A stretch of 64,000 nucleotides of DNA. Source: Chloroflexia bacterium. Lineage in GTDB: Bacteria > Chloroflexota > Chloroflexia > QHBQ01 > JADMIH01. The stretch is taken from contig DASVVE010000065.1 of NCBI GenBank assembly GCA_036386675.1, positions 11,408 to 75,407 on the forward strand, written 5' to 3'. Position 1 is the first letter of the stretch. Each line of letters begins with the position of its first letter. Below are positions 1-64,000 of the stretch, one piece after another. The notes under the pieces were generated by a model. That model worked only from the letters and a program-made list of their open reading frames with translations. It was not told where the DNA came from and did no database searches. Both the position numbers and the translations under genes were made by a program.

Positions 1-2489
1 CCGGCCCGGCGGGTGACGCATGTTCCGGGACGAACAGTGGCGACCCCATCGTGCTATTTGATACGATGGCTAATCGCTGGCTGGCAAGCCAGTTCACCAC
101 GTTCAACGTTCCCTCCGGCCCCACCTACGAGTGCATAGCCATCTCCAAGACCAGCGACCCCACGGGCCAGTACTATCGCTATGCCTACCTGGCCAGCCCC
201 GCCTCAAACCCCACCTACTTTGAAGACTATCCCCATTTCGGGGTGTGGCCCGACGCATATTACATGACCACGAACGAGTTCAACATCAACCCTGTGAACG
301 CGGGTGCGGTCTTTGTGGGAGCGGGCAATTTCGCCTTCGAGAGGGAGAAGATGCTGGCGGGCGACCCGGCGGCTAGGATGATCTACTTCCACCTGGAACC
401 CCCTTACGGAGGCTTCCTGCCTTCTGACATGGACGGTCCCACGCCGCCACCGGCGGGCAGCCCCAACTACTTCATCGCCGTCGATGATGAATTTGGCGCC
501 AACGCGGAGGACTTGCTTTCCATATTCAAGTTCCACGTGGACTGGTCGAACGTCATGAGTTCAACCTTCACCGGCCCTGTCGAGGTGCCCGTGGCGGAAT
601 TCGACCCCGACTTGTGCGCGGGTGCCAGGGAGGCATGCATCCCACAGCCCAACACGGAACAGAAGCTCGAAACGATATCGGACCGGCTGATGTTCAGGCT
701 GGCGTATCGCAACTTCGGCACTCACGAGTCGCTTGTGGTGAACCACACAGTCGATGCCAGCGGCACGGGCCAGGCAGGCGTGCGCTGGTACGAGCTGCGC
801 AGCCCCAACACCACGCCCACCATACACCAGCAGGGCACCTACGCCCCCGACGCAAACCACCGCTGGATGGGCAGCATGGCTATGGACGGCGACGGCAATA
901 TAGCTCTCGGCTACAGCGTATCCAACGCCACCGACCTCTTCCCAAGCATACGCTACACCGGCAGGCTGGCAGGCGATCCGCTAGGCCAGATGTCTCAGGG
1001 TGAGGCCAGCATGTACGAGGGGCTTGGCTCGCAGGTCGATCCTGAGGGCGACCTTGCGCGCTGGGGCGACTATAGCATGATGGGCATCGACCCTGTGGAC
1101 GATTGTACTTTCTGGTACACCCAGGAATACTACCCGACCACCGGCACCTACTGGAACACGCGCATCGGTAAGTTCAGGTTCGCAAGCTGCGGAGGGGGTG
1201 CCATACCCACCGAGACGCCCATACCCGCGCCGAACCCTTGCACCCTGCCGGGCCACATAGTGGAGAGGGACGGACTTGGCGACACAGGATTGGGGAACGT
1301 GGATACCAACCAGGATAAGTACGACATAGAATACATCAGTGTCGCGGAACCCTACACCGGGACCGGACCTAACCACCTGGTGTTCACACTGAAAGTAGCA
1401 AGCCTGGATGGCCCGGAGAACGATCCCGCCGCCAGCCCCAACTCCTACTGGCGCATTGTCTTCACGAAGCCACCGACCACAACACTGGGCTTTGTTGACA
1501 TGCGTACGGACGGAAGCGGGAACGTCACGTTCAAGTATGGCACCGGCACCGGCACGGTGGTGGGTGATGCCGACTTCGGTGAGTACACCCGCGAGGGCAA
1601 CATCCGAATTACCATCGCCACTTCAAAGTTAGGTGTCGCGGTGGGCGATACTCTCAGCGGGATCTACGCCAGGGTATCGAACGGGGCTATCATCATTGAC
1701 AACGCGAACTATCCGGAACCTGACAGGAGCATCACGTATACAATCCGTGGTAACGCTGCTTGCCAGTTCGGTGGCGGCGCGACACCCACACCCATAATCA
1801 CCCCCACGGCGTGCCCCATCCAGTTCGCGGACGTGCCCTCCAGCGGAGAAGGCTCCACCTTCTACACGTGGGTGCGCTGCCTGGCATGCCGACAGATAGT
1901 GGGCGGCTATCCTTGCGGCGGTGCCGGTGAACCTTGCAATGGTAGCAACCAGCCCTACTACAGGCCGGGCGCTAACGTCACGCGGGGGCAGCTATCCAAG
2001 ATCATCGCCAATGCCGCAGGTTTGGTGGAGATACCGGCTCCCGACCAGCAGCAATTCGCGGACGTGGAGCCGGGCGACCCGTTCTACGTGTTCGTGGAGA
2101 GGCTGGCGCAGACAGGTGCCGTGGAGGGTTACCCGTGCGGCGGGCCTAGCGAACCGTGCACCACGCCGAATAGACCTTACTTCCGGCCAAGCAATCCCGC
2201 CACACGCGGGCAGATCTCTAAGATCGTGTCTATAGCGGCGGGCTTCGAGGAAGATATACCCGCCGACCAGGAGACGTTCACCGACGTTCCCTCAGACAGT
2301 CCCTTCTGGGTGTATATAGAACGCCTGGCTGGTAGAGGGATCATCTCAGGGTACGGAAGCGCGGCGCAGTGTCCCACGGGCACGCCCTGCTTCCGCTACA
2401 GCGACTTCACTACGAGGGGGCAGATGGCGAAGATAGCCGCTAACGCCTTCTACCCCAACTGCCAGACACCCGCGAGGGCTGCGCCGTAA
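1..2489 (+). CDS. SLH-domain surface (S-layer-associated) protein, probably 5'-partial: reading frame is open to the window edge and no signal peptide follows the first in-window start
   Basis: Three tandem ~60-aa C-terminal repeats with the SLH pattern (F-x-D-V ... G-Y ... F-R-P ... T-R-G-Q-hydrophobic-K). Large N-terminal domain is uncharacterised. No in-frame stop upstream of position 51. Confidence 0.6.
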   Translation, partial: GPAGDACSGTNSGDPIVLFDTMANRWLASQFTTFNVPSGPTYECIAISKTSDPTGQYYRYAYLASPASNPTYFEDYPHFGVWPDAYYMTTNEFNINPVNAGAVFVGAGNFAFEREKMLAGDPAARMIYFHLEPPYGGFLPSDMDGPTPPPAGSPNYFIAVDDEFGANAEDLLSIFKFHVDWSNVMSSTFTGPVEVPVAEFDPDLCAGAREACIPQPNTEQKLETISDRLMFRLAYRNFGTHESLVVNHTVDASGTGQAGVRWYELRSPNTTPTIHQQGTYAPDANHRWMGSMAMDGDGNIALGYSVSNATDLFPSIRYTGRLAGDPLGQMSQGEASMYEGLGSQVDPEGDLARWGDYSMMGIDPVDDCTFWYTQEYYPTTGTYWNTRIGKFRFASCGGGAIPTETPIPAPNPCTLPGHIVERDGLGDTGLGNVDTNQDKYDIEYISVAEPYTGTGPNHLVFTLKVASLDGPENDPAASPNSYWRIVFTKPPTTTLGFVDMRTDGSGNVTFKYGTGTGTVVGDADFGEYTREGNIRITIATSKLGVAVGDTLSGIYARVSNGAIIIDNANYPEPDRSITYTIRGNAACQFGGGATPTPIITPTACPIQFADVPSSGEGSTFYTWVRCLACRQIVGGYPCGGAGEPCNGSNQPYYRPGANVTRGQLSKIIANAAGLVEIPAPDQQQFADVEPGDPFYVFVERLAQTGAVEGYPCGGPSEPCTTPNRPYFRPSNPATRGQISKIVSIAAGFEEDIPADQETFTDVPSDSPFWVYIERLAGRGIISGYGSAAQCPTGTPCFRYSDFTTRGQMAKIAANAFYPNCQTPARAAP

Positions 2490-2503
2490 CTCTAAGTGTC
2501 ACC

Positions 2504-2545
2504 ATACGACCTAGAAAGGGCCTCCATCAGCGGGGGCCTTTTTTT
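2504..2545. terminator. Putative bidirectional rho-independent terminator between convergent genes
   Basis: AAAGGGCC ... GGGGGCC stem (8 bp, one mismatch) followed by a T7 run; lies between the stop at 2489 (+) and the stop at 2568 (-). Confidence 0.5.
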
Positions 2546-2567
2546 CTTCTATACACACTCTTGGGTT

Positions 2568-3578
2568 CTACAGATACCGCTGGAAGAAGCTGTTGACGCG
2601 CTGCTTGTACTCGTCGGGGGCGAGGACCGGTGCGTAGGCGTGGCCGCACTCCGGCACTACCCATAGCTCCTTCGGCCCCGTGGCCGCTTCGTAGAGGCGC
2701 TGAGCCGAGTGGGGGTCGGTGAGAGAGTCGCAGTCGCCGTGGATGACGAGGAGGGCACGGTCGCCTAGACGGGCTGCGGCTTCATCGGGGCGCACCTCCC
2801 CCGACTTCATCCCCAGCATTGTCTCGGCGCTCCGCACGATGAGGGGCGCTAGAAAGAGGGCGCGCGGGCTGATGAAGGCGCTTATGCCCGGCCGCACCAT
2901 CCCGAACAGGTCGGCATACGAGGAGTCGGCCACCACCGCCTTGATGCCGGGGTCCTCCGCCGCCGCGAGCAAAGTAGCGGCCGCACCCATCGACACGCCA
3001 AGCGCGCCTATACGTGCCGGGTCTACGTCTTCGCGGGTGCGCAGGTAGTTGGCCGCGTCCATCGCCTGCCAGCGCTCCTTGTAGCCGAACGTCACAGGCT
3101 CGCCTTTACGCAGGCCGCTACCCGACATGTCGAACAGGAAGGTGGCAAAGCCCCCCTCGTGTATCGACTTAGAGTAGCCCGCCATCTGCTCCTTGAAGCC
3201 GCCGTAGCCATAAGCCAGCATCACCACCGGCCAGGGCTTCGCCACCTCCGGCGGAGCAGGGACGAACCAGCCGCCCAGTGGCTTACCATCGCGCCCTTCA
3301 AAGACGACGTACTCCGGCCGCACGGGCAGAGCCATCTCCAGGTTGCCCAACGTCGCCCGGTAGTACTCATCGGACCAATTCGGGTAGATAATGCGCCGCG
3401 CCGCCAGTATGGGAAGGCCCCCGAACACCAACCCCGCAAGCCCGACTCCCGCTAGCGCGGCACCCCTTGCCAGGCGGCCCGGCAACAGACTACCCTGCCC
3501 AGCCGGCCATTCGATGCGTGCCGTTACATGGTCTAATCGCTCGTGGGATATCTCTGCTCTGTCCAGCGCCACTTCCAT
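2568..3578 (-). CDS. Membrane-anchored alpha/beta-hydrolase (dienelactone hydrolase / S9 peptidase-like)
   Basis: N-terminal TM helix; GVSMG nucleophile elbow (GxSxG); later HGDCD and CGHAY motifs consistent with a Ser-Asp-His triad. Confidence 0.65.
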   Translation of the reverse strand: MEVALDRAEISHERLDHVTARIEWPAGQGSLLPGRLARGAALAGVGLAGLVFGGLPILAARRIIYPNWSDEYYRATLGNLEMALPVRPEYVVFEGRDGKPLGGWFVPAPPEVAKPWPVVMLAYGYGGFKEQMAGYSKSIHEGGFATFLFDMSGSGLRKGEPVTFGYKERWQAMDAANYLRTREDVDPARIGALGVSMGAAATLLAAAEDPGIKAVVADSSYADLFGMVRPGISAFISPRALFLAPLIVRSAETMLGMKSGEVRPDEAAARLGDRALLVIHGDCDSLTDPHSAQRLYEAATGPKELWVVPECGHAYAPVLAPDEYKQRVNSFFQRYL

Positions 3579-3904
3579 CCAGTTGCTCCAGTTTCTTTGC
3601 CAAACACGCCTCTCATAGTCCTACGTACTGCACATACCCAACAGATGTATCTATCCAGGATTATAGAGCGTGCCTACCAACCCCGTCAACGCTCACTGAG
3701 ACGGTGCGGGTTGGGCCACCCACTCGTTCAACGGTGTCAATCTATGCACCAGGCCCCAGCCGGGCACCGGGAGAGGGTCAGGAACGAACCGGGTGGGGGT
3801 CCACTTAAAGCAAAACGCCCATCCGCAAAAGGGCCGGGCGTCGTAAGAGAAGCGAATGCGGCTGCTATCCGAACAAATCCTATGTAGAACCGCGACAGTC
3901 CGAA

Positions 3905-4564
3905 TCAAGCGCGCTGCGCGGGCTGGGTGATCAATCCCCGCTGTATTGCGTACACGGCGGCATGCGTGCGGTCGTTGGTATGCAGTTTCTGGAAGATGGA
4001 GGTTATGTAGTTCTTGATCGTCTTCTCGGAAAGGAAGAGTTTCTCCCCTATCTCGCGGTTGCTGGCACCCTTCGCGATCAAGGTTAGTATTTCCAGCTCG
4101 CGGTCGGTCAGCCCTTCCGGGTTGTGCTTCTGGGCCTGCTGCGAAAGTTGCTTGAACTGCTCGAAGACTTTGCCCGTCATCGCGGAGTCGAGCACGGAGC
4201 TACCGGCTGCCACGCTGCGTAACGCCCTCATCACGTCCAGGCTGTCGGCATCCTTGAGCATGTACCCACGCGCCCCCGCATTTATCGCCTGGAACACGTG
4301 CTCGTCCTCGCGGAACATCGTCAAAATGATTATTGCCTGGTCGGGGCGCTTCATCAAGATCTGGCGGGTTGCTTCCACGCCGTCAGCGCCGGGCATATTG
4401 ATATCCATCAGGATGATGTCCGGGTCCAGCCGTTCGGCCAGTTCCTGTACTTCGAGACCATCTCGCGCTTCGCCAACCACCTTGATGTCGGCCTCCATCT
4501 CGAACAACATGCGCAGGCCCTGTCGGAACATCTTGTGGTCGTCGGCTATTAGCACTTCTATCAT
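3905..4564 (-). CDS. NarL/FixJ-family two-component response regulator (REC + LuxR HTH)
   Basis: DDH...D receiver motifs (LIADDHKMFRQGL, ILMDINMPGADG); C-terminal LTDRELEILTLIAKGASNREIGEKLFLSEKTIKNY LuxR helix-turn-helix. Confidence 0.9.
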   Translation of the reverse strand: MIEVLIADDHKMFRQGLRMLFEMEADIKVVGEARDGLEVQELAERLDPDIILMDINMPGADGVEATRQILMKRPDQAIIILTMFREDEHVFQAINAGARGYMLKDADSLDVMRALRSVAAGSSVLDSAMTGKVFEQFKQLSQQAQKHNPEGLTDRELEILTLIAKGASNREIGEKLFLSEKTIKNYITSIFQKLHTNDRTHAAVYAIQRGLITQPAQRA

Positions 4565-4701
4565 GGTTTCCTTCTTCCACCAGGCCCAACATCGCAGGCT
4601 TTGGTCTACTGCACATCGACATTAGACAATTAGCACTTAACCCGGTTCCATGTTACACCAGCGTGAGGTCAAGTGCAACAAGCAACAGGTCCAGGCGTAT
4701 C

Positions 4702-6315
4702 TTAGAACCACATCTCAGACTGCTGCTCGTGTGCGTCTCCATACCAGGGCAACTGTGCCGAGCTTGCACCAGGACCTTGCAAATCCACTGTGCTCTCTCG
4801 CACCGCTTTAATCGCGGCGATAAGCATCTCTGCGGGCGCTCCACGTGGTATGTAGACGCGTCTGGCCCGCACGGGACGTCCAGGCTCCCACAGGCCCTGC
4901 GGACCAAGCTCGCTCGCATGCGCCGGGTCGTCAAGATCCTCGTCAGCTACCAGCACCACGGACGGCACAGCGGGAAGCTCCCCGCTAAATCCCTCTTGCT
5001 CGGCAAGCAAAGTGTCGCCAGGCCGCAGCTCACGGGATGTGCGCGTCCCTACGACGAGATCGCTGGCTACTACAGCCACATCAACGCCACCGCCTCCCAG
5101 TACCCTTCTGTAAGCTCCCGGCGAGTCCACCGCACCGACCACCTGCACGTCCTCGCGGTGGTCAAGGTAACGCACGAGCACCTGGCGAAACAGCTTGAAG
5201 GGGTCGGCCACGAGCACCTTCACGCGGTCGGCATCCTTGGAACGCCCAAATCCCCAGTCGCCCCCCGGTTGGAGTACGGCCAGCAGACTCCGAAGGTCTA
5301 GAGGGGGGCGCACGGAGGGGGCCTGGCACTCCGCCGGATCGACCCACAGGACAGGGCCTTCCACGGTCTCCAGGACTCCGGCAGGTAGTTTATGGGCGGA
5401 CCGGCAGTCAACTACTGTCAGATCAACGGCTCCAGCTGGCGCAGTGACGTCCAACCCGGACCGCAATTCCGGCGGACATGCACCCGCCCAGTCAACAGGC
5501 CACGGTTCAAGCTCCCAACCCCAGGGGTGGGCGGCGAACCAAAGCTCTCGGAACAGCGCCGGGTCATCCGACACCACTCGCATCGTGCGACGCGGTACGA
5601 ACGTCTCGAGGCCCTCCTCAATGAGGGGCTTGAGGACAGCGACAAGGCCAGGGTCGAACTGCGTGCCTGTACCCCTATCTATCTCGGCAATGATCTCTGC
5701 CGTTGATAGTGCAGGACGGTAGGGGCGGTCGCTGGACATGGCGTCATAGGCGTCCGCAAGGCTGAGGACCCGCGCGCCCAGGGGTATGGCGTCGCCCTGG
5801 AGGCCCATCGGGTAACCCGCCCCGTTGTACCATTCGTGGTGCGATTGGGCCACGCGGGCCACGCTCAAGGGTAGCGCGTGGGCCTTCAGCATCTGCCCTG
5901 ACACCATCGAGTGCTTGGTGATCGCATACCATTCGTCGCGGTCCAACGGGCTAGACTTGTCCAGTATCGCATTCGGCACCACCAGTTTTCCCACGTCGTG
6001 CAGCATCGCCCCGCATTGCAATGTCATCATGGCTTCCGCATCAAGACCGAGCCGCCTGCCAAAAGCCACTGCGTAGCGGGCCACACGCCCGAGGTGCCTC
6101 CATGTCCAGTCGGACCGCGCCTGCAACGTAAGCACGACCTCTACCATCGGCTCTAACAGCCAGCGGCCGTCGATTTGGTTTCTGGGTGGTTCCGGTATGG
6201 GGTCCATCATATTCGTACCAATCTCGCGCAAAAGCGCTGTGGGAGGTATGTGCCGAACATCGGGAGCGAGGTCCTTTCGGCATGACAGGATTGTAACCGA
6301 GGCAGCTAGCGGCAA
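4702..6315 (-). CDS. HD-GYP phosphodiesterase with a C-terminal degenerate receiver-like domain
   Basis: HDVGK ... HHEWYNGAGYP (HD and GYP motifs) in the N-terminal half. The C-terminal approximately 200 aa resemble a NarL-type REC (VKVLVADPFKLFRQVL...VQVVGAVDSPG) with the acidic pocket degraded. Confidence 0.75.
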   Translation of the reverse strand: MPLAASVTILSCRKDLAPDVRHIPPTALLREIGTNMMDPIPEPPRNQIDGRWLLEPMVEVVLTLQARSDWTWRHLGRVARYAVAFGRRLGLDAEAMMTLQCGAMLHDVGKLVVPNAILDKSSPLDRDEWYAITKHSMVSGQMLKAHALPLSVARVAQSHHEWYNGAGYPMGLQGDAIPLGARVLSLADAYDAMSSDRPYRPALSTAEIIAEIDRGTGTQFDPGLVAVLKPLIEEGLETFVPRRTMRVVSDDPALFRELWFAAHPWGWELEPWPVDWAGACPPELRSGLDVTAPAGAVDLTVVDCRSAHKLPAGVLETVEGPVLWVDPAECQAPSVRPPLDLRSLLAVLQPGGDWGFGRSKDADRVKVLVADPFKLFRQVLVRYLDHREDVQVVGAVDSPGAYRRVLGGGGVDVAVVASDLVVGTRTSRELRPGDTLLAEQEGFSGELPAVPSVVLVADEDLDDPAHASELGPQGLWEPGRPVRARRVYIPRGAPAEMLIAAIKAVRESTVDLQGPGASSAQLPWYGDAHEQQSEMWF

Positions 6316-6430
6316 AAAGAAACCATGGTCCCGAATATAGGCAGGACTGGTCCCAAGAATGCCGGGACCCCTCGTGAGATGGCTTGTGATGAACTGTTGT
6401 GGCCCTGGAGTGCGCGTTAGTTCGAGGGAG

Positions 6431-7993
6431 TCAGCCCGGCAAAACCTGGTGGCTGCCAGGGCGGCGGCAGAATCTTCTCAGCGCCTCAAGGTCGGAGCTT
6501 TGAAAATGGCCGGCGCCAAGCAAGGTCTCGTGAGCGGCGGCATCTACTATCATGGCAACCGGCGTATCCATGCCTTCCATTTGAACACGGGACAGCGCAC
6601 CCTGGAAGGCTAGCACAGCATCGGCATGGCGAATCAGAGCGCCCAACTCGGGCGCGCCGGGGGCGAGTATATGGTGTACGTAGCCATCTGCCACGCTCCA
6701 TGTATGTGCTGCCCCTGCTTCTGGTGTGGCTACGGCGACCAGGTAATCGGTAGCAAGGGCGCTCGCAACACGCGCCGCCTCGGTGTCGGAGGGACCAGAG
6801 GGGCCAGCCACGACTAGCACCCGATTGGGCAGCGCTTCAGCGGTGAGATCGTACAGGTTCAGCGCGGCGGCTATCTGGCGCGAGGTTTCGGCGTACTCAC
6901 TCCCGGCGAACTGAGGCTCCCACAAGCGGCCCAGCAGCGGGAGTATCTCCCGGTCGGACCTCACTCGTGCCGCCTGGATACGATGCCGCTCCTCCATGAG
7001 CCGAGGCAGAAGCGAATTGAAGCGGTCAATCGCCGCCAGGTGAGCGACGCTGACCCGAGGCAGACTTTCCACGTTGGCCGGGTTGTTGTCCTTCGGGCCG
7101 CCGAGGTTGTAGTCCTTCCGGTCGAAAGCGTCACCCGCGGCGAGTAATGCGCGCTTGTAGAGCAGCAATAGCGCCCCGGATAGCAGTCGCTCCATGTTAC
7201 CCGACTCGTAGTTCTTGAGGACCGTAGCGAGGGAGTTGCATTCCCACAGGGTGTAGCGGCGGTGAGCGGGCTGCCGAGTGCCTGTCGCGCCGCCTATGTG
7301 CCGGACCAGCGCGTCAGGCGCATACACCACCCTGTATCCGAGCACCCACAGCCTCCAACCCAGATCGACGTCCTCAAAGTAGGCGAAGAAGCTGGGGTCG
7401 AAGCCTCCAACGTCGAGGAAAGTTCGCCTGTGTATGAGCATCGCCCCGCCTGAGGCGAAAAGCAATGGGCTGCCCTTACCTGGCGGCTGGGGAGCGTCCG
7501 GCCAGCCCCAGACCGACCTGGGCCGCCCCACACCGAACAGGTTCGACGATGCCCCGTTGAACTCGATCTCCTTGCCGTCCCGCGACATTATCCGGGAAGC
7601 CACGCACACGGTTCCCGGCTCGGCTTCATCCAGCGCCTCAAACATCCGGTTGAGCCACTGCGGGTCGGACATGGCGTCGTCGTTGAGGAAGGCCACGTAG
7701 TCGCCGCTCGAGTCGGCAGCGCCCCGGTTGCAGGCGGCGGCGAACCCGGTGTTCTGCTCCAGGCGCACGCAACGCACACCCAGTTCCGGCGCGTGCACGG
7801 CTCTATACGTGCCGTCGCCGGAGCCGTTGTCCACCACCGTGACCTCAAGCCTGTCCACCGGGTAATCAAGCGCGCGCACCGACCGGAGGCACTCGCGCAA
7901 CAGGGCTAGATTGTTGTACGTGGGGATGACCACCGACACGCTTCGTGCCCCTGGCTGGGTGCCGGTGTTTACGGCTGTGGGATTAGCGTTCAC
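6431..7993 (-). CDS. Family 2 glycosyltransferase (GT-A) with an approximately 220-aa C-terminal extension
   Basis: VSVVIPTYNNLALL...VVDNGSGDGT and DxD-type motifs typical of GT2. Overlaps the upstream GT gene by 11 nt, so likely operonic. Confidence 0.85.
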   Translation of the reverse strand: MNANPTAVNTGTQPGARSVSVVIPTYNNLALLRECLRSVRALDYPVDRLEVTVVDNGSGDGTYRAVHAPELGVRCVRLEQNTGFAAACNRGAADSSGDYVAFLNDDAMSDPQWLNRMFEALDEAEPGTVCVASRIMSRDGKEIEFNGASSNLFGVGRPRSVWGWPDAPQPPGKGSPLLFASGGAMLIHRRTFLDVGGFDPSFFAYFEDVDLGWRLWVLGYRVVYAPDALVRHIGGATGTRQPAHRRYTLWECNSLATVLKNYESGNMERLLSGALLLLYKRALLAAGDAFDRKDYNLGGPKDNNPANVESLPRVSVAHLAAIDRFNSLLPRLMEERHRIQAARVRSDREILPLLGRLWEPQFAGSEYAETSRQIAAALNLYDLTAEALPNRVLVVAGPSGPSDTEAARVASALATDYLVAVATPEAGAAHTWSVADGYVHHILAPGAPELGALIRHADAVLAFQGALSRVQMEGMDTPVAMIVDAAAHETLLGAGHFQSSDLEALRRFCRRPGSHQVLPG

Positions 7994-10900
7994 CGGTGAC
8001 TCCGTTGTACTCCAGGCTCATGACGAGATAGCCGGAAGCGGGAATACCGTCATCGTAGCGCTGTGCCCGCAGGTCGCCCGACCGCGCGCTGCCTCTCAAG
8101 CTTATGGCGTCACCGGGCACCCCATCAGGCGACTCCGCCACGAAGTAGAAGGCGCGTCCCGCCGAGTCCGGGATGGGCGGGAAGCGGAGGGCGAGCAGTT
8201 GGCCTTGCGTCAGGTTGTGGGTGGGTATCTCTATGTGGAACAGGTCAACGGAGGCACCGGGGTTGTCCCGCAGGCGCAGGAATAGACGCGAGGTGTTGCG
8301 CCTCCCGAACGTCTCCACCTGTACCCTGACCCCCGACAGGCCGGTCTCCGCCACGTAAAACCGCTGCCCCAGGCTGTGCCCGGCGACAAGCTCGGGGAGT
8401 TGCACCTGCCCGGCCAGCGGCGCGCTGACGGCCCCCTTTACGCTCCTCAAAACCTCATTTGCCCTTGCCCTCACTTGCGCGGGGACGGTGCGCCGCCGGT
8501 CGTGCACGGTCTGGAGCTTGCGGGCGGCCTGCGGTTGGGAAGGCACCAAACCGTCGACATGAGGTGCTATGCCCCCGGCGGTGACGTAGCGGCTTGGGTC
8601 TCTGAGTGTGCTGTGTTCGTCCCGGCGCGCAGTGCGGCTCATGCGGGCGCTGCGAATGTAGGGGTCGCGCACGAAGCGGTCGAGTGCGTCCACAGTGAGG
8701 TCCCAGGTAAACCGCTCCCTCGCCAGGCGGGCCGCATTTTCGCCCCGTCTGCGCGCCTCTGACGGGTCGGCCAGGATGCTGGCAACTATGGCACGTAGCC
8801 CATCGGGATCGTCGTGCCGCACGATCCAACCCGCCTCGTGCTCGCGTATCACACCGGCCACCTCGCTGAAGGCGGCATGGATGACAGGCAGACCGCACCA
8901 GAGGTAGTGCACCGTGCGGCTGGGGAAGGCCAACTGGCGCTCGGCGTTGGGCTGCATCACGTCCACCGCCACATGCGCGAGGGTATATCGCTCCACCAGC
9001 GCATCGTGCGGCAGCAGGCCCGACATGCTCACGCTCGGCATAGTTGCGAGTTGGTCCACCAGCGGTCCAAAGCCGCCCGTATGCACCGCGTGGAAGGGGT
9101 GCTTGCCACCTATCACCTCAAGCCGCCCGCGCCCCTGCTCCTGTAATTCGGAGGCGACGGCAAGCAGCGCGGGTGCCGGGTTCTGCCAGGGCAGGAAAAT
9201 GCCCCCGTAGACGAAGCGCACCTCCTGGCCCCCCCAGTCCTGCGGCCAGACGTGTTGAGGTTGTTCGGGGTCGAGGGAATAGGGGATGACCTGAAGGGAG
9301 TTGCCTATATCGTCCGGGTGAACGCCCGCCTGCGCGAGCCACGCGGTGAAGTAGTATCGCTGACGCTCGCTGATGCAGGTGAAAAAGTCGGCACGTTCCA
9401 GGGCCACCAGTTTCTCCTCCGCATTAGCTCGTGCATCAAGGTGCTCCTGGTAGATACGCTCCAGCAGGTGCGGCCCCGTGAGGTCGAGGGCCACGGGCAG
9501 GTTGGCGCGCGGCAGCCAGGTCAGGTTCGGCCAGCCGCACGACACGATCACCTCCGGCGCGAGCGTGTCCACCATGCTTTGCAGCGTCTCCGGCGTCCAT
9601 GCCCCACGTACGTATTCGAGCGGCACCTGGCTCTCACGCCCCTGTATTGCAGCCTTCGGCATTGTGAAACGCACCTTATGCCCCCGGCTCTCCAGCCCCT
9701 TGCCCAGCGCCCACGCCCGGATGCCGGAGCCGCTGGCGGGGATATCGCCCACCGGCAGCACGTCCGGGCTTATAAGCAGCACGTCCTTGGGTTGGCCGTC
9801 CCAAAGTTGCTCTATACCGAACTCATGCAGCACCGCATGGTGCGCCGCCGAGTACGGGGCATCGGTCTCGTGGTTCAGCAGGTGCACTCGCCCCGGCTGG
9901 CCGAACCGGGCAAAAAGCTCTTCATCGGTGCGCTTGCGATTGGCCTGTAGCCACTCCCGCTTGGGCGTCATCTTCTCAATAGTGGCGCGGAACTCGTCGG
10001 CGGCAAGAAGGGTGGCTATGCCGTTGCGATGGACGTGGTCAGTACCCGCCTCCACGGACTGAGTAGGGCGGGCCTGGGTGAAGTCGTAGTCACCCAGTTG
10101 CACGCCGCCCAGTTCCATGAAGCGCACGACACGCTGGCCCAGGAGCAGGAGCGCGGCCGGGAGGATTTTATCGAGGTTCGACTGCTCGTAGTTCTTGTAA
10201 ATCGTGTAGAGGGCATTGCGCTCGTAGATCACCTGCCAGCGGTGATTACCGACGTCGGTGGCGGTGCCGTGATGGCGGTGGTAGGTGATGGCGGTCGGTG
10301 TGAGCGTGATACGATGGCCCAGCAGCCACAGCCGCCAGCCCAGGTCAACGTCCTCGAAGAAGGCGAAGTAGTCCGGGTCGAAGCCGCCCGCGTGCAAGAA
10401 GACCTCGCGCCTGATGAGCATCGAGCCGCCGCACGCGAAGAGTAGCTCCCGCGCTTCGGGGTGGACGGCATCTACGGGCAGGCCATAGGAAGGCTGGAAC
10501 CCGAAGCCGTGGAAGTTGACCGAGCCTGAGTAGAAGTCAATCTTCTTGCCCGCCCAGTCGAGCATGAGAGAGGAGGTACACACCACGCCCTGCGCTGCCC
10601 CGGCAAGGAGACTGTTTACCAGTTCGGTGAGCCAGTACGGCTCCACGCGGGTGTCGTTATTAAGAAAGGCGACGTATTCACCTGACGCCCGTTCAGCCCC
10701 GTAGTTATTCCCCGCCGCGAAGCCGAGGTTCGACCCGGTCTCCACTAACCGCACCGTGGGGAAGCGCTCCCGCATGAACTCCAACGACCCGTCCGCAGAC
10801 CCGTTATCGACCAGCAGCAACTCCAGCCGGTCCTTAGGGTAGTCGAGCGACAGCAGCGACGTGAAGCAGGTCTCCAGGTGCCGCAGGCCATTGTAGTTGA

Positions 10901-11069
10901 GCACGACGACGGAGACAGTGGGGATTTTGGATTTTGGATTTTGGATTTTGGATTGTTCGGAGAAAGAAGATACAGCGCGCTCAAGGAGAGGCTCGTTGCT
11001 CGTCGGCTGGACCGACGGAGATGTATCGACGGGTATGTGATCAGGAGAGTGGTTCAAGCTAGAGAGCAC
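7983..11069 (-). CDS. Fused GT2 (GT-A) and GT4-like (GT-B) bifunctional glycosyltransferase with an uncharacterised approximately 230-aa C-terminal domain. Start codon is uncertain.
   Basis: N-terminal SVVVLNYNG...LLLVDNGSADGS (GT2). Middle GT-B Rossmann domain with an E-x7-E-like region (RFVYGGIF...CGLPVIHAAFSEVAGVI). An N-terminal stretch is encoded by a GGATTTT heptamer array. Confidence 0.8.
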   Translation of the reverse strand: MLSSLNHSPDHIPVDTSPSVQPTSNEPLLERAVSSFSEQSKIQNPKSKIPTVSVVVLNYNGLRHLETCFTSLLSLDYPKDRLELLLVDNGSADGSLEFMRERFPTVRLVETGSNLGFAAGNNYGAERASGEYVAFLNNDTRVEPYWLTELVNSLLAGAAQGVVCTSSLMLDWAGKKIDFYSGSVNFHGFGFQPSYGLPVDAVHPEARELLFACGGSMLIRREVFLHAGGFDPDYFAFFEDVDLGWRLWLLGHRITLTPTAITYHRHHGTATDVGNHRWQVIYERNALYTIYKNYEQSNLDKILPAALLLLGQRVVRFMELGGVQLGDYDFTQARPTQSVEAGTDHVHRNGIATLLAADEFRATIEKMTPKREWLQANRKRTDEELFARFGQPGRVHLLNHETDAPYSAAHHAVLHEFGIEQLWDGQPKDVLLISPDVLPVGDIPASGSGIRAWALGKGLESRGHKVRFTMPKAAIQGRESQVPLEYVRGAWTPETLQSMVDTLAPEVIVSCGWPNLTWLPRANLPVALDLTGPHLLERIYQEHLDARANAEEKLVALERADFFTCISERQRYYFTAWLAQAGVHPDDIGNSLQVIPYSLDPEQPQHVWPQDWGGQEVRFVYGGIFLPWQNPAPALLAVASELQEQGRGRLEVIGGKHPFHAVHTGGFGPLVDQLATMPSVSMSGLLPHDALVERYTLAHVAVDVMQPNAERQLAFPSRTVHYLWCGLPVIHAAFSEVAGVIREHEAGWIVRHDDPDGLRAIVASILADPSEARRRGENAARLARERFTWDLTVDALDRFVRDPYIRSARMSRTARRDEHSTLRDPSRYVTAGGIAPHVDGLVPSQPQAARKLQTVHDRRRTVPAQVRARANEVLRSVKGAVSAPLAGQVQLPELVAGHSLGQRFYVAETGLSGVRVQVETFGRRNTSRLFLRLRDNPGASVDLFHIEIPTHNLTQGQLLALRFPPIPDSAGRAFYFVAESPDGVPGDAISLRGSARSGDLRAQRYDDGIPASGYLVMSLEYNGVTGER
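10922..10955 (+). repeat. Tandem heptanucleotide array (GGATTTT)x4 + GGATTG inside the 5' coding region of the fusion GT
   Basis: Read directly: ggattttggattttggattttggattttggattg. Translated as QSKIQNPKSKIP in the ORF. Confidence 0.9.
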
Positions 11070-11100
11070 CTTGCAAGCGAAATAGTCACGATGAAGCGAC

Positions 11101-11136
11101 CAAATCTAAAATCTAAAATCCAAAATCAGAAATACG
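11101..11136 (-). repeat. Tandem heptanucleotide array (GATTTTR)n in inverted orientation, in the 5' leader of the fusion GT gene
   Basis: caaatctaaaatctaaaatccaaaatcagaaatacg is the reverse complement of a GATTTTG/GATTTTA array. It forms an inverted pair with 10922-10955 across the start codon. Confidence 0.85.
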
Positions 11137-11140
11137 TCCT

Positions 11141-12463
11141 CTATTTTCCCAGCAGGCGGGAGACGCGGCGAGTCAGGCGAAGCACTCGGCCCTGCTCGAT
11201 CCCTTGTAGGAGCTTCTCAAGGTAGAGGATATGTTCGTCTTTGGTGCGTAGCTCATTGGTGAGGCGAGACTCCAGATTGGCGATGTGCTGGTCCTTGGAC
11301 GCTAGCTCCCGGTTCATCTCGTCCAACTGTTGCAGGTCGTGGTGGGCGCGGTCGAGTTGCAAGTCCAGCACGGCCAGGCGCTGCTCCATGCCCGCTATGT
11401 GGCGGTCGCGCGCCTCGAGTTGTTGGCGCAGCAGGCGGTCCTCGTGGTTGGCGGTCTTGAGGTCCAACAGCGTCATGAGCACCTGCGTGAGTTGCAGGCG
11501 CATGGTGTTAGCAGTGTCGCTGCTCGTTAACGGCGGGTACGCTGCCTGTATCCGCTCAAGCGCCGGTTCGAGGCCAGGTCGCACCGCCACTACCACCCCC
11601 CGATAAGCGGGCGCGGTCCGGTCCGAGTCGGAGAACGTCAGGTTGTAGAAGCGGTCGAGGGTACGCTCGAAGCCACTAGCTTTCTCGTCGCGTAGCGAAA
11701 TAAGGTAGTGTTTAGCTATCATCATCAACAGCCAGTTGTAGACGTTGGCTGCCGGGAAGGAATGAGTACGCCAGCCGTTGCGCTCGAACGCGTCACCCGT
11801 CGAGGAGAAATCAGGCAGGCCGAAATCGCGGTGCTCCCTCAGCTGCTCCTGCTGGGCATCCAATATCCAACGTATATATTCGTCCAGGGTCTCCTCGGCC
11901 ACGTCCGCTTCCACCGACTGCACGGGGTTAATCAACACGCAGGCGTGGCGGGCCACCCGCATCATCTCGGTGAGAAAGCGGTCGCGCTCTGTGTTGGGGA
12001 TATGTTCCAGGGTGTCGAGCGCCGTGACGATATCGAAGGAGCGGTCTGGGTAAGGCAGGTCCATGCCCGAACCCTGCGTGTAGTTGGGGATCGAGCCGTC
12101 GTCCGAGACCACGTCGAGCACGTGCACGTCAAAGTAGACTGGGCTGACGAAATGGTGCAGCACGCCAGGATAGCCGCCCACGTCGAGTATTTGGGATTTC
12201 GGATTTCGGATTTCGGATTGGTTGGGAGCCTGGGAAATACCGGAGATGGAGTCGGGTGACGTGCGGCTGCCGAAGCTCACGTCGGCCATGCTCTCAAGCA
12301 GGATAGTGAGCACGTTCTCGGCGATGCGCATGCGGCCATACTGGTCGAAGGGTAGGGAAAGTAAGTCGCCCTCGCGGGGGGCAAGGCTAGCCTCGAAATC
12401 CTGTCTCTGCAAGGCTGGGACTGCTCCAATCTGGGGTCTGCGTTCTGCGGGGTAGTATAACAC
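11141..12463 (-). CDS. Class I SAM-dependent methyltransferase with a C-terminal coiled-coil region
   Basis: Motif I ILDVGGYPG, followed by acidic post-I and motif II features. C-terminal heptad-like repeats (LESRLTNELRTKDEHILYLEKLL ...). Lies in the glycosyltransferase operon. Confidence 0.75.
   Translation of the reverse strand: MLYYPAERRPQIGAVPALQRQDFEASLAPREGDLLSLPFDQYGRMRIAENVLTILLESMADVSFGSRTSPDSISGISQAPNQSEIRNPKSQILDVGGYPGVLHHFVSPVYFDVHVLDVVSDDGSIPNYTQGSGMDLPYPDRSFDIVTALDTLEHIPNTERDRFLTEMMRVARHACVLINPVQSVEADVAEETLDEYIRWILDAQQEQLREHRDFGLPDFSSTGDAFERNGWRTHSFPAANVYNWLLMMIAKHYLISLRDEKASGFERTLDRFYNLTFSDSDRTAPAYRGVVVAVRPGLEPALERIQAAYPPLTSSDTANTMRLQLTQVLMTLLDLKTANHEDRLLRQQLEARDRHIAGMEQRLAVLDLQLDRAHHDLQQLDEMNRELASKDQHIANLESRLTNELRTKDEHILYLEKLLQGIEQGRVLRLTRRVSRLLGK
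12194..12222 (+). repeat. Tandem heptanucleotide array (GGATTTC)x3 + GGATTGG inside the methyltransferase coding region
   Basis: gggatttcggatttcggatttcggattgg. Translated as QSEIRNPKSQI, the same frame and peptide pattern as in the GT gene. Confidence 0.9.
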
Positions 12464-12503
12464 GTGAAACGTGAAACGTGAAACGTGAAACGTGAAACGT
12501 GAT
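12462..12503 (+). repeat. Tandem heptanucleotide array (ACGTGAA)x6 in the divergent promoter region between the methyltransferase and the EEP gene
   Basis: acgtgaaacgtgaaacgtgaaacgtgaaacgtgaaacgtgatgg. Starts 1 nt after the methyltransferase start codon position. Confidence 0.9.
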
Positions 12504-12545
12504 GGGGTTTGGCAACGTTAAGGGTGTAAGACTGTTTGGAGGTGG

Positions 12546-13550
12546 TTGGTGCTGAGGAAATTGAGGCCGGGGTTGCTGGTCATGTCGACAGGCTATCCCG
12601 TGGCGCTGTTGCTACTGATGGGGATGCACGCCTTGATGCCTCAGCGTGGGGGCGTGCTTGCGCTCACCCAGATATTCGCACCCTATCTCTTCCTGCCGTT
12701 GCTCGCCTTGCTGACACTCGCGTTCCTGAGGGGAGCAGTGCCCCTGCGGGTCGCGCTGCTGCTTTGCATGGTGGTATTTGGTCTGCGCTTCATGCCCCGG
12801 TTGGCGTCGCCAGTTGTTGAGCCTACGCCAGGTGCGATGCAGATTACGGCACTCAGTTGGAACGTGGAAGTTGGGGGCGACCCGGCCTCAATCAGGGAGA
12901 TGCTGTTGGCAAAACAGCCTGACATCGCCGCGTTCCAGGAAATCGACTGGCTACCACTGCAACGTGACCCGGAGTTGTTGAGCCTCTACCCTCATTTCTT
13001 TGTGCAGCCGCCCTACGATGCTACATCCGGCATGGTGCTCCTGAGCAAGTTCCCCATGCTGGAGGCGCGTGTTCCTGAGCTTGATCCTTCGCTTTGGGCG
13101 CGCCCCAGGATGGTAGAGGCGAAGCTGAATGTTGGTGGGCAGACCCTCAATATCTTTTCTGTCCATCCTTCTCCCCCTGGCGGAGGGTGCCGTTATTTCC
13201 TCTGCTACGATTCTGCCCTGCGGGATGCCAGACTCTCGGCCATACGTGCCCACATTGAACCTGCCGTGCTGAAGGGGGAGGCAGTGCTTCTGGTGGGTGA
13301 CTTCAACACCACTGAGCGGGAACCTGGCTACTGGGACGTGTCGCGAGGCTTGCAGGATAGCTACAGGGCGGTAGGGGCAGGCATCAGCAACACATGGGGT
13401 CCGCCCTGGATAAGGGACCGCGGCTTTGCTCTCTTGCGCATCGACTACATATTTTCCGGGCCGAAGCTTCGCCCGCTACAGTTCGAGGTCGACTGCAAGT
13501 CGAAGAGTAGCGACCATTGTGCGCTCATGGGCAAGTTTGAGCTGCATTAG
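12546..13550 (+). CDS. Membrane-anchored endonuclease/exonuclease/phosphatase (EEP) family protein
   Basis: Three N-terminal TM helices, then EEP signatures (SWNVE, QEIDW, HPSPP, GDFNTTE, SDHCAL). TTG start per the ORF track; alternative ATG at 12582. Confidence 0.7.
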   Translation: MVLRKLRPGLLVMSTGYPVALLLLMGMHALMPQRGGVLALTQIFAPYLFLPLLALLTLAFLRGAVPLRVALLLCMVVFGLRFMPRLASPVVEPTPGAMQITALSWNVEVGGDPASIREMLLAKQPDIAAFQEIDWLPLQRDPELLSLYPHFFVQPPYDATSGMVLLSKFPMLEARVPELDPSLWARPRMVEAKLNVGGQTLNIFSVHPSPPGGGCRYFLCYDSALRDARLSAIRAHIEPAVLKGEAVLLVGDFNTTEREPGYWDVSRGLQDSYRAVGAGISNTWGPPWIRDRGFALLRIDYIFSGPKLRPLQFEVDCKSKSSDHCALMGKFELH

Positions 13551-13640
13551 AAAGAGGCTTGCACCGCAGCCGCACAAAAGGGGCACGATTGTGCGTGCCC
13601 CTTTTAACATTGCCACTTCTGACCAGCCTACCGCCAACCG

Positions 13641-14735
13641 TTATCGCTTGCTGAAGAAAGCCACCGGCGCGCCACGCTTGGCTTCCTGCTGGCGGTAGGC
13701 TACCACGCTCACCTGGGCGGCGAGGTTGCGGGCTACCTGCATAAAGGCCTCGGCTTCCGGGGTGCCGGGCGAGTCCACCACGACGGGGCGGCCTTCATCG
13801 CCACCTTCCCGGATGCGCAGGTGGAGCGGGATTTCGCCGAGGAAGGGGACGCTGTAGCGGGCTGCCGCCGCCTGCGCGCCACCGTGTCCGAACAGGTCCG
13901 TGGGGTTCTGGCAGTGGGGGCAGACGAAGGTGCTCATGTTCTCCACGATGCCGAGCACCGGCACGTTGAGCTTCTTGAACATCATCAGCGCCTTGCCCGC
14001 GTCGAGCAGCGCCACGTCCTGCGGTGTGGAGACCATCACCGAGCCTGTAAGCGGCACCGACTGCGCGGTGGTGAGTTGCACGTCGCCCGTGCCCGGCGGC
14101 ATGTCCATCACAAGGTAATCCAGCTCGCCCCACTCAACGTCGTACATGAACTGGGTGAGCAGCTTGGTGAGCATCGGGCCGCGCCAGATGACCGGGCTAT
14201 CGGCGTCGATGAAGAAGCCCATCGACATGATCTTGATGCCGTAGGCTTCCACCGGGGCGATCTTCTCGCCAACCTGCTGCGGCTTGGCCGAGGTGCCCAT
14301 CATCAGGGGCACGTTGGGGCCATAAACGTCGGCGTCAAGCAGCCCGATTCTCGCGCCGTCACGAGCCAGGGCCAGCGCCAGGTTGACTGCCACGGTGCTC
14401 TTGCCCACGCCGCCCTTGCCGGAGCCTACCGCCACGATGTTGCGCACGCCGGGTATACCCTGCCGCTCGGTCATGATGCCCTGCCGCACGCGGGAGGTCA
14501 TGTTCGCGCTCACGTCGCGCACGCCCGGTATGGCGGACACCACGGACTCCGACTGCTGCTTCAGTTGCTCCTTGACCGGGCACGCCGGGGTGGTGAGCAC
14601 GACGTTGAAGGACACGTTATTGCGGTCGTCTATGTTAAGTTCTTCTATGAAGCCGAGCGATACGATGTCGCGCCCCAGGTCCGGGTCTTTGACGACGCTC
14701 AGCGCCTGTAACACCTGCTCTTTTGTGATTGGCAT
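13641..14735 (-). CDS. apbC: Mrp/ApbC/NBP35 Fe-S cluster carrier ATPase
   Basis: N-terminal DUF59-like domain, deviant Walker A GKGGVGKST, and a CPHC motif. Start likely at the second ATG (MPITKEQ), which is preceded by GAAAGG. Confidence 0.9.
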   Translation of the reverse strand: MPITKEQVLQALSVVKDPDLGRDIVSLGFIEELNIDDRNNVSFNVVLTTPACPVKEQLKQQSESVVSAIPGVRDVSANMTSRVRQGIMTERQGIPGVRNIVAVGSGKGGVGKSTVAVNLALALARDGARIGLLDADVYGPNVPLMMGTSAKPQQVGEKIAPVEAYGIKIMSMGFFIDADSPVIWRGPMLTKLLTQFMYDVEWGELDYLVMDMPPGTGDVQLTTAQSVPLTGSVMVSTPQDVALLDAGKALMMFKKLNVPVLGIVENMSTFVCPHCQNPTDLFGHGGAQAAAARYSVPFLGEIPLHLRIREGGDEGRPVVVDSPGTPEAEAFMQVARNLAAQVSVVAYRQQEAKRGAPVAFFSKR

Positions 14736-14749
14736 GGGTGCCATCCTTT

Positions 14750-14784
14750 CGATTTTGGATTTTAGATTTCGGATTTTGGATTGC
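14750..14784 (+). repeat. Tandem heptanucleotide array (GATTTTG/GATTTTA/GATTTCG)n in the 5' leader directly upstream of the mrp/apbC RBS
   Basis: cgattttggattttagatttcggattttggattgc. Ends with GGATTG like the other arrays. Confidence 0.9.
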
Positions 14785-15027
14785 TTAGTTTGTGATGTTA
14801 TTGTGCAGAATTGCGCAAAGTGTGCGCTACCGTTATGGTACTTGCTTTTCTAATCTATGTCAATGAATCCAGCTTGCTTTGCACCAGGACAAAGGCCGGG
14901 CCAGATTGCCTTTGGAGGTACCTGATTGGTACCTTGTTTAGTGCCCTTGGGATTGCCATTGAACAGTGGTGTATCTGTTGTACCCAAGAATTGACACGCC
15001 GCCGCGCGTGCTCTATAAACGAGCCAT

Positions 15028-17520
15028 ATGACTTCGGATGTATCTACCAGGACCGTGCTCCACGGAGCGGCGTCTCACTCGCGCACTCGGCGGATGCTTA
15101 TGCTGATTGGCCCCCCTGCCCTCTTCATGCTGCTCAGCGCATTGTTCCTGTGGCGGCCCATAGTCACGGGGCAGGTCTATTTGCCCACCGACCTGAGCTA
15201 CAAGTACGACTACATGTGGATAGGTCACGAGCCGCCCGCGGGCACGAAGATAGACCAGAACCACACCGTATCCGACGTGTCCGACTATTTCTATCCCTCC
15301 GTTACCTACGCTATCGAGCGCCTGCGCGCCGGGAACTTTCCCCTGTGGAACCCCTACATCCTGACCGGAACCCCCTTCTTTGCCTCAGGCCAGCAGGCAG
15401 TGTTGGACCCTGTAAACCTTATGGCTTTCCTGGCGGGGCCGCACGACTACTGGACCTGGGCGGCCTGGCTGAGGCTGGCGCTGCTGGGCTTTACCACCTA
15501 CGGGTTCATGCGCGCGCTCGGCAGGAACGCGGCGGCTGGAATAGCGTCGGGTGTGGTTTTCATGGTGTGCGGGTTTGCCGTCGTATGGCTCAATTACGCC
15601 ATTACCTGGTCCCTTGCCTGGATGCCCGCGCTTTTCTGGGCGAGCACGCGGCTCTTGCAGACCGGGCGGCTGCCGTGGATAGGGCTTACCGGAGTGGCAA
15701 TGGGCGCGTTACTGCTCAGTGGGCACCCGGAAACGCAGTTCCTGTGCGGGCTGTTGTGGGCGGCCTACATGGTGTATGCCCTGTTCGTTTTCAGGGCGAG
15801 TACGAGACAGCGGTTTGCCGGGTCTGGACAGGTCGCTGCCGCTGTGGCCCTGGGCCTGGGCATGGGCGCGGTGCAGTTCGTACCCACGCTCGACTTCATG
15901 GTCTCGAGCGGCGCATTCGGCGCGCGTTCCACCGACGTCCAGCCCTTCAACCTTGGAGAGACGGCGTTGCGCTTCATCAGCCAGCTATTCCCCAATTGGA
16001 CGGGCACCCCGCTGGCCGACACTTATTGGGTGCGTCCCGAACTCACCAATTTCAACGAGCAGACCGGTTATATAGGCATCCTCGCCCTCGGGTTGGGTGC
16101 GCTGGGTGCCGCGTCGATGTGGAAGCGCGACCGGCTGGTGCCTTTCTTCGGCATGTGTTCGGTGCTCGCGCTCCTGGTAGCAATACGCGCGCCCGGTTTC
16201 CACCTTGTGAAGGCGTTGCCCGTATTGAGCGCAGGGCATGGGGTGCGCTGGCTGGTAGTCGTGTCGTTCTTCGGGGCGGTGCTGGCCGGGTACGGCGTCG
16301 AGGCGCTGATGAAGCAGTCTTCCGGCTCGCGCAGGTTGAGGGATAGCGGGCTATGGCTGGCGAGTGGCGCGCTTGCGGCGTTCGGTCTCATGCTGGCGAT
16401 CTACCTGGGCATACGTGACCTTAGCTGGGACCGCGCCTGGAACCCGATGCTCAGCCACGTAGACATGGCGCGACTCCTCTATCCCGCGCAACTGGCTAAT
16501 AACTGGCCGGTGGTCTTCCTGGGGCTGGGGGCGCTCGTAGTGCTCGCCCGCTGGAGGGGCTTGATACCGGCGGCTGCCTTGCCCACGCTCATCGTGGCCC
16601 TGCTGTACGCCGACCTCTGGACGTTCGGCCATGGCTACAACCCCACAACGCCACGCGAGGCCATCATGCCGCCCACACAGGTGACAAGTTACCTGTCCGA
16701 ACACGCGGGCCACGACCGCATGGCGGGCACCATCAACCTGCTGCGCCCTAATGTTGCCATGCTGTTCGGCTTGCGCGATCTGCGCGGGTACGAGCCTATC
16801 GTAGACGATGCCTTCGCGCACCTGTATGAGGATTTCTACCACCAGTTGAGCACTCCCGTGTTCGACGTGCAACGCAAGCAAGACCTGGAGCTTACCGCGA
16901 TGGAGCAGCGCCAGTTGAACATTGCCGGGGTGCGCTACGTCGCCACCGTCCGCAAGCCCAGGGTGGACGGCAGCGCCAGGCCCTACACGTTCATCCTACA
17001 GGAGCAACGCGCCGCGCTTTATGAGAACCTCGAAGCGTTCCCCCGCGCCTATGTCGTATTCGGCTCCCGCGTCGTTCCTGACACGGACGAAGCCACTGCG
17101 GTCCTGCGATCGCCGGAACTGGACCCAGGTCGCACTATCGTGCTGGCTTCCGGCCAGGAAGTAGCCCCTCCACCCGGCTTGGACAGGACCACCGCTCTCG
17201 TAACGTGGCTGGCGGATGAACCTGAACGAGTCGAGTTAGAGGTCACCCTGCCGCAAGCAGGTTGGCTCGTCTTAAGCGACAATTTCGCGAGCGGTTGGGA
17301 GGCTATGCTGGACGACAACCCGGCACCACTCCTGCGGGGAAACGTGGCCTTTCGCGCGGTGGCCGTACCGGCAGGGACGCACAACATCAGCTTCCACTAC
17401 CGGCCCGCCCTCTTCTTCGTCGCCGCGACTATAAGTACCCTGTCTGCCGCACTCGCACTCAGCCTGGGCCTAATACACCTCATACGGCGGTCTCGTCGCT
17501 CTAGCCCCACTAACCACTAA
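15028..17520 (+). CDS. Large polytopic membrane protein, YfhO-like / GT-C-type (putative glycosylation or glycan export function)
   Basis: At least 12 predicted TM helices over the first approximately 480 aa, a approximately 300-aa soluble domain, and a terminal TM helix; this architecture is typical of YfhO-family proteins. The overlapping 511-aa +2 frame ORF has aberrant composition and is rejected. Confidence 0.5.
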   Translation: MTSDVSTRTVLHGAASHSRTRRMLMLIGPPALFMLLSALFLWRPIVTGQVYLPTDLSYKYDYMWIGHEPPAGTKIDQNHTVSDVSDYFYPSVTYAIERLRAGNFPLWNPYILTGTPFFASGQQAVLDPVNLMAFLAGPHDYWTWAAWLRLALLGFTTYGFMRALGRNAAAGIASGVVFMVCGFAVVWLNYAITWSLAWMPALFWASTRLLQTGRLPWIGLTGVAMGALLLSGHPETQFLCGLLWAAYMVYALFVFRASTRQRFAGSGQVAAAVALGLGMGAVQFVPTLDFMVSSGAFGARSTDVQPFNLGETALRFISQLFPNWTGTPLADTYWVRPELTNFNEQTGYIGILALGLGALGAASMWKRDRLVPFFGMCSVLALLVAIRAPGFHLVKALPVLSAGHGVRWLVVVSFFGAVLAGYGVEALMKQSSGSRRLRDSGLWLASGALAAFGLMLAIYLGIRDLSWDRAWNPMLSHVDMARLLYPAQLANNWPVVFLGLGALVVLARWRGLIPAAALPTLIVALLYADLWTFGHGYNPTTPREAIMPPTQVTSYLSEHAGHDRMAGTINLLRPNVAMLFGLRDLRGYEPIVDDAFAHLYEDFYHQLSTPVFDVQRKQDLELTAMEQRQLNIAGVRYVATVRKPRVDGSARPYTFILQEQRAALYENLEAFPRAYVVFGSRVVPDTDEATAVLRSPELDPGRTIVLASGQEVAPPPGLDRTTALVTWLADEPERVELEVTLPQAGWLVLSDNFASGWEAMLDDNPAPLLRGNVAFRAVAVPAGTHNISFHYRPALFFVAATISTLSAALALSLGLIHLIRRSRRSSPTNH

Positions 17521-17540
17521 CCACTAACCACTAACCACTG
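17508..17540 (+). repeat. Tandem heptanucleotide array (CTAACCA)x4.5 overlapping the stop of the YfhO-like gene, upstream of folE
   Basis: cactaaccactaaccactaaccactaaccactgag. A single inverted copy (tggttag) lies 30 bp downstream, next to a TATACT -10-like hexamer. Confidence 0.9.
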
Positions 17541-17606
17541 AGCACGGGCACTCGTTATGCTATACTCGTGGTTAGCCCCACTCACACGCCCTACAGGGAG
17601 GACCGA

Positions 17607-18167
17607 TTGGACCGCGACAAGATACAGGCTGCCGTGCGCATGATACTGGAGGCGGTCGGGGAGGACCCCGAACGCGAGGGCCTGCTTGAAACCCCCCGCC
17701 GAGTTGCCGATCTTTACGAGGAGGTGTTCGCCGGCCTCACGATAGAGCCGAGCGAGTACCTGGCCGTGGGCTTCGAGGAGTCGCACAAGGAGATGGTTGT
17801 CCTCAAAGACATCCCGTTCCAGTCCCTGTGCGAGCACCATCTACTTCCCTTCGTGGGCCGGGCGCACGTCGGCTACATCCCTGCTGGGCGCATAGTAGGC
17901 CTATCAAAGCTGGCGAGGGTGGTAGAGGGGTTCGCCCGCCGCCCGCAGTTGCAGGAGCGGCTGACCAGCCAGATAGCCGACACGATTGTGGACGCGATCA
18001 ACCCTGTAGGCGTGGGCGTGGTAATCGAGGCGCAGCACTACTGTATGATAATGCGGGGCGTGAAGAAGCCGGGCAGCACGATGATTACCTCGGCCATGCG
18101 CGGCCTCTTCCGCAACAACCCCCCCACCAGGGCTGAGTTCCTGGAATTCATCCGTAGCGCCAAATAG
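17607..18167 (+). CDS. folE: GTP cyclohydrolase I
   Basis: Strong match to the FolE core ([53 protein letters not shown]). TTG at 17607 is preceded by GGGAGG at a 5-nt spacing; the ORF track offers a GTG at 17568. Confidence 0.9.
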
Positions 18168-18192
18168 CCCTCCGAAGATAAGACAGTCCCCT

Positions 18193-19239
18193 ATGTCAGA
18201 AACACTCAGCAGCATCCAAAACTGGGCAGGCACGCTGCCAGGGCTGGGGTCGAGGCAGCCGGAGGTCACGTTCAAGTACGAGCGTGACGGCGTGCGTTCT
18301 TACACTCTGTCGTATGCCGACAACCGGCTGCGGTTCAAGCACTACCTGGACAGACCGGGCGCAAAACCATCCCTCCTGGAGCGGAGCGCACGAGACTTAG
18401 GGCAGGCCGAGGCTACCGCATTAGAGTCGTATGCTGCCGAGGGGTTAGCGCCACAGCTTGTTTGGTCCGGCGAGATGCCGGCCCAGTTAGGAGGCTACGG
18501 GGTCGTTTACAGGCGTGTGGAGGGGCTTACCGCCGAGGCTGCATACCTGACCGAGGCCCATGCGGAGAGACTTGCCCATGCTCTTCGCCAGGTACATAGC
18601 CGCACCTTGCAGTCGAAACTCCTGGCCCCGCAACCACGCAACCTCGCGGGCTGGTGGAACCGGGTGCACGAGCAGTACCGCGACCTGCCACCAGAGTTCA
18701 CAGCCGCGCTGCCACCGACGTTGGAGGAGTCGCTCGTGGGGCTGGTGCAGTCGGTGTCAGGTGATGCCAACGCCCACATCCGCTTCTGGCAGGGGGCCTC
18801 GCTGGTGCCGGTCCACGGCAATCTCACGATGCGCAACGTTATATTTGATGACCGCCAGGTGACGCTGGTGGACTGGCCTCGCTTTGGTTTGGGCGACCCG
18901 GCGTACGAGCTGGCGAATGCAGTGTGGGAAATGGCCCTCTCGGGTAACGAGCCGCTAGTGGAGCACTTGGCGAGTTCGTACCTGCGACAAGCCGGGGATA
19001 TCATGCTTGAGCGCCGGGTGCTGATCTACCGTCGCCTGCTGCCGTTCGGCCGCTTCCTCGACTTCCTGCACAGCCAATGGCGCGGCGAGTCCTCGGTCTC
19101 TCACCGGGCAGACACGAGCAGCCGTTATCTCTCAGCCGCTATGTCGGTCTACGGCTGGCAGCAGCAAACAGTAGATCAGACAGTAAGCCAATTCGAGTCT
19201 TGGCTAACAACACGACAAAAAGGTCAGTCAAGCAACTAA
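18193..19239 (+). CDS. Aminoglycoside/choline-kinase-like phosphotransferase (APH fold), possibly catalytically atypical
   Basis: Brenner-like motif VHGNLTMRNVIFDD (Asn where the catalytic Asp is expected) and LVDWPRFGLGDPAYELAN (Mg-binding DxE/D region). Confidence 0.55.
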   Translation: MSETLSSIQNWAGTLPGLGSRQPEVTFKYERDGVRSYTLSYADNRLRFKHYLDRPGAKPSLLERSARDLGQAEATALESYAAEGLAPQLVWSGEMPAQLGGYGVVYRRVEGLTAEAAYLTEAHAERLAHALRQVHSRTLQSKLLAPQPRNLAGWWNRVHEQYRDLPPEFTAALPPTLEESLVGLVQSVSGDANAHIRFWQGASLVPVHGNLTMRNVIFDDRQVTLVDWPRFGLGDPAYELANAVWEMALSGNEPLVEHLASSYLRQAGDIMLERRVLIYRRLLPFGRFLDFLHSQWRGESSVSHRADTSSRYLSAAMSVYGWQQQTVDQTVSQFESWLTTRQKGQSSN

Positions 19240-19247
19240 GTCTAGCC

Positions 19248-19283
19248 TCACGGAGGACCTTACGGAGGACCTTACGGAGGTAA
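19248..19283 (+). repeat. 12-nt direct repeat (CGGAGGACCTTA)x2.5 just downstream of the phosphotransferase stop
   Basis: cacggaggaccttacggaggaccttacggaggtaa. Confidence 0.8.
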
Positions 19284-19306
19284 TTGAGCACCTAAAGACG
19301 CTTCCC

Positions 19307-19437
19307 GTCATTTCGAGCGGAGTGAGAAATCTCGTCCTCTACCCCGATGCTCCGTTATTCCTGTGAGACTCTGTGGCTGAGAGAAAGGTGGTATTTGGGT
19401 GGTGAAAGGCGAGATTTCTCACTCCGCTCGAAATGAC
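19307..19437. repeat. 131-bp element bounded by 28-bp perfect inverted repeats (MITE-like or long hairpin), copy 1
   Basis: GTCATTTCGAGCGGAGTGAGAAATCTCG at 19307-19334 is the exact reverse complement of 19410-19437. Intergenic between convergent genes. Confidence 0.85.
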
Positions 19438-19504
19438 AGAGGGGAAGATGGTTCTACAACTTCCCCCTCGCTCGTATTCACGCACCAACAATAGCAAGCC
19501 GCAT

Positions 19505-19540
19505 CACGTTTCACGTTTCAGCACCACGTTTCACGTTTCA
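19505..19540 (-). repeat. GAAACGT heptamer array (two doublets) overlapping the stop of the GNAT gene
   Basis: cacgtttcacgtttca gcac cacgtttcacgtttca is the reverse complement of (TGAAACG)n. Same unit and same terminal GAAACGTGATG as at 12462 and 54667. Confidence 0.85.
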
Positions 19541-20061
19541 CCAACCAGTCTGTCCAGCCCCTCCCTATCGAGCCTGTAGATGTGCCAGTCAGCCAGATGG
19601 CGGGCACCCAACCGCTCGTAGAAGTTGATGGCGTGTTGGTTCCAGTCGAGCACGGCCCACTCGAAGCGACCGCAGCCCCGGCGTATCGCTTCCTCGGCGC
19701 AATGGCTGAAGAGGGCGTACCCCACACGCCTGCCTCGGTACTCCTCTAGCACAAATAAGTCTTCCAGGTACAGGGTCGGCAGGGCCAGGAAGGTGGAGTA
19801 AGTCTCAAAGACGAAGGCGTACCCTGCAACGTCACCCTCGTGCTCGGCAAGGAAGATCTCAAACCGGGGCCGGGTGCCAAAAGCATCGTCCAGGAGGCGC
19901 GACTGTGCCGTCGCGTCGGGGGGAGGTAACTTCTCGAAGTCAGCCAGCGCGGTAATAAGACGCACGATGGCCGGCCCGTCCTGAGGCGTTGCGCGGCGGA
20001 CGCTCACGCCGGGCGTTTGGGACGCTATTTCACCTGCTGAATTAGACATCGGTGGCTCCAA
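19531..20061 (-). CDS. GNAT-family N-acetyltransferase
   Basis: Acetyl-CoA-binding motif RGRRVGYALFSHCAEEAIRRGCGRFEW, with the GNAT beta4-alpha3 pattern. Confidence 0.8.
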   Translation of the reverse strand: MEPPMSNSAGEIASQTPGVSVRRATPQDGPAIVRLITALADFEKLPPPDATAQSRLLDDAFGTRPRFEIFLAEHEGDVAGYAFVFETYSTFLALPTLYLEDLFVLEEYRGRRVGYALFSHCAEEAIRRGCGRFEWAVLDWNQHAINFYERLGARHLADWHIYRLDREGLDRLVGET

Positions 20062-20073
20062 TCCAGCAGAAGA

Positions 20074-20418
20074 CTACGTCCCCTTCTCTCCATGTTCCTC
20101 ACCGGCTTCAGGCTGCGCCTGGCGATGCCGCCCGATTTCGCCCAGGGTGTCATGGGGCTTGTTCACCATCTCGCCACCGTCAGCGGTGCCCTGGGCGGAT
20201 TGCTTGCTGTAATAGTATTCCGGCTCGCGCCCGGCGTGCTCCATGTGGTCGGCTCCGGCAGCCTCACCTGATACCTCTCCGGTGGCCTGTGCCGTCTCTG
20301 TGCCCGCCTCCGACACCATCTGGTACTCGGTGCCCATTGCTTGAGCCGTGGGGCCTCCTAGCCTGGCTACGTCCTGCTCCTCCGGGTCACCGCCGCTGTT
20401 CTGGGGTGTGTCCGCCAT
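20074..20418 (-). CDS. Small acidic, Gly/Glu/Ala-rich, low-complexity hypothetical protein downstream of the dynamin-like gene
   Basis: 114-aa ORF tightly spaced between the dynamin-like and GNAT genes on the same strand. No recognisable domain; composition suggests intrinsic disorder. Confidence 0.4.
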   Translation of the reverse strand: MADTPQNSGGDPEEQDVARLGGPTAQAMGTEYQMVSEAGTETAQATGEVSGEAAGADHMEHAGREPEYYYSKQSAQGTADGGEMVNKPHDTLGEIGRHRQAQPEAGEEHGEKGT

Positions 20419-20445
20419 GTTGCTCTCCTCTATGCTTGTAATGCC

Positions 20446-22221
20446 TTACCTGCCTATTATCTCCACCTGCGCTCGGAGCGACTCGAGACTCTCCTGGATG
20501 CGTCCCAATTCAACGTCTGCCGCCGTCATGCGGGTCTGCTCCAGCCGCACGAAACGAGTGTACGGGGCGAGGGCTTCCCGGATGCGGTTGGTGGACTGGT
20601 CAAGCTCGGTGTTGAACTGCGTGCTCATGGCGGCTACCAGCTTGTCGCGTAGCTCCTCGGTGCGCTCGCGGAACTCCTGCTTGGCCTTGCGCTTGCGGTA
20701 CGGCAGCACGAACAGGCCAGCCGCCCCCGACACCAGCGCGGCTGTGATGCCCGTTATGTCAATAAAGGCCGCCGCGAAGGCCAGCGACACAAGAACGCCC
20801 ACGGCCACCCCGCCGCCGGCCACCACCATCTGTCCCACCGCGGTCCTCATGTCCTGGGCTATGGCATCGGCCTGCTGCCTGCGGTCGTAGGTCTCCACCA
20901 CCCGCCGGGCTTCCAGCACCACCGAGCGCAACAGCGACTCGCGGTTTGACTCGAATTGCCCGCCGATGCTACCTATCACGTGCTCGTCGAACCCCGGCGT
21001 TGAGGCTACCCCGGCGTCTCTCCGGCGGCTGACGTACTGCATCACCGCCTGCCACAGCCGCAGGTCCTGGTCCACCATCCAGTTGATGAGGCCGCTGACC
21101 GCGTCGTCAATGCGCCGGGCGCTGTCGGCTACCACCCGGTCCTCGAACTCGCGCTTGATCTTTTCGGAGTTGAGCAGGTCGCGGATGCGGCCCACGCGCA
21201 GGGTCTCCTCGAAGAAAGCATCGCCGCGCTCGCGCATCTCGTAGATAATGTTTTCGATTTGTGAGAGGCGTCCCGCGAACTCCCTCTCCATGTCCCCACG
21301 GTACAGCCCTATCTGGCCCTCTATGTTCTCTACCGTCTTGAAGTCCTCGGCCAGCACCGCCAGCCGGGTGCGCGTTACCTGGTGGTACCGCTCCGCGACT
21401 CGTCCGGCTATGCCCAGCGGTGTGGACAGCTTGAGGCGGATGCGGCCTACTTCGTCCAGCGTGTTGAAGATGTACTTCTCCAGTTGCTCCATGCGGCTGG
21501 CGTTCATGATGGCGTCCCGCTCGATACCCGGCTGCATCTCACGCGCCCTTTGTGCGAGCCGTGCTGACACCGGGTAAATCTCCGGTTGCTGGCCGAGCAG
21601 CGCCAGGCTGTTCTCCTGGATGAAGTGGAGCACGCGGTCGAGGTCTTCGGACGTCTGTAGCAGGTCGATCTTGTTGAGCACGACTACGATCTTCTTGCCC
21701 CACTCCCGTATCGTCTCCATGAAGCCCCGCTCAGACTCGGTGAAGGGGCGGTCGGCGGAAGTAAGGAAGAGCACCATGTCGGAGCGAGGCACGAAGGTGC
21801 GGGTCAATTCCTCGTGCCGCCGGATGATGGCGTTGGTGCCCGGCGTGTCCACGATACTGATCTCGCGCAGGAACTCGGCGGGGAAGGTGCGCTCGGTCAC
21901 AAAATCAGAGACAAGGCGCTCGGTAGGCTGATCGCCATGGCGCAAGAGGTTGATGGTGGCGGTAGTCGGTGTCACGCCTTCCGGCAGCACCTTCCGCCCC
22001 AGTAGAGCGTTTATGAAGGCCGACTTGCCCGCGTTGAACTCACCCACCACCACGAGCAGGAAAAGCTCCTCCAGGTCCTCCACAGCCTGCCGCAGCGCCC
22101 CCCTGTCCTTGGGGTCAGGCTCCAACGGCTCTATGGCCTGTAGCAACTGACCGAGCGCCTGCCGCTCGGCGTGCCTTATCTCCAGTTGTCGTTCGTCCAG
22201 GATGTCTATCATGCTTACCAT
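20446..22221 (-). CDS. Bacterial dynamin-like GTPase with a C-terminal transmembrane/paddle segment
   Basis: G1 GEFNAGKS, G2 T, G3 DTPG, G4 NKID; long helical stalk; hydrophobic segment near the C-terminus. Confidence 0.85.
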   Translation of the reverse strand: MVSMIDILDERQLEIRHAERQALGQLLQAIEPLEPDPKDRGALRQAVEDLEELFLLVVVGEFNAGKSAFINALLGRKVLPEGVTPTTATINLLRHGDQPTERLVSDFVTERTFPAEFLREISIVDTPGTNAIIRRHEELTRTFVPRSDMVLFLTSADRPFTESERGFMETIREWGKKIVVVLNKIDLLQTSEDLDRVLHFIQENSLALLGQQPEIYPVSARLAQRAREMQPGIERDAIMNASRMEQLEKYIFNTLDEVGRIRLKLSTPLGIAGRVAERYHQVTRTRLAVLAEDFKTVENIEGQIGLYRGDMEREFAGRLSQIENIIYEMRERGDAFFEETLRVGRIRDLLNSEKIKREFEDRVVADSARRIDDAVSGLINWMVDQDLRLWQAVMQYVSRRRDAGVASTPGFDEHVIGSIGGQFESNRESLLRSVVLEARRVVETYDRRQQADAIAQDMRTAVGQMVVAGGGVAVGVLVSLAFAAAFIDITGITAALVSGAAGLFVLPYRKRKAKQEFRERTEELRDKLVAAMSTQFNTELDQSTNRIREALAPYTRFVRLEQTRMTAADVELGRIQESLESLRAQVEIIGR

Positions 22222-22389
22222 TTACCGGCCAAAGTGATTTGCCGCCCTTGATCGCAGGCTTACCGGCTCCAAAGTCTTTCGCATGCCGGTACAATTACCG
22301 TGAATTCAATCGGCCATACTTCTACATAGCAAAAAGGTTGCCATTGTGCGCTGTGGCGGTGTGTATCTCGCTCCGTCTAGAGAGCCAAG

Positions 22390-22541
22390 CCCCCCTTGTC
22401 ATTCCGACCGCAGTGAGGAATCAGGTGGAAGTCGTGCATTGTTGCATTAGGGAGCAAAGCCGACAAGGCCACTCCTGTGCCCCAATTCAGCAGCGTTCCT
22501 ATCCACCTGATTCCTCACTGCGGTCGGAATGACAAGGGGGG
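22390..22541. repeat. Approximately 152-bp element bounded by 39-40-bp perfect inverted repeats (copy 2 of the family at 19307-19437)
   Basis: CCCCCTTGTCATTCCGACCGCAGTGAGGAATCAGGTGGA at 22391-22429 is the exact reverse complement of 22502-22540. The core GTCATTYCGASCGSAGTGAGRAATC is shared with copy 1. Confidence 0.85.
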
Positions 22542-22611
22542 AAGTGAGTCCTGGGGCGCAGCATACTGCTTGCCAATCGCTTGTGCCGCCTGGAAGGTCA
22601 GGGCGGCTCGA

Positions 22612-24339
22612 CTACTCCAGGGGCACTGTGAACCAGAAGGTGCTGCCCACGCCTCCCGGACCTTCCTCCACGCCGATATGGCCCCCATGCGCCTCCACCG
22701 CCAGGCGCGAAATGTAGAGGCCCAGTCCCAGACCTTGCGCGCTGATCTCTTTGCCCCTGTCTCCCCTGTACGCCCTGTCGAAGATGCGCCTGCGCTCCTC
22801 CGGCGGCACCCCCGCCCCCTGGTCCGTCACCGACACCATCAGGCTCGCCGGGGCCAACTCTGCGGTAGTGTACTCGCTGGCGGGCAGTACGAAATGTTTC
22901 TCAGGCGGAGTCCGCTCCACGGCTACCATGATAGCGCCACCGGAGGGTGAATACTTGACCGCGTTGGTGATGAGGTTTGTCAGCACCTGGTCGATGCGAC
23001 GTGCGTCCATCTCGACCTGGGGCAGGTCAGACTCTATACGTACGTCGACGGTGTGAAAGTTTGGCGCGTGGCTCTGCTCGGTGCTGATGCGCCCCGCCAC
23101 GCTCATGACCAGTGCCCCCAGGTCACCAGGCTCCTTGTTGATAGCCTGCACGCCCGACTCCAGCCGCCCGGAGTCAACGAGGTCGCCCACCATGCCGCTC
23201 ATGCGCAGGGCGTTTTCCTTGACCAGCGAGACGTAATTGACCTCTTCCTGGAGGCCGAGCCTGCCTAGCCGTCGGGATAGCATTTGGGCATAGCCGCTGA
23301 TCACGGTGAGGGGTCCGCGTAACTCGTGCGATAGGATGCTCAGGAACTCCTCTTTCATAACATCGGCTTCCCGCTCTTCCGTGATGTCGCGCACCAGAAT
23401 CACCGCGCCATCGCGCCCGCCACCGGGCCGCCGCACCGGGGAGGCTGTCAAGCTCAACACTCGCTCGTCCTCGCGCACCACCCACCTGATGTGGTAGTTC
23501 CGGCACTCGTCACCGCGCTCGAATACCCTGCCCAGCGGCCAGTCCTGCCCGTCGTCCTCGCCAGCGTGCTCTCCCGAAGCCGCGCGCCAGGCACCACTCA
23601 ATACGCAGCTACCCACCAGGCTCGACATCGGCATGCCGAGGATGCGCGCGGCCGCCCGGTTCGCCCGCACGATGGTGCCGGAATTGTCACACATGAGCAG
23701 GCCGTCAGACATGCTGCCCAGTACCGTCTCCATCTCGGCAACGCGCCGCCGGAACTCGCTGTCAGCCGCGACCAGTGCCTTCTCATGCATGACCGCGTTG
23801 GAAATCGACAGGCCAAGTAGTTGCCCCACCACGCGCAACAGTTCTAGGTGGACCATGTTGAAGGCGTTGTAGTTGTGGCTGGATAGGGTCAGCACACCCC
23901 AGATCGTGTTGACGGCCACAATGGTAATGGCGGCCCAACTTTGGGTGCCGGCTTCCTTGGCGGCCCGCGAGACGAACCCGCCGGATTCTTCAAGGCGTTC
24001 GCTACGAGTGACAGGGCCGCCGGACTCCAGTACCAGGCGCAGCGCCGGCTCGTCGGGGGCGAGCACAGACCGCTTCTCGTTGAGGTCTTCCGGCAGGTTG
24101 TGCCTGACCGCAAGCAACCACGTGCCGTCGGGCTGGGGCACGTAAATGCCGCCCCTGTGAGCACCCGTAACCTCGGCTATTCGCCCCAAGGCGCTTTGCA
24201 GCAGTTCTTCGGTGGTCTCGGTGGAGTTTATTGCCGTGGAGATGGAGTCGATGGCCCAGAATACGCGCGTTTGCTCCTCCAGGCGCGAGGCCAGGTTCTG
24301 CCAACCGCTGTTGTCCGGTCCGTCCCAGAAGTTCCCCAC
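22612..24339 (-). CDS. Sensor histidine kinase (GAF + PAS + HisKA + HATPase_c), cytoplasmic
   Basis: H-box FLSILSHELRGPL, N-box NLITNAVKYS, G-boxes DQGAGV / GLGLGLYIS. Confidence 0.9.
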   Translation of the reverse strand: MGNFWDGPDNSGWQNLASRLEEQTRVFWAIDSISTAINSTETTEELLQSALGRIAEVTGAHRGGIYVPQPDGTWLLAVRHNLPEDLNEKRSVLAPDEPALRLVLESGGPVTRSERLEESGGFVSRAAKEAGTQSWAAITIVAVNTIWGVLTLSSHNYNAFNMVHLELLRVVGQLLGLSISNAVMHEKALVAADSEFRRRVAEMETVLGSMSDGLLMCDNSGTIVRANRAAARILGMPMSSLVGSCVLSGAWRAASGEHAGEDDGQDWPLGRVFERGDECRNYHIRWVVREDERVLSLTASPVRRPGGGRDGAVILVRDITEEREADVMKEEFLSILSHELRGPLTVISGYAQMLSRRLGRLGLQEEVNYVSLVKENALRMSGMVGDLVDSGRLESGVQAINKEPGDLGALVMSVAGRISTEQSHAPNFHTVDVRIESDLPQVEMDARRIDQVLTNLITNAVKYSPSGGAIMVAVERTPPEKHFVLPASEYTTAELAPASLMVSVTDQGAGVPPEERRRIFDRAYRGDRGKEISAQGLGLGLYISRLAVEAHGGHIGVEEGPGGVGSTFWFTVPLE

Positions 24340-24525
24340 TCGTCTCCACCTCTGCTGATACAGGCTGCTGCTTGACTACTGGTTGAACATCTGATACAAA
24401 TGCCACGAGTAGCAACCGATGTGTCAAGAGGGCCACAGCGAGCCTCTGTATTAAGAGAGGGCTGCCTACCATCTACTACACCGGGTGCAGGCAATATGAT
24501 AAACCAAAACGAGCAGGAAGGAAAG

Positions 24526-24930
24526 ATGCAGACAGGTCAGGTGCCGGAGGGTGAGCCTGTGGCGCTGCTGTATTGCACAGACCTCATGTTTGGCGTGCAG
24601 TTGCAAAACATGGCACTCAAGACAGGCTATCGCTTCACCAACGCCCGCCCTGGTAGCCCTTTAGCCGATGCAGCCGTCATGATCGTGGACCTGGGTTCGA
24701 GAGGCGACTGGGAAGCTGCGATACGAGAAGTGTCGGCGCGCGGAGTGCCGGTGATCGCCTTCGGCCCCCATATGGACGCGGAGGGGCGCAAGAGAGCCAA
24801 AGCGGCAGGGGCCACCCGTGTGCTCGCCAATTCGAACCTGGCACGAGACCTGCCTCGCATGCTCACGGATCTGAAGGAGCGCGTCCTCACCACGTCTGAC
24901 GAAGATGAAGATGGCGAGCACGACGCCTGA
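24526..24930 (+). CDS. Hypothetical protein (approximately 134 aa) with acidic tail
   Basis: ATG preceded by AGGAAGGAAAG; the ORF continues to 24930 and ends DEDEDGEHDA. No confident domain call. Confidence 0.45.
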   Translation: MQTGQVPEGEPVALLYCTDLMFGVQLQNMALKTGYRFTNARPGSPLADAAVMIVDLGSRGDWEAAIREVSARGVPVIAFGPHMDAEGRKRAKAAGATRVLANSNLARDLPRMLTDLKERVLTTSDEDEDGEHDA

Positions 24931-24976
24931 GCGGGTAGTCTACGCGGGCTTATTTTTGACTGAGAGGGAGACAAGG

Positions 24977-25441
24977 ATGCCTGAAATCGAGGGCGTAGTG
25001 GTAAAGGAACTTGTTACGCACACGGACGAGCGCGGCTTCTTTCGCGAGCTTATCCGCAAGACGGACGACTTCTTTGGCGAAGGGTTTGCCCAATTGAGCC
25101 ACTCGCTCATGCACCCCGGCGTAGCTAAGGCCTGGCACATCCACAAGCACCAGATCGACTGGTGGTACGTGCCGGTGGGGGTGCTCAAGGTGGCCCTCTA
25201 CGATACCCGGGCCGAGTCGCCCACCAAAGGCCTCTTGCAGGAACTGTTCATGGGTGGCGACTACGGGCAGAGGATACTGAAGATACCCCCCGGCGTGGCC
25301 CACGGCTGCAAGGCGATAGGCGGCCCCGCTCACCTCGTGTACGTCACCTCCAACACATACGACCCCAAGGATGAGGGCCGCATCCCCCACGACGACCCGG
25401 AGATTGGCTACGACTGGGTCTCTTTGCCGGAAATAAAGTGA
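24977..25441 (+). CDS. dTDP-4-dehydrorhamnose 3,5-epimerase-like cupin (RmlC family)
   Basis: DERGFFRE, HIHKHQIDWWY and cupin beta-strand pattern. Start taken at MPEIEG to match RmlC N-termini. Confidence 0.65.
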   Translation: MPEIEGVVVKELVTHTDERGFFRELIRKTDDFFGEGFAQLSHSLMHPGVAKAWHIHKHQIDWWYVPVGVLKVALYDTRAESPTKGLLQELFMGGDYGQRILKIPPGVAHGCKAIGGPAHLVYVTSNTYDPKDEGRIPHDDPEIGYDWVSLPEIK

Positions 25442-25456
25442 TGCAAGACAACCAGC

Positions 25457-25630
25457 ACAGCTTCTAAACGCCAAGACGCGGAGACGCCAAGAACCACGCC
25501 AAGCTAGGATTGTGGCACAAGCAAAAGGACCGGAGTGCAACATCACGTACTCCGGTCCTTTTTCTACTCTCCATACCTTATTTCTCTTGGCGCGTTCTCT
25601 GCGTCTCCGCGTCTTGGCGTTTAGTTACCC
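25457..25630. repeat. Approximately 170-bp cruciform-like intergenic repeat element with an embedded rho-independent terminator (copy A)
   Basis: Outer 24-bp perfect inverted repeat CTAAACGCCAAGACGCGGAGACGC / GCGTCTCCGCGTCTTGGCGTTTAG. Central hairpin GGACCGGAGT-loop-ACTCCGGTCC at 25527-25558, flanked by an A-run and a T-run. Shared core (CGCCAAG)x3 and TACTCTCCAWACCT. Confidence 0.85.
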
Positions 25631-25635
25631 AGGAG

Positions 25636-27540
25636 CTATCGCCACCACAGGTCAAGCTTGAGCATGTTGGCCCCCAGGAGGCCAAGTTGCACCTCGAAGC
25701 GAGTGCCCGCGAACTCCGGGTGGTGCTCGAAGCGGTTGCGCTCGAAGTACTGCACCTTGTACTCCTTGCCATCGGTGGGTGACACCTCGGTTATCTCCTG
25801 CGAGATCGGGTAGCCGTAGACCTGTAACCCGCCGTTCTCCTGCCAGTACTTCAAGAAGGCCCCTCCCAGGGTATGCCCTGTTTCGGGAAAGTAGACCAAG
25901 TCGGGGGTTAGCAGCGCGGTGTCAGCCTTGTCGAACGTGCGCCCCTGTGTGAACTCGTTGCCCAGGAGGCGCAATTGCACCTCATAGGGCGTGCCTGTGT
26001 GCTCCGGGTGGTACTCGAAGATGGCCCGCTCGAAGAACTGGCTCAGGTAGCCGTTGAGCGGCACGGGGCGGCTGATTGGGTAGCCGAATAGCTCCAGGCC
26101 GCCATTATCGCGCCAGTAATCGGTGAATTGCCGGGCGATGATCTGTCCGGTCTCTCCGAAGTAAAGCTGGTCCGTGCCCAACACCTGTACTTCGTCTACC
26201 GGGTTCGTAATCGCCCCTCCGCGGGCGATCTCCTGGTACGTGCGGAAGGCAAGCTTACGTATTTCGACGGAGCCGGAGGAATGGTAGCCCGTCCGACTTT
26301 CGTTCTCCATCAGCCTCACTAACCCATAATTGTGCGTGTAGTTGCCGGGCACAAAGTCCTCGTACTTGAACCAGAAGACGCGCGGTATTATCGCTCGAAG
26401 TTCGGAGTCCGCCAGGATACCGGAGTAGAGGCCGCGCAGGTAGTCCGATTGCTTGATCTCCTGCTCGGTGGGTGAGTCCCCACGGTTGGCGGGCGGCACG
26501 GCCTGCTGCCCGATCTCGGTGATCCAGAGCTTGCTCTTATGGTCGCCACGGTCTCGGAACTTACGGGCAAACTCGCGCAACAGGTCGAATAGCTCCGGGT
26601 GGTCCAGGAAGTAAGGGTGCACGGCCACGCCATCCCACGGCACCACGTTCCAACCCGTACGCGTGCTGAACCCGTCGGCCTGGTACTTCTGGACCCAGGG
26701 CGACGTGTAAATCTGGTACAGGTAGTCGAACTGGTCGTGGTCCTGCCCCTCCGGTGGCGAGCCTATCATGATGCCGCCCACGATGACCTGCGCCAGGGGG
26801 TTCACGCTCTTGATGGCACGGTAGCCGTTGAAGATGAGGGCCGCGTACCGTTCGGGGTTTATCTCTGCCGAGCCGTGCCCGCTATCCAGCCACAGGTCGA
26901 AGCTGATGTTCGGCTCGTTGATGATTTCATAGGCGCTAATCGCGGTGCCATAACGGGCCGCTATCGTTTGGGCACGCGCTTTGAAGACGCGGATGAAGTG
27001 ATTGGAGCCGTCGGAAGGGTCGCTACCGCCACCATCGGCGGGATCGTTGAAGGCCAGCGTGCGTAGCGTTTCGCCGTTGAAGGCCACCATGCCCACGTTC
27101 AACAGGGCGAGCACCTTCAGGTTGTACTTGGGCGCAAGCTCCCGGATGAACCAGTCATACTTCTCCCAGTTGATCTCGCCGGGCTGGACGGAGCCGTCGT
27201 AATCGGCAAAGAACTCCATGCGTATCCAGCGTACGCCGAGAGAGGCCAGTTCCGAGGCTTGCCGCTCGAGTGCCACTTTGTTGGGCTGCATGGGAAAATT
27301 CACCGGGTCGGTGTTGAACTCGTAAAAGGGGTCGCGGGCCACCATGCCAAAAAGCTCGCCATCATTGGTGCGCATCGCGAGAGGCGAAATCTCCAGGCTG
27401 GGCGCGGCGGGAGCGGTGGGGTCCACAAGGGTCTGAGCGCGGGCGGGCTGCTGGGCGGGGGCTATACCCGTTGCCAGGAGCAGCGCGCATGCCAGTATCG
27501 TAAATGCCCGTTTGTTGCGTCGTAAGAATGAAACCAGCAT
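25636..27540 (-). CDS. Secreted glycoside hydrolase (GH5-like clan GH-A) with two C-terminal LGFP-like repeats
   Basis: Signal peptide; NEP acid/base motif (EIINEPN) and TEIG nucleophile motif (LWITEIGQ). Two approximately 55-aa repeats: F-x-E-T-G-x-I...YW..NGGL..GYPIS...QFFERA.FEYHP. Confidence 0.6.
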   Translation of the reverse strand: MLVSFLRRNKRAFTILACALLLATGIAPAQQPARAQTLVDPTAPAAPSLEISPLAMRTNDGELFGMVARDPFYEFNTDPVNFPMQPNKVALERQASELASLGVRWIRMEFFADYDGSVQPGEINWEKYDWFIRELAPKYNLKVLALLNVGMVAFNGETLRTLAFNDPADGGGSDPSDGSNHFIRVFKARAQTIAARYGTAISAYEIINEPNISFDLWLDSGHGSAEINPERYAALIFNGYRAIKSVNPLAQVIVGGIMIGSPPEGQDHDQFDYLYQIYTSPWVQKYQADGFSTRTGWNVVPWDGVAVHPYFLDHPELFDLLREFARKFRDRGDHKSKLWITEIGQQAVPPANRGDSPTEQEIKQSDYLRGLYSGILADSELRAIIPRVFWFKYEDFVPGNYTHNYGLVRLMENESRTGYHSSGSVEIRKLAFRTYQEIARGGAITNPVDEVQVLGTDQLYFGETGQIIARQFTDYWRDNGGLELFGYPISRPVPLNGYLSQFFERAIFEYHPEHTGTPYEVQLRLLGNEFTQGRTFDKADTALLTPDLVYFPETGHTLGGAFLKYWQENGGLQVYGYPISQEITEVSPTDGKEYKVQYFERNRFEHHPEFAGTRFEVQLGLLGANMLKLDLWWR

Positions 27541-27827
27541 CTCTTTTTTGCTTTACCTCAACTACTTCAACAGTCTTCCAGGCGCGATAACTGGCCGCGC
27601 GGCATGCGGCCGTACGCACATCAATAGGTGAATAGTGCGGTGCCGAAGCTGGCACCCTAAGTAGAAGACGGACCAATGAGCCGCGGGTTGCGCTCCTGGC
27701 GCGCCTCGTGTAACAGAACGGAGCCACAGACCAAACCGGGCGGCTTCGTCTGCGCCTCTCTCTGCCATATTATACCAGTTCCGGAGGCCGAGTAGCGCGG
27801 GCGATGTGGAAAAATAACCGGTTGTAA

Positions 27828-28187
27828 CTAATGCCCGTCCACGATACCCGGTCCTGTTACTGGCAGTTTCTCAGCTTGCCAGGACAGCATCCCACCCTCC
27901 AGGTTGGCCGCGTCTATGCCGACCTGGCGGAGCATGGCAGCTACGTAGTTGGAGCGACTGCCGCTGTGACACACCACCACCAGCTTGCGCCCTGGGTCGA
28001 GCTCGCGCCAGCGTGTCTGCAAGTGGCCCATCGGTATCCACTTCGCGCCCTCTATATGGCCCTGGTTCCACTCATCCGGCTCCCGCACGTCGAGCAGGTC
28101 CACCTCGCCCCTCTCAAAGTGCTCCTGTGTGGCCTTCGCTTCGACCTGTGGAACGCCCGCGAATGGGTCCTCGTTGGGTCCGTACAT
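27828..28187 (-). CDS. Rhodanese-domain sulfurtransferase
   Basis: Active-site loop CHSGSRS. Confidence 0.85.
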   Translation of the reverse strand: MYGPNEDPFAGVPQVEAKATQEHFERGEVDLLDVREPDEWNQGHIEGAKWIPMGHLQTRWRELDPGRKLVVVCHSGSRSNYVAAMLRQVGIDAANLEGGMLSWQAEKLPVTGPGIVDGH

Positions 28188-28224
28188 GCTCGATGTCGCC
28201 TTTCGATGCCCCTGCCGGTAGGCT

Positions 28225-29769
28225 CTACTGAAAGTCCTTGATCAACTCGATAGCCCTGAGGATATGAGGGTCTTCACTCTCAGGGTATTCACTCCACTGG
28301 ACGTCAATCTCCTCATCGGGTATGACGCCGGTGCCTTCCAGGGTCGTGCCGTCGGGCAGCTGGAAGCCTTCTTCGGCCAACCAGAGCCGCGAGCCATCAT
28401 CGAAGTCGTAGGGGTATACCGTTTCGGTGTTGCCCGCGCTAGGTACGCCCACCACCTGGGCGCGCCCGGCGTACTGCAAGGCAGCGGTCATCATCTCCGA
28501 GGCGCTCTCGGAACCTTCATCCACCAGGATTACCAGCGGTATGTCGCGCAGGTCTCTGTAGTGCGAGCCCCTGGGCGGGATCATCGCGCGGTCGCTACCT
28601 TTGGAAGCATAGTTGCCCGACTCGCCGGTGAGGAACTGGCCGGCGATACGCTCCATCGTATCAAGCAAGCCGCCACCATTGCCGCGAAGATCGATGATTA
28701 CGCCCGACAGAGGCTCATCGCCGTCGAGGAGTGCTGCAAGCTCCTCATCTACCAGTTCATCCATGTCCTCCGGGTCGAAGCTAGGCACGATGAGGTACCC
28801 CACCGACGGGTCCGCTTCCAGCCTGTGGCCCATGGGAACTACCTTCCCGGTGATGGGTCGCCTGACCAGGTCGATATCGCGTGGCGCTTCACCAGGCGAG
28901 CGTACCGTCAGCTTTACGGTTGTGCCCTCCGGGCCGCGGACGCGGCTCAAGTCCTCGTCTTCCGTCGTAATAGGTATGCCGTCCACCGCGGTAATAACGT
29001 CGCGCCGCCGAAGCCCGCCTTCCTCGGCGGGGCTGCCGGGGAAAACATATACTATCTGTATTTCATCCTCTTTATACCGGCTGAAGATTCCGACGCCCAC
29101 ATAGTTGTAATTCCCGCTCATCGCGTCGTCTTCTTCTTTGGCCTCCCACGGCGAGATGTAGCGCGAGTGGTCGTCCCCAAGCTCCGCGATCATATCATCT
29201 ATCGCGAGGTAAAACTCGTCGCCCGTCGTAACCTCGCTAACGAGGGCCTCGTATTCGTCCCTGAGCGCGTCCCAGTCGGCACCTCGGAAGTCGTCATACA
29301 GGTAGTTGTCCCGCACCGTTTCCCACACCTGCGTGAAAAGTTCCAGGCGTGCGGCAGAGGGCATTACCGTGGCGACAGGGGTAGCTTCCTCGGCTACGGC
29401 AGTCGGGGTGTCCCTTGGAGCGCGGGTTCGCGTGGGAGCTGCCTCGGTGGGAACTACCTCCGTGGGAGTATCTTCATCTCCGCCGCCACCAAACGACTTG
29501 CCGGTAGTGGGTGTGGCGGCAGGCTCTTCCTCCGGCGTGTCCGTAGGCTCCTCGACCGGCACTTCTTCCGTCGGCGTGTCCTCCAATATGCGTTCGGTGG
29601 GCAGGGGCACCACACGAGTGGCACGGGGCGTACGTGTCGCGGCCACCGCTACCGTGGTGGGTGTGGCCTGGGTGCTCACCGGAAGGTCGGTGCAGCCCCA
29701 TAGAAGCAAGGCGGCCATGACAAATAGCATGGCGTTGAAAGCAAATCGCCTGGTGTGAGTTTGCGGCAT
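28225..29769 (-). CDS. C-terminal processing peptidase, family S41 (lipoprotein, PDZ-containing)
   Basis: Lipobox LLWGC; PDZ (GSPAEEGGLRRRDVITAVDG); catalytic region IIDLRGNGGG ... VDEGSESASE. Confidence 0.85.
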   Translation of the reverse strand: MPQTHTRRFAFNAMLFVMAALLLWGCTDLPVSTQATPTTVAVAATRTPRATRVVPLPTERILEDTPTEEVPVEEPTDTPEEEPAATPTTGKSFGGGGDEDTPTEVVPTEAAPTRTRAPRDTPTAVAEEATPVATVMPSAARLELFTQVWETVRDNYLYDDFRGADWDALRDEYEALVSEVTTGDEFYLAIDDMIAELGDDHSRYISPWEAKEEDDAMSGNYNYVGVGIFSRYKEDEIQIVYVFPGSPAEEGGLRRRDVITAVDGIPITTEDEDLSRVRGPEGTTVKLTVRSPGEAPRDIDLVRRPITGKVVPMGHRLEADPSVGYLIVPSFDPEDMDELVDEELAALLDGDEPLSGVIIDLRGNGGGLLDTMERIAGQFLTGESGNYASKGSDRAMIPPRGSHYRDLRDIPLVILVDEGSESASEMMTAALQYAGRAQVVGVPSAGNTETVYPYDFDDGSRLWLAEEGFQLPDGTTLEGTGVIPDEEIDVQWSEYPESEDPHILRAIELIKDFQ

Positions 29770-29775
29770 CTTATC

Positions 29776-30969
29776 CTACTTTGCTGCTGGTGCCCATTGG
29801 GGCTGAAAGTCCGTACCGGCCCCGGAGGAGATTACCTTCAGGCCGGAGCCGTCAACATTACCTATTACTATCTTGTATCCCGGAGTTGGGTTCTCCGGGC
29901 GGTCGCTCGCCCAGGTGAGCCTCTTACCATCAGGGGACCACGAGGGAAGGTAATCCTCCCCATTGTCAGGTGTGACTACCGTGGGTGTGCCGCCCTCCAG
30001 GGGGACGGTTAGAATATCGGTACCCTGAGACTCAACTAGCACCCTATGATAGGCGAGCCTCGGCGGCTCTACAGGCGATAGCTGAATGCTTTTTACGGAG
30101 GCGGGTTCGATGATGTCTCTCACCTCGCCGCCAGCGACAGGCACGACGGCAATAGTCTGGATGCGGTCTCCGCTGCCCTGTGCGAAGACAATCGACTGGC
30201 CGTCCCGAGTCCAGATCGGGTTGGTCTTTACAGAGCCGTTGCTGGTGATCGCCCTGGCCGCGCCACCGGCTGCCGGGATTACATGGATCTCTCCTGAGGC
30301 GCTCTGACCATCGCTCAACACATATCCTATGCTCTGGCTGTCCGGCGACCACGTTGGGAACTTGGCCTGGCCTTTGCCGTCGGTCACCATGCGCTTGTCC
30401 GAGCCATCAGCCTTCATAACGTGGATCTGCCAGTCACCACCCCCCCGCTTCGACTGCACGGCGATCTGCGTGCCGTCGGGCGACCAGGCGGGGAAGACGC
30501 TCTCGGCGGTGTCCCCGTCGGTGAGATTGAGTATCTCCACTGGCTTGTTGTCCGGCCCCACCTCAACCCTCAATATGGCCGCGACATTGTTGAACTGGGC
30601 CTGCGCGACTATGTACCTGCCATCTGGAGACCATGCACTCTGGTCGATGATGATGTCACGGGTAAGTTGCTGCTGGTTGGTGCCGTCCGGATTGACCACA
30701 AACAGGCTTTGGGCTTGGCCCTCCAGCAGGCGCACGAAGCTGATACGACCTTCCGGGGATGCTTGAGGGACGGTTGGACCCAGACCCCAGCGTATGAAAG
30801 GAGGCAGCACCGTCGGCGCGGCCAGCAACAGCGTAACGTACATGAGGGCCAGGGCCGTTAATATGCCGGCAGCCACAAGCGCTGCCGCTGGTCTGGCGGC
30901 CACCTGCTGGAATTGTGAAGACCGGCCGGCCTGTCTGCCGGACGAGTCTCGCCTGGAACGATTGCTCAT
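29776..30969 (-). CDS. TolB-like periplasmic beta-propeller protein (PD40 repeats) with N-terminal TM anchor
   Basis: Repeated W/F-S-P-D-G-x motifs (SWSPDGRYI, AWSPDGTQI, TWSPDSQSI, SWSPDGKRL). Confidence 0.75.
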   Translation of the reverse strand: MSNRSRRDSSGRQAGRSSQFQQVAARPAAALVAAGILTALALMYVTLLLAAPTVLPPFIRWGLGPTVPQASPEGRISFVRLLEGQAQSLFVVNPDGTNQQQLTRDIIIDQSAWSPDGRYIVAQAQFNNVAAILRVEVGPDNKPVEILNLTDGDTAESVFPAWSPDGTQIAVQSKRGGGDWQIHVMKADGSDKRMVTDGKGQAKFPTWSPDSQSIGYVLSDGQSASGEIHVIPAAGGAARAITSNGSVKTNPIWTRDGQSIVFAQGSGDRIQTIAVVPVAGGEVRDIIEPASVKSIQLSPVEPPRLAYHRVLVESQGTDILTVPLEGGTPTVVTPDNGEDYLPSWSPDGKRLTWASDRPENPTPGYKIVIGNVDGSGLKVISSGAGTDFQPQWAPAAK

Positions 30970-31074
30970 GTTGAAGAACGCTCTAGTATAGAGTTTAGCA
31001 CCGCGCCGGGAATGGGGAGCCGCGCGGAACCTAACATTATTATAGCGTACGGGAGGCTAACGGCTCAAGCGGAT

Positions 31075-31250
31075 TAGACGGAAACGCCAAGACGCAAAGA
31101 CGCCAAGGACCACGCCAAGTTTTGGCAGGTGTTCATAAGTAAAAGGAGCAGGGTACGACAGTACGTACCCTGCTCCTTTTTGTACTCTCCAAACCTCTAT
31201 ACTCTCTTGGCGCGTCCTTGGCGTCTTGGCGTCTTGGCGTTTCCGTCTGT
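31075..31250. repeat. Copy B of the cruciform-like repeat element with embedded terminator
   Basis: Outer inverted repeat AGACGGAAACGCCAAGACGC / GCGTCTTGGCGTTTCCGTCT. Central 13-bp hairpin GGAGCAGGGTACG / CGTACCCTGCTCC at 31145-31176 plus T5. Same flanking core as copy A. Confidence 0.85.
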
Positions 31251-31258
31251 TCGAGCGG

Positions 31259-31768
31259 TCAGGAGCTAAAGCGGTTGACCACTTCCGCAATCTGGTCTAT
31301 GTCGAAGGGCTTGGTCACCACGGCCACCGCGCCTGTCTCCTCCTGGGTGCGCTTGATGTCGTACACGGCGGTGACGACCACGATCGGGATGCTTGCCCAC
31401 TCGCGGTTGGTGCGAAGCGCGCGAATAAACTCCCACCCGTCCATGACAGGCATCATCAGGTCAAGCAGGATCAACTGGGGCTTGCGCTCCAGTACCCGCT
31501 CGAGGGCCTCCATGCCGTTGGACGCCGTGCGCGCCGTGTGCCCCTCAGCCTCCAGCACGTCGGCTACAAGGTCGCACAGGTACGCTTCATCTTCAACAAC
31601 GAGCACATCTTTCGGCTCGTTCAGGGCATCTCCAAGGCTCCGATCAGGTCGCATATCGGGTGGCTGCATTCCCCTGCCGCCCTTACCGGGCCGCAGAATA
31701 TAGTGCGACTGCGTGGTGGCTGGCCCCGCCACACCGTACTCGCCGGTAGCATAAAATCGTCGAGACAT
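31259..31768 (-). CDS. Single-domain CheY-like response regulator (start probably internal, near MQPPDMRPD)
   Basis: VLVVEDEAYL ... LILLDLMMPVMDG ... IPIVVVTA receiver motifs. Confidence 0.8.
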   Translation of the reverse strand: MSRRFYATGEYGVAGPATTQSHYILRPGKGGRGMQPPDMRPDRSLGDALNEPKDVLVVEDEAYLCDLVADVLEAEGHTARTASNGMEALERVLERKPQLILLDLMMPVMDGWEFIRALRTNREWASIPIVVVTAVYDIKRTQEETGAVAVVTKPFDIDQIAEVVNRFSS

Positions 31769-31919
31769 GGGGGAGATGCTTGTCCTTAGATGAGTCTCGT
31801 TATAATAGTCCCAATGAGAAGGGCTGAATAGATGATCCGGTGCAAGTTACGTGCCAGCAGCCGACAGTAACCACGCTTATTTCATGCGTATCTATCAATA
31901 AATTGACCTATCTAACCGC

Positions 31920-32363
31920 CTAGCCTCCTCTTTCTCTCTCCAGCACCACCGACACCTCAGCCGTAGTGCTCCCCTTAAGGGGAGGGCTTGGCTTGCCTAC
32001 CTCTACCCGCGCCCTGGTTATGCGCGCGTCGAATTGCAGCACGCGGTCCAGGAGGCGGCCCGCCAGGTGTTCCAGCAGCTTGCTCGGCTCCCCCTCCACT
32101 TCTGCGCGCACCAGCTTGTAGATGGCCGAATAACTGACAGTGTCTTCCAGCCGGTCGGAGCGCGAAGCCGCCGACATGTCGAGCCACAACGAGAGGTTTA
32201 CGGCGAAGCGCTGCCCCAGGGCCGTTTCTTCAGGGTTCGCACCGTGAGTCCCGAAGAAGACCATGTTGCTCAGCCGTATCTCACCAGGCTCGACCCGCGC
32301 GTGCCCAGGTCCATTCGTTGCACTCATAAGGCCGATTGTACATCGCTTGACGCTGCCCCGCAA
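31920..32363 (-). CDS. folB: Dihydroneopterin aldolase
   Basis: FolB core (FFGTHGANPEETALGQRFAVNLSL ... VSYSAIYKLV ... LLEHLA). Confidence 0.8.
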   Translation of the reverse strand: MRGSVKRCTIGLMSATNGPGHARVEPGEIRLSNMVFFGTHGANPEETALGQRFAVNLSLWLDMSAASRSDRLEDTVSYSAIYKLVRAEVEGEPSKLLEHLAGRLLDRVLQFDARITRARVEVGKPSPPLKGSTTAEVSVVLERERGG

Positions 32364-32441
32364 GGAGTGTTATACCGTTGAGGCGTGCGTGTCTGCACGC
32401 TAAATGAGCATTCGATATATGCAAAGGGAGTGACCTATCAC

Positions 32442-33341
32442 ATGGCCGACAGCGATACTAGAGACAACTCCGACAACAAAATTATCAATGACGAAGCTAA
32501 CACCAGCCAGGGCCAGGCAACCGCCGGTACGCAATCACCCGCCCAGCTTCAAAGTTCAGCAACCAGTGTGCCAACCCCTCCCTCGCTGCCTCCCATGAAC
32601 CCTATCGAGCGGCCCGGCCCGACGGCCGAGGAGTGGCCGGAGGAGCAGCGCAGGGTGCTCCTGGTGGCGGCTCACCCCGACGACCCGGAGTTCTCCTCGG
32701 CGGGCACTGTGGCGCGCTGGGTGCGGGCGGGCATAGAAGTAATATTCGTGGTGGCGACCAGCGGCGACAAGGGCACCCCTGACCGCTCGATGACCAACGA
32801 GCGACTCAGCAATTTGCGCGAAGACGAGCAGCGAGCCGCGGCCGCGCGCCTGGGCGTGACCACGGTGGAGTTCCTGCGCTTCGGTGACGGCGAATTGATG
32901 CCCAACATGGAACTGCGCGGGGCCGTGACCTACATGATCCGCAAGTATCGCCCCTACGCCGTGATGACTCACGACCCACTCACCCTGTTCTACAATAACG
33001 AGTTCATCAACCACCCCGACCATCGCGCCATCGGCCAGGCCACCGTGGACGCCATTTACCCCACCGCTCGCGACCCACTTCAGTTCCCCGACCACATCCG
33101 CGAGGGTCTTGAGCCTCACAAAGTGAAGGAGATTTACCTCTGGGGCACCGAGGAACCCAACATCCTGATTGACATCACCGAGACCATAGAGGACAAGATA
33201 GAGGCATTGAAATTGCATGTTACGCAGGTGGGAGAAGCAGTTGAGCTGGGCAATCGGATAAAGACCCGTGCGTCCCAGATAGGCGAGCCATACGGTATCG
33301 CCTATGCCGAAGCTTACCGTCGCGTGGTCATGCGTATGTGA
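32442..33341 (+). CDS. PIG-L/LmbE-family N-acetylglucosaminyl deacetylase with low-complexity N-terminal tail
   Basis: LLVAAHPDDPEF motif and zinc-binding His/Asp pattern (HPDH). AAGGGAG upstream of the ATG. Confidence 0.75.
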   Translation: MADSDTRDNSDNKIINDEANTSQGQATAGTQSPAQLQSSATSVPTPPSLPPMNPIERPGPTAEEWPEEQRRVLLVAAHPDDPEFSSAGTVARWVRAGIEVIFVVATSGDKGTPDRSMTNERLSNLREDEQRAAAARLGVTTVEFLRFGDGELMPNMELRGAVTYMIRKYRPYAVMTHDPLTLFYNNEFINHPDHRAIGQATVDAIYPTARDPLQFPDHIREGLEPHKVKEIYLWGTEEPNILIDITETIEDKIEALKLHVTQVGEAVELGNRIKTRASQIGEPYGIAYAEAYRRVVMRM

Positions 33342-33438
33342 ACGGGACTATAGCTTTGCGCGCAACGGGCTGCATTGAGAACGTTGCGACCGGCTACATT
33401 GAGACAGTACATCCGCACGTGGGAGAGGACAGGGGGGA

Positions 33439-36345
33439 ATGGAGTCTACAAACAGGAGGGACCCACGGCTTGCTGGAGGGGCATACACGGCGTTGCAGAG
33501 CCTCCTGGGAGCGGTAGCTCACACTGTGGGGGCAACGCAGGTCTGCCTCATCTCGCCCAGCTACGACCCCGAGTGCATCACCCTGGTCCAGTCCGGCGAG
33601 GCATCTGGCGAGGGAGAGCCTTTCGAGTCGCGTGAGAGCGACGTGACAGTGCCCGTGCGCTACGGGGAACTTGAGCTTGCGCAACTCGTAGTGGTGGAAG
33701 CCGCTACCACCGTAGACCGAGAGCGTCTTGACGCATTCGCGCGAGCAGCAGGCTACATCCTGGGGCATGCCGAGCAGGTGTCAAGGGCCGAATCGGTCAT
33801 GGAAGAGACACGAGTGCTGCGGGAGCTTGGCATGCGTCTCGGCCAGCCAACCGACCTGCAAGAGTTGCTCGACTCGATGCTGGCGGGCGTGCGCCGGGTG
33901 CTCAACGCTGATTACGCAAGCATCGCCACTGTGGAGTCGGACGGCACGACCAGGTGGCTCGCGATGGACGGCTTCCGCACTCCTACATACAGGGACCACA
34001 TTTTCCCGCCGGGGCACGGGGTTTCAGGACGCACCATCGCCGCCGGGCGACCCGTCGTAGTAAGAGATATCGGCACCGATCCCAGCGTGCCTGCCGAGGA
34101 CTTCACGGTCCACATTGCCGAGGGGGGCGTGTCGGCGCTGGGGGTGCCGCTTGTGGCGGGCGGCAAGACGATTGGCGCGCTCATCATGGGCAGCCGCACC
34201 GACCGCGACTGGCAGCAACACGAAATCGAGCTTGCGACCGTGATAGCCAATGGCGCGGCGGTGGCTATCGACCAGAACCGCGCCCAGAGGGCGGAAAGCG
34301 CCCAACGCCACTTCCTGCAAGAGGTAATAGACCATTATCCCGGCATCCTCCTCGTAATGGGCCCACCACCCGATTGGCGCGTCATCCACGCCAACAGCCA
34401 GTTCAGCAGGTTCCTGCCCGAGCCTTATCGCAGCGGCCAGTCCATCGTGGGCCTGAGCGTCCTGGAACTTGGCACTCAAAACACCGAACGATCTGAGGCT
34501 ACGCGGCAGATGCTTGCGCACGTCTTCACCACCGGGGAGCCTATCTCCTTCGAGCAATACGAGTCGGAAAATCCCGAAGCAGGCACCACCTACTGGAACT
34601 GGCAAGCCCTGCCTGTGGACAACCTGACCGGCGACGGGGAGCGCTCCCTCATGCTCATAGCTAACGAAGTCACCGACGTGGTACGCTCCCGGCAGGCCGC
34701 GCAAGAAGGTGCGGAACTGGCGCGGGCCAGGGCTGAAGAACTTGAGATGATCATCAGCCACATGGCCGACGGCGTGATGATTTTCGACCGCAACGGCGAA
34801 GTGCTACGTATGAACCCGGCGGCTGAGATGTTGCTGGGCAAGGGCGTTGTGCCTGGTGCCCTACCCGAGGCGCACGCCGCACTGTACGGGCTGTTCACCG
34901 CCGAGGGCGAACCATATGAGGCCGAGCAGCTACCCTCCATGCGAGCGCTACAGGGCGAGGTGGTTGTGGGTGAGAACGTCCTGGTACGGCAGCCCAACCA
35001 CCCGGAGACCATCCTGGGGATAAGTTGCGCCCCTCTTAGCGGTCCCCAGGGCGAGACAATAGGCGCGGTGGCAGTGCTGCACGACATTACCCAGGACAAG
35101 CTCGTGGAGCGGCTGAAGGACGAGTTCCTTTCCATAGTGAGCCACGAGCTGCGGACGCCTCTCACCGCCATCATTGGCTACAGCGACTTGATGCTTCGTG
35201 GCGTACACGGCGCATTGGCGGACCGCCAGGCGAAGGTGCTCAACTCGGTCCGCGCCAATGCCGACAGGCTGCTGCGCCTGATAAACGACCTGCTCGACGT
35301 TTCCAAGCTGGAGTCGGGCGCGGTGCAGTTGCGCCTCGACCCCCTCGACCTAGGAGAAATCGCCGGTCGTACGTTAGCGCAGACCCGTATCCTGGCGATG
35401 AACGCGGGCGTGCAGATTGCCAACCTGCTCCCCAACAGGCACTTGAACAAGGTCCGGGCCGACGACCAGAAGCTTCAGCAGGTATTCGAGAACCTGATAA
35501 CGAACGCCATCAAACACTCAGCCGGGGGAAGCATAACGATAGACGGCTACCTCACGCCTCTGGAGCCTGACGACCCCGGCTTGCTCGTGTACGAGCCACC
35601 TTCGCAACCGCTCGAGGAGGGGCAGGCCCGCAGCCTCGTGGTATCCGTACATGACACCGGGGCGGGCCTCGAAGCGGACCAGCTTGCCCGCATCTGGGAC
35701 AAGTTCTACCAGGTAGACACGACAGTCAAACGCCGCTCTGGTGGGGCGGGACTTGGCCTGACGATAGTGCGCAACCTGGTCGATCTCCACAGCGGGCAGG
35801 TGTGGGCCTACAGCGCGGGGCCGGGTACAGGCAGCACCTTCAGCTTCAGCCTGCCCATCGTGCAGGGGGACTACGGCACTTACACGCGACCCGGCGACAG
35901 GATACCCCTCGGAGCCAGGTCCGTAGAGCAGAGGCGCGATCGCCAACCCGCTATTGGCACGGTGTTGGTTGCCGAGGACGACGCGGACCAGCGGGAAATC
36001 ATCTGCGACATGCTGCAATTGGAAGGCTTCGAGGTGGTGCTAGCCGAAACGGGCGAAGAGGCGCTGGAGCTGGCGACCCAGATCATGCCCTCGGCCATCG
36101 CGCTCGACGTGATCCTGCCGAGGCGCGACGGCTGGGAGGTGCTGGAGGCACTGAGGCAAGACCCCCGCACCAAAGACATCCCGGTGCTGATTATCTCGGT
36201 GGTGGACCAGACCGAGTTCGGCAAGAAGCTGGGCGCGGACGAGTACCTGCTCAAACCGCTCGACCCACGCAGCCTGCGCACCGCCATTCGTCGCCTGGTG
36301 CTCGCCCACGAACGCGACAGAGCCGCCAACCAGCAGAACAACTGA
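33439..36345 (+). CDS. Hybrid sensor histidine kinase (multiple GAF/PAS + HisKA + HATPase_c + C-terminal REC)
   Basis: H-box FLSIVSHELRTPL, ATPase G-boxes, and terminal receiver VLVAEDDADQ...ALDVILPRRDGW. Confidence 0.9.
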   Translation: MESTNRRDPRLAGGAYTALQSLLGAVAHTVGATQVCLISPSYDPECITLVQSGEASGEGEPFESRESDVTVPVRYGELELAQLVVVEAATTVDRERLDAFARAAGYILGHAEQVSRAESVMEETRVLRELGMRLGQPTDLQELLDSMLAGVRRVLNADYASIATVESDGTTRWLAMDGFRTPTYRDHIFPPGHGVSGRTIAAGRPVVVRDIGTDPSVPAEDFTVHIAEGGVSALGVPLVAGGKTIGALIMGSRTDRDWQQHEIELATVIANGAAVAIDQNRAQRAESAQRHFLQEVIDHYPGILLVMGPPPDWRVIHANSQFSRFLPEPYRSGQSIVGLSVLELGTQNTERSEATRQMLAHVFTTGEPISFEQYESENPEAGTTYWNWQALPVDNLTGDGERSLMLIANEVTDVVRSRQAAQEGAELARARAEELEMIISHMADGVMIFDRNGEVLRMNPAAEMLLGKGVVPGALPEAHAALYGLFTAEGEPYEAEQLPSMRALQGEVVVGENVLVRQPNHPETILGISCAPLSGPQGETIGAVAVLHDITQDKLVERLKDEFLSIVSHELRTPLTAIIGYSDLMLRGVHGALADRQAKVLNSVRANADRLLRLINDLLDVSKLESGAVQLRLDPLDLGEIAGRTLAQTRILAMNAGVQIANLLPNRHLNKVRADDQKLQQVFENLITNAIKHSAGGSITIDGYLTPLEPDDPGLLVYEPPSQPLEEGQARSLVVSVHDTGAGLEADQLARIWDKFYQVDTTVKRRSGGAGLGLTIVRNLVDLHSGQVWAYSAGPGTGSTFSFSLPIVQGDYGTYTRPGDRIPLGARSVEQRRDRQPAIGTVLVAEDDADQREIICDMLQLEGFEVVLAETGEEALELATQIMPSAIALDVILPRRDGWEVLEALRQDPRTKDIPVLIISVVDQTEFGKKLGADEYLLKPLDPRSLRTAIRRLVLAHERDRAANQQNN

Positions 36346-36401
36346 GGCGGGGCTACTCAGCGGAGTCTGCCGTGCCCTTTTGGGACGTTAAGGGAGATAC
36401 T

Positions 36402-37103
36402 ATGACGGGACCGGGAGTGCGGGAGTCGCAAGGAGCCGGTGCTCCTCACGAGGGCCAGCCTGTGGTGCTCAGGGGTGAGCCTCTGGAGACGGCACAGGCG
36501 GCGATGATAATGGTGCATGGCCGGGGAGCCAGGGCGGAGGACATCCTGACGCTCGTGGACGAATTGCAGCGCCCAGGAGTTGCATACATTGCACCCCAGG
36601 CCGCGGGCAACGCCTGGTACCCCTACCCCTTCATGACTCCCATGGAGATGAACGAGCCATGGCTTTCCTCCGCGTTGTACACCCTTGAGCAGACCCTGGC
36701 GAGAGTGGAAGAGCACATCCCAGCCGAGCGCATTATCTGGCTGGGATTCTCGCAAGGTGCCTGCCTTGCCACCGAATTCGTGGCGCGGCATGCCCGGCGG
36801 TACGGCGGCATTGTGGGCCTCAGCGGAGGGCTGATAGGGCCTCAGGGCACGCCACGCGACTACCCAGGTTCACTCGACGGTACCACGGTCTTTCTCGGGT
36901 GTAGCGACGTAGACGCCCACATACCTGCCTCACGCGTGGAAGAGACGGCGCAGGTCTTCCGTGGATTGGGCGGCCATGTGACGGCCCGCCTCTATCCCGG
37001 TATGGGCCACCTTGTGAATGCCGACGAGATTGCCTTCGTACAGGGCATGATCGATGCGCTGACGAATGGCGGCACGACATCGCCCTCCGGTACGGGCCGC
37101 TGA
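36402..37103 (+). CDS. Phospholipase/carboxylesterase-family alpha/beta hydrolase
   Basis: GFSQGA nucleophile elbow; AAGGGAG 5 nt upstream of the ATG. The longer track ORF from 35802 overlaps the kinase and is rejected. Confidence 0.7.
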   Translation: MTGPGVRESQGAGAPHEGQPVVLRGEPLETAQAAMIMVHGRGARAEDILTLVDELQRPGVAYIAPQAAGNAWYPYPFMTPMEMNEPWLSSALYTLEQTLARVEEHIPAERIIWLGFSQGACLATEFVARHARRYGGIVGLSGGLIGPQGTPRDYPGSLDGTTVFLGCSDVDAHIPASRVEETAQVFRGLGGHVTARLYPGMGHLVNADEIAFVQGMIDALTNGGTTSPSGTGR

Positions 37104-37119
37104 CGAGCAGCCTGTATCC

Positions 37120-37224
37120 ATGAGCGACAAGCGCCTCACCATGCGGGAAGCTGTTTCGACCTATGTTCGAGACGGCCAAACGCTGGCCCTGGAAGGCTTC
37201 ACCTCCTCCATTCCAGGTAACTAG
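37120..37224 (+). pseudogene. 34-codon remnant of a family I CoA-transferase subunit A (GctA/AtoD-like) N-terminus
   Basis: MSDKRLTMREAVSTYVRDGQTLALEGFTSS matches the conserved N-terminus of CoA-transferase A subunits (MTL.DAI.KYV.DGD.IALGGFT), then stops. Followed by an AT-rich approximately 300-bp tract. Confidence 0.6.
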
Positions 37225-37534
37225 GCACCTGCCACTTACCCTTCGATAGCCCTTCTCCTGTGCTTTTCACTTTTGATGGTTCTCCTTTATATGATGGTTG
37301 CTGAATATGTTGCTTTTCTTTATGTGAATGCCTTATTTGTTATTGCGAAAGACTTCTTTCATGTTGCTTCCCTGATAAGTGGACCGCTGGAGCTAAGTGC
37401 CTGACCTCCTCCGACCACCCAGATAATAATGCTTTTCCGCCCGGCTACCGTGAGTCCGCGTATGGGCCTTGCTTACACCTTTGCGTGTAGCGTCTAACTA
37501 AGACGAAAGTTGTAGGGCATAGAAAGAGAGTAAA

Positions 37535-37575
37535 GCCCCCGCAACGTCTCTAGGACGAAACGGGGGCTTTACTCT
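37535..37575. terminator. Rho-independent terminator (bidirectional)
   Basis: AAAGCCCCCG ... CGGGGGCTTT perfect 10-bp stem with a T-rich tail, downstream of the minus-strand gene ending at 37627. Confidence 0.65.
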
Positions 37576-37626
37576 TTAATTGCCTACAGTTCTTTGTTAT
37601 GTCTACTTATCCAAGGCATGTGAGGC

Positions 37627-38673
37627 TTATGGCTCCTTGGTAGGTTTGGGTTCTTTCGTCGGCTCAGGCTCGTCCGTTGGTTTGGGTTCCTTGGTCGGCT
37701 TAGGTTCGTCAGTGGGCTTTGGTTCTTTGGTTTCCTTTGGCTCTCTGGTCTCCTTCGGCTCCTCGGTTGGCGGGACCTCCTGGGTTGCCGTAGGCTCCTG
37801 TGTGGGTACGCTCGTAAGTATGGCTGCCTGCGTTGGGGTAGTGGTTGGGGTATGCGTAGGCTCCACGTACGGCTGGGGAGTCGGAGTTGGCGTATCGGTA
37901 GGCAAGCTCAATACAGGTGTGTTGGTAGCTGTGGACGGTGAAGGAGCGCTCTTTTCAGTCGGCGTGGCTGAAGGCTTGGGTTTGCTATTCGAGGGTTCGG
38001 CTGTAGGCTTCGGGGTGTCCGTGGGCTTGGGCTGGGAACGCTCGCTAACGGGAGAAGCCGTAGGCACACTCGTCGGAGAAGCTTCAACAGCCGGGCGCTG
38101 ACCTTCCTCAACCGGGGTCCTGCGCGGTTGAGTTGTGGCAGTTGCCGTGTGCGTCGGTTGAGCAGTATTCGTGGCGATTACCTCAGCAAGGGCTGTAGGA
38201 GTTGCCGTTGCCGTGTTCGTAGGTGTGGATGTGGGAGCGACCTGCCTTGCTTGCCTGATAGGCGTCACGGTCCTGGTGGGTGTGGGTGTGGCGGTGGTAG
38301 CAGGGGCTGGTGTGGCCTTGCCGGATTGCTCTTGAGGGGAGGGTGTTTCTGTGGGTGCCAGCCAGGTAAGGCTGGGCGACTGCGGCACCAACCCGTCGGC
38401 ATCATCGCGCTCGAACATCTCGTTGTCCTTGGCTACAGCCGCTGCTATGTCCGCGCTGAGAGGCATGTACACGACGCCGGCCGGGTCCTGGCTGTAGTCC
38501 GCCACCCTGTAGGCCTTCACTTCGCCACGTAGCCACGGCAGATTAGGCGGCAGGAGGGCCAGCCACGCGGTCGCGAATAGCGCGGCCATTCCCAACAGAG
38601 TACCTACCGCGAGGACGCGGAGCTCGCCTGAGGTCTGTCTCGAACGTGGTGCTCTAATGAGATTGGCCCGCAT
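37627..38673 (-). CDS. Membrane-anchored Pro/Thr-rich protein with C-terminal (KEPKPT)n tandem repeats
   Basis: N-terminal TM helix, long PT-rich low-complexity region, and approximately 8 hexapeptide repeats encoded by an 18-nt tandem repeat at 37630-37770. Start overlaps the stop of the cyclase gene at 38673. Confidence 0.55.
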   Translation of the reverse strand: MRANLIRAPRSRQTSGELRVLAVGTLLGMAALFATAWLALLPPNLPWLRGEVKAYRVADYSQDPAGVVYMPLSADIAAAVAKDNEMFERDDADGLVPQSPSLTWLAPTETPSPQEQSGKATPAPATTATPTPTRTVTPIRQARQVAPTSTPTNTATATPTALAEVIATNTAQPTHTATATTQPRRTPVEEGQRPAVEASPTSVPTASPVSERSQPKPTDTPKPTAEPSNSKPKPSATPTEKSAPSPSTATNTPVLSLPTDTPTPTPQPYVEPTHTPTTTPTQAAILTSVPTQEPTATQEVPPTEEPKETREPKETKEPKPTDEPKPTKEPKPTDEPEPTKEPKPTKEP

Positions 38674-40589
38674 CAGCTTGCTCGTCCTGGTCCTGTGACA
38701 GCCGCCGCAGTCGCGTTCTCAGTCGCTGGCTGTTCCGAGTGAAGCGCCTGGATCACCTCAGTCCAGTCCAGGCTCTCCACCGGCCTCTCACTTCGACCCA
38801 GGAGACCGTATGCCAGCACGGGCTTCTGCTTACCGCGCACGTCCATAGGCCCCAGGTCCTCGACCAGCCACTCTGATGGGTCGGAGAGGGCGGCCAGGGT
38901 GTGCTCGCTGAAGGCAATGTCGCAGCCGGTAAGGTCCTTCGTTATGGACTGTAGGCGAGAGGCCAGGTTTACGGCGTCACCGATGACCGTGTATTCCATG
39001 CGGGCTTCCGAGCCGATTTGTCCCGCTACGACGGTGCCGGTGTTGATACCAATGCCCTGGCGGAGCGGTGCCCAACCTTCTTTCGTGCGGTGCTCGTTGA
39101 GCCTGTCGAGGGCGGACTGCATGGCGAGGGCTGTGGACATGGCGCGGTCGGCGTGGTCCGGCATGTCCACCGGCGCGCCAAAGATAATCAGGGTCGAATC
39201 GCCCCCGAACTTGTTGACGATACCGCCGTTCTCCTGGGCCGCCTGGATGACGTTGCTGAAGTGCTCGTTCAGCAGGTCCACGATCGCCGTAGCGGAATAT
39301 TGCTCGGACAGCTTGGTGAAATCCCTCAGGTCGCTGAACAGCACAGTGACTTCCCGCTGCTCGCCGCCCAATTCTATCTGTCCGGCCAGCAGCTTGGCGG
39401 ATACCTCGGGCGACACGAAACGGCCGAACAGATCCTTGACGAACAGCGAATGCCGCAGGCCCGTCACCATGCCGTTGAAACGTGACGCCAGCACCCCTAA
39501 CTCATCCTGGCGGGTGGCTGGGATTTGCACGTCGAGGTCGCCATGGGCCACGTCATTGGAGGCGCTTACCAATTGTGCCACGGGCCTGTGTATACCGGAG
39601 GCGATCATGTGCCCGACGAATACGATCAGCAGCAGACCCAGCGCGAACAGGGGGAGCAACTTCCACACAGTTTCGCGCAGGTTCGAGTCGAGCGTAGTCG
39701 TGCTGAGCATCACCCCGTACACGCCAATGGGAGAGCCCTTGACGCCGTTACCCGGCACCACTCCCAGCGCCTCCACGTACGAGCCACCCGGCAGCGCAAC
39801 CGTCCGCAGGCGCACCTGATCACCCGCCTCGCCCACGACCTCCTGGTACCAACCGCCCGGTAGCGCGGGGACAGGCGGCCTGGCGTCGGAGGAGGTCATC
39901 ATGTACTGCGGGACCCCATCGCTGGTGTAGAAGCCCGCGCCATCGCTGAGGCTGCTCCTGGCAAGTTGCCTCATCAAGCGAGACAGGTCGGTACCCACGA
40001 GCACGGCACCCACTATATTGTCGCCAGTGCGCGCAGGCCCGGCAGTGTAGAACACAGGCCCGTTTGGGGTATTCACCACGGAAGAAGCCTTGTCCAAATT
40101 GCCGGAGGGGTGTAGCGCCGCGTCCACAAGAGCCTTCAGACCGCCGGGCACGCTGTCCAAAGGGGCTGCGCCCTGGCTCTCGGAAAGGTCCAGCAAGGCT
40201 TTCCCTTCGGCGCTCACCACTAACAGCGTGTCAAAGCCGTAATTGACGGCTTGCGGGGCGGCAAGGTTACGCAGGGCCTGAGCGTCCTTCTCGACCAGGG
40301 CGTCAGCAAAGCCTTGCGTGTAAATGATGGCACGCAGCCCCGCCAGTTGGTCTACTTCCGACTTCGTAAGGCCATCGGCGGCACCGCGCGCGGCATCCCG
40401 CAACTGGTTGTTGAAACGTGCGTGCAGCGACTCGTTGGCCGAGCTAAGAAGCACAAACGTCCCGACCATCGCGAACACCGTCGCCAGCACCAGGTAGGGC
40501 ACGATAATCTGGTTGCGCAACCGCCGGGTAAGGAAACCCGCGGCCCTGCTAAACACAGAACCCAAGTTCAGACCAGCCTTGTTAGGCAT
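38673..40589 (-). CDS. Membrane-bound class III adenylate/guanylate cyclase with periplasmic sensor domain and HAMP
   Basis: Two TM helices flanking a approximately 280-aa extracytoplasmic domain; HAMP; cyclase motifs FSDLRDFT ... KFGGDS ... GINTGTVVAGQIGS ... TVIGDAVNLASRL. Confidence 0.85.
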   Translation of the reverse strand: MPNKAGLNLGSVFSRAAGFLTRRLRNQIIVPYLVLATVFAMVGTFVLLSSANESLHARFNNQLRDAARGAADGLTKSEVDQLAGLRAIIYTQGFADALVEKDAQALRNLAAPQAVNYGFDTLLVVSAEGKALLDLSESQGAAPLDSVPGGLKALVDAALHPSGNLDKASSVVNTPNGPVFYTAGPARTGDNIVGAVLVGTDLSRLMRQLARSSLSDGAGFYTSDGVPQYMMTSSDARPPVPALPGGWYQEVVGEAGDQVRLRTVALPGGSYVEALGVVPGNGVKGSPIGVYGVMLSTTTLDSNLRETVWKLLPLFALGLLLIVFVGHMIASGIHRPVAQLVSASNDVAHGDLDVQIPATRQDELGVLASRFNGMVTGLRHSLFVKDLFGRFVSPEVSAKLLAGQIELGGEQREVTVLFSDLRDFTKLSEQYSATAIVDLLNEHFSNVIQAAQENGGIVNKFGGDSTLIIFGAPVDMPDHADRAMSTALAMQSALDRLNEHRTKEGWAPLRQGIGINTGTVVAGQIGSEARMEYTVIGDAVNLASRLQSITKDLTGCDIAFSEHTLAALSDPSEWLVEDLGPMDVRGKQKPVLAYGLLGRSERPVESLDWTEVIQALHSEQPATENATAAAVTGPGRAS

Positions 40590-40750
40590 AGGTAATTATT
40601 CTCCCGCTAAATTTACTCACTCCCTTCATTATAGGTGGGGGCTGAGCATGGGGATATAGCTACACAGGGGTATAAGCTTATGGCCGATTTGTACTAGCGT
40701 GATCGGGTGTGACAGGGAGGATTTTGGCTGCTGCGAGAGGAATCGCCTTG

Positions 40751-42025
40751 TTAGTCGACCAGGCTATTCATTGGAGAGAGCAAGGTGAGAGGGCCTGTGG
40801 CGTACAGGTGATAGACCATGCTGGCCTCAGCAGGTGTTACGCCGTCGGACGCTTCCCTGAGCCGCTGCCACTCCTGGGGCGGCACCATCAGGAAGACCTG
40901 GACCACCCTTGGGTCGAACTTCACGCCGCTCTCCGCGATAAGGATGTCGCGTGCTTCTTCGTAACTACGGGCGGGAGAATAAGGCCTATCCGAGGTGATG
41001 GCATCGAAGGCGTCCACGACGGAGAAGATACGGGCCTCGACGGGAATGTCCTCACCGCGCAGTCCGCACGGATAGCCGCTGCCGTCCCAATTCTCGTGAT
41101 GGAAGCGCACGATAGGTAGCGTCTCGCGGAGGAAGCCGAGGTTCTTCAGCAGCTTGTAGCCAATTTCGGGGTGGCGGCGCATCTCGGCCCATTCCTCGGG
41201 CGAAAGCGGCCCCGGCTTGCGGAGCACGGCGTCAGCGATGCCTATCTTTCCCACGTCGTGCAACAGCGCGCCCTGCTCGATGGACTTAAGCTGCCTGCGG
41301 TCGGTGATGCCCATCATCTTAGCCAGCTTCATGGTGAAGGTGACCACCCGCCGGCTATGCCCGTGCGTGGCGTCGTCGCGGGCGTCCAGTATGCCGGCGA
41401 GCGTCTGGAGCGTAGACCTGTGGGCCTCCTTCAGCTCGTCGTACGCCTGCTCAAGTTGCTCGGCCTTGAGGAGCTGTTCTTCGTACAGGCGGGCGTTCTC
41501 GATAGCGATAGCCGCCGCATCCGCCAATACCTCCAATAGCTCGACGTCCTCGGCCTCGAAGTCCTGCCCTGAAAGCTTGTCTACCAATTCGACCACGCCG
41601 ATTATATTGCCGTGTACCTTCAGGGGCACGCTCAACAGCTTGCGGGTGGTATAGCCGGTTTTCTTGTCTACCTGCCCGGAGAAATAGGGGCTGTTCGCGG
41701 TGTCATTCTCGATGTAGGGGGTGCCGAGCAAGGCCGTTACTCCCACCACGCTGCGGTCGTTGATGGGCAACGTCAGGCCAACCAGTTGGTCTGCTGCCGG
41801 GCCGCACGCCACGCGGAACGTGAGGCTGCGACCATCGGGGGTGACGAGCAGCAGCGAGCCACCCTCAGCCAATATCAACTCGGCGGCCGAGGCCATGATC
41901 TGGTTCAACAGCTTGTCCAGCTTAATTATGGAATTGAGCGACCGGATTATACCGTACAGCCTCCGCAGGCGGTCGGGGGATGTGTGCATATTTGTAGGCT
42001 GTAGTGGTTCAGTATGTAAGCTCAT
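40751..42025 (-). CDS. GAF domain - HD-GYP phosphodiesterase
   Basis: GAF N-terminus; HDVGK ... HHENWDGSGYP motifs. Confidence 0.85.
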   Translation of the reverse strand: MSLHTEPLQPTNMHTSPDRLRRLYGIIRSLNSIIKLDKLLNQIMASAAELILAEGGSLLLVTPDGRSLTFRVACGPAADQLVGLTLPINDRSVVGVTALLGTPYIENDTANSPYFSGQVDKKTGYTTRKLLSVPLKVHGNIIGVVELVDKLSGQDFEAEDVELLEVLADAAAIAIENARLYEEQLLKAEQLEQAYDELKEAHRSTLQTLAGILDARDDATHGHSRRVVTFTMKLAKMMGITDRRQLKSIEQGALLHDVGKIGIADAVLRKPGPLSPEEWAEMRRHPEIGYKLLKNLGFLRETLPIVRFHHENWDGSGYPCGLRGEDIPVEARIFSVVDAFDAITSDRPYSPARSYEEARDILIAESGVKFDPRVVQVFLMVPPQEWQRLREASDGVTPAEASMVYHLYATGPLTLLSPMNSLVD

Positions 42026-42300
42026 ATGCTTAGCGCAGAGGTGCCTCTTCTAAAAGGCGCAGGCTGGAACGCCGAAGGTCGGGCACCATTTACCCTGGCG
42101 CTGGTCCCTCGATACACATTGTAATGTTTGAGGTGGTGTCTTCGTAATAGCACAAGGGTACTCCACACAATCAGAAGAGAGTACCAAATAGCAGTGTGAG
42201 CACTAAAAGCCTCGGGAGACGGCAACACTTGAGGCTCCAAGCGGAAAAGGGTAGCCGGACAGAGCAGCTACCCCTTTCCCTTCAACGGCAAACGCGCTTC

Positions 42301-43848
42301 CTAGCGCCGGGGCACCCCTGTGGTTCCCGTTGTGAACTGCCACGTCCGGTCAAATGAGATGGTGCCAACTGCTCCGCGCGCACGGACGGAATAGGTCGTA
42401 TTCGCCTTTAGCGGTCCGACGGGAATCATCATGAAGCAGTTGTAGTGGGCCTCCCGACAATGGGCCGTGCTTGGGTGCACAGCCACGACTTGCCCACCGC
42501 TATCGCGCATCTCCGCATGGTCCACTCGGAGCAGGCCGTACGCACCCTGCAATGTGAAGGGGTAGCCGGCGGGCAGGGTGGCACCGGCGGGGAGTGGGTC
42601 GGGGAACTCGATATAGTTCCAGCTTGTCGGCACCCCGCTGTGCTTGTCAACCGGGTAAGCCATAAGGTAGGGGTCGCGCTTGGGCATAGTATCAAGCGGA
42701 CCTGTGCCGAGATCGACAACGCTGTAGGCAACCCGGTTGTTGCGCCCCCGCGCCGGGTCAGCCGCCAACACCGCGCGCCCATAGCCGACCTGCCGGAAGT
42801 CTGTGTTCAGGACTATCACGCGGTGCAGAGGCAGGTCTATCAAGGCGTCTATGCTCGCCGAGGGGTCTTCTATGGGCACCAGCACGTTGGAGACCCTGTA
42901 ACCCGAGGAGTAGCTATAACCTGCCGCCTGTACGCGCTCCAGTATTCCCGCGCCCGTGAATCCTGGCCGCCCCCCGACCTGGACGTGCGGATTGCTGCCC
43001 TCTCCATTCAAGACAAGGTAGTTCGCGTGCCCCTGGGCGGAAACCACCAGCGATGAATGTTGTTCTACCATAGGCGAGCCTACTAGCTGCCGGTAGTAGT
43101 TGAGCCTGTCCAGCCCTTGCCGCGCCGAGGCGACGTTCATCTCGTTGCCCAACAGCCCAAGCAGCACTCGGTACTGTGCGGGGTTGTTTGGGTGGTGCTC
43201 AAAGCGGGCGCGCTCGAACCACTGCGTCAACACCTGCTGCCCGTTGGCGGCGAGTTCCATCTGCGCTTCAGTAATGGGATAGCCGTAGAGGGCAACGCTC
43301 TCCCGCTGGCTCGTCCCGGTGTCGCCCAGGTCAAGCCCCTGGGTCCGCCAGTACTCCCAGAACTGTGGTGCGATGGCATGCCCGGTCTCGGGAAAGTAAT
43401 GCGGGGTGGAAGCGGCGGCCCTGGGCAGCGTCATAGGGTCTCGGCCCGTTTGCCTCAGTCGCTGCTCTCCGAGCCGCCCCAGGAGCACACGGTAGGGAGG
43501 TTGGTTCTCAGGGTGCAACTCAAAGCGGTTGCGCTCGAACCACTGTGTCAGGAAGATAGAGGTGCTGGCGGGGTCGATCTCCGGCCTCGCGGGTGTGACC
43601 GGGTAGCCGAAGGCAGGCAGGCCGCCATTCTGCTCCCAGTACAGCCGGAACTCCCCTTCTATACACTCGCCCGTTTGTGGGAAGCACTGGCGGGCGGCCT
43701 GCGCTGAGGCGAGCCTGGAGGTGCTCACGTCCGGGAGTGACGGGGTCGCCAATAGCAGCACCAGACAAAGAGTAGCTATGGCGGTGGGGCGGGTCTTCAT
43801 CAAGTCACCTTTCTGCGGTGTTCGTAGCGCGGTCGTGGGTGCGGGCAC
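42301..43848 (-). CDS. Secreted protein with two LGFP-like repeats and an uncharacterised C-terminal domain
   Basis: Signal peptide; repeats FPQTGECIEGEFRLYWEQNGGLPAFGYPVT...QWFERNRFELHP and FPETGHAIAPQFWEYWRTQG...GYPITE...QWFERARFEHHP. Confidence 0.6.
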   Translation of the reverse strand: MPAPTTALRTPQKGDLMKTRPTAIATLCLVLLLATPSLPDVSTSRLASAQAARQCFPQTGECIEGEFRLYWEQNGGLPAFGYPVTPARPEIDPASTSIFLTQWFERNRFELHPENQPPYRVLLGRLGEQRLRQTGRDPMTLPRAAASTPHYFPETGHAIAPQFWEYWRTQGLDLGDTGTSQRESVALYGYPITEAQMELAANGQQVLTQWFERARFEHHPNNPAQYRVLLGLLGNEMNVASARQGLDRLNYYRQLVGSPMVEQHSSLVVSAQGHANYLVLNGEGSNPHVQVGGRPGFTGAGILERVQAAGYSYSSGYRVSNVLVPIEDPSASIDALIDLPLHRVIVLNTDFRQVGYGRAVLAADPARGRNNRVAYSVVDLGTGPLDTMPKRDPYLMAYPVDKHSGVPTSWNYIEFPDPLPAGATLPAGYPFTLQGAYGLLRVDHAEMRDSGGQVVAVHPSTAHCREAHYNCFMMIPVGPLKANTTYSVRARGAVGTISFDRTWQFTTGTTGVPRR

Positions 43849-44003
43849 ATAGACATGATCTTGAGCTGATAGATAGCAGGCACCGTGCCTACTTCATAGA
43901 GACAACCCTCAAGCCGGCCGATATTTCGGCCCGACCACCGGCTCAGAGACAATGTGCGGACGCTGCACGGTGGTACAATGGGAGAGTTTGAGGAGGTGAC
44001 TTA

Positions 44004-44846
44004 TTGATCGAGCATGACAACCTGGAGGAGTTTGCCGACCCGCACAACTACGACATGGAGGACAGCAGCGACACCGGCATCGCGTTCTACTCCGCCCTGG
44101 CACAGGAGACCGGCGGCCCCGTGCTGGAGATAGCCTGCGGCACCGGACGCGTTAGCATCCCGATTGCACGTCTTGGGTTCGCCGTAACCGGCCTGGACAT
44201 CGTCCCTGGGATGTTAGACCAGGCGCGTAGCAAATCAAGCGGCCTACCAGCGCGCTGGATTGAGGGTGACGCGCGAACGTTCGAGCTGGGCGAGCGATTC
44301 CGGCTGGTCTTCTTGACGGGCAACGCCTTCCAGGCATTTCTCACGCGCTCCGACCAGGAGGCGCTGTTGCAGCGGGCGCGCGCTCACCTGGACGATAATG
44401 GGCTTTTTGCCTTTGAGACTCGCAACCCCCGCTGGGGCAACCCGGTGCGCACCGACCAACAAGAGATGGGGTTCGGCAGCAATAGTGCTCGCTCGCAAGA
44501 CGAAGGACTGTTTGCCTTCCTTGAGACCCGCGACGAGGAAGAGTACGGGCAGACCTACACCGATACCAGCGGGCGTGAGGTGCGTGTGTCGAGGACGCAA
44601 GTATACGACCATGTCGCCCAGGTCCTGCACTGGACGACCTACCGGCGCCGGAGCGAGGGCGACCGGAGCGCTCAAGAGCAAACTAAGATCACACGCATCG
44701 CCGTACGCTTCACGTTCCCGCAGGAACTTGCGACCCTGCTACACTATAATGGCTTCACTATCGTCCGGCAGTACGGAGATTGGAACCTGGAGCCACTTAC
44801 CGCCGCAAGCAGAAGCATCATCGTAGTTTGTCGAAAGCACGTATAA
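44004..44846 (+). CDS. Class I SAM-dependent methyltransferase
   Basis: Motif I LEIACGTGRVS; motif II/III spacing typical of small-molecule methyltransferases. Confidence 0.8.
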   Translation: MIEHDNLEEFADPHNYDMEDSSDTGIAFYSALAQETGGPVLEIACGTGRVSIPIARLGFAVTGLDIVPGMLDQARSKSSGLPARWIEGDARTFELGERFRLVFLTGNAFQAFLTRSDQEALLQRARAHLDDNGLFAFETRNPRWGNPVRTDQQEMGFGSNSARSQDEGLFAFLETRDEEEYGQTYTDTSGREVRVSRTQVYDHVAQVLHWTTYRRRSEGDRSAQEQTKITRIAVRFTFPQELATLLHYNGFTIVRQYGDWNLEPLTAASRSIIVVCRKHV

Positions 44847-44925
44847 CAACCCCATGAGGAATGCATCGATTCCGTAACAGTCTTCTATGTAAGCAAATAG
44901 CTGAGAATGTTCGGCAGGTACCCAA

Positions 44926-45696
44926 TCAGGAGGTTTGCGCTTCCAACGGTTGAAGCTTTGCACCCCTTATCAAAAGCCAAAACATGGTTGGAATACCGCC
45001 GAGAGCACCACCCAACATAGCCAACTGGGTGAACACAGCGGGATAAAATTGCGGGAGCAGAAATTTTTGAAAGATATTGATCGCGAAACCGGTCCCCATG
45101 AGCATCAACAAGATGCCGAAGACCCTCGGGAGGTACCTGGACCTGAGGATGAGCAGTCCCAACGAGAAATAGAACGGCGCCCAGAATATTTCGATGAGTC
45201 CCTGTCCGGAACTGTTAGCCAGCCTGAGAAGGAGCAACGCCAGGGCGTCAAGCTGTTCGGTACTGAATACTTTCAAGAAGTCAGGCCGGCTCAAGACCAG
45301 TAAGGCTCCGAGTTGATTCAGCGTATTGACGACCGCTATGCCGACGGTTAGCATTGCTGACGCCAGTAACACCTTTGCCGTCCGTCTATCAGCTTCCTTG
45401 AACAGGTCGAATAGGGTCAATCCGAGAAAGAACAAGAAGATCTGTCCGAGGAGAATGCCTACAATCGCTGCGCGGTATAGAAACTCGGAAGTCATAACGT
45501 TGCCGGCAGTCGCCCCGGCGTCGCCAGGTACGAGCACGGAAGTCCGAATAACCAGCAGGCCGAAGCTCCCGGTGATGGTGGACAATAACCAGAGTAAGCC
45601 TGCCCATCTTGCTGTGTTTTTGCTGAGATGCATACCTTCTCTAGAACTATAGCTGCCCGTATTCACTTGATGCTCCTTTTTGAAGATGAGGCTCAT
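44926..45696 (-). CDS. Polytopic membrane protein (DUF4386-like)
   Basis: 6-7 predicted TM helices; lies in a lower-GC stretch. Confidence 0.5.
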   Translation of the reverse strand: MSLIFKKEHQVNTGSYSSREGMHLSKNTARWAGLLWLLSTITGSFGLLVIRTSVLVPGDAGATAGNVMTSEFLYRAAIVGILLGQIFLFFLGLTLFDLFKEADRRTAKVLLASAMLTVGIAVVNTLNQLGALLVLSRPDFLKVFSTEQLDALALLLLRLANSSGQGLIEIFWAPFYFSLGLLILRSRYLPRVFGILLMLMGTGFAINIFQKFLLPQFYPAVFTQLAMLGGALGGIPTMFWLLIRGAKLQPLEAQTS

Positions 45697-45937
45697 TGAA
45701 CCGGACCGGGTTGACCGAAACCAATGGCATTCCTAAATCGCGGACTTTTTTTAGCAATCCATGCAGCGCCGCCTGGTCCAGCACCGGGCCGGTCAGGGAC
45801 GTATCGCCGTCATCTTCCAGGGTGATGGTCAGCCCCCCGAACCAGTCCGCCCATTGACAACTAAGGTGACCCTTGACCCTTATTTGATAGACGGTTGGCT
45901 GACCCGGATCGATTTCTGAGTTGAGTGTGTTTGACAT
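45647..45937 (-). CDS. Small conserved hypothetical protein (approximately 96 aa)
   Basis: Start placed at MSNTLNSEID; the Arg-rich upstream extension of the track ORF is rejected. Confidence 0.4.
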   Translation of the reverse strand: MSNTLNSEIDPGQPTVYQIRVKGHLSCQWADWFGGLTITLEDDGDTSLTGPVLDQAALHGLLKKVRDLGMPLVSVNPVRFNEPHLQKGASSEYGQL

Positions 45938-46181
45938 AGCCCTGTACCTGTAATGACCACCCCATCGCCAACGCCAACTGTCGCCAATATGGCCTAGCGA
46001 GAGTGAGAAGCGTCTTGATTGTCGCCCGTTCAGGTGGCAGACTCGCCTCCTGCGATTGTCGTGTGCTACCTCTGCGGCGTGCCGAGCCACTTGTCCCTCT
46101 GATTAGCATTTCTTACCTCTATGTGCCCGTCCTGGGGTGGTGTTGTAGCGTGCTATATGCGTGTTCTTTACCTGCACCGAA

Positions 46182-46814
46182 CTATCTGGGCCACAAAGGC
46201 TCAGGCACCGTGAAGCCGAGGTCACCCTGCCAGCTATTGCGTGCCGCCACCTCGTGCACCGGCTTGCGGGGGCCGACCCCCCACTTACCCAGTGGATAGC
46301 CCATGGGAACAACCCCGTGCATGTACCAGCCTGCGTCCTTCGGCACTCCCAGGATCTCCATCACCTCGGGCGCGAAGTAACTTTGTAAGAACCCCGTCAA
46401 GGTAGAGCCGATCCCTTCTGCGCGGGCTGCCAGCATCGCGTTCTGTAGCGCCGGGTAGATACCGCTTCCCTCTTTCGTGCGGCCAAACCCGATCAGCAAT
46501 AGGGGCACCTCGGCAAAATGCTCGACTAGATGAATGCCCGACCGGATGGTCCGCTCCATTGACGGGTCGCCCTTCATCATCTCGACCAGGGACTCGATTG
46601 GCGCGCCAATCATGCGCTCCATCCCCTGACGGTAGAGTGGGGCGAGCTTAGCCTTGATCTCCGGGTCGTCCACCAGGATGAATCGCCAGCCTTCTCCGAT
46701 GTGCGGTGCACGAATGGCGGCATCGAGGATGCGGGCCTGTACATCGTGGGGGATGGGGTCCGGCTTCAGCCGCCGCATCGCCCGGGTTGTGTAGATCGCT
46801 TCGTAGATATCCAT
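46182..46814 (-). CDS. Nitroreductase-family NAD(P)H-flavin oxidoreductase
   Basis: MDIYEAIYTTRAMRRLKPDPIP...RILDAAIRAP nitroreductase N-terminal signature. Confidence 0.8.
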   Translation of the reverse strand: MDIYEAIYTTRAMRRLKPDPIPHDVQARILDAAIRAPHIGEGWRFILVDDPEIKAKLAPLYRQGMERMIGAPIESLVEMMKGDPSMERTIRSGIHLVEHFAEVPLLLIGFGRTKEGSGIYPALQNAMLAARAEGIGSTLTGFLQSYFAPEVMEILGVPKDAGWYMHGVVPMGYPLGKWGVGPRKPVHEVAARNSWQGDLGFTVPEPLWPR

Positions 46815-46879
46815 GTTGTCCCTCCTTGTTAGCTTGTTTCTACTTTGTCTCTTCAGTTTTGGTCGCCTGGCACAGGTGG

Positions 46880-47863
46880 TTACCTGCCATCCTGTCCCAC
46901 GGTGATGACCACTTTTCCTCGCGCGTGTTCTACGCCGAAGTACCGCACCGCTTCAGCAACCTCGCTCAGCGGGTAACACTTGTCAAGAACAGGTACGACT
47001 TTGCCCGCTTCAAGAAGCTCTTTCAACAGGACCAAATCCTTGCGGTACAGTTTCGCCAGGAAGCGAACGAATTTCTTGTTCCCGGTCCTTGACGCCAAAG
47101 ATCCCATCACCATAGACCGCAGCATGTGAAACATGGTTGAAAATCCGACAATGACGCATGTTCCTTGCGGACTTAAGGCCCGTGCGTAATCTGAAACAGA
47201 ACGACTTCCCGCGGTATCAATAATCAGGTCATATTGCTTTCCCTTTCTGGTGAAATCTTCTTTGGTGTAATCAATGACGTAATCCGCGCCAACCGCTCGC
47301 GCCATCGCCAAATTACGCGGGCTGCACACAGCGGTAACTTCAGCGCCGAACGACCTGGCAAGCTGCACCGCAAACGTGCCCACGCCGCCAGATGCCCCAT
47401 TTATCAACACCTTTTGCCCCGGCTGGACCTGCCCTTTGTCGCGAAGAGCCTGGAGAGCGGTCACCGCAGCCACAGGGACGGCCGCCGCTGACTCGAACGA
47501 TATGTTGGCCGGTTTCATCAACAGTGCCCGTTCTCGAACGGCTATGTACTCGGCGAAGCCGCCCTGGCCTACGCCCCCAAATACCTCATCGCCTGGCTTA
47601 AACTCAGTTACGTCTTTGCCGACCGCTTCAACGCGCCCTGCTATGTCAGCGCCGAGTATCGAGGCTTTTGGTTTCGTCAACCCGAGCATCATGCGGAACA
47701 TGAGCGGCTTACCTCTCATGCGGTGCCAGTCCATTGCGTTGACGGATACAGCGTGAATCTTTACCAGGACTTCATCGTCACCCGGCTTGGGCTTCTCTAC
47801 CTCGCTGAGCTGAAGAACGTCAGGTGATCCATATTTCGTGCATACAATCGCTTTCATAAGCAT
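46880..47863 (-). CDS. Zinc-type MDR alcohol dehydrogenase / quinone oxidoreductase
   Basis: VLINGASGGVGTFAVQLA Rossmann GxGxxG; N-terminal GroES-like domain. Confidence 0.85.
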   Translation of the reverse strand: MLMKAIVCTKYGSPDVLQLSEVEKPKPGDDEVLVKIHAVSVNAMDWHRMRGKPLMFRMMLGLTKPKASILGADIAGRVEAVGKDVTEFKPGDEVFGGVGQGGFAEYIAVRERALLMKPANISFESAAAVPVAAVTALQALRDKGQVQPGQKVLINGASGGVGTFAVQLARSFGAEVTAVCSPRNLAMARAVGADYVIDYTKEDFTRKGKQYDLIIDTAGSRSVSDYARALSPQGTCVIVGFSTMFHMLRSMVMGSLASRTGNKKFVRFLAKLYRKDLVLLKELLEAGKVVPVLDKCYPLSEVAEAVRYFGVEHARGKVVITVGQDGR

Positions 47864-47875
47864 TCCTCCAACCCC

Positions 47876-48856
47876 TTAGGCTTTGCTATTCTGTTCCAGG
47901 GTGATGACGATTTTTCCTTTGGCGCGCTCTTCCCCCAGATATCGGAGCGCTTCAGGAACCTCACGTAAGGGATACCGTCTCCCAATGACCGGGACCACCT
48001 TGCCGGCTTCACAAAGCTCCGTTATATGAGTCATATCTCTCAGGTTTGGTTGAACTATCAGGTAGCGTATTTTCTTGCCCGTGGTCCTTCTAATCAATGG
48101 TCCCAGGAGCAAAATCTGCAACGCTGTAGCTACAGAGCCTCCGACGGCGAAATAACTGCCGTTGGGCCTTAGCGCCCGCTTGTAGGCAAAAACCGAACGA
48201 TGCGCGACAACATCAAGTATCAGGTCATATTGTTTTCCGTTCCTGCTGAAGTCTTTGCGGGTGTTATCAATGACGTGGTCCACGCCAAGCGAGCGCATGA
48301 AGTCCAGCTTACTGGTGTTATCCACGCCGGTGACTTCCGCCCCATACATCTTGGCAAGCTGCACTGCAAACATGCCGGTGCCGCCGCCCGCGCCGTTAAT
48401 CAGCACCTTTTGCCCCTGCTTGACCTGTCCTTTGTCGCGAATGCCTTGCAAAGCGATCACTCCAGCTTGCGGGATGGCCGCTACTTCCTCGAATGTCATA
48501 CCGGCCGGTTTCAGGGCCAGGGACTTCTCACCAGCGCAGACATACTCGGCAAAACCACCCATGCGCCACATGATGTCTCCGAAGACCTCATCCCCTGTTT
48601 GAAATCGCTTGATGTTTTTGCCGACCGCCTCAACTCGCCCCGCTATGTCCGACCCGAGCACCGGGTGGCGCGGCTTTCGTAGACCTCCTATACGGGCATA
48701 CAAAGGCTTACCTATCAGCCCCTCCCAGTCAGTTCGATTTACCGATACCGCCTGGACCTTGATCAACACTTCATCCTCTGTAGGGGTAGGTTTTTCCACC
48801 TCTTTGAGTTGAAGCACATCCGGTGAGCCATATCTTGTGCGGACAACAGCTTTCAC
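47876..48856 (-). CDS. Zinc-type MDR alcohol dehydrogenase / quinone oxidoreductase (tandem paralogue)
   Basis: VLINGAGGGTGMFAVQLA; closely collinear with the adjacent gene. Confidence 0.85.
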   Translation of the reverse strand: MKAVVRTRYGSPDVLQLKEVEKPTPTEDEVLIKVQAVSVNRTDWEGLIGKPLYARIGGLRKPRHPVLGSDIAGRVEAVGKNIKRFQTGDEVFGDIMWRMGGFAEYVCAGEKSLALKPAGMTFEEVAAIPQAGVIALQGIRDKGQVKQGQKVLINGAGGGTGMFAVQLAKMYGAEVTGVDNTSKLDFMRSLGVDHVIDNTRKDFSRNGKQYDLILDVVAHRSVFAYKRALRPNGSYFAVGGSVATALQILLLGPLIRRTTGKKIRYLIVQPNLRDMTHITELCEAGKVVPVIGRRYPLREVPEALRYLGEERAKGKIVITLEQNSKA

Positions 48857-49482
48857 AAATTACCCCCGGCCTGCTTTGATTCGGGCCTTTCGGTATGCAC
48901 ACAATTGATAGCTCGCGGTCGATTAGGCCAAACGGCGGGCGAACTGTGCAGCGATGAAGTCGTCCACCAGCCGCCCTATCGTGGCTTGCGGGCCTCTGGA
49001 CTGCACCGGCTGGGCAGACACGGTTTCCTGCTCTTCAGCGGTCTGCACCGGGGCGCTGACCAGTTGCACCAGGAGCCAGCGCCGCACGCGGCCTGTGTTG
49101 AAGTGCAGCGAAAACCGAGAACGCCTTACGCCATTCAGTACGGCCTCACCAAGTTGCTCTGCTCTGCTTATCGTCCCTATCGTTGATGCCACTGTCTTAC
49201 CTCCTAGAACACTCGAACAATACCAATGTAGATCAGCCGTTGAACACTTGCATCGCCTGGACGGCACTCAACTTGACGTTTGTCAGGTCACGAGCCGCTA
49301 TCGATCTACAAGCAGCATATCCGCGGTAAGGTATGACGTATAGACACCAAAGTGTTGTTTGAGGTGTTGTTGTGGGGTGTTATAGAGGGTTATTGCGGGG
49401 GGTGAGCAGCTCTTATGTGCAGGCTTTGTGCACGACTTCATGCAGTCGTGGATTGCAAGCTCGCGTACAAACTGTCGCCATG

Positions 49483-52140
49483 CTACAACAAACCTAGCTC
49501 GCGGGCGCGGGCAATAGCTTCGGTCCGGCTCTGGACTTGTAGTTTGTCAAAGATTTTCCGGTTGTGCCCCTTGACCGTGTCCAAGGCGAGGAAGAGTCTC
49601 TCGCTAATCTCACGATTTGAGAGTCCCTGGGCAATGAGTTGCAGTACTTCTAGCTCGCGCTGGCTCAATGGCTCATCAAGGGGCTGCGAAGTTGGGGGAA
49701 GGTGGAGAGGAGGTTCGCCCGCACTACTCTGTTTCTCAGCTTCAAACGCTGACATGAGCCTGCCCGCGTAATCGGACATTATCCCGCGAGTGTTCGCTTC
49801 GGCCAGTAACTGGGCCATCGGCATACCTTCGTCGAGGAAGATGCGGATGAAGCCGCCCGGTTCTGCCAGGGCGAGCGCGTCACCCAGCATTTGCACGGCC
49901 CTGTCGTTTTCCCCATGCGCATGCAGAGCGACCGCCTGTAGGACCATCACCTTAAGCCGTTCATCCTCTAGACCTTTTGCCTCCACCTCGCGGTGCAACT
50001 GTTCCAGCACCGCCAAGGCTGCGGAAGTGTCGCCCTGGGCCAGGTGCACGCGGGCCTGGCTAATGGGCAGGCCATAAGTGTGCGCGAGATGAGCGGCCCC
50101 CGCCACGTTACCCTGGCGAAGCAACGTCACCACCTGCGCGGCAGCAACTTCAGGGAGGCGATGCACGAAGTTTTTCTCGCGGGCGGTCTGGCTGGTCTGG
50201 GCTAGCATGGCGGCAGCACCGTCCACATCTCCCCTGGCCTGTTTGAGGCGCGCCTGAAACACCTCGACCAGGATGAACCTGTCGATAACTCTATCATACT
50301 GCCGCGCCAGTTGCAGGCTCTGTCGAGCGTGCTCCTCGGCGGCTTCCAGGTCGTTCCATTCGTAGAGCACACGGGCCAGGCCAAGATGCGCTTCGGCGAT
50401 AATCTGAAGTGGCTGGTCGCCTGCCAATTGCAGGATTTGGCGGTAGGTCTCGGCCGCCTGGTGGAGCTGGTTTTCGAATTCCTGTACCTGACCCAGACCG
50501 ATAGTCGCCAGTATCAGGGTGAAAACACTCCGGGATGCCTGGCTGAGAGAAATGGACTCGGCCAGGTACTGACGCGCGGCCGCGCGGTCTCCCTGGAGCA
50601 AGCAGGCGAACCCCAGCGTCCAGTAAGCGTTGGCGCGCAGAGTCAGGTGCTTGGGGTGCAGATGCTCCAGGGCGCGGTGCGACTGGGTAAGCATGGTTTC
50701 TACGTCGTACCTGGTGAGGGCCAACGTAGCCCTGGCGGCGGCGATTTGGCCGATGAGGTACTGGGTCGCCTCGTCCGCTTCGGTGCCTTGCAGGGCGGCT
50801 TCAGCAGCTTGTAGTTTCTCCTCCACGCCGGTGGATTGACCATTGACCAGCAACAGCGAGGCATGCCGCCACCACAGCGAGGGCCTGGCATTCAGCACTG
50901 TCGCCGGAAGCGAGTCCAGCCAGTTGATTATAGTGGTCACAGCGCCACGGAAGTGCAGGGGGATGCCTTTTCCATCAATCAGACGCTCGGCACGGTCGAT
51001 ATCGTTGGCGGCGGCAGCATGCTGAAAAGCTTCTATATCGAGGCCATTGTCCTCAAACCATTGGCTGGCACGTATGTGTAGTTCGACTACAACGTCCCGG
51101 CCATCCCTGGTAGACGAGGCGCTCCTCTGGTGCAGTCGCTGGCGCAGCAAATCAGCAAAGAGATGGTGGTATCGGTACCAGCGCCGCTCGTCGTCCAGGG
51201 GGACGATGAACAGGTTGGAGCGTTCCAGGTATTCCAGCGTTTCTTGCCCGGCAGCAGAGGCCTCGAGCAGCACGGCATCACACAGCGAGCCGCACAGGCG
51301 ATCCAGGATAGACGTGCGCAGCAAAAAAGTCTGGACGCTTTCGGGCTGCTGTTGCAGGACCTCTTCAACCAGGTAGTCCATCACGAAATGGTGGCTGCCG
51401 GTGAAAGACTTGACGAAGCTGGTGGGGGCCTGGTGTCCACGCAAGGATATCGCCGCCAGTTGCAGTCCAGCAATCCAGCCTTCGGTGCGGCTCTCCAGGG
51501 CATCGATATCTTGCGCCGAGAGGTCCAGGCCCATTACCTGGTTGAGAAATCCGGCGGCCTCCGACGGAGTAAAGCGCAGGTCTGTTACGCGTAGCTCGGT
51601 CACCTGGTCCCTGGCGCGCAGCCGTGCGAGGGGTAATTGCGGGTCCTCACGGGTGGCAATGACCAGGTGCATCTGCGGCGGCAGGTGCTCGATCAGAAAG
51701 GTGAGGGCCTGGTCGGCGGCTGGGGCATCAACAACGTGGTAGTCATCGAGGACGAGTAGGAAATTCTCCGGGATTGTGGTAATGTCATTGAGCAGCGTGG
51801 TAAGAACCGTGTCGGCTGATGGGGGTTGAGGGGATTGGAGTACCCCCAGTATTCCGTCTCCGACAGCCGGTGAAATCGTCCGCAAAGCAGCGATGAGGTA
51901 GGTCAGAAAGCGCGCGGGGTCGTTATCCCCTTCGTCGAGCGACAGCCAGGCCACGCGCCGGTCGCAACCGGCCACCCATTCGCTCACCAGGGTGGTCTTA
52001 CCAAAGCCGGCGGGGGCAGCGATGAGGGTCAGCTTCCGGTGCAGACCCTCATTTAGCCGCTCAATCAAGCGAGGGCGGCGGACAACTTTAGGCCGAGGTG
52101 GCGGAGTATAAAGTTTTGTGGCTAATACCGGCGTTGACAT
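49483..52140 (-). CDS. LAL/MalT-type large ATP-binding LuxR-family transcriptional regulator
   Basis: Walker A AAPAGFGKTT, long TPR-like helical region, C-terminal LuxR HTH (LSQRELEVLQLIAQGLSNREISERLFLALDTVKGH). Confidence 0.85.
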   Translation of the reverse strand: MSTPVLATKLYTPPPRPKVVRRPRLIERLNEGLHRKLTLIAAPAGFGKTTLVSEWVAGCDRRVAWLSLDEGDNDPARFLTYLIAALRTISPAVGDGILGVLQSPQPPSADTVLTTLLNDITTIPENFLLVLDDYHVVDAPAADQALTFLIEHLPPQMHLVIATREDPQLPLARLRARDQVTELRVTDLRFTPSEAAGFLNQVMGLDLSAQDIDALESRTEGWIAGLQLAAISLRGHQAPTSFVKSFTGSHHFVMDYLVEEVLQQQPESVQTFLLRTSILDRLCGSLCDAVLLEASAAGQETLEYLERSNLFIVPLDDERRWYRYHHLFADLLRQRLHQRSASSTRDGRDVVVELHIRASQWFEDNGLDIEAFQHAAAANDIDRAERLIDGKGIPLHFRGAVTTIINWLDSLPATVLNARPSLWWRHASLLLVNGQSTGVEEKLQAAEAALQGTEADEATQYLIGQIAAARATLALTRYDVETMLTQSHRALEHLHPKHLTLRANAYWTLGFACLLQGDRAAARQYLAESISLSQASRSVFTLILATIGLGQVQEFENQLHQAAETYRQILQLAGDQPLQIIAEAHLGLARVLYEWNDLEAAEEHARQSLQLARQYDRVIDRFILVEVFQARLKQARGDVDGAAAMLAQTSQTAREKNFVHRLPEVAAAQVVTLLRQGNVAGAAHLAHTYGLPISQARVHLAQGDTSAALAVLEQLHREVEAKGLEDERLKVMVLQAVALHAHGENDRAVQMLGDALALAEPGGFIRIFLDEGMPMAQLLAEANTRGIMSDYAGRLMSAFEAEKQSSAGEPPLHLPPTSQPLDEPLSQRELEVLQLIAQGLSNREISERLFLALDTVKGHNRKIFDKLQVQSRTEAIARARELGLL

Positions 52141-52415
52141 GGGCTAATTATAGAACATCTACTTAAAATATATGAGGCCCCTAAAGTGGCTTTTGCATCA
52201 GAAAGGTGGCAGGGTGCTAATCTTCCTTCCTGCGCAAGAAAGTGTGAGGCGAGTCAGGAAGCAAGGCACTTCTAGATACGAGGCAACCAGTTCTCATGTT
52301 ACAGGCGCAGTGTGCAGATAGTAGGCGGTTGCACTTTACGGCAATGCACTCGCTTATTGAGATTCTGAGTGGTGCCACTAGACAGTCCAGAAACTGAAGG
52401 TTTAGGTAGTCCTGA

Positions 52416-53249
52416 ATGGGGCACTCACCACACTTTGTGGCACCATTTCTGACCTACTGCGTAATACAGACCCTGAATGGAGAGGCGAACTTGGACCAGC
52501 ATCAAGACCCAAACGAGCAAGCCAAGCAGCAACAGCCTGGGCGGCAGACCAACACAGTGCTCATTTGCGTTCGACATACAGACGTACACAATCCTGAAGA
52601 TCTATTTTATGGCCGATTGCCGCGCTTTGGCTTGAGCGTGGTGGGGCGACAGCAAGCGGAGCGCACCGCCACTATACTGGCGGACGTACCTGTAGATGCT
52701 TTCTACACATCGCCTATGCTTCGCGCTCGGCAGACGGCGCGTGTGCTTGCCTCCAGGCATAAAGAGGTACCTGTGCGCCTTTCACGCCTGCTGATAGAGG
52801 TGTACACTTCATGGCAAGGTCGCTCGCATGCAGAGCTTGAGCCGCTCCACTTCGACTTCTACAGCAACCCCCTGGACGAAGCTGATGAGACTCTAGACCA
52901 GATCTGGGACCGCATCAACAGGTTCGTGCGGCGCGTGAGGAGGCGGCACCCATGCCAGACCATCGTGGGCGTCACTCACGGCGACGTCGTGTTCCTGGCG
53001 AAATCGGGCTTCCGGGGCATGCCCATCGCTATCGAATCGATCCGGCGGCGCGACTTCTACCCCGGCAAAGGCTCCCTCACCAGGCTTACCTTCAGTAACG
53101 ACCTCTCCCAGGTCTTCCCGTTACGCGTGGAATACTACGACCCCAACAGCGAGGACCCGCAGTGGAACCAGGGCTGGGTTACGCTCGAGCCTGTAAGCGA
53201 TAAAGCCAGGCTCGCGGCTCGGCTAGCTACGCAGGACGTGGTTGTGTGA
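52416..53249 (+). CDS. Histidine phosphatase superfamily (phosphoglycerate-mutase-like) protein; start uncertain
   Basis: RH motif region LICVRHTDV ... LRARQTA; branch 1 histidine phosphatase pattern. Confidence 0.55.
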   Translation: MGHSPHFVAPFLTYCVIQTLNGEANLDQHQDPNEQAKQQQPGRQTNTVLICVRHTDVHNPEDLFYGRLPRFGLSVVGRQQAERTATILADVPVDAFYTSPMLRARQTARVLASRHKEVPVRLSRLLIEVYTSWQGRSHAELEPLHFDFYSNPLDEADETLDQIWDRINRFVRRVRRRHPCQTIVGVTHGDVVFLAKSGFRGMPIAIESIRRRDFYPGKGSLTRLTFSNDLSQVFPLRVEYYDPNSEDPQWNQGWVTLEPVSDKARLAARLATQDVVV

Positions 53250-53297
53250 CATGGTTGCCGGTGCAGGGTGACCGCGCCCTTCGCCGTATGAGCATGG

Positions 53298-53645
53298 ATG
53301 GAGCTAATCTGCTTGGACGTGAACACGCTCAGAAGCCAGGTAGTATGGCACAGCGCGTACCGCCCGGAATGGGACGCTACCCCGCAGAAATATGCGGAAC
53401 AGGGCCTGGTGCGGTGGGGCAAGAGCAGGCGATTGGGGATGTTGCGTCACGGACGGGTTAAGGCCTACCTGGGGGTGCAGCACGTCGATCCGGGCAGACC
53501 TGGCTGGGCAATAGTGGACGAGCCGACTGCCCGCTTCTTCCTCTCGGTCTTCGTGTCTGGCAAGGTGGTAACTTTGAAAACGCATGCCACCATGCACGAG
53601 GCGCTTGAGATGCTGGCAGCCTTTATAGAACGCGCCGGAAGCTAG
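53298..53645 (+). CDS. Hypothetical protein
   Basis: 115-aa ORF with protein-like composition; no domain recognised. Confidence 0.35.
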   Translation: MELICLDVNTLRSQVVWHSAYRPEWDATPQKYAEQGLVRWGKSRRLGMLRHGRVKAYLGVQHVDPGRPGWAIVDEPTARFFLSVFVSGKVVTLKTHATMHEALEMLAAFIERAGS

Positions 53646-54658
53646 TCCCGCCGGAAGACTTCAGGGTTGACGCAATTCGGCGGCATCTCACCCTTGAGTG
53701 CGGCGATTATGTTCTCTGCGGCCATGAGGGCCATGGCGTTGCGGGTGTCCAGGGAGGCTGAGGCGATGTGGGGGGCAAGCACCGCGTTGTCCAGTTCGAG
53801 CAGACCGGCGTGCACCTCCGGCTCTCTCTCGAACACGTCGAGTCCCGCGCCCGCGATTGTGCCATTCTTGAGGGCTTCTACCAGGGCCGCTTCGTCCACT
53901 ATGGCACCGCGAGCAGTGTTTATCAGGTAGGCCGTAGGCTTCATGCTCTCAAGCTCTGGCTTGCCTATCAGGTGGTGGGTCTCCGGGTTGTAGTCGGTGT
54001 GAATTGTCACATAGTCTGACTCGCTCAGCAACTCCTCCATAGTTACCAGGCGGGCTTTCAGAGCCTTCTCGGTGTCCGCGTCGGCGGGGTGCCTGTCGAA
54101 GTAGAGCACCTGCATGTCGAAGCCGGTGGCCCGCTTGGCGACCGCCTTGCCGATGCGCCCGAACCCTATTACCCCCAGCGTCTTGCCGTACACGTCCTGC
54201 CCTACCATCATGAGCGGCCCCCACCCATAAAAGCGGCCCGCCCTCAGGAACTTGTCGGCCTCCACCACGCGCCGCGCCGCGGCCATCAGGAGCGTCCAGG
54301 CAAAGTCGGCTGTGGTGTCGGTGAGCACACCCGGCGTGTTGGTCACCGCTATGCCCCGCGTGGTAGCTTCGTCCACCTGGATGTTGTTGTAGCCAACGGC
54401 CATGTTCGCCACGACCTTGAGCGCAGGAGCGGCGTCCAGCACCTCGGCATCGATAGGGTTGGTAAGCAGGCAGTACAGGGCGTTGTATTCGCCCCCGTGT
54501 AGGCGATCTATCAGCTCCTGCTTGGTCCAGATACGGTCGGGGTCCGGGTTGACGTCGAGCGTGCCGTCCTCACCGGCGACCTGGCGCAATCGCTCTATGG
54601 CGACTTCCGGCACGCGCTGGGTCATCAAGACACGCAAAGTCTCTTCAGGCATGTTCAC
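53642..54658 (-). CDS. D-isomer-specific 2-hydroxyacid dehydrogenase (glyoxylate/hydroxypyruvate reductase-like)
   Basis: NAD-binding GVIGFGRIGKAVA; catalytic R/E/H region (RGAIVDE, PHIASAS). Confidence 0.85.
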   Translation of the reverse strand: MNMPEETLRVLMTQRVPEVAIERLRQVAGEDGTLDVNPDPDRIWTKQELIDRLHGGEYNALYCLLTNPIDAEVLDAAPALKVVANMAVGYNNIQVDEATTRGIAVTNTPGVLTDTTADFAWTLLMAAARRVVEADKFLRAGRFYGWGPLMMVGQDVYGKTLGVIGFGRIGKAVAKRATGFDMQVLYFDRHPADADTEKALKARLVTMEELLSESDYVTIHTDYNPETHHLIGKPELESMKPTAYLINTARGAIVDEAALVEALKNGTIAGAGLDVFEREPEVHAGLLELDNAVLAPHIASASLDTRNAMALMAAENIIAALKGEMPPNCVNPEVFRRD

Positions 54659-54666
54659 TCCGGGTT

Positions 54667-54764
54667 CTGAAACTTGAAACGTGAAACGTGATGGTACTCA
54701 ACGCACCATTGCGATGCACATGAGACCACATACCACAAGCCACACCACGTTTCACGTTTCAGAA
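54667..54764. repeat. Inverted pair of GAAACGT heptamer arrays flanking a approximately 55-bp spacer
   Basis: ctgaaacttgaaacgtgaaacgtgatgg at 54667-54694 and cacgtttcacgtttca at 54748-54763. The right array overlaps the stop of the small ORF at 54759. Confidence 0.85.
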
Positions 54765-54914
54765 TGAGGGTGTCGGTGTCGTGGTGTTCATGTTCAGCCA
54801 CCAGAGTATCCAGCAGAAGGCGAAGCAGGCCCCGAGTATCAGCACTATAGTGAGGAGTGGGAGCAATATGTTGAGTACCGGGTTTCTCTTCCTGGTTGCA
54901 GGGCTACCGATCAT
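54759..54914 (-). CDS. Possible 51-aa single-pass membrane protein downstream of the helicase gene
   Basis: MIGSPATRKRNPVLNILLPLLTIVLILGACFAFCWILWWLNMNTTTPTPSF: basic N-terminus plus one strongly hydrophobic helix. Below the ORF-track length cut-off. Confidence 0.3.
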   Translation of the reverse strand: MIGSPATRKRNPVLNILLPLLTIVLILGACFAFCWILWWLNMNTTTPTPSF

Positions 54915-54938
54915 GCTGTTTTTCTCCTACAGTAGATT

Positions 54939-57305
54939 TTAGTCCGTAAGTGCCTCCAGGGCGCCGCCCCCGGTAGGCATGCCGTCGCCGGCGACATTGT
55001 CACTGCCGATTGCCCTGGCGGGGACGTTCGCCGCTACCAACAAGCCGTTGATGAGGTCGAGCGTGTGCCCTTTGCCCCCCGGCCCGACTTCCATCGCCGG
55101 ACCAACACACGCCGGACAGCCATCGTCGCAGGCGCAGGCCTTGATTAGCTCACGTGACCCTTCAAGTAGTATGCCGTGCATCTCGTACAGCTTGCGGCTG
55201 AACCCTATGCCTCCCGGATAGGAGTCGTACAGGAATATTGTACTCTGCCCCGTAAAGGGGTTCTTCACCTGCGGCACCACCCCCAGGTCGCGGGGATCGC
55301 ACATCAGGTACAACGGCGCGAGCTGCGAGAGCACGTTGCCCAGGCCCACCAGTCCCGCTTGTAGGGCCTGCTTGCCGGGCATGTTTTCGGCCACGATGGG
55401 CGGCACGCACAGCCAGTACGAGGTTGTATGCAATTCTTGTTCCGGCAGATGAATCTTGCCCCAACCGACGTTCTCGTGCGTGCCCAGCTTTATCTTTTTG
55501 TAGATAGTGGCCTGGGCCGATACCATCACGTCGCCGTGGTTGCGCAACGCCTCCGCCGGCTCACCGCTCGTCATATCTAATACACGTAAAGTGACGGCAA
55601 GGTTCGCATCGGTGTAGTAGTCGGCTTCGACCGCCCGCACGTAGGCCTTCTGCTCGTCCCAGTCGAGCTTATCGACGTGGTATTGCTGGCCCTCGTGCAG
55701 GTAAATCGCCTCTTCGTGCAACAGGGTGAGCACCGAAAAGCGGTCCATCTCCCCGATGATGCGGGGCGTAGGGTCGGTGGTGTTTATGATGACGAAGTTC
55801 TCGGCGGCTGCCGTCCTGAGCGAAATCTTCTCGGCGGGGAAGTTCTCGCTGGACCAGTGCCACATCCCTCCCGCATGCCGAACCACCATGTCGTCAGCCA
55901 GGTACTCCAACATCTGGGCCATCTCGGCGGGGTTGTGACTGCCGTAGCCTTCGCTGTCGTGGAAGGGTAGCTCGAAAGCTGCACATTGCAGATGGCTCAT
56001 CAGGATGAAGAGGTTGTCGGGGTTTATGAGGCCGTTTTCGGGCGAGCGGTTGAAGAAGTACTGCGGGTTGTTCACGAGGAACTGGTCGAGGGGCGACGAG
56101 GCCGCCACCATGACCACCAGTGACTGCGAAGCCCGCCGCCCAGCGCGTCCCGCCTGCTGCCAGGTCGAGGCCACGGTGCCGGGGTAACCAACCAGCACCG
56201 CTGCCTCAAGGTTGCCGATATCAATACCTAGCTCCAGGGCGTTGGTGCTCACCACGGTGCGCACGGTGCCTTCGCGCAGGCCCTTCTCTATCTCCCGCCG
56301 CTGGTTGGGCAGGTAACCACCCCGGTAGCCGCGCACCTTGTCGGGGTCGTGGCGGTGCCTGGTGGCGGCCTGCCGCAAGTACGTCAGCAGCACCTCTACG
56401 GCCGTGCGGGTGCGGCCAAAGACAATCGTCTGGATGTCGTTAGCCAGCAACTGTGACGCTATGTCGGTGGCCTCAAGCAGGGCTGAACGGCGCAGGCCAA
56501 GCTCCTTGTTCACCACGGGGGGGTTGTAGAAAATAAGCGTCTTAGGCCCCTGGGGTGCCCCGTTGTTGTCCACCAGGGTGATGGGAGAGACGCTGGTGAC
56601 CCGCTCGGCAAGCTCCATAGGGTTAGCTATGGTGGCCGAAGAGAGAATGAACTGCGGGCGCGAGCCGTAGAACTCGCAGATGCGCACCAGGCGGCGCAGG
56701 ACGTTAGCCACATGCGAGCCGAACACGCCACGGTAGTTGTGTAGCTCGTCAATCACCACGTACTTGAGGTTCTCGAACAGGCGCACCCACTTGGTATGGT
56801 GGGGCAGCACGCCCGTGTGCAGCATATCGGGGTTGGATATGACGATGTGCCCGGCGGTGCGTATCAGCTTGCGGGCGGTGGGCGGGGTATCGCCGTCGTA
56901 GGTATACGTCTTCACGTCCTGGTTGAGCAGGGTGGCGATAGCATGCAGGTTCGCCATCTGGTCCTGGGCCAGGGCCTTGGTAGGGAAAAGGTAAAGCGCT
57001 CGCGCCTCCGGGTCCTCCAGGATGGTATTGAGCACCGGCAGGTTGTAGCACAGCGTCTTGCCCGAAGCGGTAGGTGTGACGACCACCGCGTGCTCGCCCC
57101 GGTGTATGGCGTCAACAGCGTCACGTTGGTGAGTGTAAAGCTCTTGCACCCCACGCTGCCGCAGCACCTCCACCAGCCGGGGGTCCACCCAGTCGGGGTA
57201 AGGTGCGGTACGCGCCTCCCTGGCCGGGATATCCTCCCAGTAAGTGATGCGCTGCCCAAACATCGGAGAGCGCCGCATATGCTCGACAAGCTGTGTGAGG
57301 TTCAT
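54939..57305 (-). CDS. DExH-box helicase with C-terminal DUF1998 zinc-ribbon domain (MrfA/YprA-like)
   Basis: Walker A TPTASGKT, DExH VVIDELHNY, helicase C motifs (QQAGRAGR), and C-terminal Cys cluster CACDDGCPAC. Confidence 0.85.
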   Translation of the reverse strand: MNLTQLVEHMRRSPMFGQRITYWEDIPAREARTAPYPDWVDPRLVEVLRQRGVQELYTHQRDAVDAIHRGEHAVVVTPTASGKTLCYNLPVLNTILEDPEARALYLFPTKALAQDQMANLHAIATLLNQDVKTYTYDGDTPPTARKLIRTAGHIVISNPDMLHTGVLPHHTKWVRLFENLKYVVIDELHNYRGVFGSHVANVLRRLVRICEFYGSRPQFILSSATIANPMELAERVTSVSPITLVDNNGAPQGPKTLIFYNPPVVNKELGLRRSALLEATDIASQLLANDIQTIVFGRTRTAVEVLLTYLRQAATRHRHDPDKVRGYRGGYLPNQRREIEKGLREGTVRTVVSTNALELGIDIGNLEAAVLVGYPGTVASTWQQAGRAGRRASQSLVVMVAASSPLDQFLVNNPQYFFNRSPENGLINPDNLFILMSHLQCAAFELPFHDSEGYGSHNPAEMAQMLEYLADDMVVRHAGGMWHWSSENFPAEKISLRTAAAENFVIINTTDPTPRIIGEMDRFSVLTLLHEEAIYLHEGQQYHVDKLDWDEQKAYVRAVEADYYTDANLAVTLRVLDMTSGEPAEALRNHGDVMVSAQATIYKKIKLGTHENVGWGKIHLPEQELHTTSYWLCVPPIVAENMPGKQALQAGLVGLGNVLSQLAPLYLMCDPRDLGVVPQVKNPFTGQSTIFLYDSYPGGIGFSRKLYEMHGILLEGSRELIKACACDDGCPACVGPAMEVGPGGKGHTLDLINGLLVAANVPARAIGSDNVAGDGMPTGGGALEALTD

Positions 57306-57310
57306 AGCTC

Positions 57311-57391
57311 CATTATAAATTACGAATTACGAATTACTGGCGAACCGGCATCTTGTCATTCGTAATTCGTAATTCGTAATTCGTAATTACT
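57311..57391. repeat. Inverted pair of ATTACGA heptamer arrays (3 + 4.5 units) around an 18-nt spacer in the helicase 5' leader
   Basis: aaattacgaattacgaattac ... cattcgtaattcgtaattcgtaattcgtaatt; predicted approximately 20-bp stem. Confidence 0.9.
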
Positions 57392-59177
57392 TGATCCACC
57401 CTCGCTTCTGCAACAATTCGGTGCCGATATTCGCCAGCACGATACGGCGGCTTTCGGGGAAGTCGCGGTGCCACTCGAAGCGTGCCCGCTCGAACCATTG
57501 GATTTCGAGGCCATCGCTGGGGCTGTACGACTCGCTGACAGGGTAGCCCATGCCGTCGATGCGGCCATTCTCACGCCAGAAGTCCAGGAACGGGCCGCTG
57601 ATGGAGTGCCTGGTAGGACCGAAGTAGATATTGTCGTCGGTGCTGACGAAGAAGGGTATGGGGCGGAACGCCTGGCCGCTCATGCCTTGCGCCAGTTCAG
57701 TGCCCAGGTTGCCCATGCTCACCTTGCCCTCGCGGAACTCCAGGCGGGCGCGCTCGAAGTACTGCACGCTAACCCCGTTCTCCACAAACTCCTCGGTCAG
57801 CGGATAGCCGAAGCGAGCCAGCCCACCATTAGCATGCCAGAAGGTGCGGAAGCCATGCGTGATATTGTGCTTCGTCTCCTCGAAGTAGTCTGATACCTCG
57901 GGGTCGCCGGGCGGCACGGGGTCCGAGGGTTTAGGTCCGCCGACAAGGGCAATAGTGGGCGTAGCTGACGGCGTGGAGGTGGGCGTTGCGGTTGGGGGTA
58001 TGGGCGTGGAAGTAGGCGTATAGGTGGCGAGGCTGACCGGCGGGGGAGGCGTGGGCGGCACCTGCGTAGCGGTAGGGGTGGGCTGCTGGGGCAACCTGAC
58101 GACCCCGGCAGGCATCGTGTAGCCATAAGCGCTGCCCGCTGAAGACATCACCACCCGGCCACTGCCTGCATCCAACGCCAGCAGCACGGCCCTGCCACGC
58201 GCCTGTTCCGGCCCAAATGCTACCCAGGTGCCACCACCATCCAGCGACTGGTACGCGCCCTCCTCGGTACCGAGCACCAGCGCGCCGTCCGCGTCCGCGT
58301 GCAGGGACAGTACCTTCAACGGTAACGTGCCCGAATTGCCCTGCGGGCCTGTTGCCTCGGCACGGCGCGGCATGACGGCGAGGCTCCAGTTTGTACCTGC
58401 GTCGGCGGACCTGTATAGGCCGTCGTGCGAAGTGGCCGCAAAGAGAGCGGTGCCGCTCCAGGCAAGTCCCACTATCTGCCCGCCATTGTTGGGCAGCGCG
58501 CGCAGTCCAAGCGAAGAGGAGCGCCAGGTGAGGCCGCCATCGACCGACTTGTAGATGTAAGCGCTGGGGTGGTCCCGCGTGGTGTACTGCAAGCCGATGT
58601 ATATATTAGAAGGTCGCTTCGGGTCCGCCGTGAGGGCCGTCACCCAGGAGTTGGGGGGCAGTCCCTTGGAGGCACCATGCCAGGTGGCACCCGAATCGGT
58701 GGAGCGGAAGAGGCCACCCAGCCCGTCCATGCCTGCGTACAGCACGCTCATGTTATTCGGATAGGAAGCCAGCCAGCGCACGTGAGCGGCGGATGGTGTG
58801 ATGCCCTGCTGCGGCACGTCCCGCCAGGTGCGACAGCCGTCGTCGCTGACCCTCACCCCTGTGGCGGTAGTCGAGTAGAGCAGCGCATTGCCGGCCTGTC
58901 CCTTCATAGGAGCCACCAGCCGCAGCATGGAGGCACCGGGCGCGCATACCGCCCAGGTGGAACCCTTATCACCGGAGCGCGATATGCCCGCGCTGTTGAG
59001 GGCGTACAGGGTGTTCGGATCGGATGGCTCAGGTAACACACTCCATGCGCCCCGTGGTAGCGCGCCCAGGGTAATCCACTGCGGCTGTTGTGCCTGCACG
59101 CCTATTGGCAAAAGAGCCAAAGTTATCAGGACGAAAGCCACTATCACCATCGGTTGTCGCAACTTACCTAACCTCAT
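57387..59177 (-). CDS. Secreted BNR/Asp-box beta-propeller protein with Pro/Thr linker and two C-terminal LGFP-like repeats
   Basis: Signal peptide; repeated S/D-x-D-x-G-x-T-W Asp-boxes (DKGSTW, DDGCRTW, DSGATW, DGGLTW, DAGTNW, DGGGTW); PT-rich linker; repeats YFEETKHNITHGFRTFWHANGGL..GYPLTE / FGPTRHSISGPFLDFWRENG..GYPVSE ... WFERARFEWH. Confidence 0.7.
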   Translation of the reverse strand: MRLGKLRQPMVIVAFVLITLALLPIGVQAQQPQWITLGALPRGAWSVLPEPSDPNTLYALNSAGISRSGDKGSTWAVCAPGASMLRLVAPMKGQAGNALLYSTTATGVRVSDDGCRTWRDVPQQGITPSAAHVRWLASYPNNMSVLYAGMDGLGGLFRSTDSGATWHGASKGLPPNSWVTALTADPKRPSNIYIGLQYTTRDHPSAYIYKSVDGGLTWRSSSLGLRALPNNGGQIVGLAWSGTALFAATSHDGLYRSADAGTNWSLAVMPRRAEATGPQGNSGTLPLKVLSLHADADGALVLGTEEGAYQSLDGGGTWVAFGPEQARGRAVLLALDAGSGRVVMSSAGSAYGYTMPAGVVRLPQQPTPTATQVPPTPPPPVSLATYTPTSTPIPPTATPTSTPSATPTIALVGGPKPSDPVPPGDPEVSDYFEETKHNITHGFRTFWHANGGLARFGYPLTEEFVENGVSVQYFERARLEFREGKVSMGNLGTELAQGMSGQAFRPIPFFVSTDDNIYFGPTRHSISGPFLDFWRENGRIDGMGYPVSESYSPSDGLEIQWFERARFEWHRDFPESRRIVLANIGTELLQKRGWIK

Positions 59178-59682
59178 CTACGTCCTTACTTTCCAGGTCG
59201 GCACAGGGCCACACACCCTGCACCACTATCTCTTCGCTCTTGAGTACTTCACTAATACACCTACCGTCGGGGTCCTGTAAGTCCGGCAGGAGTTCGGCCA
59301 GCGGCATCAGCACAAACTGGCGCTGCCACATACGAGGATGCGGTATGGTTAGAGTAGGGCTGTCGAGCGCGAGGTCATCATACAGCAGTATGTCTATATC
59401 CAGCACCCTCGGGCCCCAATGCTCACCCGCCGTTCGCCCCGCTTCGCGCTCGATACGTTTGCACTCCGAGAGCAACTCACCAGGGTTCAACTGCGTCTCA
59501 ACCAAAGCGGCCATGTTCATAAAATCGGGCTGGTCGAGCTTGCCCCAGGGCTTGCTACAATACAAGCTGGAGGCAGCGACTACCCTGGTGCCTTCCAGGG
59601 CATCCAGACGCAGCAGGGCGGCCCGCAAGTACGCTTCCCGGTTGCCCAGGTTCGAGCCAAGTCCCAGGCAGGCTGTCGCCAC
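59164..59682 (-). CDS. folK: 2-amino-4-hydroxy-6-hydroxymethyldihydropteridine pyrophosphokinase
   Basis: LGLGSNLGN ... VLDIDILLYDD ... TIPHPRMWQRQFVLMPLAEL HPPK signatures. Confidence 0.9.
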   Translation of the reverse strand: MATACLGLGSNLGNREAYLRAALLRLDALEGTRVVAASSLYCSKPWGKLDQPDFMNMAALVETQLNPGELLSECKRIEREAGRTAGEHWGPRVLDIDILLYDDLALDSPTLTIPHPRMWQRQFVLMPLAELLPDLQDPDGRCISEVLKSEEIVVQGVWPCADLESKDVDEVR

Positions 59683-59685
59683 GTC

Positions 59686-60957
59686 CTACTTCAAGCCCCT
59701 TACTATGGCATCGGCTATGCGCGCCACCTGCACGTTGTGAGCTACGTCGTGCACCCGCACTATCTCCGCCCCGCTGGCTATGGCGAGGGCTGTAGTCGCC
59801 CCTGTGCCTATTACGCGCTCCTCAGGGGGTGGTAGCTCCCCGCCGGACGAGCGGGCCAGCACCCGGCCTATGAAGCTCTTTCGCGAGGTGCCCACCAAAA
59901 CGCCGCAGCCGAGAGAGCGCAACTCACCCAGCCGACGTAGCAGTTCCAGGTTGTGGTCCAGCGTCTTGCCGAAGCCGATGCCCGGATCGAGCCATATCCG
60001 CTCTCTGTTTACCCCAGCCGATACCGCTTTGTCAACTCCCTCGCGCAAATAGGCTGTCACCTCGCCCAGCAGGTCGTCGTAATGTGGATTTTGCTGCATG
60101 GTGCGCGGGGTGCCCTGGATGTGCATCAGCACCAGCCCGGCACCCGTTTCAGCAGCCACCGCAGACATCACCGGGTCGTCGCGCAACCCGGTGATATCGT
60201 TGATGATGACCGCACCCGCCGCCACGGCCTGCCTCGCAACCTCTGCCCTGCGAGTATCAATAGAGATAGGGAGGGACACACCACCAGGCGCGCTGAGACG
60301 CTCGATCACAGGCAGCACACGCCGCAACTCCTCCTCTACCGGCACGGGGTCCGAGCCAGGGCGGGTGCTCTCGCCGCCGATGTCCAGGATGTCGGCACCT
60401 TCGGCATACATCCTTCGCGCCTGGGCTACCGCGGCATCTACATCGTCGCCCAGCGAGTCGCCGGAGAAGGAGTCGGGCGTCACGTTCAAGATGCCCATCA
60501 CGAGCGTGCGCTCGCCTCTCGGCAAGGTATAGGGTCCAAGTTGCAGGGGGCGCGGCTGAGCGGCAATGTTAGCCAGCAAGGCCGCGATTTGCCTGCTCGC
60601 CTCAGGGAGGTCGAATCCCTGCGCGTGCAGCTTACCTACCAGGCTGTCATATTGCTCGCGGGTGCCGGTAAGGAGCACCGAAGTGGTATCGCGCTCCAAC
60701 GTAAGGCAGTCGTGGTGCACCGCGCAGTCGCCCCCCCGCGCCAGCATCTCCTGCTTGAGCACGTTCGCCGCCACGCAGGAGAGATTATCCAGCTTCACCA
60801 CCAGGAAGTCGGCCTTGGTGCCAATGATCCGTTGTCCCGGCTTCTGAGCGCCAACCAGGGCCAACTCTGAGGCGATGGTCGCGTGGTCGGGAGTGATGAG
60901 GCGGGCGTTGTAGCTGGTATCGTTGGTAGAAGTCATAGTGTTAGTGACAACTTGCAT
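59686..60957 (-). CDS. folP: Dihydropteroate synthase with an approximately 145-aa uncharacterised N-terminal extension
   Basis: Pterin-binding core (MGILNVTPDSFSGD, DILDIGGESTRPG, IDTRRAEVA, INDITG, LMH.QGTP). The upstream 145 codons are in the same frame with no stop. Confidence 0.8.
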   Translation of the reverse strand: MQVVTNTMTSTNDTSYNARLITPDHATIASELALVGAQKPGQRIIGTKADFLVVKLDNLSCVAANVLKQEMLARGGDCAVHHDCLTLERDTTSVLLTGTREQYDSLVGKLHAQGFDLPEASRQIAALLANIAAQPRPLQLGPYTLPRGERTLVMGILNVTPDSFSGDSLGDDVDAAVAQARRMYAEGADILDIGGESTRPGSDPVPVEEELRRVLPVIERLSAPGGVSLPISIDTRRAEVARQAVAAGAVIINDITGLRDDPVMSAVAAETGAGLVLMHIQGTPRTMQQNPHYDDLLGEVTAYLREGVDKAVSAGVNRERIWLDPGIGFGKTLDHNLELLRRLGELRSLGCGVLVGTSRKSFIGRVLARSSGGELPPPEERVIGTGATTALAIASGAEIVRVHDVAHNVQVARIADAIVRGLK

Positions 60958-61061
60958 CCTTGGGCGACCAAAGTTCCTCTATGCCATCCTGGGCGCAGCG
61001 AAGGACCTTGGGGCTTCAAGTTAGTTTCACGCCCAGGCTCCGCAACCGTAGTGCTCTACGT

Positions 61062-61505
61062 TCACCCTGCCTGGTTCCAGATGTCCTGAGAGTAAAGTGC
61101 TTTCAGCCGGTGCAGGATCGCTCGAATATGCCCCAGGTCGATCATCTCGGATATGTGGCCTTCGACGAAGCGGTCCTTGCGCACGTGCAGGGTGAGCAGC
61201 TTGCGCAGCGTGTCGAGGTCGGCATCGTTGAGCAGGTCCGGGTCGTTCACAAACCCCCATGCTTCGTCCTGCCAGGCTACCCAATCGTACGGGACCACGA
61301 AGCCTGCTGAGGACAGTGCTCCGATGAAGCGCTCCACTTCCGGCGAATAGGTGATGTACAACATATACATGACCCCATCTTGCTCCTGCGGCGGCGTGAC
61401 AGTGTAAAGCGGACCTTGATCTCCAGCCTCAAACAGCGGCAGGAATGCTAGGACCCGCTCTACACTTTCTCGAGTGATTTCCGGCGCAGGTGGGTAGTCT
61501 CGCAT
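61062..61505 (-). CDS. Hypothetical protein
   Basis: 147-aa ORF with protein-like composition; no domain recognised. Confidence 0.4.
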   Translation of the reverse strand: MRDYPPAPEITRESVERVLAFLPLFEAGDQGPLYTVTPPQEQDGVMYMLYITYSPEVERFIGALSSAGFVVPYDWVAWQDEAWGFVNDPDLLNDADLDTLRKLLTLHVRKDRFVEGHISEMIDLGHIRAILHRLKALYSQDIWNQAG

Positions 61506-61556
61506 TGTATTCTATTCTCCCGTACTTGCGAGCGGCTTTCAACTCACGTTTCAGAC

Positions 61557-63626
61557 CTATTGCCTGAGTTTCGCCTCCACCTCCGCCGGGTCTACAGTGG
61601 GAGCTTCGCAGATGTAGTTGCGGCAGATGTAGGCGGTGGCGTGGTCGTCTACCTGGGGGCGGTCTGCCAGCAGCGGCACTATCTGAGCGGCCGCTTCGTC
61701 GCCTGGATAGGAGGCGGCAACTACCTTGTTGGGGGCGTAGGGCCGCCACACCGCCTGTAGCATCTGCTGCATCTCGCCGCTGGGCAGGTCGCCTATGAGC
61801 GCCACCTCCACGGGCGAGCCGAGATAGAAGTCGAGGGCGCACAGCATACGCCCGAACGCGGTGGGTGCCCGGCCTACTTTGTCCAGCAAGGGGCGCATCG
61901 TATCGACCGCGTGCTGCTCGTAATCAGGCTCGGTCGTGAGCAGGTAGAGCCGTATCAGGGCCTCGGCTGCCTCCGCGTTGGCGGATGGGATGGCGTTGTC
62001 GTACCACTCCTTGGGCCGGGCGACTAGAGTCTCGTGGAAGTTAGATGTGGAGAAGAAGCCGCCCGTAGCCTCGTCCCGGAAGTGGCCCACCAAAGTGGAC
62101 ACCAGCGAGCGGGCCGCCTCAATCCAGCGAGGCTCGAACGTGGCCTCATAAAGAGACACGAGGCCGTTGGCGTAGAAGGCATAGTCCTCAGCGAAGGCCT
62201 GGATGTGCGCGCGCCCGTCCTTGTAGGTGCGGTAGAGGCGGATTTCACCGCCTGTGTCGTCAGCCTGCTCCTGCATGGTCGAGAATATGAACTCGGCGTT
62301 GGCTATAGCTGTAGTCCGGTAGTCATCGCGGCCTAATATGCTGGCAGCCTCGGCAAAGGCGCGTAGCATCAGCCCGTTCCACCCCACCAGTATCTTGTCG
62401 TCTCTACCGGGGTGCACGCGCTCTTCACGGGCTTCGTACAACGTTTGGCGGCTGCGCTGGACAATGCCTTCTAAGATGTCAAGCTCTATGTCGGCTTGGG
62501 TGGCTAGCTCTTGCAGCGGGCGAGACAGGTGGAGGATGTTGTGCCCCTCGAAGTTACCTCGCTCGGTAACATCGAACAGCATGTTGAATACCTTGCCGTC
62601 TTCCTCCCCCAACACCTGGATAACCTCCTGGGGCGTCCAGACGTAGAACTTGCCCTCCTCGCCTTCGCTGTCAGCGTCCTGGGTCGAGTAGAATCCGCCC
62701 TCACCGGAGGTCATTTCGCGCATCACATAATCGAGCGTTTCTTCGGCAATGCGCCTGTAGAAGCCGTTCCCCGTTGCCTGGAAAGCGGCCAGGTACACGC
62801 GAGCGAGTTGCGCGTTGTCATACAGCATCTTCTCGAAGTGGGGCACCAGCCAGACGTCGTCCACCGAATAGCGATGGAAGCCGCCGCCCACCTGGTCGTA
62901 CAGGCCGCCGAGCGCCATCTTCTGCAACGTAAGCTCGGCAAGGGCCAGCAAATCGGCGTTGCCGGTGCGCCTGTAAGCCTTCAGCATGAACTCCAGGTTC
63001 ATCGGCTGGGGGAACTTGGGCGCGCCATGCGTACCGCCGTTCACCCTGTCCATCTGCGTAAGCATAACGCGTGTGGCTTCGTCCAAAATAGAGGGGTTTG
63101 GCTCGATGCGGGCGGGTTCGACGGCCATGCTGCTCTGGAGGAACCCCCGCATCTCGTGGGCGCTCTGGACCACCTTCTCGCGCTGTTCATGGTAGGCGCG
63201 GGAGACCGCAGTCAAGACCTGAGGGAAGCTCATCATGCCGTGCCGTGGTGTGGGCGGGAAGTAGGTCCCCCCGAAGAAGGGCACTCCCTCCGGTGTCAGG
63301 AAAACGGTCATCGGCCAGCCGCCGTGCCCCGTCATCGCCTGCACGGCCTCCATGTAGACCGAGTCGAGGTCGGGCCGCTCCTCCCGGTCCACCTTGATGC
63401 TGACGAAGTGCTGGTTCATCAGCGCGGCGATCTCCGGGTTCTCGAACGACTCGTGCTCCATGACGTGGCACCAGTGGCAGGCCGAGTAGCCGATGCTAAG
63501 TAGGATCGGCTTGTCCTCGGTAGTGGCACGTTCGAGCGCCTCCGGTCCCCAGGGGTACCAATCAACGGGGTTGTCCTTGTGTTGTAGCAGATAGGGACTC
63601 GTCTCAGCGGCAAGTCTGTTAGGCAT
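61557..63626 (-). CDS. Thioredoxin-domain protein YyaL-like (DUF255 + six-hairpin glycosidase-like domain)
   Basis: N-terminal [18 protein letters not shown] ... [13 protein letters not shown] (thioredoxin-like CxxC), followed by (alpha/alpha)6-type region. Confidence 0.85.
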
Positions 63627-63678
63627 GCGTCTATATCCTCCTACCTATGTAGTCAGCAATCTTTGAGCCAACGGCATG

Positions 63679-64000
63679 TCAGAGGAACAGGCTGGCGAGC
63701 GAAGTCACTCCCATGCCCGCGATGATAAGGCCGGAGGCCCTGTTGATCCACACCAGGGAGCGCCTGTTAACCCTGGCCCGCAACATGCCGACCACCCCAC
63801 TCAGTATGAGCCACCAGAACGCCGAACCGAGAAACACACCGAGCACCAAGAGCGCCGAGGAGCCATAGTCCCGCACCTCCCCGACGATACCGAAGCCCAC
63901 GAAGATGGCGGTGAAGCTTAGGATGGTCGTCGGGTTCGCAAGTGTGAGCAGGAATGTGGACACGTAAGCCCCCAGCAAGCCTCGCCCGGACCCGGCAGCG
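63679..64000 (-). CDS. LysE/RhtB-type amino-acid exporter, 5'-partial (N-terminus lies beyond the window end)
   Basis: Hydrophobic C-terminal half with LysE-family pattern (ANPTTILSFTAIFVG ... LIIAGMG). The ORF is open at the window edge. Confidence 0.6.
   Translation of the reverse strand, partial: AAGSGRGLLGAYVSTFLLTLANPTTILSFTAIFVGFGIVGEVRDYGSSALLVLGVFLGSAFWWLILSGVVGMLRARVNRRSLVWINRASGLIIAGMGVTSLASLFL

Follow-up and report, generated by a model that had tools for sequence, protein, structure and literature searches.

The window, i.e., the 64,000-nt stretch of a Chloroflexia bacterium contig analyzed here, carries two elements of 160-175 bp, copy A and copy B, each of which is an imperfect long palindrome. 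Copy A lies between two convergent genes, one for a dTDP-4-dehydrorhamnose 3,5-epimerase-like protein and the other for a 634-aa protein with no Pfam match. Copy B lies between a response-regulator receiver gene and a gene for a PD40/TolB-like beta-propeller protein, both read from the minus strand. Re-reading of the sequence confirmed the two copies at the places where a sequence-only reading of the same DNA had put them. The parts of both elements and their genetic surroundings are given in Table 1.

Table 1. Coordinates of the two elements, their component parts and the neighboring genes in the window
Feature	Position	Strand	Description
Copy A, entire element	25464..25624	+	161 bp; orientation set by the asymmetric center
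Copy A, left arm	25464..25503	+	CTAAACGCCAAG ACGCGGAG ACGCCAAG AACCACGCCAAG; 8-nt units, type II terminus CTAAACG
Copy A, central hairpin	25520..25565	both strands	A-tract, GC-rich stem GGACCGGAGT / ACTCCGGTCC, T-run at 25559-25563
Copy A, TACTCTCCATACCT box in right spacer	25565..25578	+	columns conserved in the family alignment
Copy A, right arm	25586..25624	+	inverted octamer array ending in CGTTTAG; period 8
Copy B, entire element	31076..31248	+	173 bp
Copy B, left arm	31076..31119	+	AGACGGAAACGCCAAG ACGCAAAG ACGCCAAG GACCACGCCAAG; type I terminus; period 8, 3.0 copies
Copy B, central hairpin	31141..31180	both strands	17-bp perfect palindrome, 6-nt loop, T-run at 31177-31181
Copy B, TACTCTCCAAACCT box	31183..31196	+	one box per copy
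Copy B, right arm	31206..31248	+	inverted octamer array ending in CGTTTCCGTCT; period 8, 3.5 copies
dTDP-4-dehydrorhamnose 3,5-epimerase-like gene	24905..25441	+	stop 22 nt before copy A
Gene for 634-aa protein, no Pfam match	25636..27540	-	converges on copy A, its stop 11 nt away; a called gene of the source contig
Response-regulator receiver gene	31259..31768	-	transcription reaches copy B 10 nt past the stop
PD40/TolB-like beta-propeller gene	29776..30969	-	start 106 nt downstream of copy B; same strand as the response regulator gene
Promoter-like site TTGAGC-18-TATAAT for the PD40 gene	31039..31068	-	begins 8 nt downstream of copy B

The arms of the two copies are shared and inverted, as had been described from the sequence alone, but they are more than CGCCAAG triplets: the repeating unit is 8 nt long, of the form ACGCNNAG (variants ACGCCAAG, ACGCGGAG, ACGCAAAG and ACGCAGAG), and occurs three to five times per arm, in these two copies and throughout the family described below. 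Inverted-repeat detection delimits arms of 31 nt in copy A (25464-25494 and 25594-25624, 94% complementary) and of 35 nt in copy B (31076-31110 and 31214-31248, 97% complementary); by eye, both reach inward to approximately 40-44 nt and have CGCCAAG and CTTGGCG as their inner ends. Between them stands a second inverted repeat of 17 nt that comprises an A-run, a GC-rich stem and a T-run (25520-25536 and 25549-25565 in copy A; 31141-31157 and 31164-31180, 100% complementary, in copy B). The copy A hairpin has a loop of 8-12 nt, depending on the formation of the top G-C/U-A pairs, and looks like a terminator when read on either strand, with T-rich tails on both. The sequence-only reading had taken the two hairpins to be different sequences at the same position. 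They do differ, yet they are homologous variants rather than unrelated sequences. The stems disagree at three positions, each with a compensating change. A TACTCTCCAWACCT box is found once per copy and solely to the right of the hairpin; motif counts and the conserved columns of the family alignment agree with its earlier description as a conserved box. In copy A this box is the diverged palindromic counterpart of the left spacer. Because the box stands on one side only, the element is asymmetric.

Allowing up to two mismatches, the arm 14-mer AAACGCCAAGACGC has six matches in the window, all within copies A and B, where 0.51 would be expected and where none of 100 shuffles reached six. The TACTCTCCAWACCT box alone is weakly significant (two or more occurrences in five of 100 shuffles), yet it is conserved across the family alignment. 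Predicted folding energies of the central hairpins range from -26 to -32 kcal/mol (z from -4.8 to -8.2), with -29.3 kcal/mol on the plus strand and -26.1 on the minus strand for copy A and -31.3 and -31.6, respectively, for copy B. Folds of the entire elements reach -100.7 kcal/mol (z -14) for copy A and -118.9 kcal/mol (z -16) for copy B, and the spacers that hold them have the highest folding energy per base among the spacers of the window (-0.52 kcal/mol/nt).

A genome-wide search for more copies had been proposed as a check on the sequence-only reading, with a lack of further copies to count against it; dozens of further copies were found. Scanning the arm pattern AAACGCCAAGACGCNNAGACGC against a collection of one genome per prokaryotic species returned at least 107 stretches and, among the matches listed, most come from four Chloroflexia/Chloroflexota MAGs (SMAG_U3237, SMAG_U3210, PEA bin11 and PEA bin13). 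These belong to other species than the genome of the window, which derives from contig Ga0334948_000017 of JGI metagenome 3300034760; coding DNA is approximately 70-80% identical. BLAST and extraction raised the number of full-length copies to at least 45, with 72-87% identity to copy A or B from end to end. Because this identity extends through the non-palindromic spacers, the copies share descent and not merely a form. All 45 are intergenic, with the exception of one doubtful overlapping ORF call (L046). Several copies were located at contig ends; elements of this type break metagenome assemblies. Within the window, a covariance model of 40 copies matches only A and B, at 172 bits on the plus strand and 139 on the minus strand for copy A and at 185 and 149 for copy B, so that the plus orientation wins by 33-36 bits in both. 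Scores run from 130 to 196 bits for Chloroflexia copies and from 75 to 130 bits for composite forms; model matches occur in the four MAGs and the window, and closer relatives (L189-L192) also hold copies, as seen by BLAST or visual inspection. It is practically certain that we are dealing with a repeat family of uncultured soil Chloroflexia. A search of Rfam at gathering thresholds gave no match in the window, and permissive E-values gave only sub-threshold miRNA-hairpin matches on copy A. A full-text search on the arm sequence found no paper in the library covered, and BLAST of a plasmid collection with copy B gave no match, possibly through low-complexity masking.

The further copies allowed the covariance modeling that had been suggested for this case, and the 40-copy alignment displays strong covariation in both the hairpin and the arms. 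The RNAalifold consensus is a single long hairpin with the terminator stem at its tip. Its 43 pairs are formed in 95.8% of alignment cells, and in 15 pairs both partners have changed; pairing in the 30 arm pairs amounts to 96.4% over the 40 copies. None of 500 column shuffles reached the observed value in any of five measures, and sliding the partners by one to three columns lowered pairing to 34-50%. Within the hairpin, 10 of 13 pairs covary, e.g., pair 93-119, which is C-G in 19 copies and G-C in 15. Complementarity is higher within a copy than between copies, both for the arms (0.933 vs. 0.908) and for the hairpin (0.904 vs. 0.805), and none of 5000 permutations gave values as high. A variable dinucleotide in the second unit is matched by its partner over approximately 140 nt in 31 of 40 copies (CA/TG in 19, GG/CC in 6, AA/TT in 4, and AG/CT and CG/CG in one each). 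The structure is thus under constraint or actively maintained. G-T mismatches occur about as often as A-C mismatches (arms, 37 vs. 23; hairpin, 20 vs. 16), a balance that singles out no one transcribed strand and is equally compatible with constraint on both strands or at the level of DNA.

On both strands, the center has the form of an intrinsic terminator, a GC-rich stem-loop followed by a U-run. The 8 nt past the core stem contain a mean of 5.1 T residues on the plus strand and 5.25 on the minus strand, with at least five in 33 and 32 of 40 copies, respectively. It tells against termination that in many copies the T-run is short or interrupted (TCTTTGT) and that it pairs with the A-run. Plain hairpins of like style occupy other spacers of the window between convergent or tandem genes, such as CACAAAAGGGGCACG...CGUGCCCCUUUUAAC at 13551-13640 and those at 2490-2567 and 37500-37600. 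This shared A-run, GC-stem and U-run form suggests that the lineage uses such palindromes as terminators, and the center of the element appears, from its sequence, to be one of them. By this model of intrinsic termination, the center likely terminates transcription.

The location of the copies agrees with such a role. A simple gene caller that relies on codon-position GC was applied around the copies; on the source contig it recovered the genes already called there. Among the 33 copies with both neighbors called, 16 lie between convergent genes, 15 between tandem genes and two, both doubtful, between divergent genes. The stop codon of the incoming gene is mostly 0-25 nt from the AAACG anchor of the element and is sometimes located inside the CTAAACG terminus. 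In tandem settings the element adjoins the upstream stop in 15 of 15 cases, and the next start codon is 43-160 nt away. The orientation of the center relative to transcription is unbiased (9 vs. 6 among tandem copies), and no conserved promoter-like motif is apparent inside the element. The sequence-only reading had placed both copies exactly at gene 3' ends, which for copy B is accurate with respect to one gene, the response regulator, and incomplete, since the start of the next gene lies 106 nt downstream. At four orthologous loci, whose PD40 proteins are 68-92% identical, the TTGAG and GCTATAAT sequences of the promoter-like site are invariant. An invariant promoter directly after copy B puts the element precisely at the junction where one transcription unit has ended and the promoter of the following unit is about to begin.

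Comparison of orthologous sites captured the element in several states. The closest relative found, GCA_030156005.1 (locus L189), is colinear with the window over approximately 14.7 kb (22556-37214) at 87.5% DNA identity, with a PD40 protein that is 92% identical, and carries the element at both sites. Site A is empty in two relatives from metagenomes (L115 and L116, 82% protein identity), with 15 nt between the stops of the epimerase gene and the gene for the 634-aa protein, so that presence in the window and L189 is set against absence in L115/L116; the junction cannot be fixed to the base in sequences this diverged (approximately 80% protein identity). A terminator at site A is not indispensable, because these two relatives have only the 15 nt, with no hairpin, between the same convergent genes. 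In L111 this spacer holds a perfect but unrelated palindromic terminator, and in L109 and L110 it holds other arrays of short repeats, among them a lone octamer array. Site B is occupied in relatives whose PD40 proteins are 92, 81 and 68% identical to that of the window. In L190/L191 the center is inverted relative to the window and both arms carry a new, mutually matched variant, AAACGCATCACGCAAAG / CTTTGCGTGATGCGTTT, and in L192 a different array replaces the left arm.

Replacement of the center was observed in an orthologous pair of loci (L024/L086) with approximately 91% DNA identity, in which flanks and arms are nearly identical (overall column identity is 93% for one site and 91% for the other). 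The first site differs at most of the variable positions of the hairpin, the loop and the right spacer, and three adjacent stem pairs have changed with compensation; at the second, one and the same unit differs in both arms. So much change within 60 nt beside such similar flanks cannot be put down to point mutation; the center was replaced, most simply by gene conversion from another copy via the shared arms. Recombination between the inverted arms within one copy would explain both a flipped center and matched arm variants. From these alignments we infer that ectopic and intra-element recombination together probably shuffle the center and homogenize the arms.

Elsewhere in the family, arms and centers are combined in further ways. 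Arms also occur with a second, nested arm pair (TTCACCGCAGAG ACGCAGAG...) and another hairpin (L003, L055, L013, L091, L074, L075 and L052), as left/right arm chimeras (L017 and L022), or singly, without a hairpin, together with 7-nt arrays of inverse order (GGACGAT...ATCGTCC, CTCAGTC; L001, L009, L030, L051 and L093). The proposal of a modular terminator cassette fits these data. The element forms a multi-copy family located after stop codons, its center resembles the ordinary bidirectional terminators of the genome, and its modularity is seen in centers swapped or flipped at orthologous sites while the arms persist and in the differing arm and center combinations of other loci.

The element has several traits of a MITE, namely a length of 160-175 bp, no coding capacity, many dispersed copies, terminal inverted repeats and, at site A, presence in some relatives and absence in others. 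Among 142 termini, two classes were recognized, type I (...GAGACGGAAACG, 66 termini) and type II (CTAAACG, 47 termini), and comparison of the flanks of all 142 yielded no consistent direct repeat indicative of a target-site duplication. Type II ends read C-TA-[AACGCC...GGCGTT]-TA-G and could represent a TA duplication in a CTAG target, although they are indistinguishable from plain element sequence. A TA duplication in a CTAG target is the pattern expected of an IS630-like insertion. An autonomous partner was sought in approximately 0.5 Mb of Chloroflexia loci, in which neither an arm pair 0.7-3.5 kb apart around an ORF nor a transposase flanked by arms was present.

The same octamer arrays occur in inverted pairs around unrelated centers in Proteobacteria, Myxococcota, Planctomycetota, Acidobacteriota, Verrucomicrobiota, Bacteroidota and methanogenic archaea. 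Among the matches listed, 48 loci come from other phyla, and approximately 25 of these 48 have an inverted partner ending in GCGTT(T) at a distance of 47-240 nt, with centers that are lineage-specific. Among the carriers are an uncultured proteobacterium, Caulobacteraceae, Wenzhouxiangella, Sorangium (represented by a complete genome), Polyangia, several Planctomycetota, Acidobacteriota, Verrucomicrobiota, Bacteroidota, Methanocella and one MAG of the Methanobacteriota, whose arrays point the opposite way within a 190-bp repeat; several non-Chloroflexia genomes hold 2-10 array loci. Of the period-8 arrays at other-phylum loci, 72 of 92 belong to the ACGCNNAG unit family, an identity imposed by the search pattern, which does not impose the inverted partner, the outer terminus, the copy number or the variable positions. 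Chloroflexia loci hold many heptamer families in addition. Where genes could be called, other-phylum loci lie between tandem genes in 14 cases, between convergent genes in five and between divergent genes in none. In 315 kb of loci picked for an unrelated gene, such arrays were found only in Chloroflexia relatives. The 17 other-phylum loci compared with Rfam gave no match. Viral contigs contained no match to the arm pattern, which makes a phage origin unlikely.

The 48 loci are not stray matches. The same arms around unrelated centers suggest that the arms have a role of their own. Whether they constitute a real cross-phylum module, with the terminus AAACGCC...GGCGTTT, ACGCNNAG units and lineage-specific centers in at least seven bacterial phyla and methanogenic archaea, is doubtful. 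If they do, the arrays would mark an unrecognized superfamily of horizontally spreading miniature elements with a transposase that reads octamer arrays or, alternatively, a conserved cellular machinery that recognizes or generates arrays at gene ends. Sigma-54 promoter mimicry, CsrA or Hfq binding arrays, and retron or CRISPR-like arrays were considered for the element and dropped for their poor fit, as were Rho loading sites, for which the spacing is wrong; archaea, moreover, lack Rho.

The data presented above lead us to favor, as probable, a model in which the element is a dispersed, non-autonomous MITE/REP-like palindromic repeat whose center is a bidirectional intrinsic terminator and whose arms are terminal repeats. 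The center, a GC-rich stem of 12-13 bp preceded by an A-run and followed by a T-run, would act as a bidirectional Rho-independent terminator, such that RNA polymerase arriving from either side would transcribe a stable hairpin followed by U residues and release its transcript. The inverted ACGCNNAG arrays flanking this center would serve as terminal inverted repeats. We infer that the element has spread in the manner of MITEs or REPs to many sites just past stop codons, where it would be retained because it ends transcription units. Since the arms are nearly identical in all copies, recombination between copies could swap the central cassette, and recombination between the two arms of one copy could flip the center and keep the arms complementary. 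The terminator reading is at its weakest in leaving the arms without explanation: termination cannot account for arms that are the best-conserved part of the element and complementary to each other, because a terminated transcript never contains the second arm.

The better conservation of the arms than of the center speaks for a selfish miniature mobile element that is merely tolerated downstream of genes, the hairpin being part of its mobility palindrome and not a terminator for the host. The dispersed, multi-copy nature of the family and the relatives with an empty site and no terminator whatever point in the same direction, and where SPRITE, RUP and IS elements lie between convergent genes, a "tolerated site" argument has been put forward as well (PMC3049150). 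Such an element would not be expected to persist at the same site down to 68% PD40 identity with its hairpin preserved by compensatory change, to sit at the stop-proximal end of tandem spacers in 15 of 15 cases, to have a center shaped like the ordinary terminators of the genome, or to be followed directly by a conserved promoter, and we regard this explanation as unlikely. A different weight is given to the arms if the octamer arrays are the functional part and act as DNA, either as binding sites for a protein (a transposase or a nucleoid or topology factor) or as a cruciform, with the terminator hairpin as an interchangeable passenger. This would accommodate the near 100% conservation of arms between orthologs whose centers diverge, the arm variants matched over approximately 140 nt in 31 of 40 copies, the balance of G-T and A-C mismatches expected for DNA, the arms found alone or with other modules, and the inverted array pairs around unrelated centers in at least six other bacterial phyla and archaea. 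Matched arms, however, can also be produced by inverted-repeat recombination, neighboring sites spaced by 8 bp would face different sides of the helix, there is no known candidate for the protein, and the location just past stop codons is left unexplained; a function of the arrays as DNA is in our judgment improbable.

The long stem could instead function in RNA, as small RNAs or as an arm-arm duplex in the 3'-UTR of read-through transcripts that is cut by an RNase III-type enzyme or bound by a regulator. In the Correia elements of Neisseria, a long duplex is processed in an RNase III-style manner. This precedent, the use of repeats as RNA-processing sites (PMC3184786), the great stability of the long stem (z -14 and -16) and its covariation all speak for a role of this kind. 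Against it stand the absence of a conserved internal promoter-like motif, the presence of both orientations relative to genes, the lack of an excess of G-U over A-C on either strand, the absence of an Rfam family, and the consideration that the second arm would rarely be transcribed if the center terminates. The structured sRNA family suggested by the sequence-only reading finds no support in the same observations, namely no apparent internal promoter, no orientation bias among tandem copies (9 vs. 6), balanced G-T and A-C mismatches and no Rfam match, and a role at the RNA level is very improbable. Returning to the terminator-bearing repeat that we favor, its closest functional precedent is SPRITE of S. 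pneumoniae.

Terminator-carrying repeats of this kind are already known. SPRITE of S. pneumoniae, a Firmicute, is an AT-rich element of approximately 105 bp with no terminal repeats beyond AAAA/TTTT that is present in approximately 30 copies (PMC3049150), is enriched by the 3' ends of coding sequences and between convergent genes, and has been suggested to be a co-opted terminator (PMC3049150; PMC3184786). The Chloroflexia element shares with SPRITE its nature as a small dispersed repeat, a predicted long stem followed by a U-rich tract and a location near the 3' ends of coding sequences or between convergent genes, a likeness that is functional and positional only, and for neither has a target-site duplication or a matching IS been established. 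It differs in its length of 160-175 bp, its 40-nt arms of 8-nt units, its explicitly two-way center, and the exchange and inversion of that center; no sequence relationship between the two is expected. Correia/CREE, ERIC, RUP and Nezha are bacterial MITEs whose target duplications are defined and in many cases TA; a matching transposase exists for some (Delihas 2011, PMC3184786). The present element resembles them as a non-coding sequence of 100-200 bp with terminal inverted repeats, many intergenic copies, long hairpins and presence or absence between relatives. Their terminal repeats, however, are not tandem arrays of short units, and no target duplication or transposase has been found for the Chloroflexia element. 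By analogy, it would work like SPRITE and resembles a MITE, of which it is a candidate member.

REPs are hairpins of 20-40 bp with an unpaired GTAG or CGTC tag, the GTAG type being associated with the RAYT transposase (Di Nocera 2013, PMC3733652; Bertels and Rainey 2011, PMC3116915). Like REP, BIME and REPIN sequences, the Chloroflexia repeats are extragenic palindromes, often downstream of genes; proposed roles in termination or mRNA stability and inverted dimers forming long hairpins complete the likeness. Unlike a REP, the element is four times longer and its hairpin is untagged; membership in the REPs was rejected, as the alignment has no unpaired GTAG or CGTC tag beside the central hairpin. 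The arms in turn recall the GGGAATC heptamer arrays of Xanthomonas, of which 70-75 cases per genome are convergent array pairs, the function of the pairs not being known (Rehm et al. 2015, PMC4692102); heptamer repeats are also present in cyanobacteria and Beggiatoaceae (PMC4679880). In both systems tandem units of 7-8 nt lie between genes, and array length varies between close relatives with preservation of the type. Those heptamer arrays, in contrast, are G-rich, have been studied as quadruplex formers, and have no described terminator center or common non-repeat core.

Unless they are a coincidence of repeat composition, the cross-phylum octamer arrays pose a new question in themselves. The elements are potential lineage markers and may offer a source of terminators for Chloroflexi genetics. 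With arms that covary over approximately 140 nt, they also constitute a natural system for inverted-repeat recombination and the concerted evolution of short dispersed repeats, and for an uncultured lineage the comparisons are unusually revealing, as the same site can be seen empty, filled, or with its center exchanged or flipped. In a poorly studied phylum, the family provides a clear case of a repeat that would deliver ready-made two-way terminators to gene ends, and thus may represent one route by which transcription-unit boundaries are created and renewed.

Inverted pairs of ACGCNNAG octamer arrays, the units that form the arms of the palindromic element, occur among the matches listed in many other phyla and in archaea with centres that are lineage-specific, and several of the genomes represented hold multiple array loci. 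Paired arrays were present in non-Chloroflexia loci L002, L004, L005, L010, L020, L031, L049, L056, L060, L062, L066, L069, L073, L076, L077, L096, L097 and L105, and in at least ten loci of Methanobacteriota MAG266. Contig ends truncate many element copies (at the ends of loci L052, L053, L022, L042, L007, L015, L048, L101 and L103); the element evidently breaks short-read metagenome assemblies, and its copy numbers in MAGs are thus underestimates.

The orthologous loci L024 and L086 allowed two copies to be compared (L024:5516-5708 versus L086:2210-2405). In one, reverse-complementing the 12 nt past the right terminus (ACTTGCTGGTTA) gives almost exactly the left flank (TAACCAGCAAAG), a match that the other copy lacks; the palindrome seems to have been extended outward into the flank.

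The window holds further repeats (see table). A second palindromic family, GTCATTYCGA..GTGAGRAATC, is unrelated to the octamer-armed element; its relatives, present at L006, L030, L033 and L075, are at times nested within that element, and one of its edges is the end of the colinear alignment between the window and L189, the closest relative found (window position 22556). Three inverted pairs of heptamer arrays (units GGATTTT, TGAAACG and AATTACG) show the same architecture as the octamer arms with different units, and the same few units, AAACGTG, AATTACG, ACGATGG and AACCACT, recur at related MAG loci. Heptamer arrays at gene starts are reminiscent of the TAACTGA repeats of Beggiatoaceae and cyanobacteria, which also precede start codons (PMC4679880).

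Repeats and genes of the window, with strand in parentheses
Feature	Position	Detail
Inverted heptamer arrays	10922-10954 / 11102-11133	short centre
Inverted heptamer arrays	54668-54691 / 54746-54761	short centre
Inverted heptamer arrays	57318-57337 / 57358-57388	short centre
Heptamer array	14747-14782	directly upstream of start codon/ribosome-binding site, gene 13641-14744 (-)
Heptamer array	12462-12502	directly upstream of start codon/ribosome-binding site, gene 12546-13550 (+)
Second palindromic family	22390-22541	perfect 40-nt inverted repeat at 22390/22502
Second palindromic family	19307-19437	
Tandem repeat	19246-19280	12-nt unit CCTTACGGAGGA, 2.9 copies
Tandem repeat	37646-37761	18/36-nt unit
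PD40 5' leader	30970-31038 (-)	conserved block CCGCGCG...CCCAT...GCTA.A.TC
634-aa protein gene	25636-27540 (-)	no Pfam family

Next to copy B, comparison of four orthologues (PD40 protein identity 68-92%) revealed a conserved block in the PD40 leader in addition to the promoter, and this block may represent a structured leader or an operator. The 634-aa protein encoded beside copy A is probably one of a paralogous family, since the stretch coding for its C-terminal part (window 25673-25881) has DNA matches in L051 (twice) and L095, loci that also bear the element.

Follow-up and report, generated by a model that had tools for sequence, protein, structure and literature searches.

Pseudogene remnants and deletion scars in bacteria can arise through illegitimate recombination. 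The two protein families closest to the locus described here are the family I CoA-transferases, represented by GctA of Acidaminococcus fermentans (PDB code 1poi_A), and the delta-60 repeat (TIGR02608/DUF5122) proteins; the GctA family also covers proteins deposited under other names (PDB codes 5mzw and 6co6). The window, by which we mean the whole stretch of 64 kb of DNA that was analysed, holds a small part of a member of each family. The CoA-transferase stub aligns to GctA residues 2-27; compared with GctA, the window locus retains only some 10% of the A subunit and nothing of the B subunit, and therefore cannot encode an enzyme. Compared with delta-60 repeat proteins, the window holds the first 15 codons and the ribosome-binding site, with no propeller repeat unit left. 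Based on sequence comparison with relatives, we read the region as the probable scar of one chromosomal deletion of about 3.1 kb, i.e. ordinary gene loss, and give this reading a probability of roughly 0.93.

The left flank of the locus is an intact 233-aa esterase/dienelactone-hydrolase-type gene (36402-37103, plus strand; Pfam Abhydrolase_2, E 8e-20), whose product is 88-91% identical at the amino acid level to those of L001-L003 (contigs of relatives carry L numbers). It is the first gene of a conserved unit comprising the esterase and the A and B subunits of the CoA-transferase (CoAT-A and CoAT-B). After a gap of 16 nt, the same spacing as in L003, an ATG at 37120 opens a 34-codon ORF, MSDKRLTMREAVSTYVRDGQTLALEGFTSSIPGN (37120-37224, plus strand), which ends at a TAG at 37222-37224. 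The sequence-only reading had recognised in it the remnant of a CoA-transferase A subunit, and this identification holds: codons 1-32 (37120-37215) correspond to a GctA-type N-terminus, and codons 33-34 and the TAG are supplied by a junction filler. In tblastn, 28 of 32 residues (87.5%) are identical to residues 1-32 of the intact L003 CoAT-A (E 4e-13), and this comparison establishes the homology of the stub at the sequence level.

Membership of the Pfam family CoA_trans (PF01144) was taken as the full domain (about 217 profile positions) above the gathering cut-off, and the stub falls short of it: alone, it reaches 15.7 bits (E 0.01, profile positions 2-25; cut-off 23), compared with 79.5 bits over profile positions 3-216 for the intact L003 CoAT-A. 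The adjacent B-subunit gene, which is needed for a heteromeric enzyme, is missing as well. The surviving codons nevertheless have orthologues in intact A-subunit genes that occupy the equivalent genomic position. A codon alignment of the stub revealed 8 window-specific nucleotide changes, 5 of them non-synonymous (V6L, S7T, I12V, S18D), which hit residues that vary little or not at all among four intact relatives. These relatives, much more diverged, are identical at residues 1-17 and 19-28. The constraint on the CoAT stub is thus relaxed.

The second stub had escaped the sequence-only reading, and with it the fact that the deletion took three genes and not two. It is the 5' end of a delta-60-repeat (DUF5122) beta-propeller gene and consists of a GTG start and 14 further codons, VKSTGEGLSKGKWQV (37226-37270, minus strand), reading GTG-AAA-AGC along 37270-37226. 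Its translation is 86.7% identical in tblastn to residues 1-15 of the 473-aa L003 protein, a match that establishes its homology in turn; the intact L003 and L002 beta-propeller proteins start VKSIGEGL(P/S)KGKWQV. The intact L003 protein matches Pfam DUF5122 (E 1e-49) and TIGR02608 delta_60_rpt (E 2e-89), and the deleted minus-strand gene, as found in L003 and L002, is a member of the delta-60 repeat family. An intact Shine-Dalgarno site, AAGGAG (37287-37282), stands 11 nt ahead of the GTG. The open frame of the stub crosses the junction and ends at a TGA at 37199-37201, which makes it a 23-codon minus-strand ORF. The DNA upstream of the start codon (37271-37400, minus strand), now orphaned, comprises the 5' UTR and a probable promoter region of the lost gene; within the tract that separates the stubs from the right flank, no other part is as AT-rich. 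We infer that both stubs are non-functional pseudogene fragments. In L002, the beta-propeller gene (12558-13984, minus strand) is split into overlapping ORFs of 115 aa and 387 aa, the L003 gene being a single ORF of 473 aa; the split looks like a frameshift or a sequencing error, and decay of the gene may thus be under way in a further lineage.

Relatives were found by scanning species-representative genomes with the esterase gene (36402-37103), which returned five close Chloroflexia/Chloroflexota MAG contigs with best-segment identities of 78-93%, and further relatives were added through exact-protein look-ups. An esterase-based scan of metagenome contigs gave only relatives of at most 70% identity, which were uninformative on the junction. 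A CoAT-A gene of 305-306 aa begins 7-17 nt past the esterase gene in L002, L003, L004, L005, L165-L168, L170, L172 and L173; in L169, L171 and L174, the contig breaks off after the start of the same CoAT-A gene. Where the contig allows, the CoAT-B gene (254 aa) comes next, with overlapping stop and start codons between the two subunits; it was found in L002, L003, L004 (partial, contig end), L005, L165-L168, L170, L172 and L173. Apart from the window and the sister lineage described below, every sampled lineage has the intact state, outgroups at 76-79% esterase identity included. The L003 CoAT-A (306 aa) matches CoA_trans with an E of 3e-22 and has GctA (1poi_A) as its best solved relative (E 3e-43, residues 5-290); the L003 CoAT-B matches CoA_trans with an E of 3e-33. 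No CoAT protein of the intact relatives reaches an NCBIfam equivalog cut-off.

After CoAT-B, the contigs L003, L165 and L166 continue with the convergent 473-aa beta-propeller gene (minus strand), a PT-rich gene and an adenylate cyclase gene, and this convergent gene is present in both of the closest intact relatives, L003 and L002. Judged by gene content and order, the arrangement esterase, CoAT-A, CoAT-B is ancestral and the state of the window is derived. As stubs of both outer genes are left, the ancestor must have been intact, no other origin being possible. Among the relatives, the slot past CoAT-B is highly variable: besides the beta-propeller gene, its occupants are a flavin reductase gene, two His_Phos_1 genes or a gene encoding a protein of 579 aa (L005 3566-4195, L173 7686-8315, L170 3423-4976, L172 7563-9302), the esterase/CoAT-A/CoAT-B trio being constant.

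Alignment with the syntenic region of these relatives identified both the intact operon and the segment that the window has lost. In blastn, window positions 37000-37214 match L003 1115-1329 with 85.6% identity, and positions 37227-37700 match L003 4466-4948 (76%) and L002 13941-14289 (80%). An ungapped base-level comparison with L002-L005 fixes the breakpoints exactly: the CoAT-A homology stops at 37214 (...TCCTCCATTCC) and from 37227 on (ACCTGCCACTT...) the sequence is homologous to the 5' portion of the beta-propeller gene. Between them lies a filler of 12 nt, AGGTAACTAGGC (37215-37226), which aligns to neither side of the intact locus. The window has no equivalent of L003 1330-4465, i.e. 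3,136 bp comprising CoAT-A codons 33-306, the whole of CoAT-B, an intergenic palindromic element and beta-propeller codons 16-473. With L003 queries, tblastn detected nothing more of these three proteins within the 64-kb window; the best match to the CoAT-B query had an E of 0.56, in agreement with the earlier statement that the B subunit is absent. Apart from the gap, the window and the L002 and L003 contigs are collinear over more than 15 kb in both directions. The rearrangement breakpoint that had been proposed for this site is thereby confirmed and can be assigned to a deletion, the relatives having intact CoAT-A and CoAT-B directly after the same esterase gene.

The low-GC tract between the stubs and the right flank is orthologous to the intergenic regions L003 4466-4874 and L002 13941-14289, which share its relative position and orientation. 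In L002 and L003, it sits 3.1 kb from the CoAT start, upstream of the minus-strand beta-propeller gene. In a four-lineage alignment, the tract as a whole shares 76-80% identity with L002/L003, and its first 100 bp share 88-95%; positions 37227-37330, at 88-95%, are as similar to L002/L003 as these two are to each other. By block, the identity is 88% for 37271-37330, 64-70% for 37331-37400 and 85-88% for 37401-37440. On the basis of this orthology, the tract is native DNA, namely the upstream region of the deleted beta-propeller gene followed by the 3' intergenic DNA of the PT-rich gene. A hydrophobic plus-strand ORF of about 42-43 codons (37273-37404) was considered within the tract and rejected as a by-product of T-rich sequence, because it has no Shine-Dalgarno site, indels break its frame in L002/L003 and, by inspection, its substitutions are mostly non-synonymous. 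The JGI record called this ORF (42 aa; L164 8773-8901) and the 34-aa CoAT stub as genes.

The events at the locus can be pictured as follows. The ancestor carried the histidine kinase, esterase, CoAT-A and CoAT-B genes on the plus strand and the beta-propeller, PT-rich and adenylate cyclase genes on the minus strand. A deletion with its ends at CoAT-A codon 33 and, in the convergent beta-propeller gene, at codon 16 removed both CoA-transferase subunits, the terminator palindrome between the convergent genes and the beta-propeller gene. Two 5' stubs, of 32 codons (plus strand) and 15 codons (minus strand), were left facing each other, joined by the 12-nt filler, which happens to provide the stop codon of the 34-codon ORF. 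The tract with the ribosome-binding site was orphaned, and the terminator beyond it would now also halt plus-strand transcripts that run on past the esterase gene.

With respect to the joining itself, no repeat long enough for homologous recombination is common to both breakpoints, and no copy of the filler with up to two mismatches occurs within the segments of L002, L003 or L005 that the window has lost. A snap-back or templated-insertion origin of the filler was considered and dropped: its apparent inverted similarity is to the adjacent 12 nt, and 27% of random 12-mers of the window match or beat this similarity. A 5-nt microhomology (ATTCC) can be invoked only if a later insertion of 7 nt is assumed. 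The joining was probably illegitimate, of the end-joining or slippage type, and not mediated by an element.

A deletion of the same genes is also found in the sister lineage. Identity of the histidine kinase and the esterase, together with the pattern at 585 4-fold-degenerate sites, places the window with L001, to which L163 is 99.99% identical. The next clade comprises L002, L003 and L169, and L004 and L005 are outgroups. L169, with an esterase 91% identical and an intact CoAT-A, was considered as a closer sister and rejected, as it belongs to the L002 clade (nucleotide identity of 92.5% to this clade versus 85.5%). L001 and L163 are also devoid of the three genes: their deletion corresponds to L003 1205-4629 (3,425 bp), shows a 2-nt microhomology and no filler, trims the last codons of the esterase gene and ends near window position 37390, and therefore spans the two breakpoints of the window. 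It could represent an independent event or a shared deletion that was extended later. A direct repeat, GCTTCACCTCCTCC/GCCTGACCTCCTCC, was considered as the substrate of the L001 deletion and rejected, since the left breakpoint of L001 lies farther upstream, inside the esterase gene.

With regard to timing, window-specific changes amount to 10/93 in the CoAT stub and 5/100 in 37227-37338. The corresponding values at 4-fold-degenerate sites are 22.5% with L002=L003 as the reference and 10.6% for the terminal branch of the window, with L001=L002 as the reference. Under an old shared deletion, the tract would be marginally too well preserved (p about 0.04), and the stub would not (p about 0.6). 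The few changes in 37227-37338 indicate either that the deletion is fairly recent or that part of the tract is still constrained.

The segment lost from the window contained one copy of a nested palindromic intergenic element of about 165-175 bp, of which further copies occur in the window (31076-31248 and 25466-25622), in L003 (2920-3082, the copy within the lost segment) and in L002 (12392-12575 and 4680-4861). Its inverted arms of 37-41 nt contain GCCAAGAC-like octamers (AAACGCCAAGACGC..AGACGCCAAG ... CTTGGCG..GTCTTGGCGTTT) and enclose a GC hairpin with a T-run, the stem of which co-varies between copies. No Rfam family matches this element; it may represent a terminator element of this lineage that resembles a MITE or REP. 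It is conceivable, if unlikely, that the deletions in the window and in L001/L163 were independent and that each was provoked by this palindrome through hairpin cleavage, bidirectional resection and end joining. Measured from the palindrome centre in L003, the deletions extend about -1.67/+1.46 kb in the window and -1.80/+1.63 kb in L001, but any deletion of both convergent genes would appear centred on the element. If this were true, the palindrome family, with at least two more copies in the window, would be a recurrent deletion hotspot in these Chloroflexia.

Under ordinary gene loss, the question arises whether any of the leftovers still has a function, either through translation of the stub ORF(s) as micro-proteins or through an independent small-RNA gene at 37400-37580. 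The part of the tract of relevance here is a conserved intergenic block (37401-37505), which is kept also in the sister lineage L001 and has no Rfam match. It starts with a sigma-70-like site on the plus strand (CTGACC-18-AATAAT, 37401-37430) and contains a 32-nt core, GGGCCTTGCTTACACCTTTGCGTGTAGCGTCT (about 37463-37494), which is nearly invariant across four lineages and gave zero matches in an exact-pattern scan of JGI metagenome contigs. A long hairpin follows (37527-37575), bordered by one A-rich and one T-rich run; its 22-nt arms, 37527-37548 and 37554-37575, form an inverted repeat with 86% complementarity, and its folding z-score is about -5.9 on both strands. Four pairs of the hairpin show compensatory changes across the four lineages (96/136, 99/133, 110/122 and 114/118). 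The sequence features of an intrinsic (rho-independent) terminator, i.e. a GC-rich hairpin, a U-rich run and a compensated stem, are all present. The hairpin is therefore a predicted bidirectional intrinsic terminator serving the minus-strand PT-rich gene, and esterase transcripts probably now read through to it. Rfam signals on the terminator were discarded as hairpin look-alikes below threshold (ohsC, 37.5 bits, cut-off 50). More generally, no Rfam family was detected, either in the whole window at gathering thresholds or in 36900-37800 at E values up to 10, and no tRNA or tmRNA was found.

A candidate small-RNA unit can be delineated at window positions 37401-37585 (plus strand), L001 5745-5925, L003 4650-4840 and L002 14115-14305. 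It is kept in these four lineages, and its covariation is confined to the terminator stem (n=4).

We regard a function of the leftovers as improbable. The low number of window-specific changes in 37227-37338 would fit such a function, but a recent deletion explains it equally well. The promoter-like site, the retention of 37441-37505 and the hairpin in four lineages, with the L001 deletion ending just upstream, and the stable folding would all suit a small RNA; however, outside the terminator hairpin, nearly every predicted pair is invariant across the four lineages, so that no structure is supported, and no Rfam family matches. As for micro-proteins, the 23-codon minus-strand ORF does have an intact Shine-Dalgarno site, whereas the 34-codon ORF has none of its own. 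In every relative that has it, the 34-codon sequence is the N-terminus of a 305-306-aa ORF and not a conserved independent gene; it stands alone only in the window lineage, and L001 and L163 have lost it altogether. For annotation, the 34-codon ORF is best treated as a pseudogene fragment, even though it was called a gene by JGI, and the lineage should be scored as devoid of a GctAB-like CoA-transferase and of a delta-60-repeat protein.

The right flank is a gene for a PT/KEPKPT-repeat protein of 348 aa (37627-38673, minus strand), taken from the ORF list and without a Pfam family, which has syntenic orthologues at L003 4875-5909, L001 5966-7045 and L005 4237-5439. The protein has a hydrophobic N-terminal segment, and tandem 18-nt KEPKPT-type repeats encode its C-terminus. 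The start of the gene overlaps by one base the stop of a dCache/HAMP adenylate cyclase gene (38673-40589, minus strand), which suggests translational coupling of the two genes; the pair is conserved in L003 and L005. L002 (14289-14368) is devoid of 4.7 kb found in the window (37579-42266), L003 and L005, comprising the PT-rich gene, the HAMP-adenylate cyclase gene and a GAF-HD gene. This gap begins directly past the terminator hairpin and represents another lineage-specific indel at the locus.

It is very improbable that the gap is an assembly artefact, in which a chimeric join or a collapse dropped 3.1 kb present in the real genome. The source is a metagenome assembly, but the junction is 100% identical in ENA ERZ27253081 (megahit), in Logan SRR10954973 and in JGI 3300034760 (238,826 bp), and the three pipelines agree at 100% over 9-16.6 kb. 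As these three identical assemblies possibly derive from one read set, their agreement argues more strongly against an assembler artefact than against a sample-level artefact. Other observations point in the same direction: the breakpoints share no repeat able to mislead an assembler, a separate species-level lineage, L001/L163, represented by two assemblies, has an analogous larger deletion of the same genes, and the CoAT stub shows window-specific non-synonymous changes, as expected in a decaying remnant.

The low-GC tract, the direct repeat, the terminator and the PT-repeat gene that the sequence-only reading had described are all present, and it had gone on to suggest that the tract might be foreign DNA or a degraded mobile element. 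The GC content is 0.467 for 37225-37530 and 0.42 for 37227-37400, compared with 0.609 for the whole window. Nevertheless, 14 stretches of the window fall below 0.52 GC in 300-bp windows, and low GC is typical of intergenic DNA here. The 9-bp direct repeat ATGTTGCTT has two copies, at 37307 and 37361, both internal to the tract; its expectation for the whole window is 0.35, two or more copies occur in 3/100 shuffles, and it is not kept as a repeat in L002 or L003 and has no evident meaning. The view that the tract is a degraded mobile element or horizontally acquired DNA, and that the CoA-transferase operon was destroyed when it inserted or excised imprecisely, is hardly tenable: the GC of 0.42-0.47 against 0.61 and the 9-bp repeat within the tract speak for it, but the tract is present at the orthologous site of L002/L003 beside the intact operon, holds the start codon and Shine-Dalgarno site of the beta-propeller gene, shows neither terminal inverted repeats nor a target-site duplication, encodes no transposase or integrase, has no match in plasmid or phage collections, and resembles about 14 similar low-GC stretches in the window. 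The finding that it is conserved intergenic sequence thus removes the foreign origin and leaves the deletion standing.

Compared with known deletion scars, the locus shows the usual features, i.e. two truncated 5' ends, a junction that has a short filler and at most slight homology, intact synteny and a relaxed stub. The single notable point of difference is the second, enclosing deletion with a 2-nt microhomology in the sister lineage. The locus is a clean, base-resolved case of probable gene loss by illegitimate recombination in uncultured Chloroflexia, and the scar falls within known biology, representing neither a new system nor a new mechanism.
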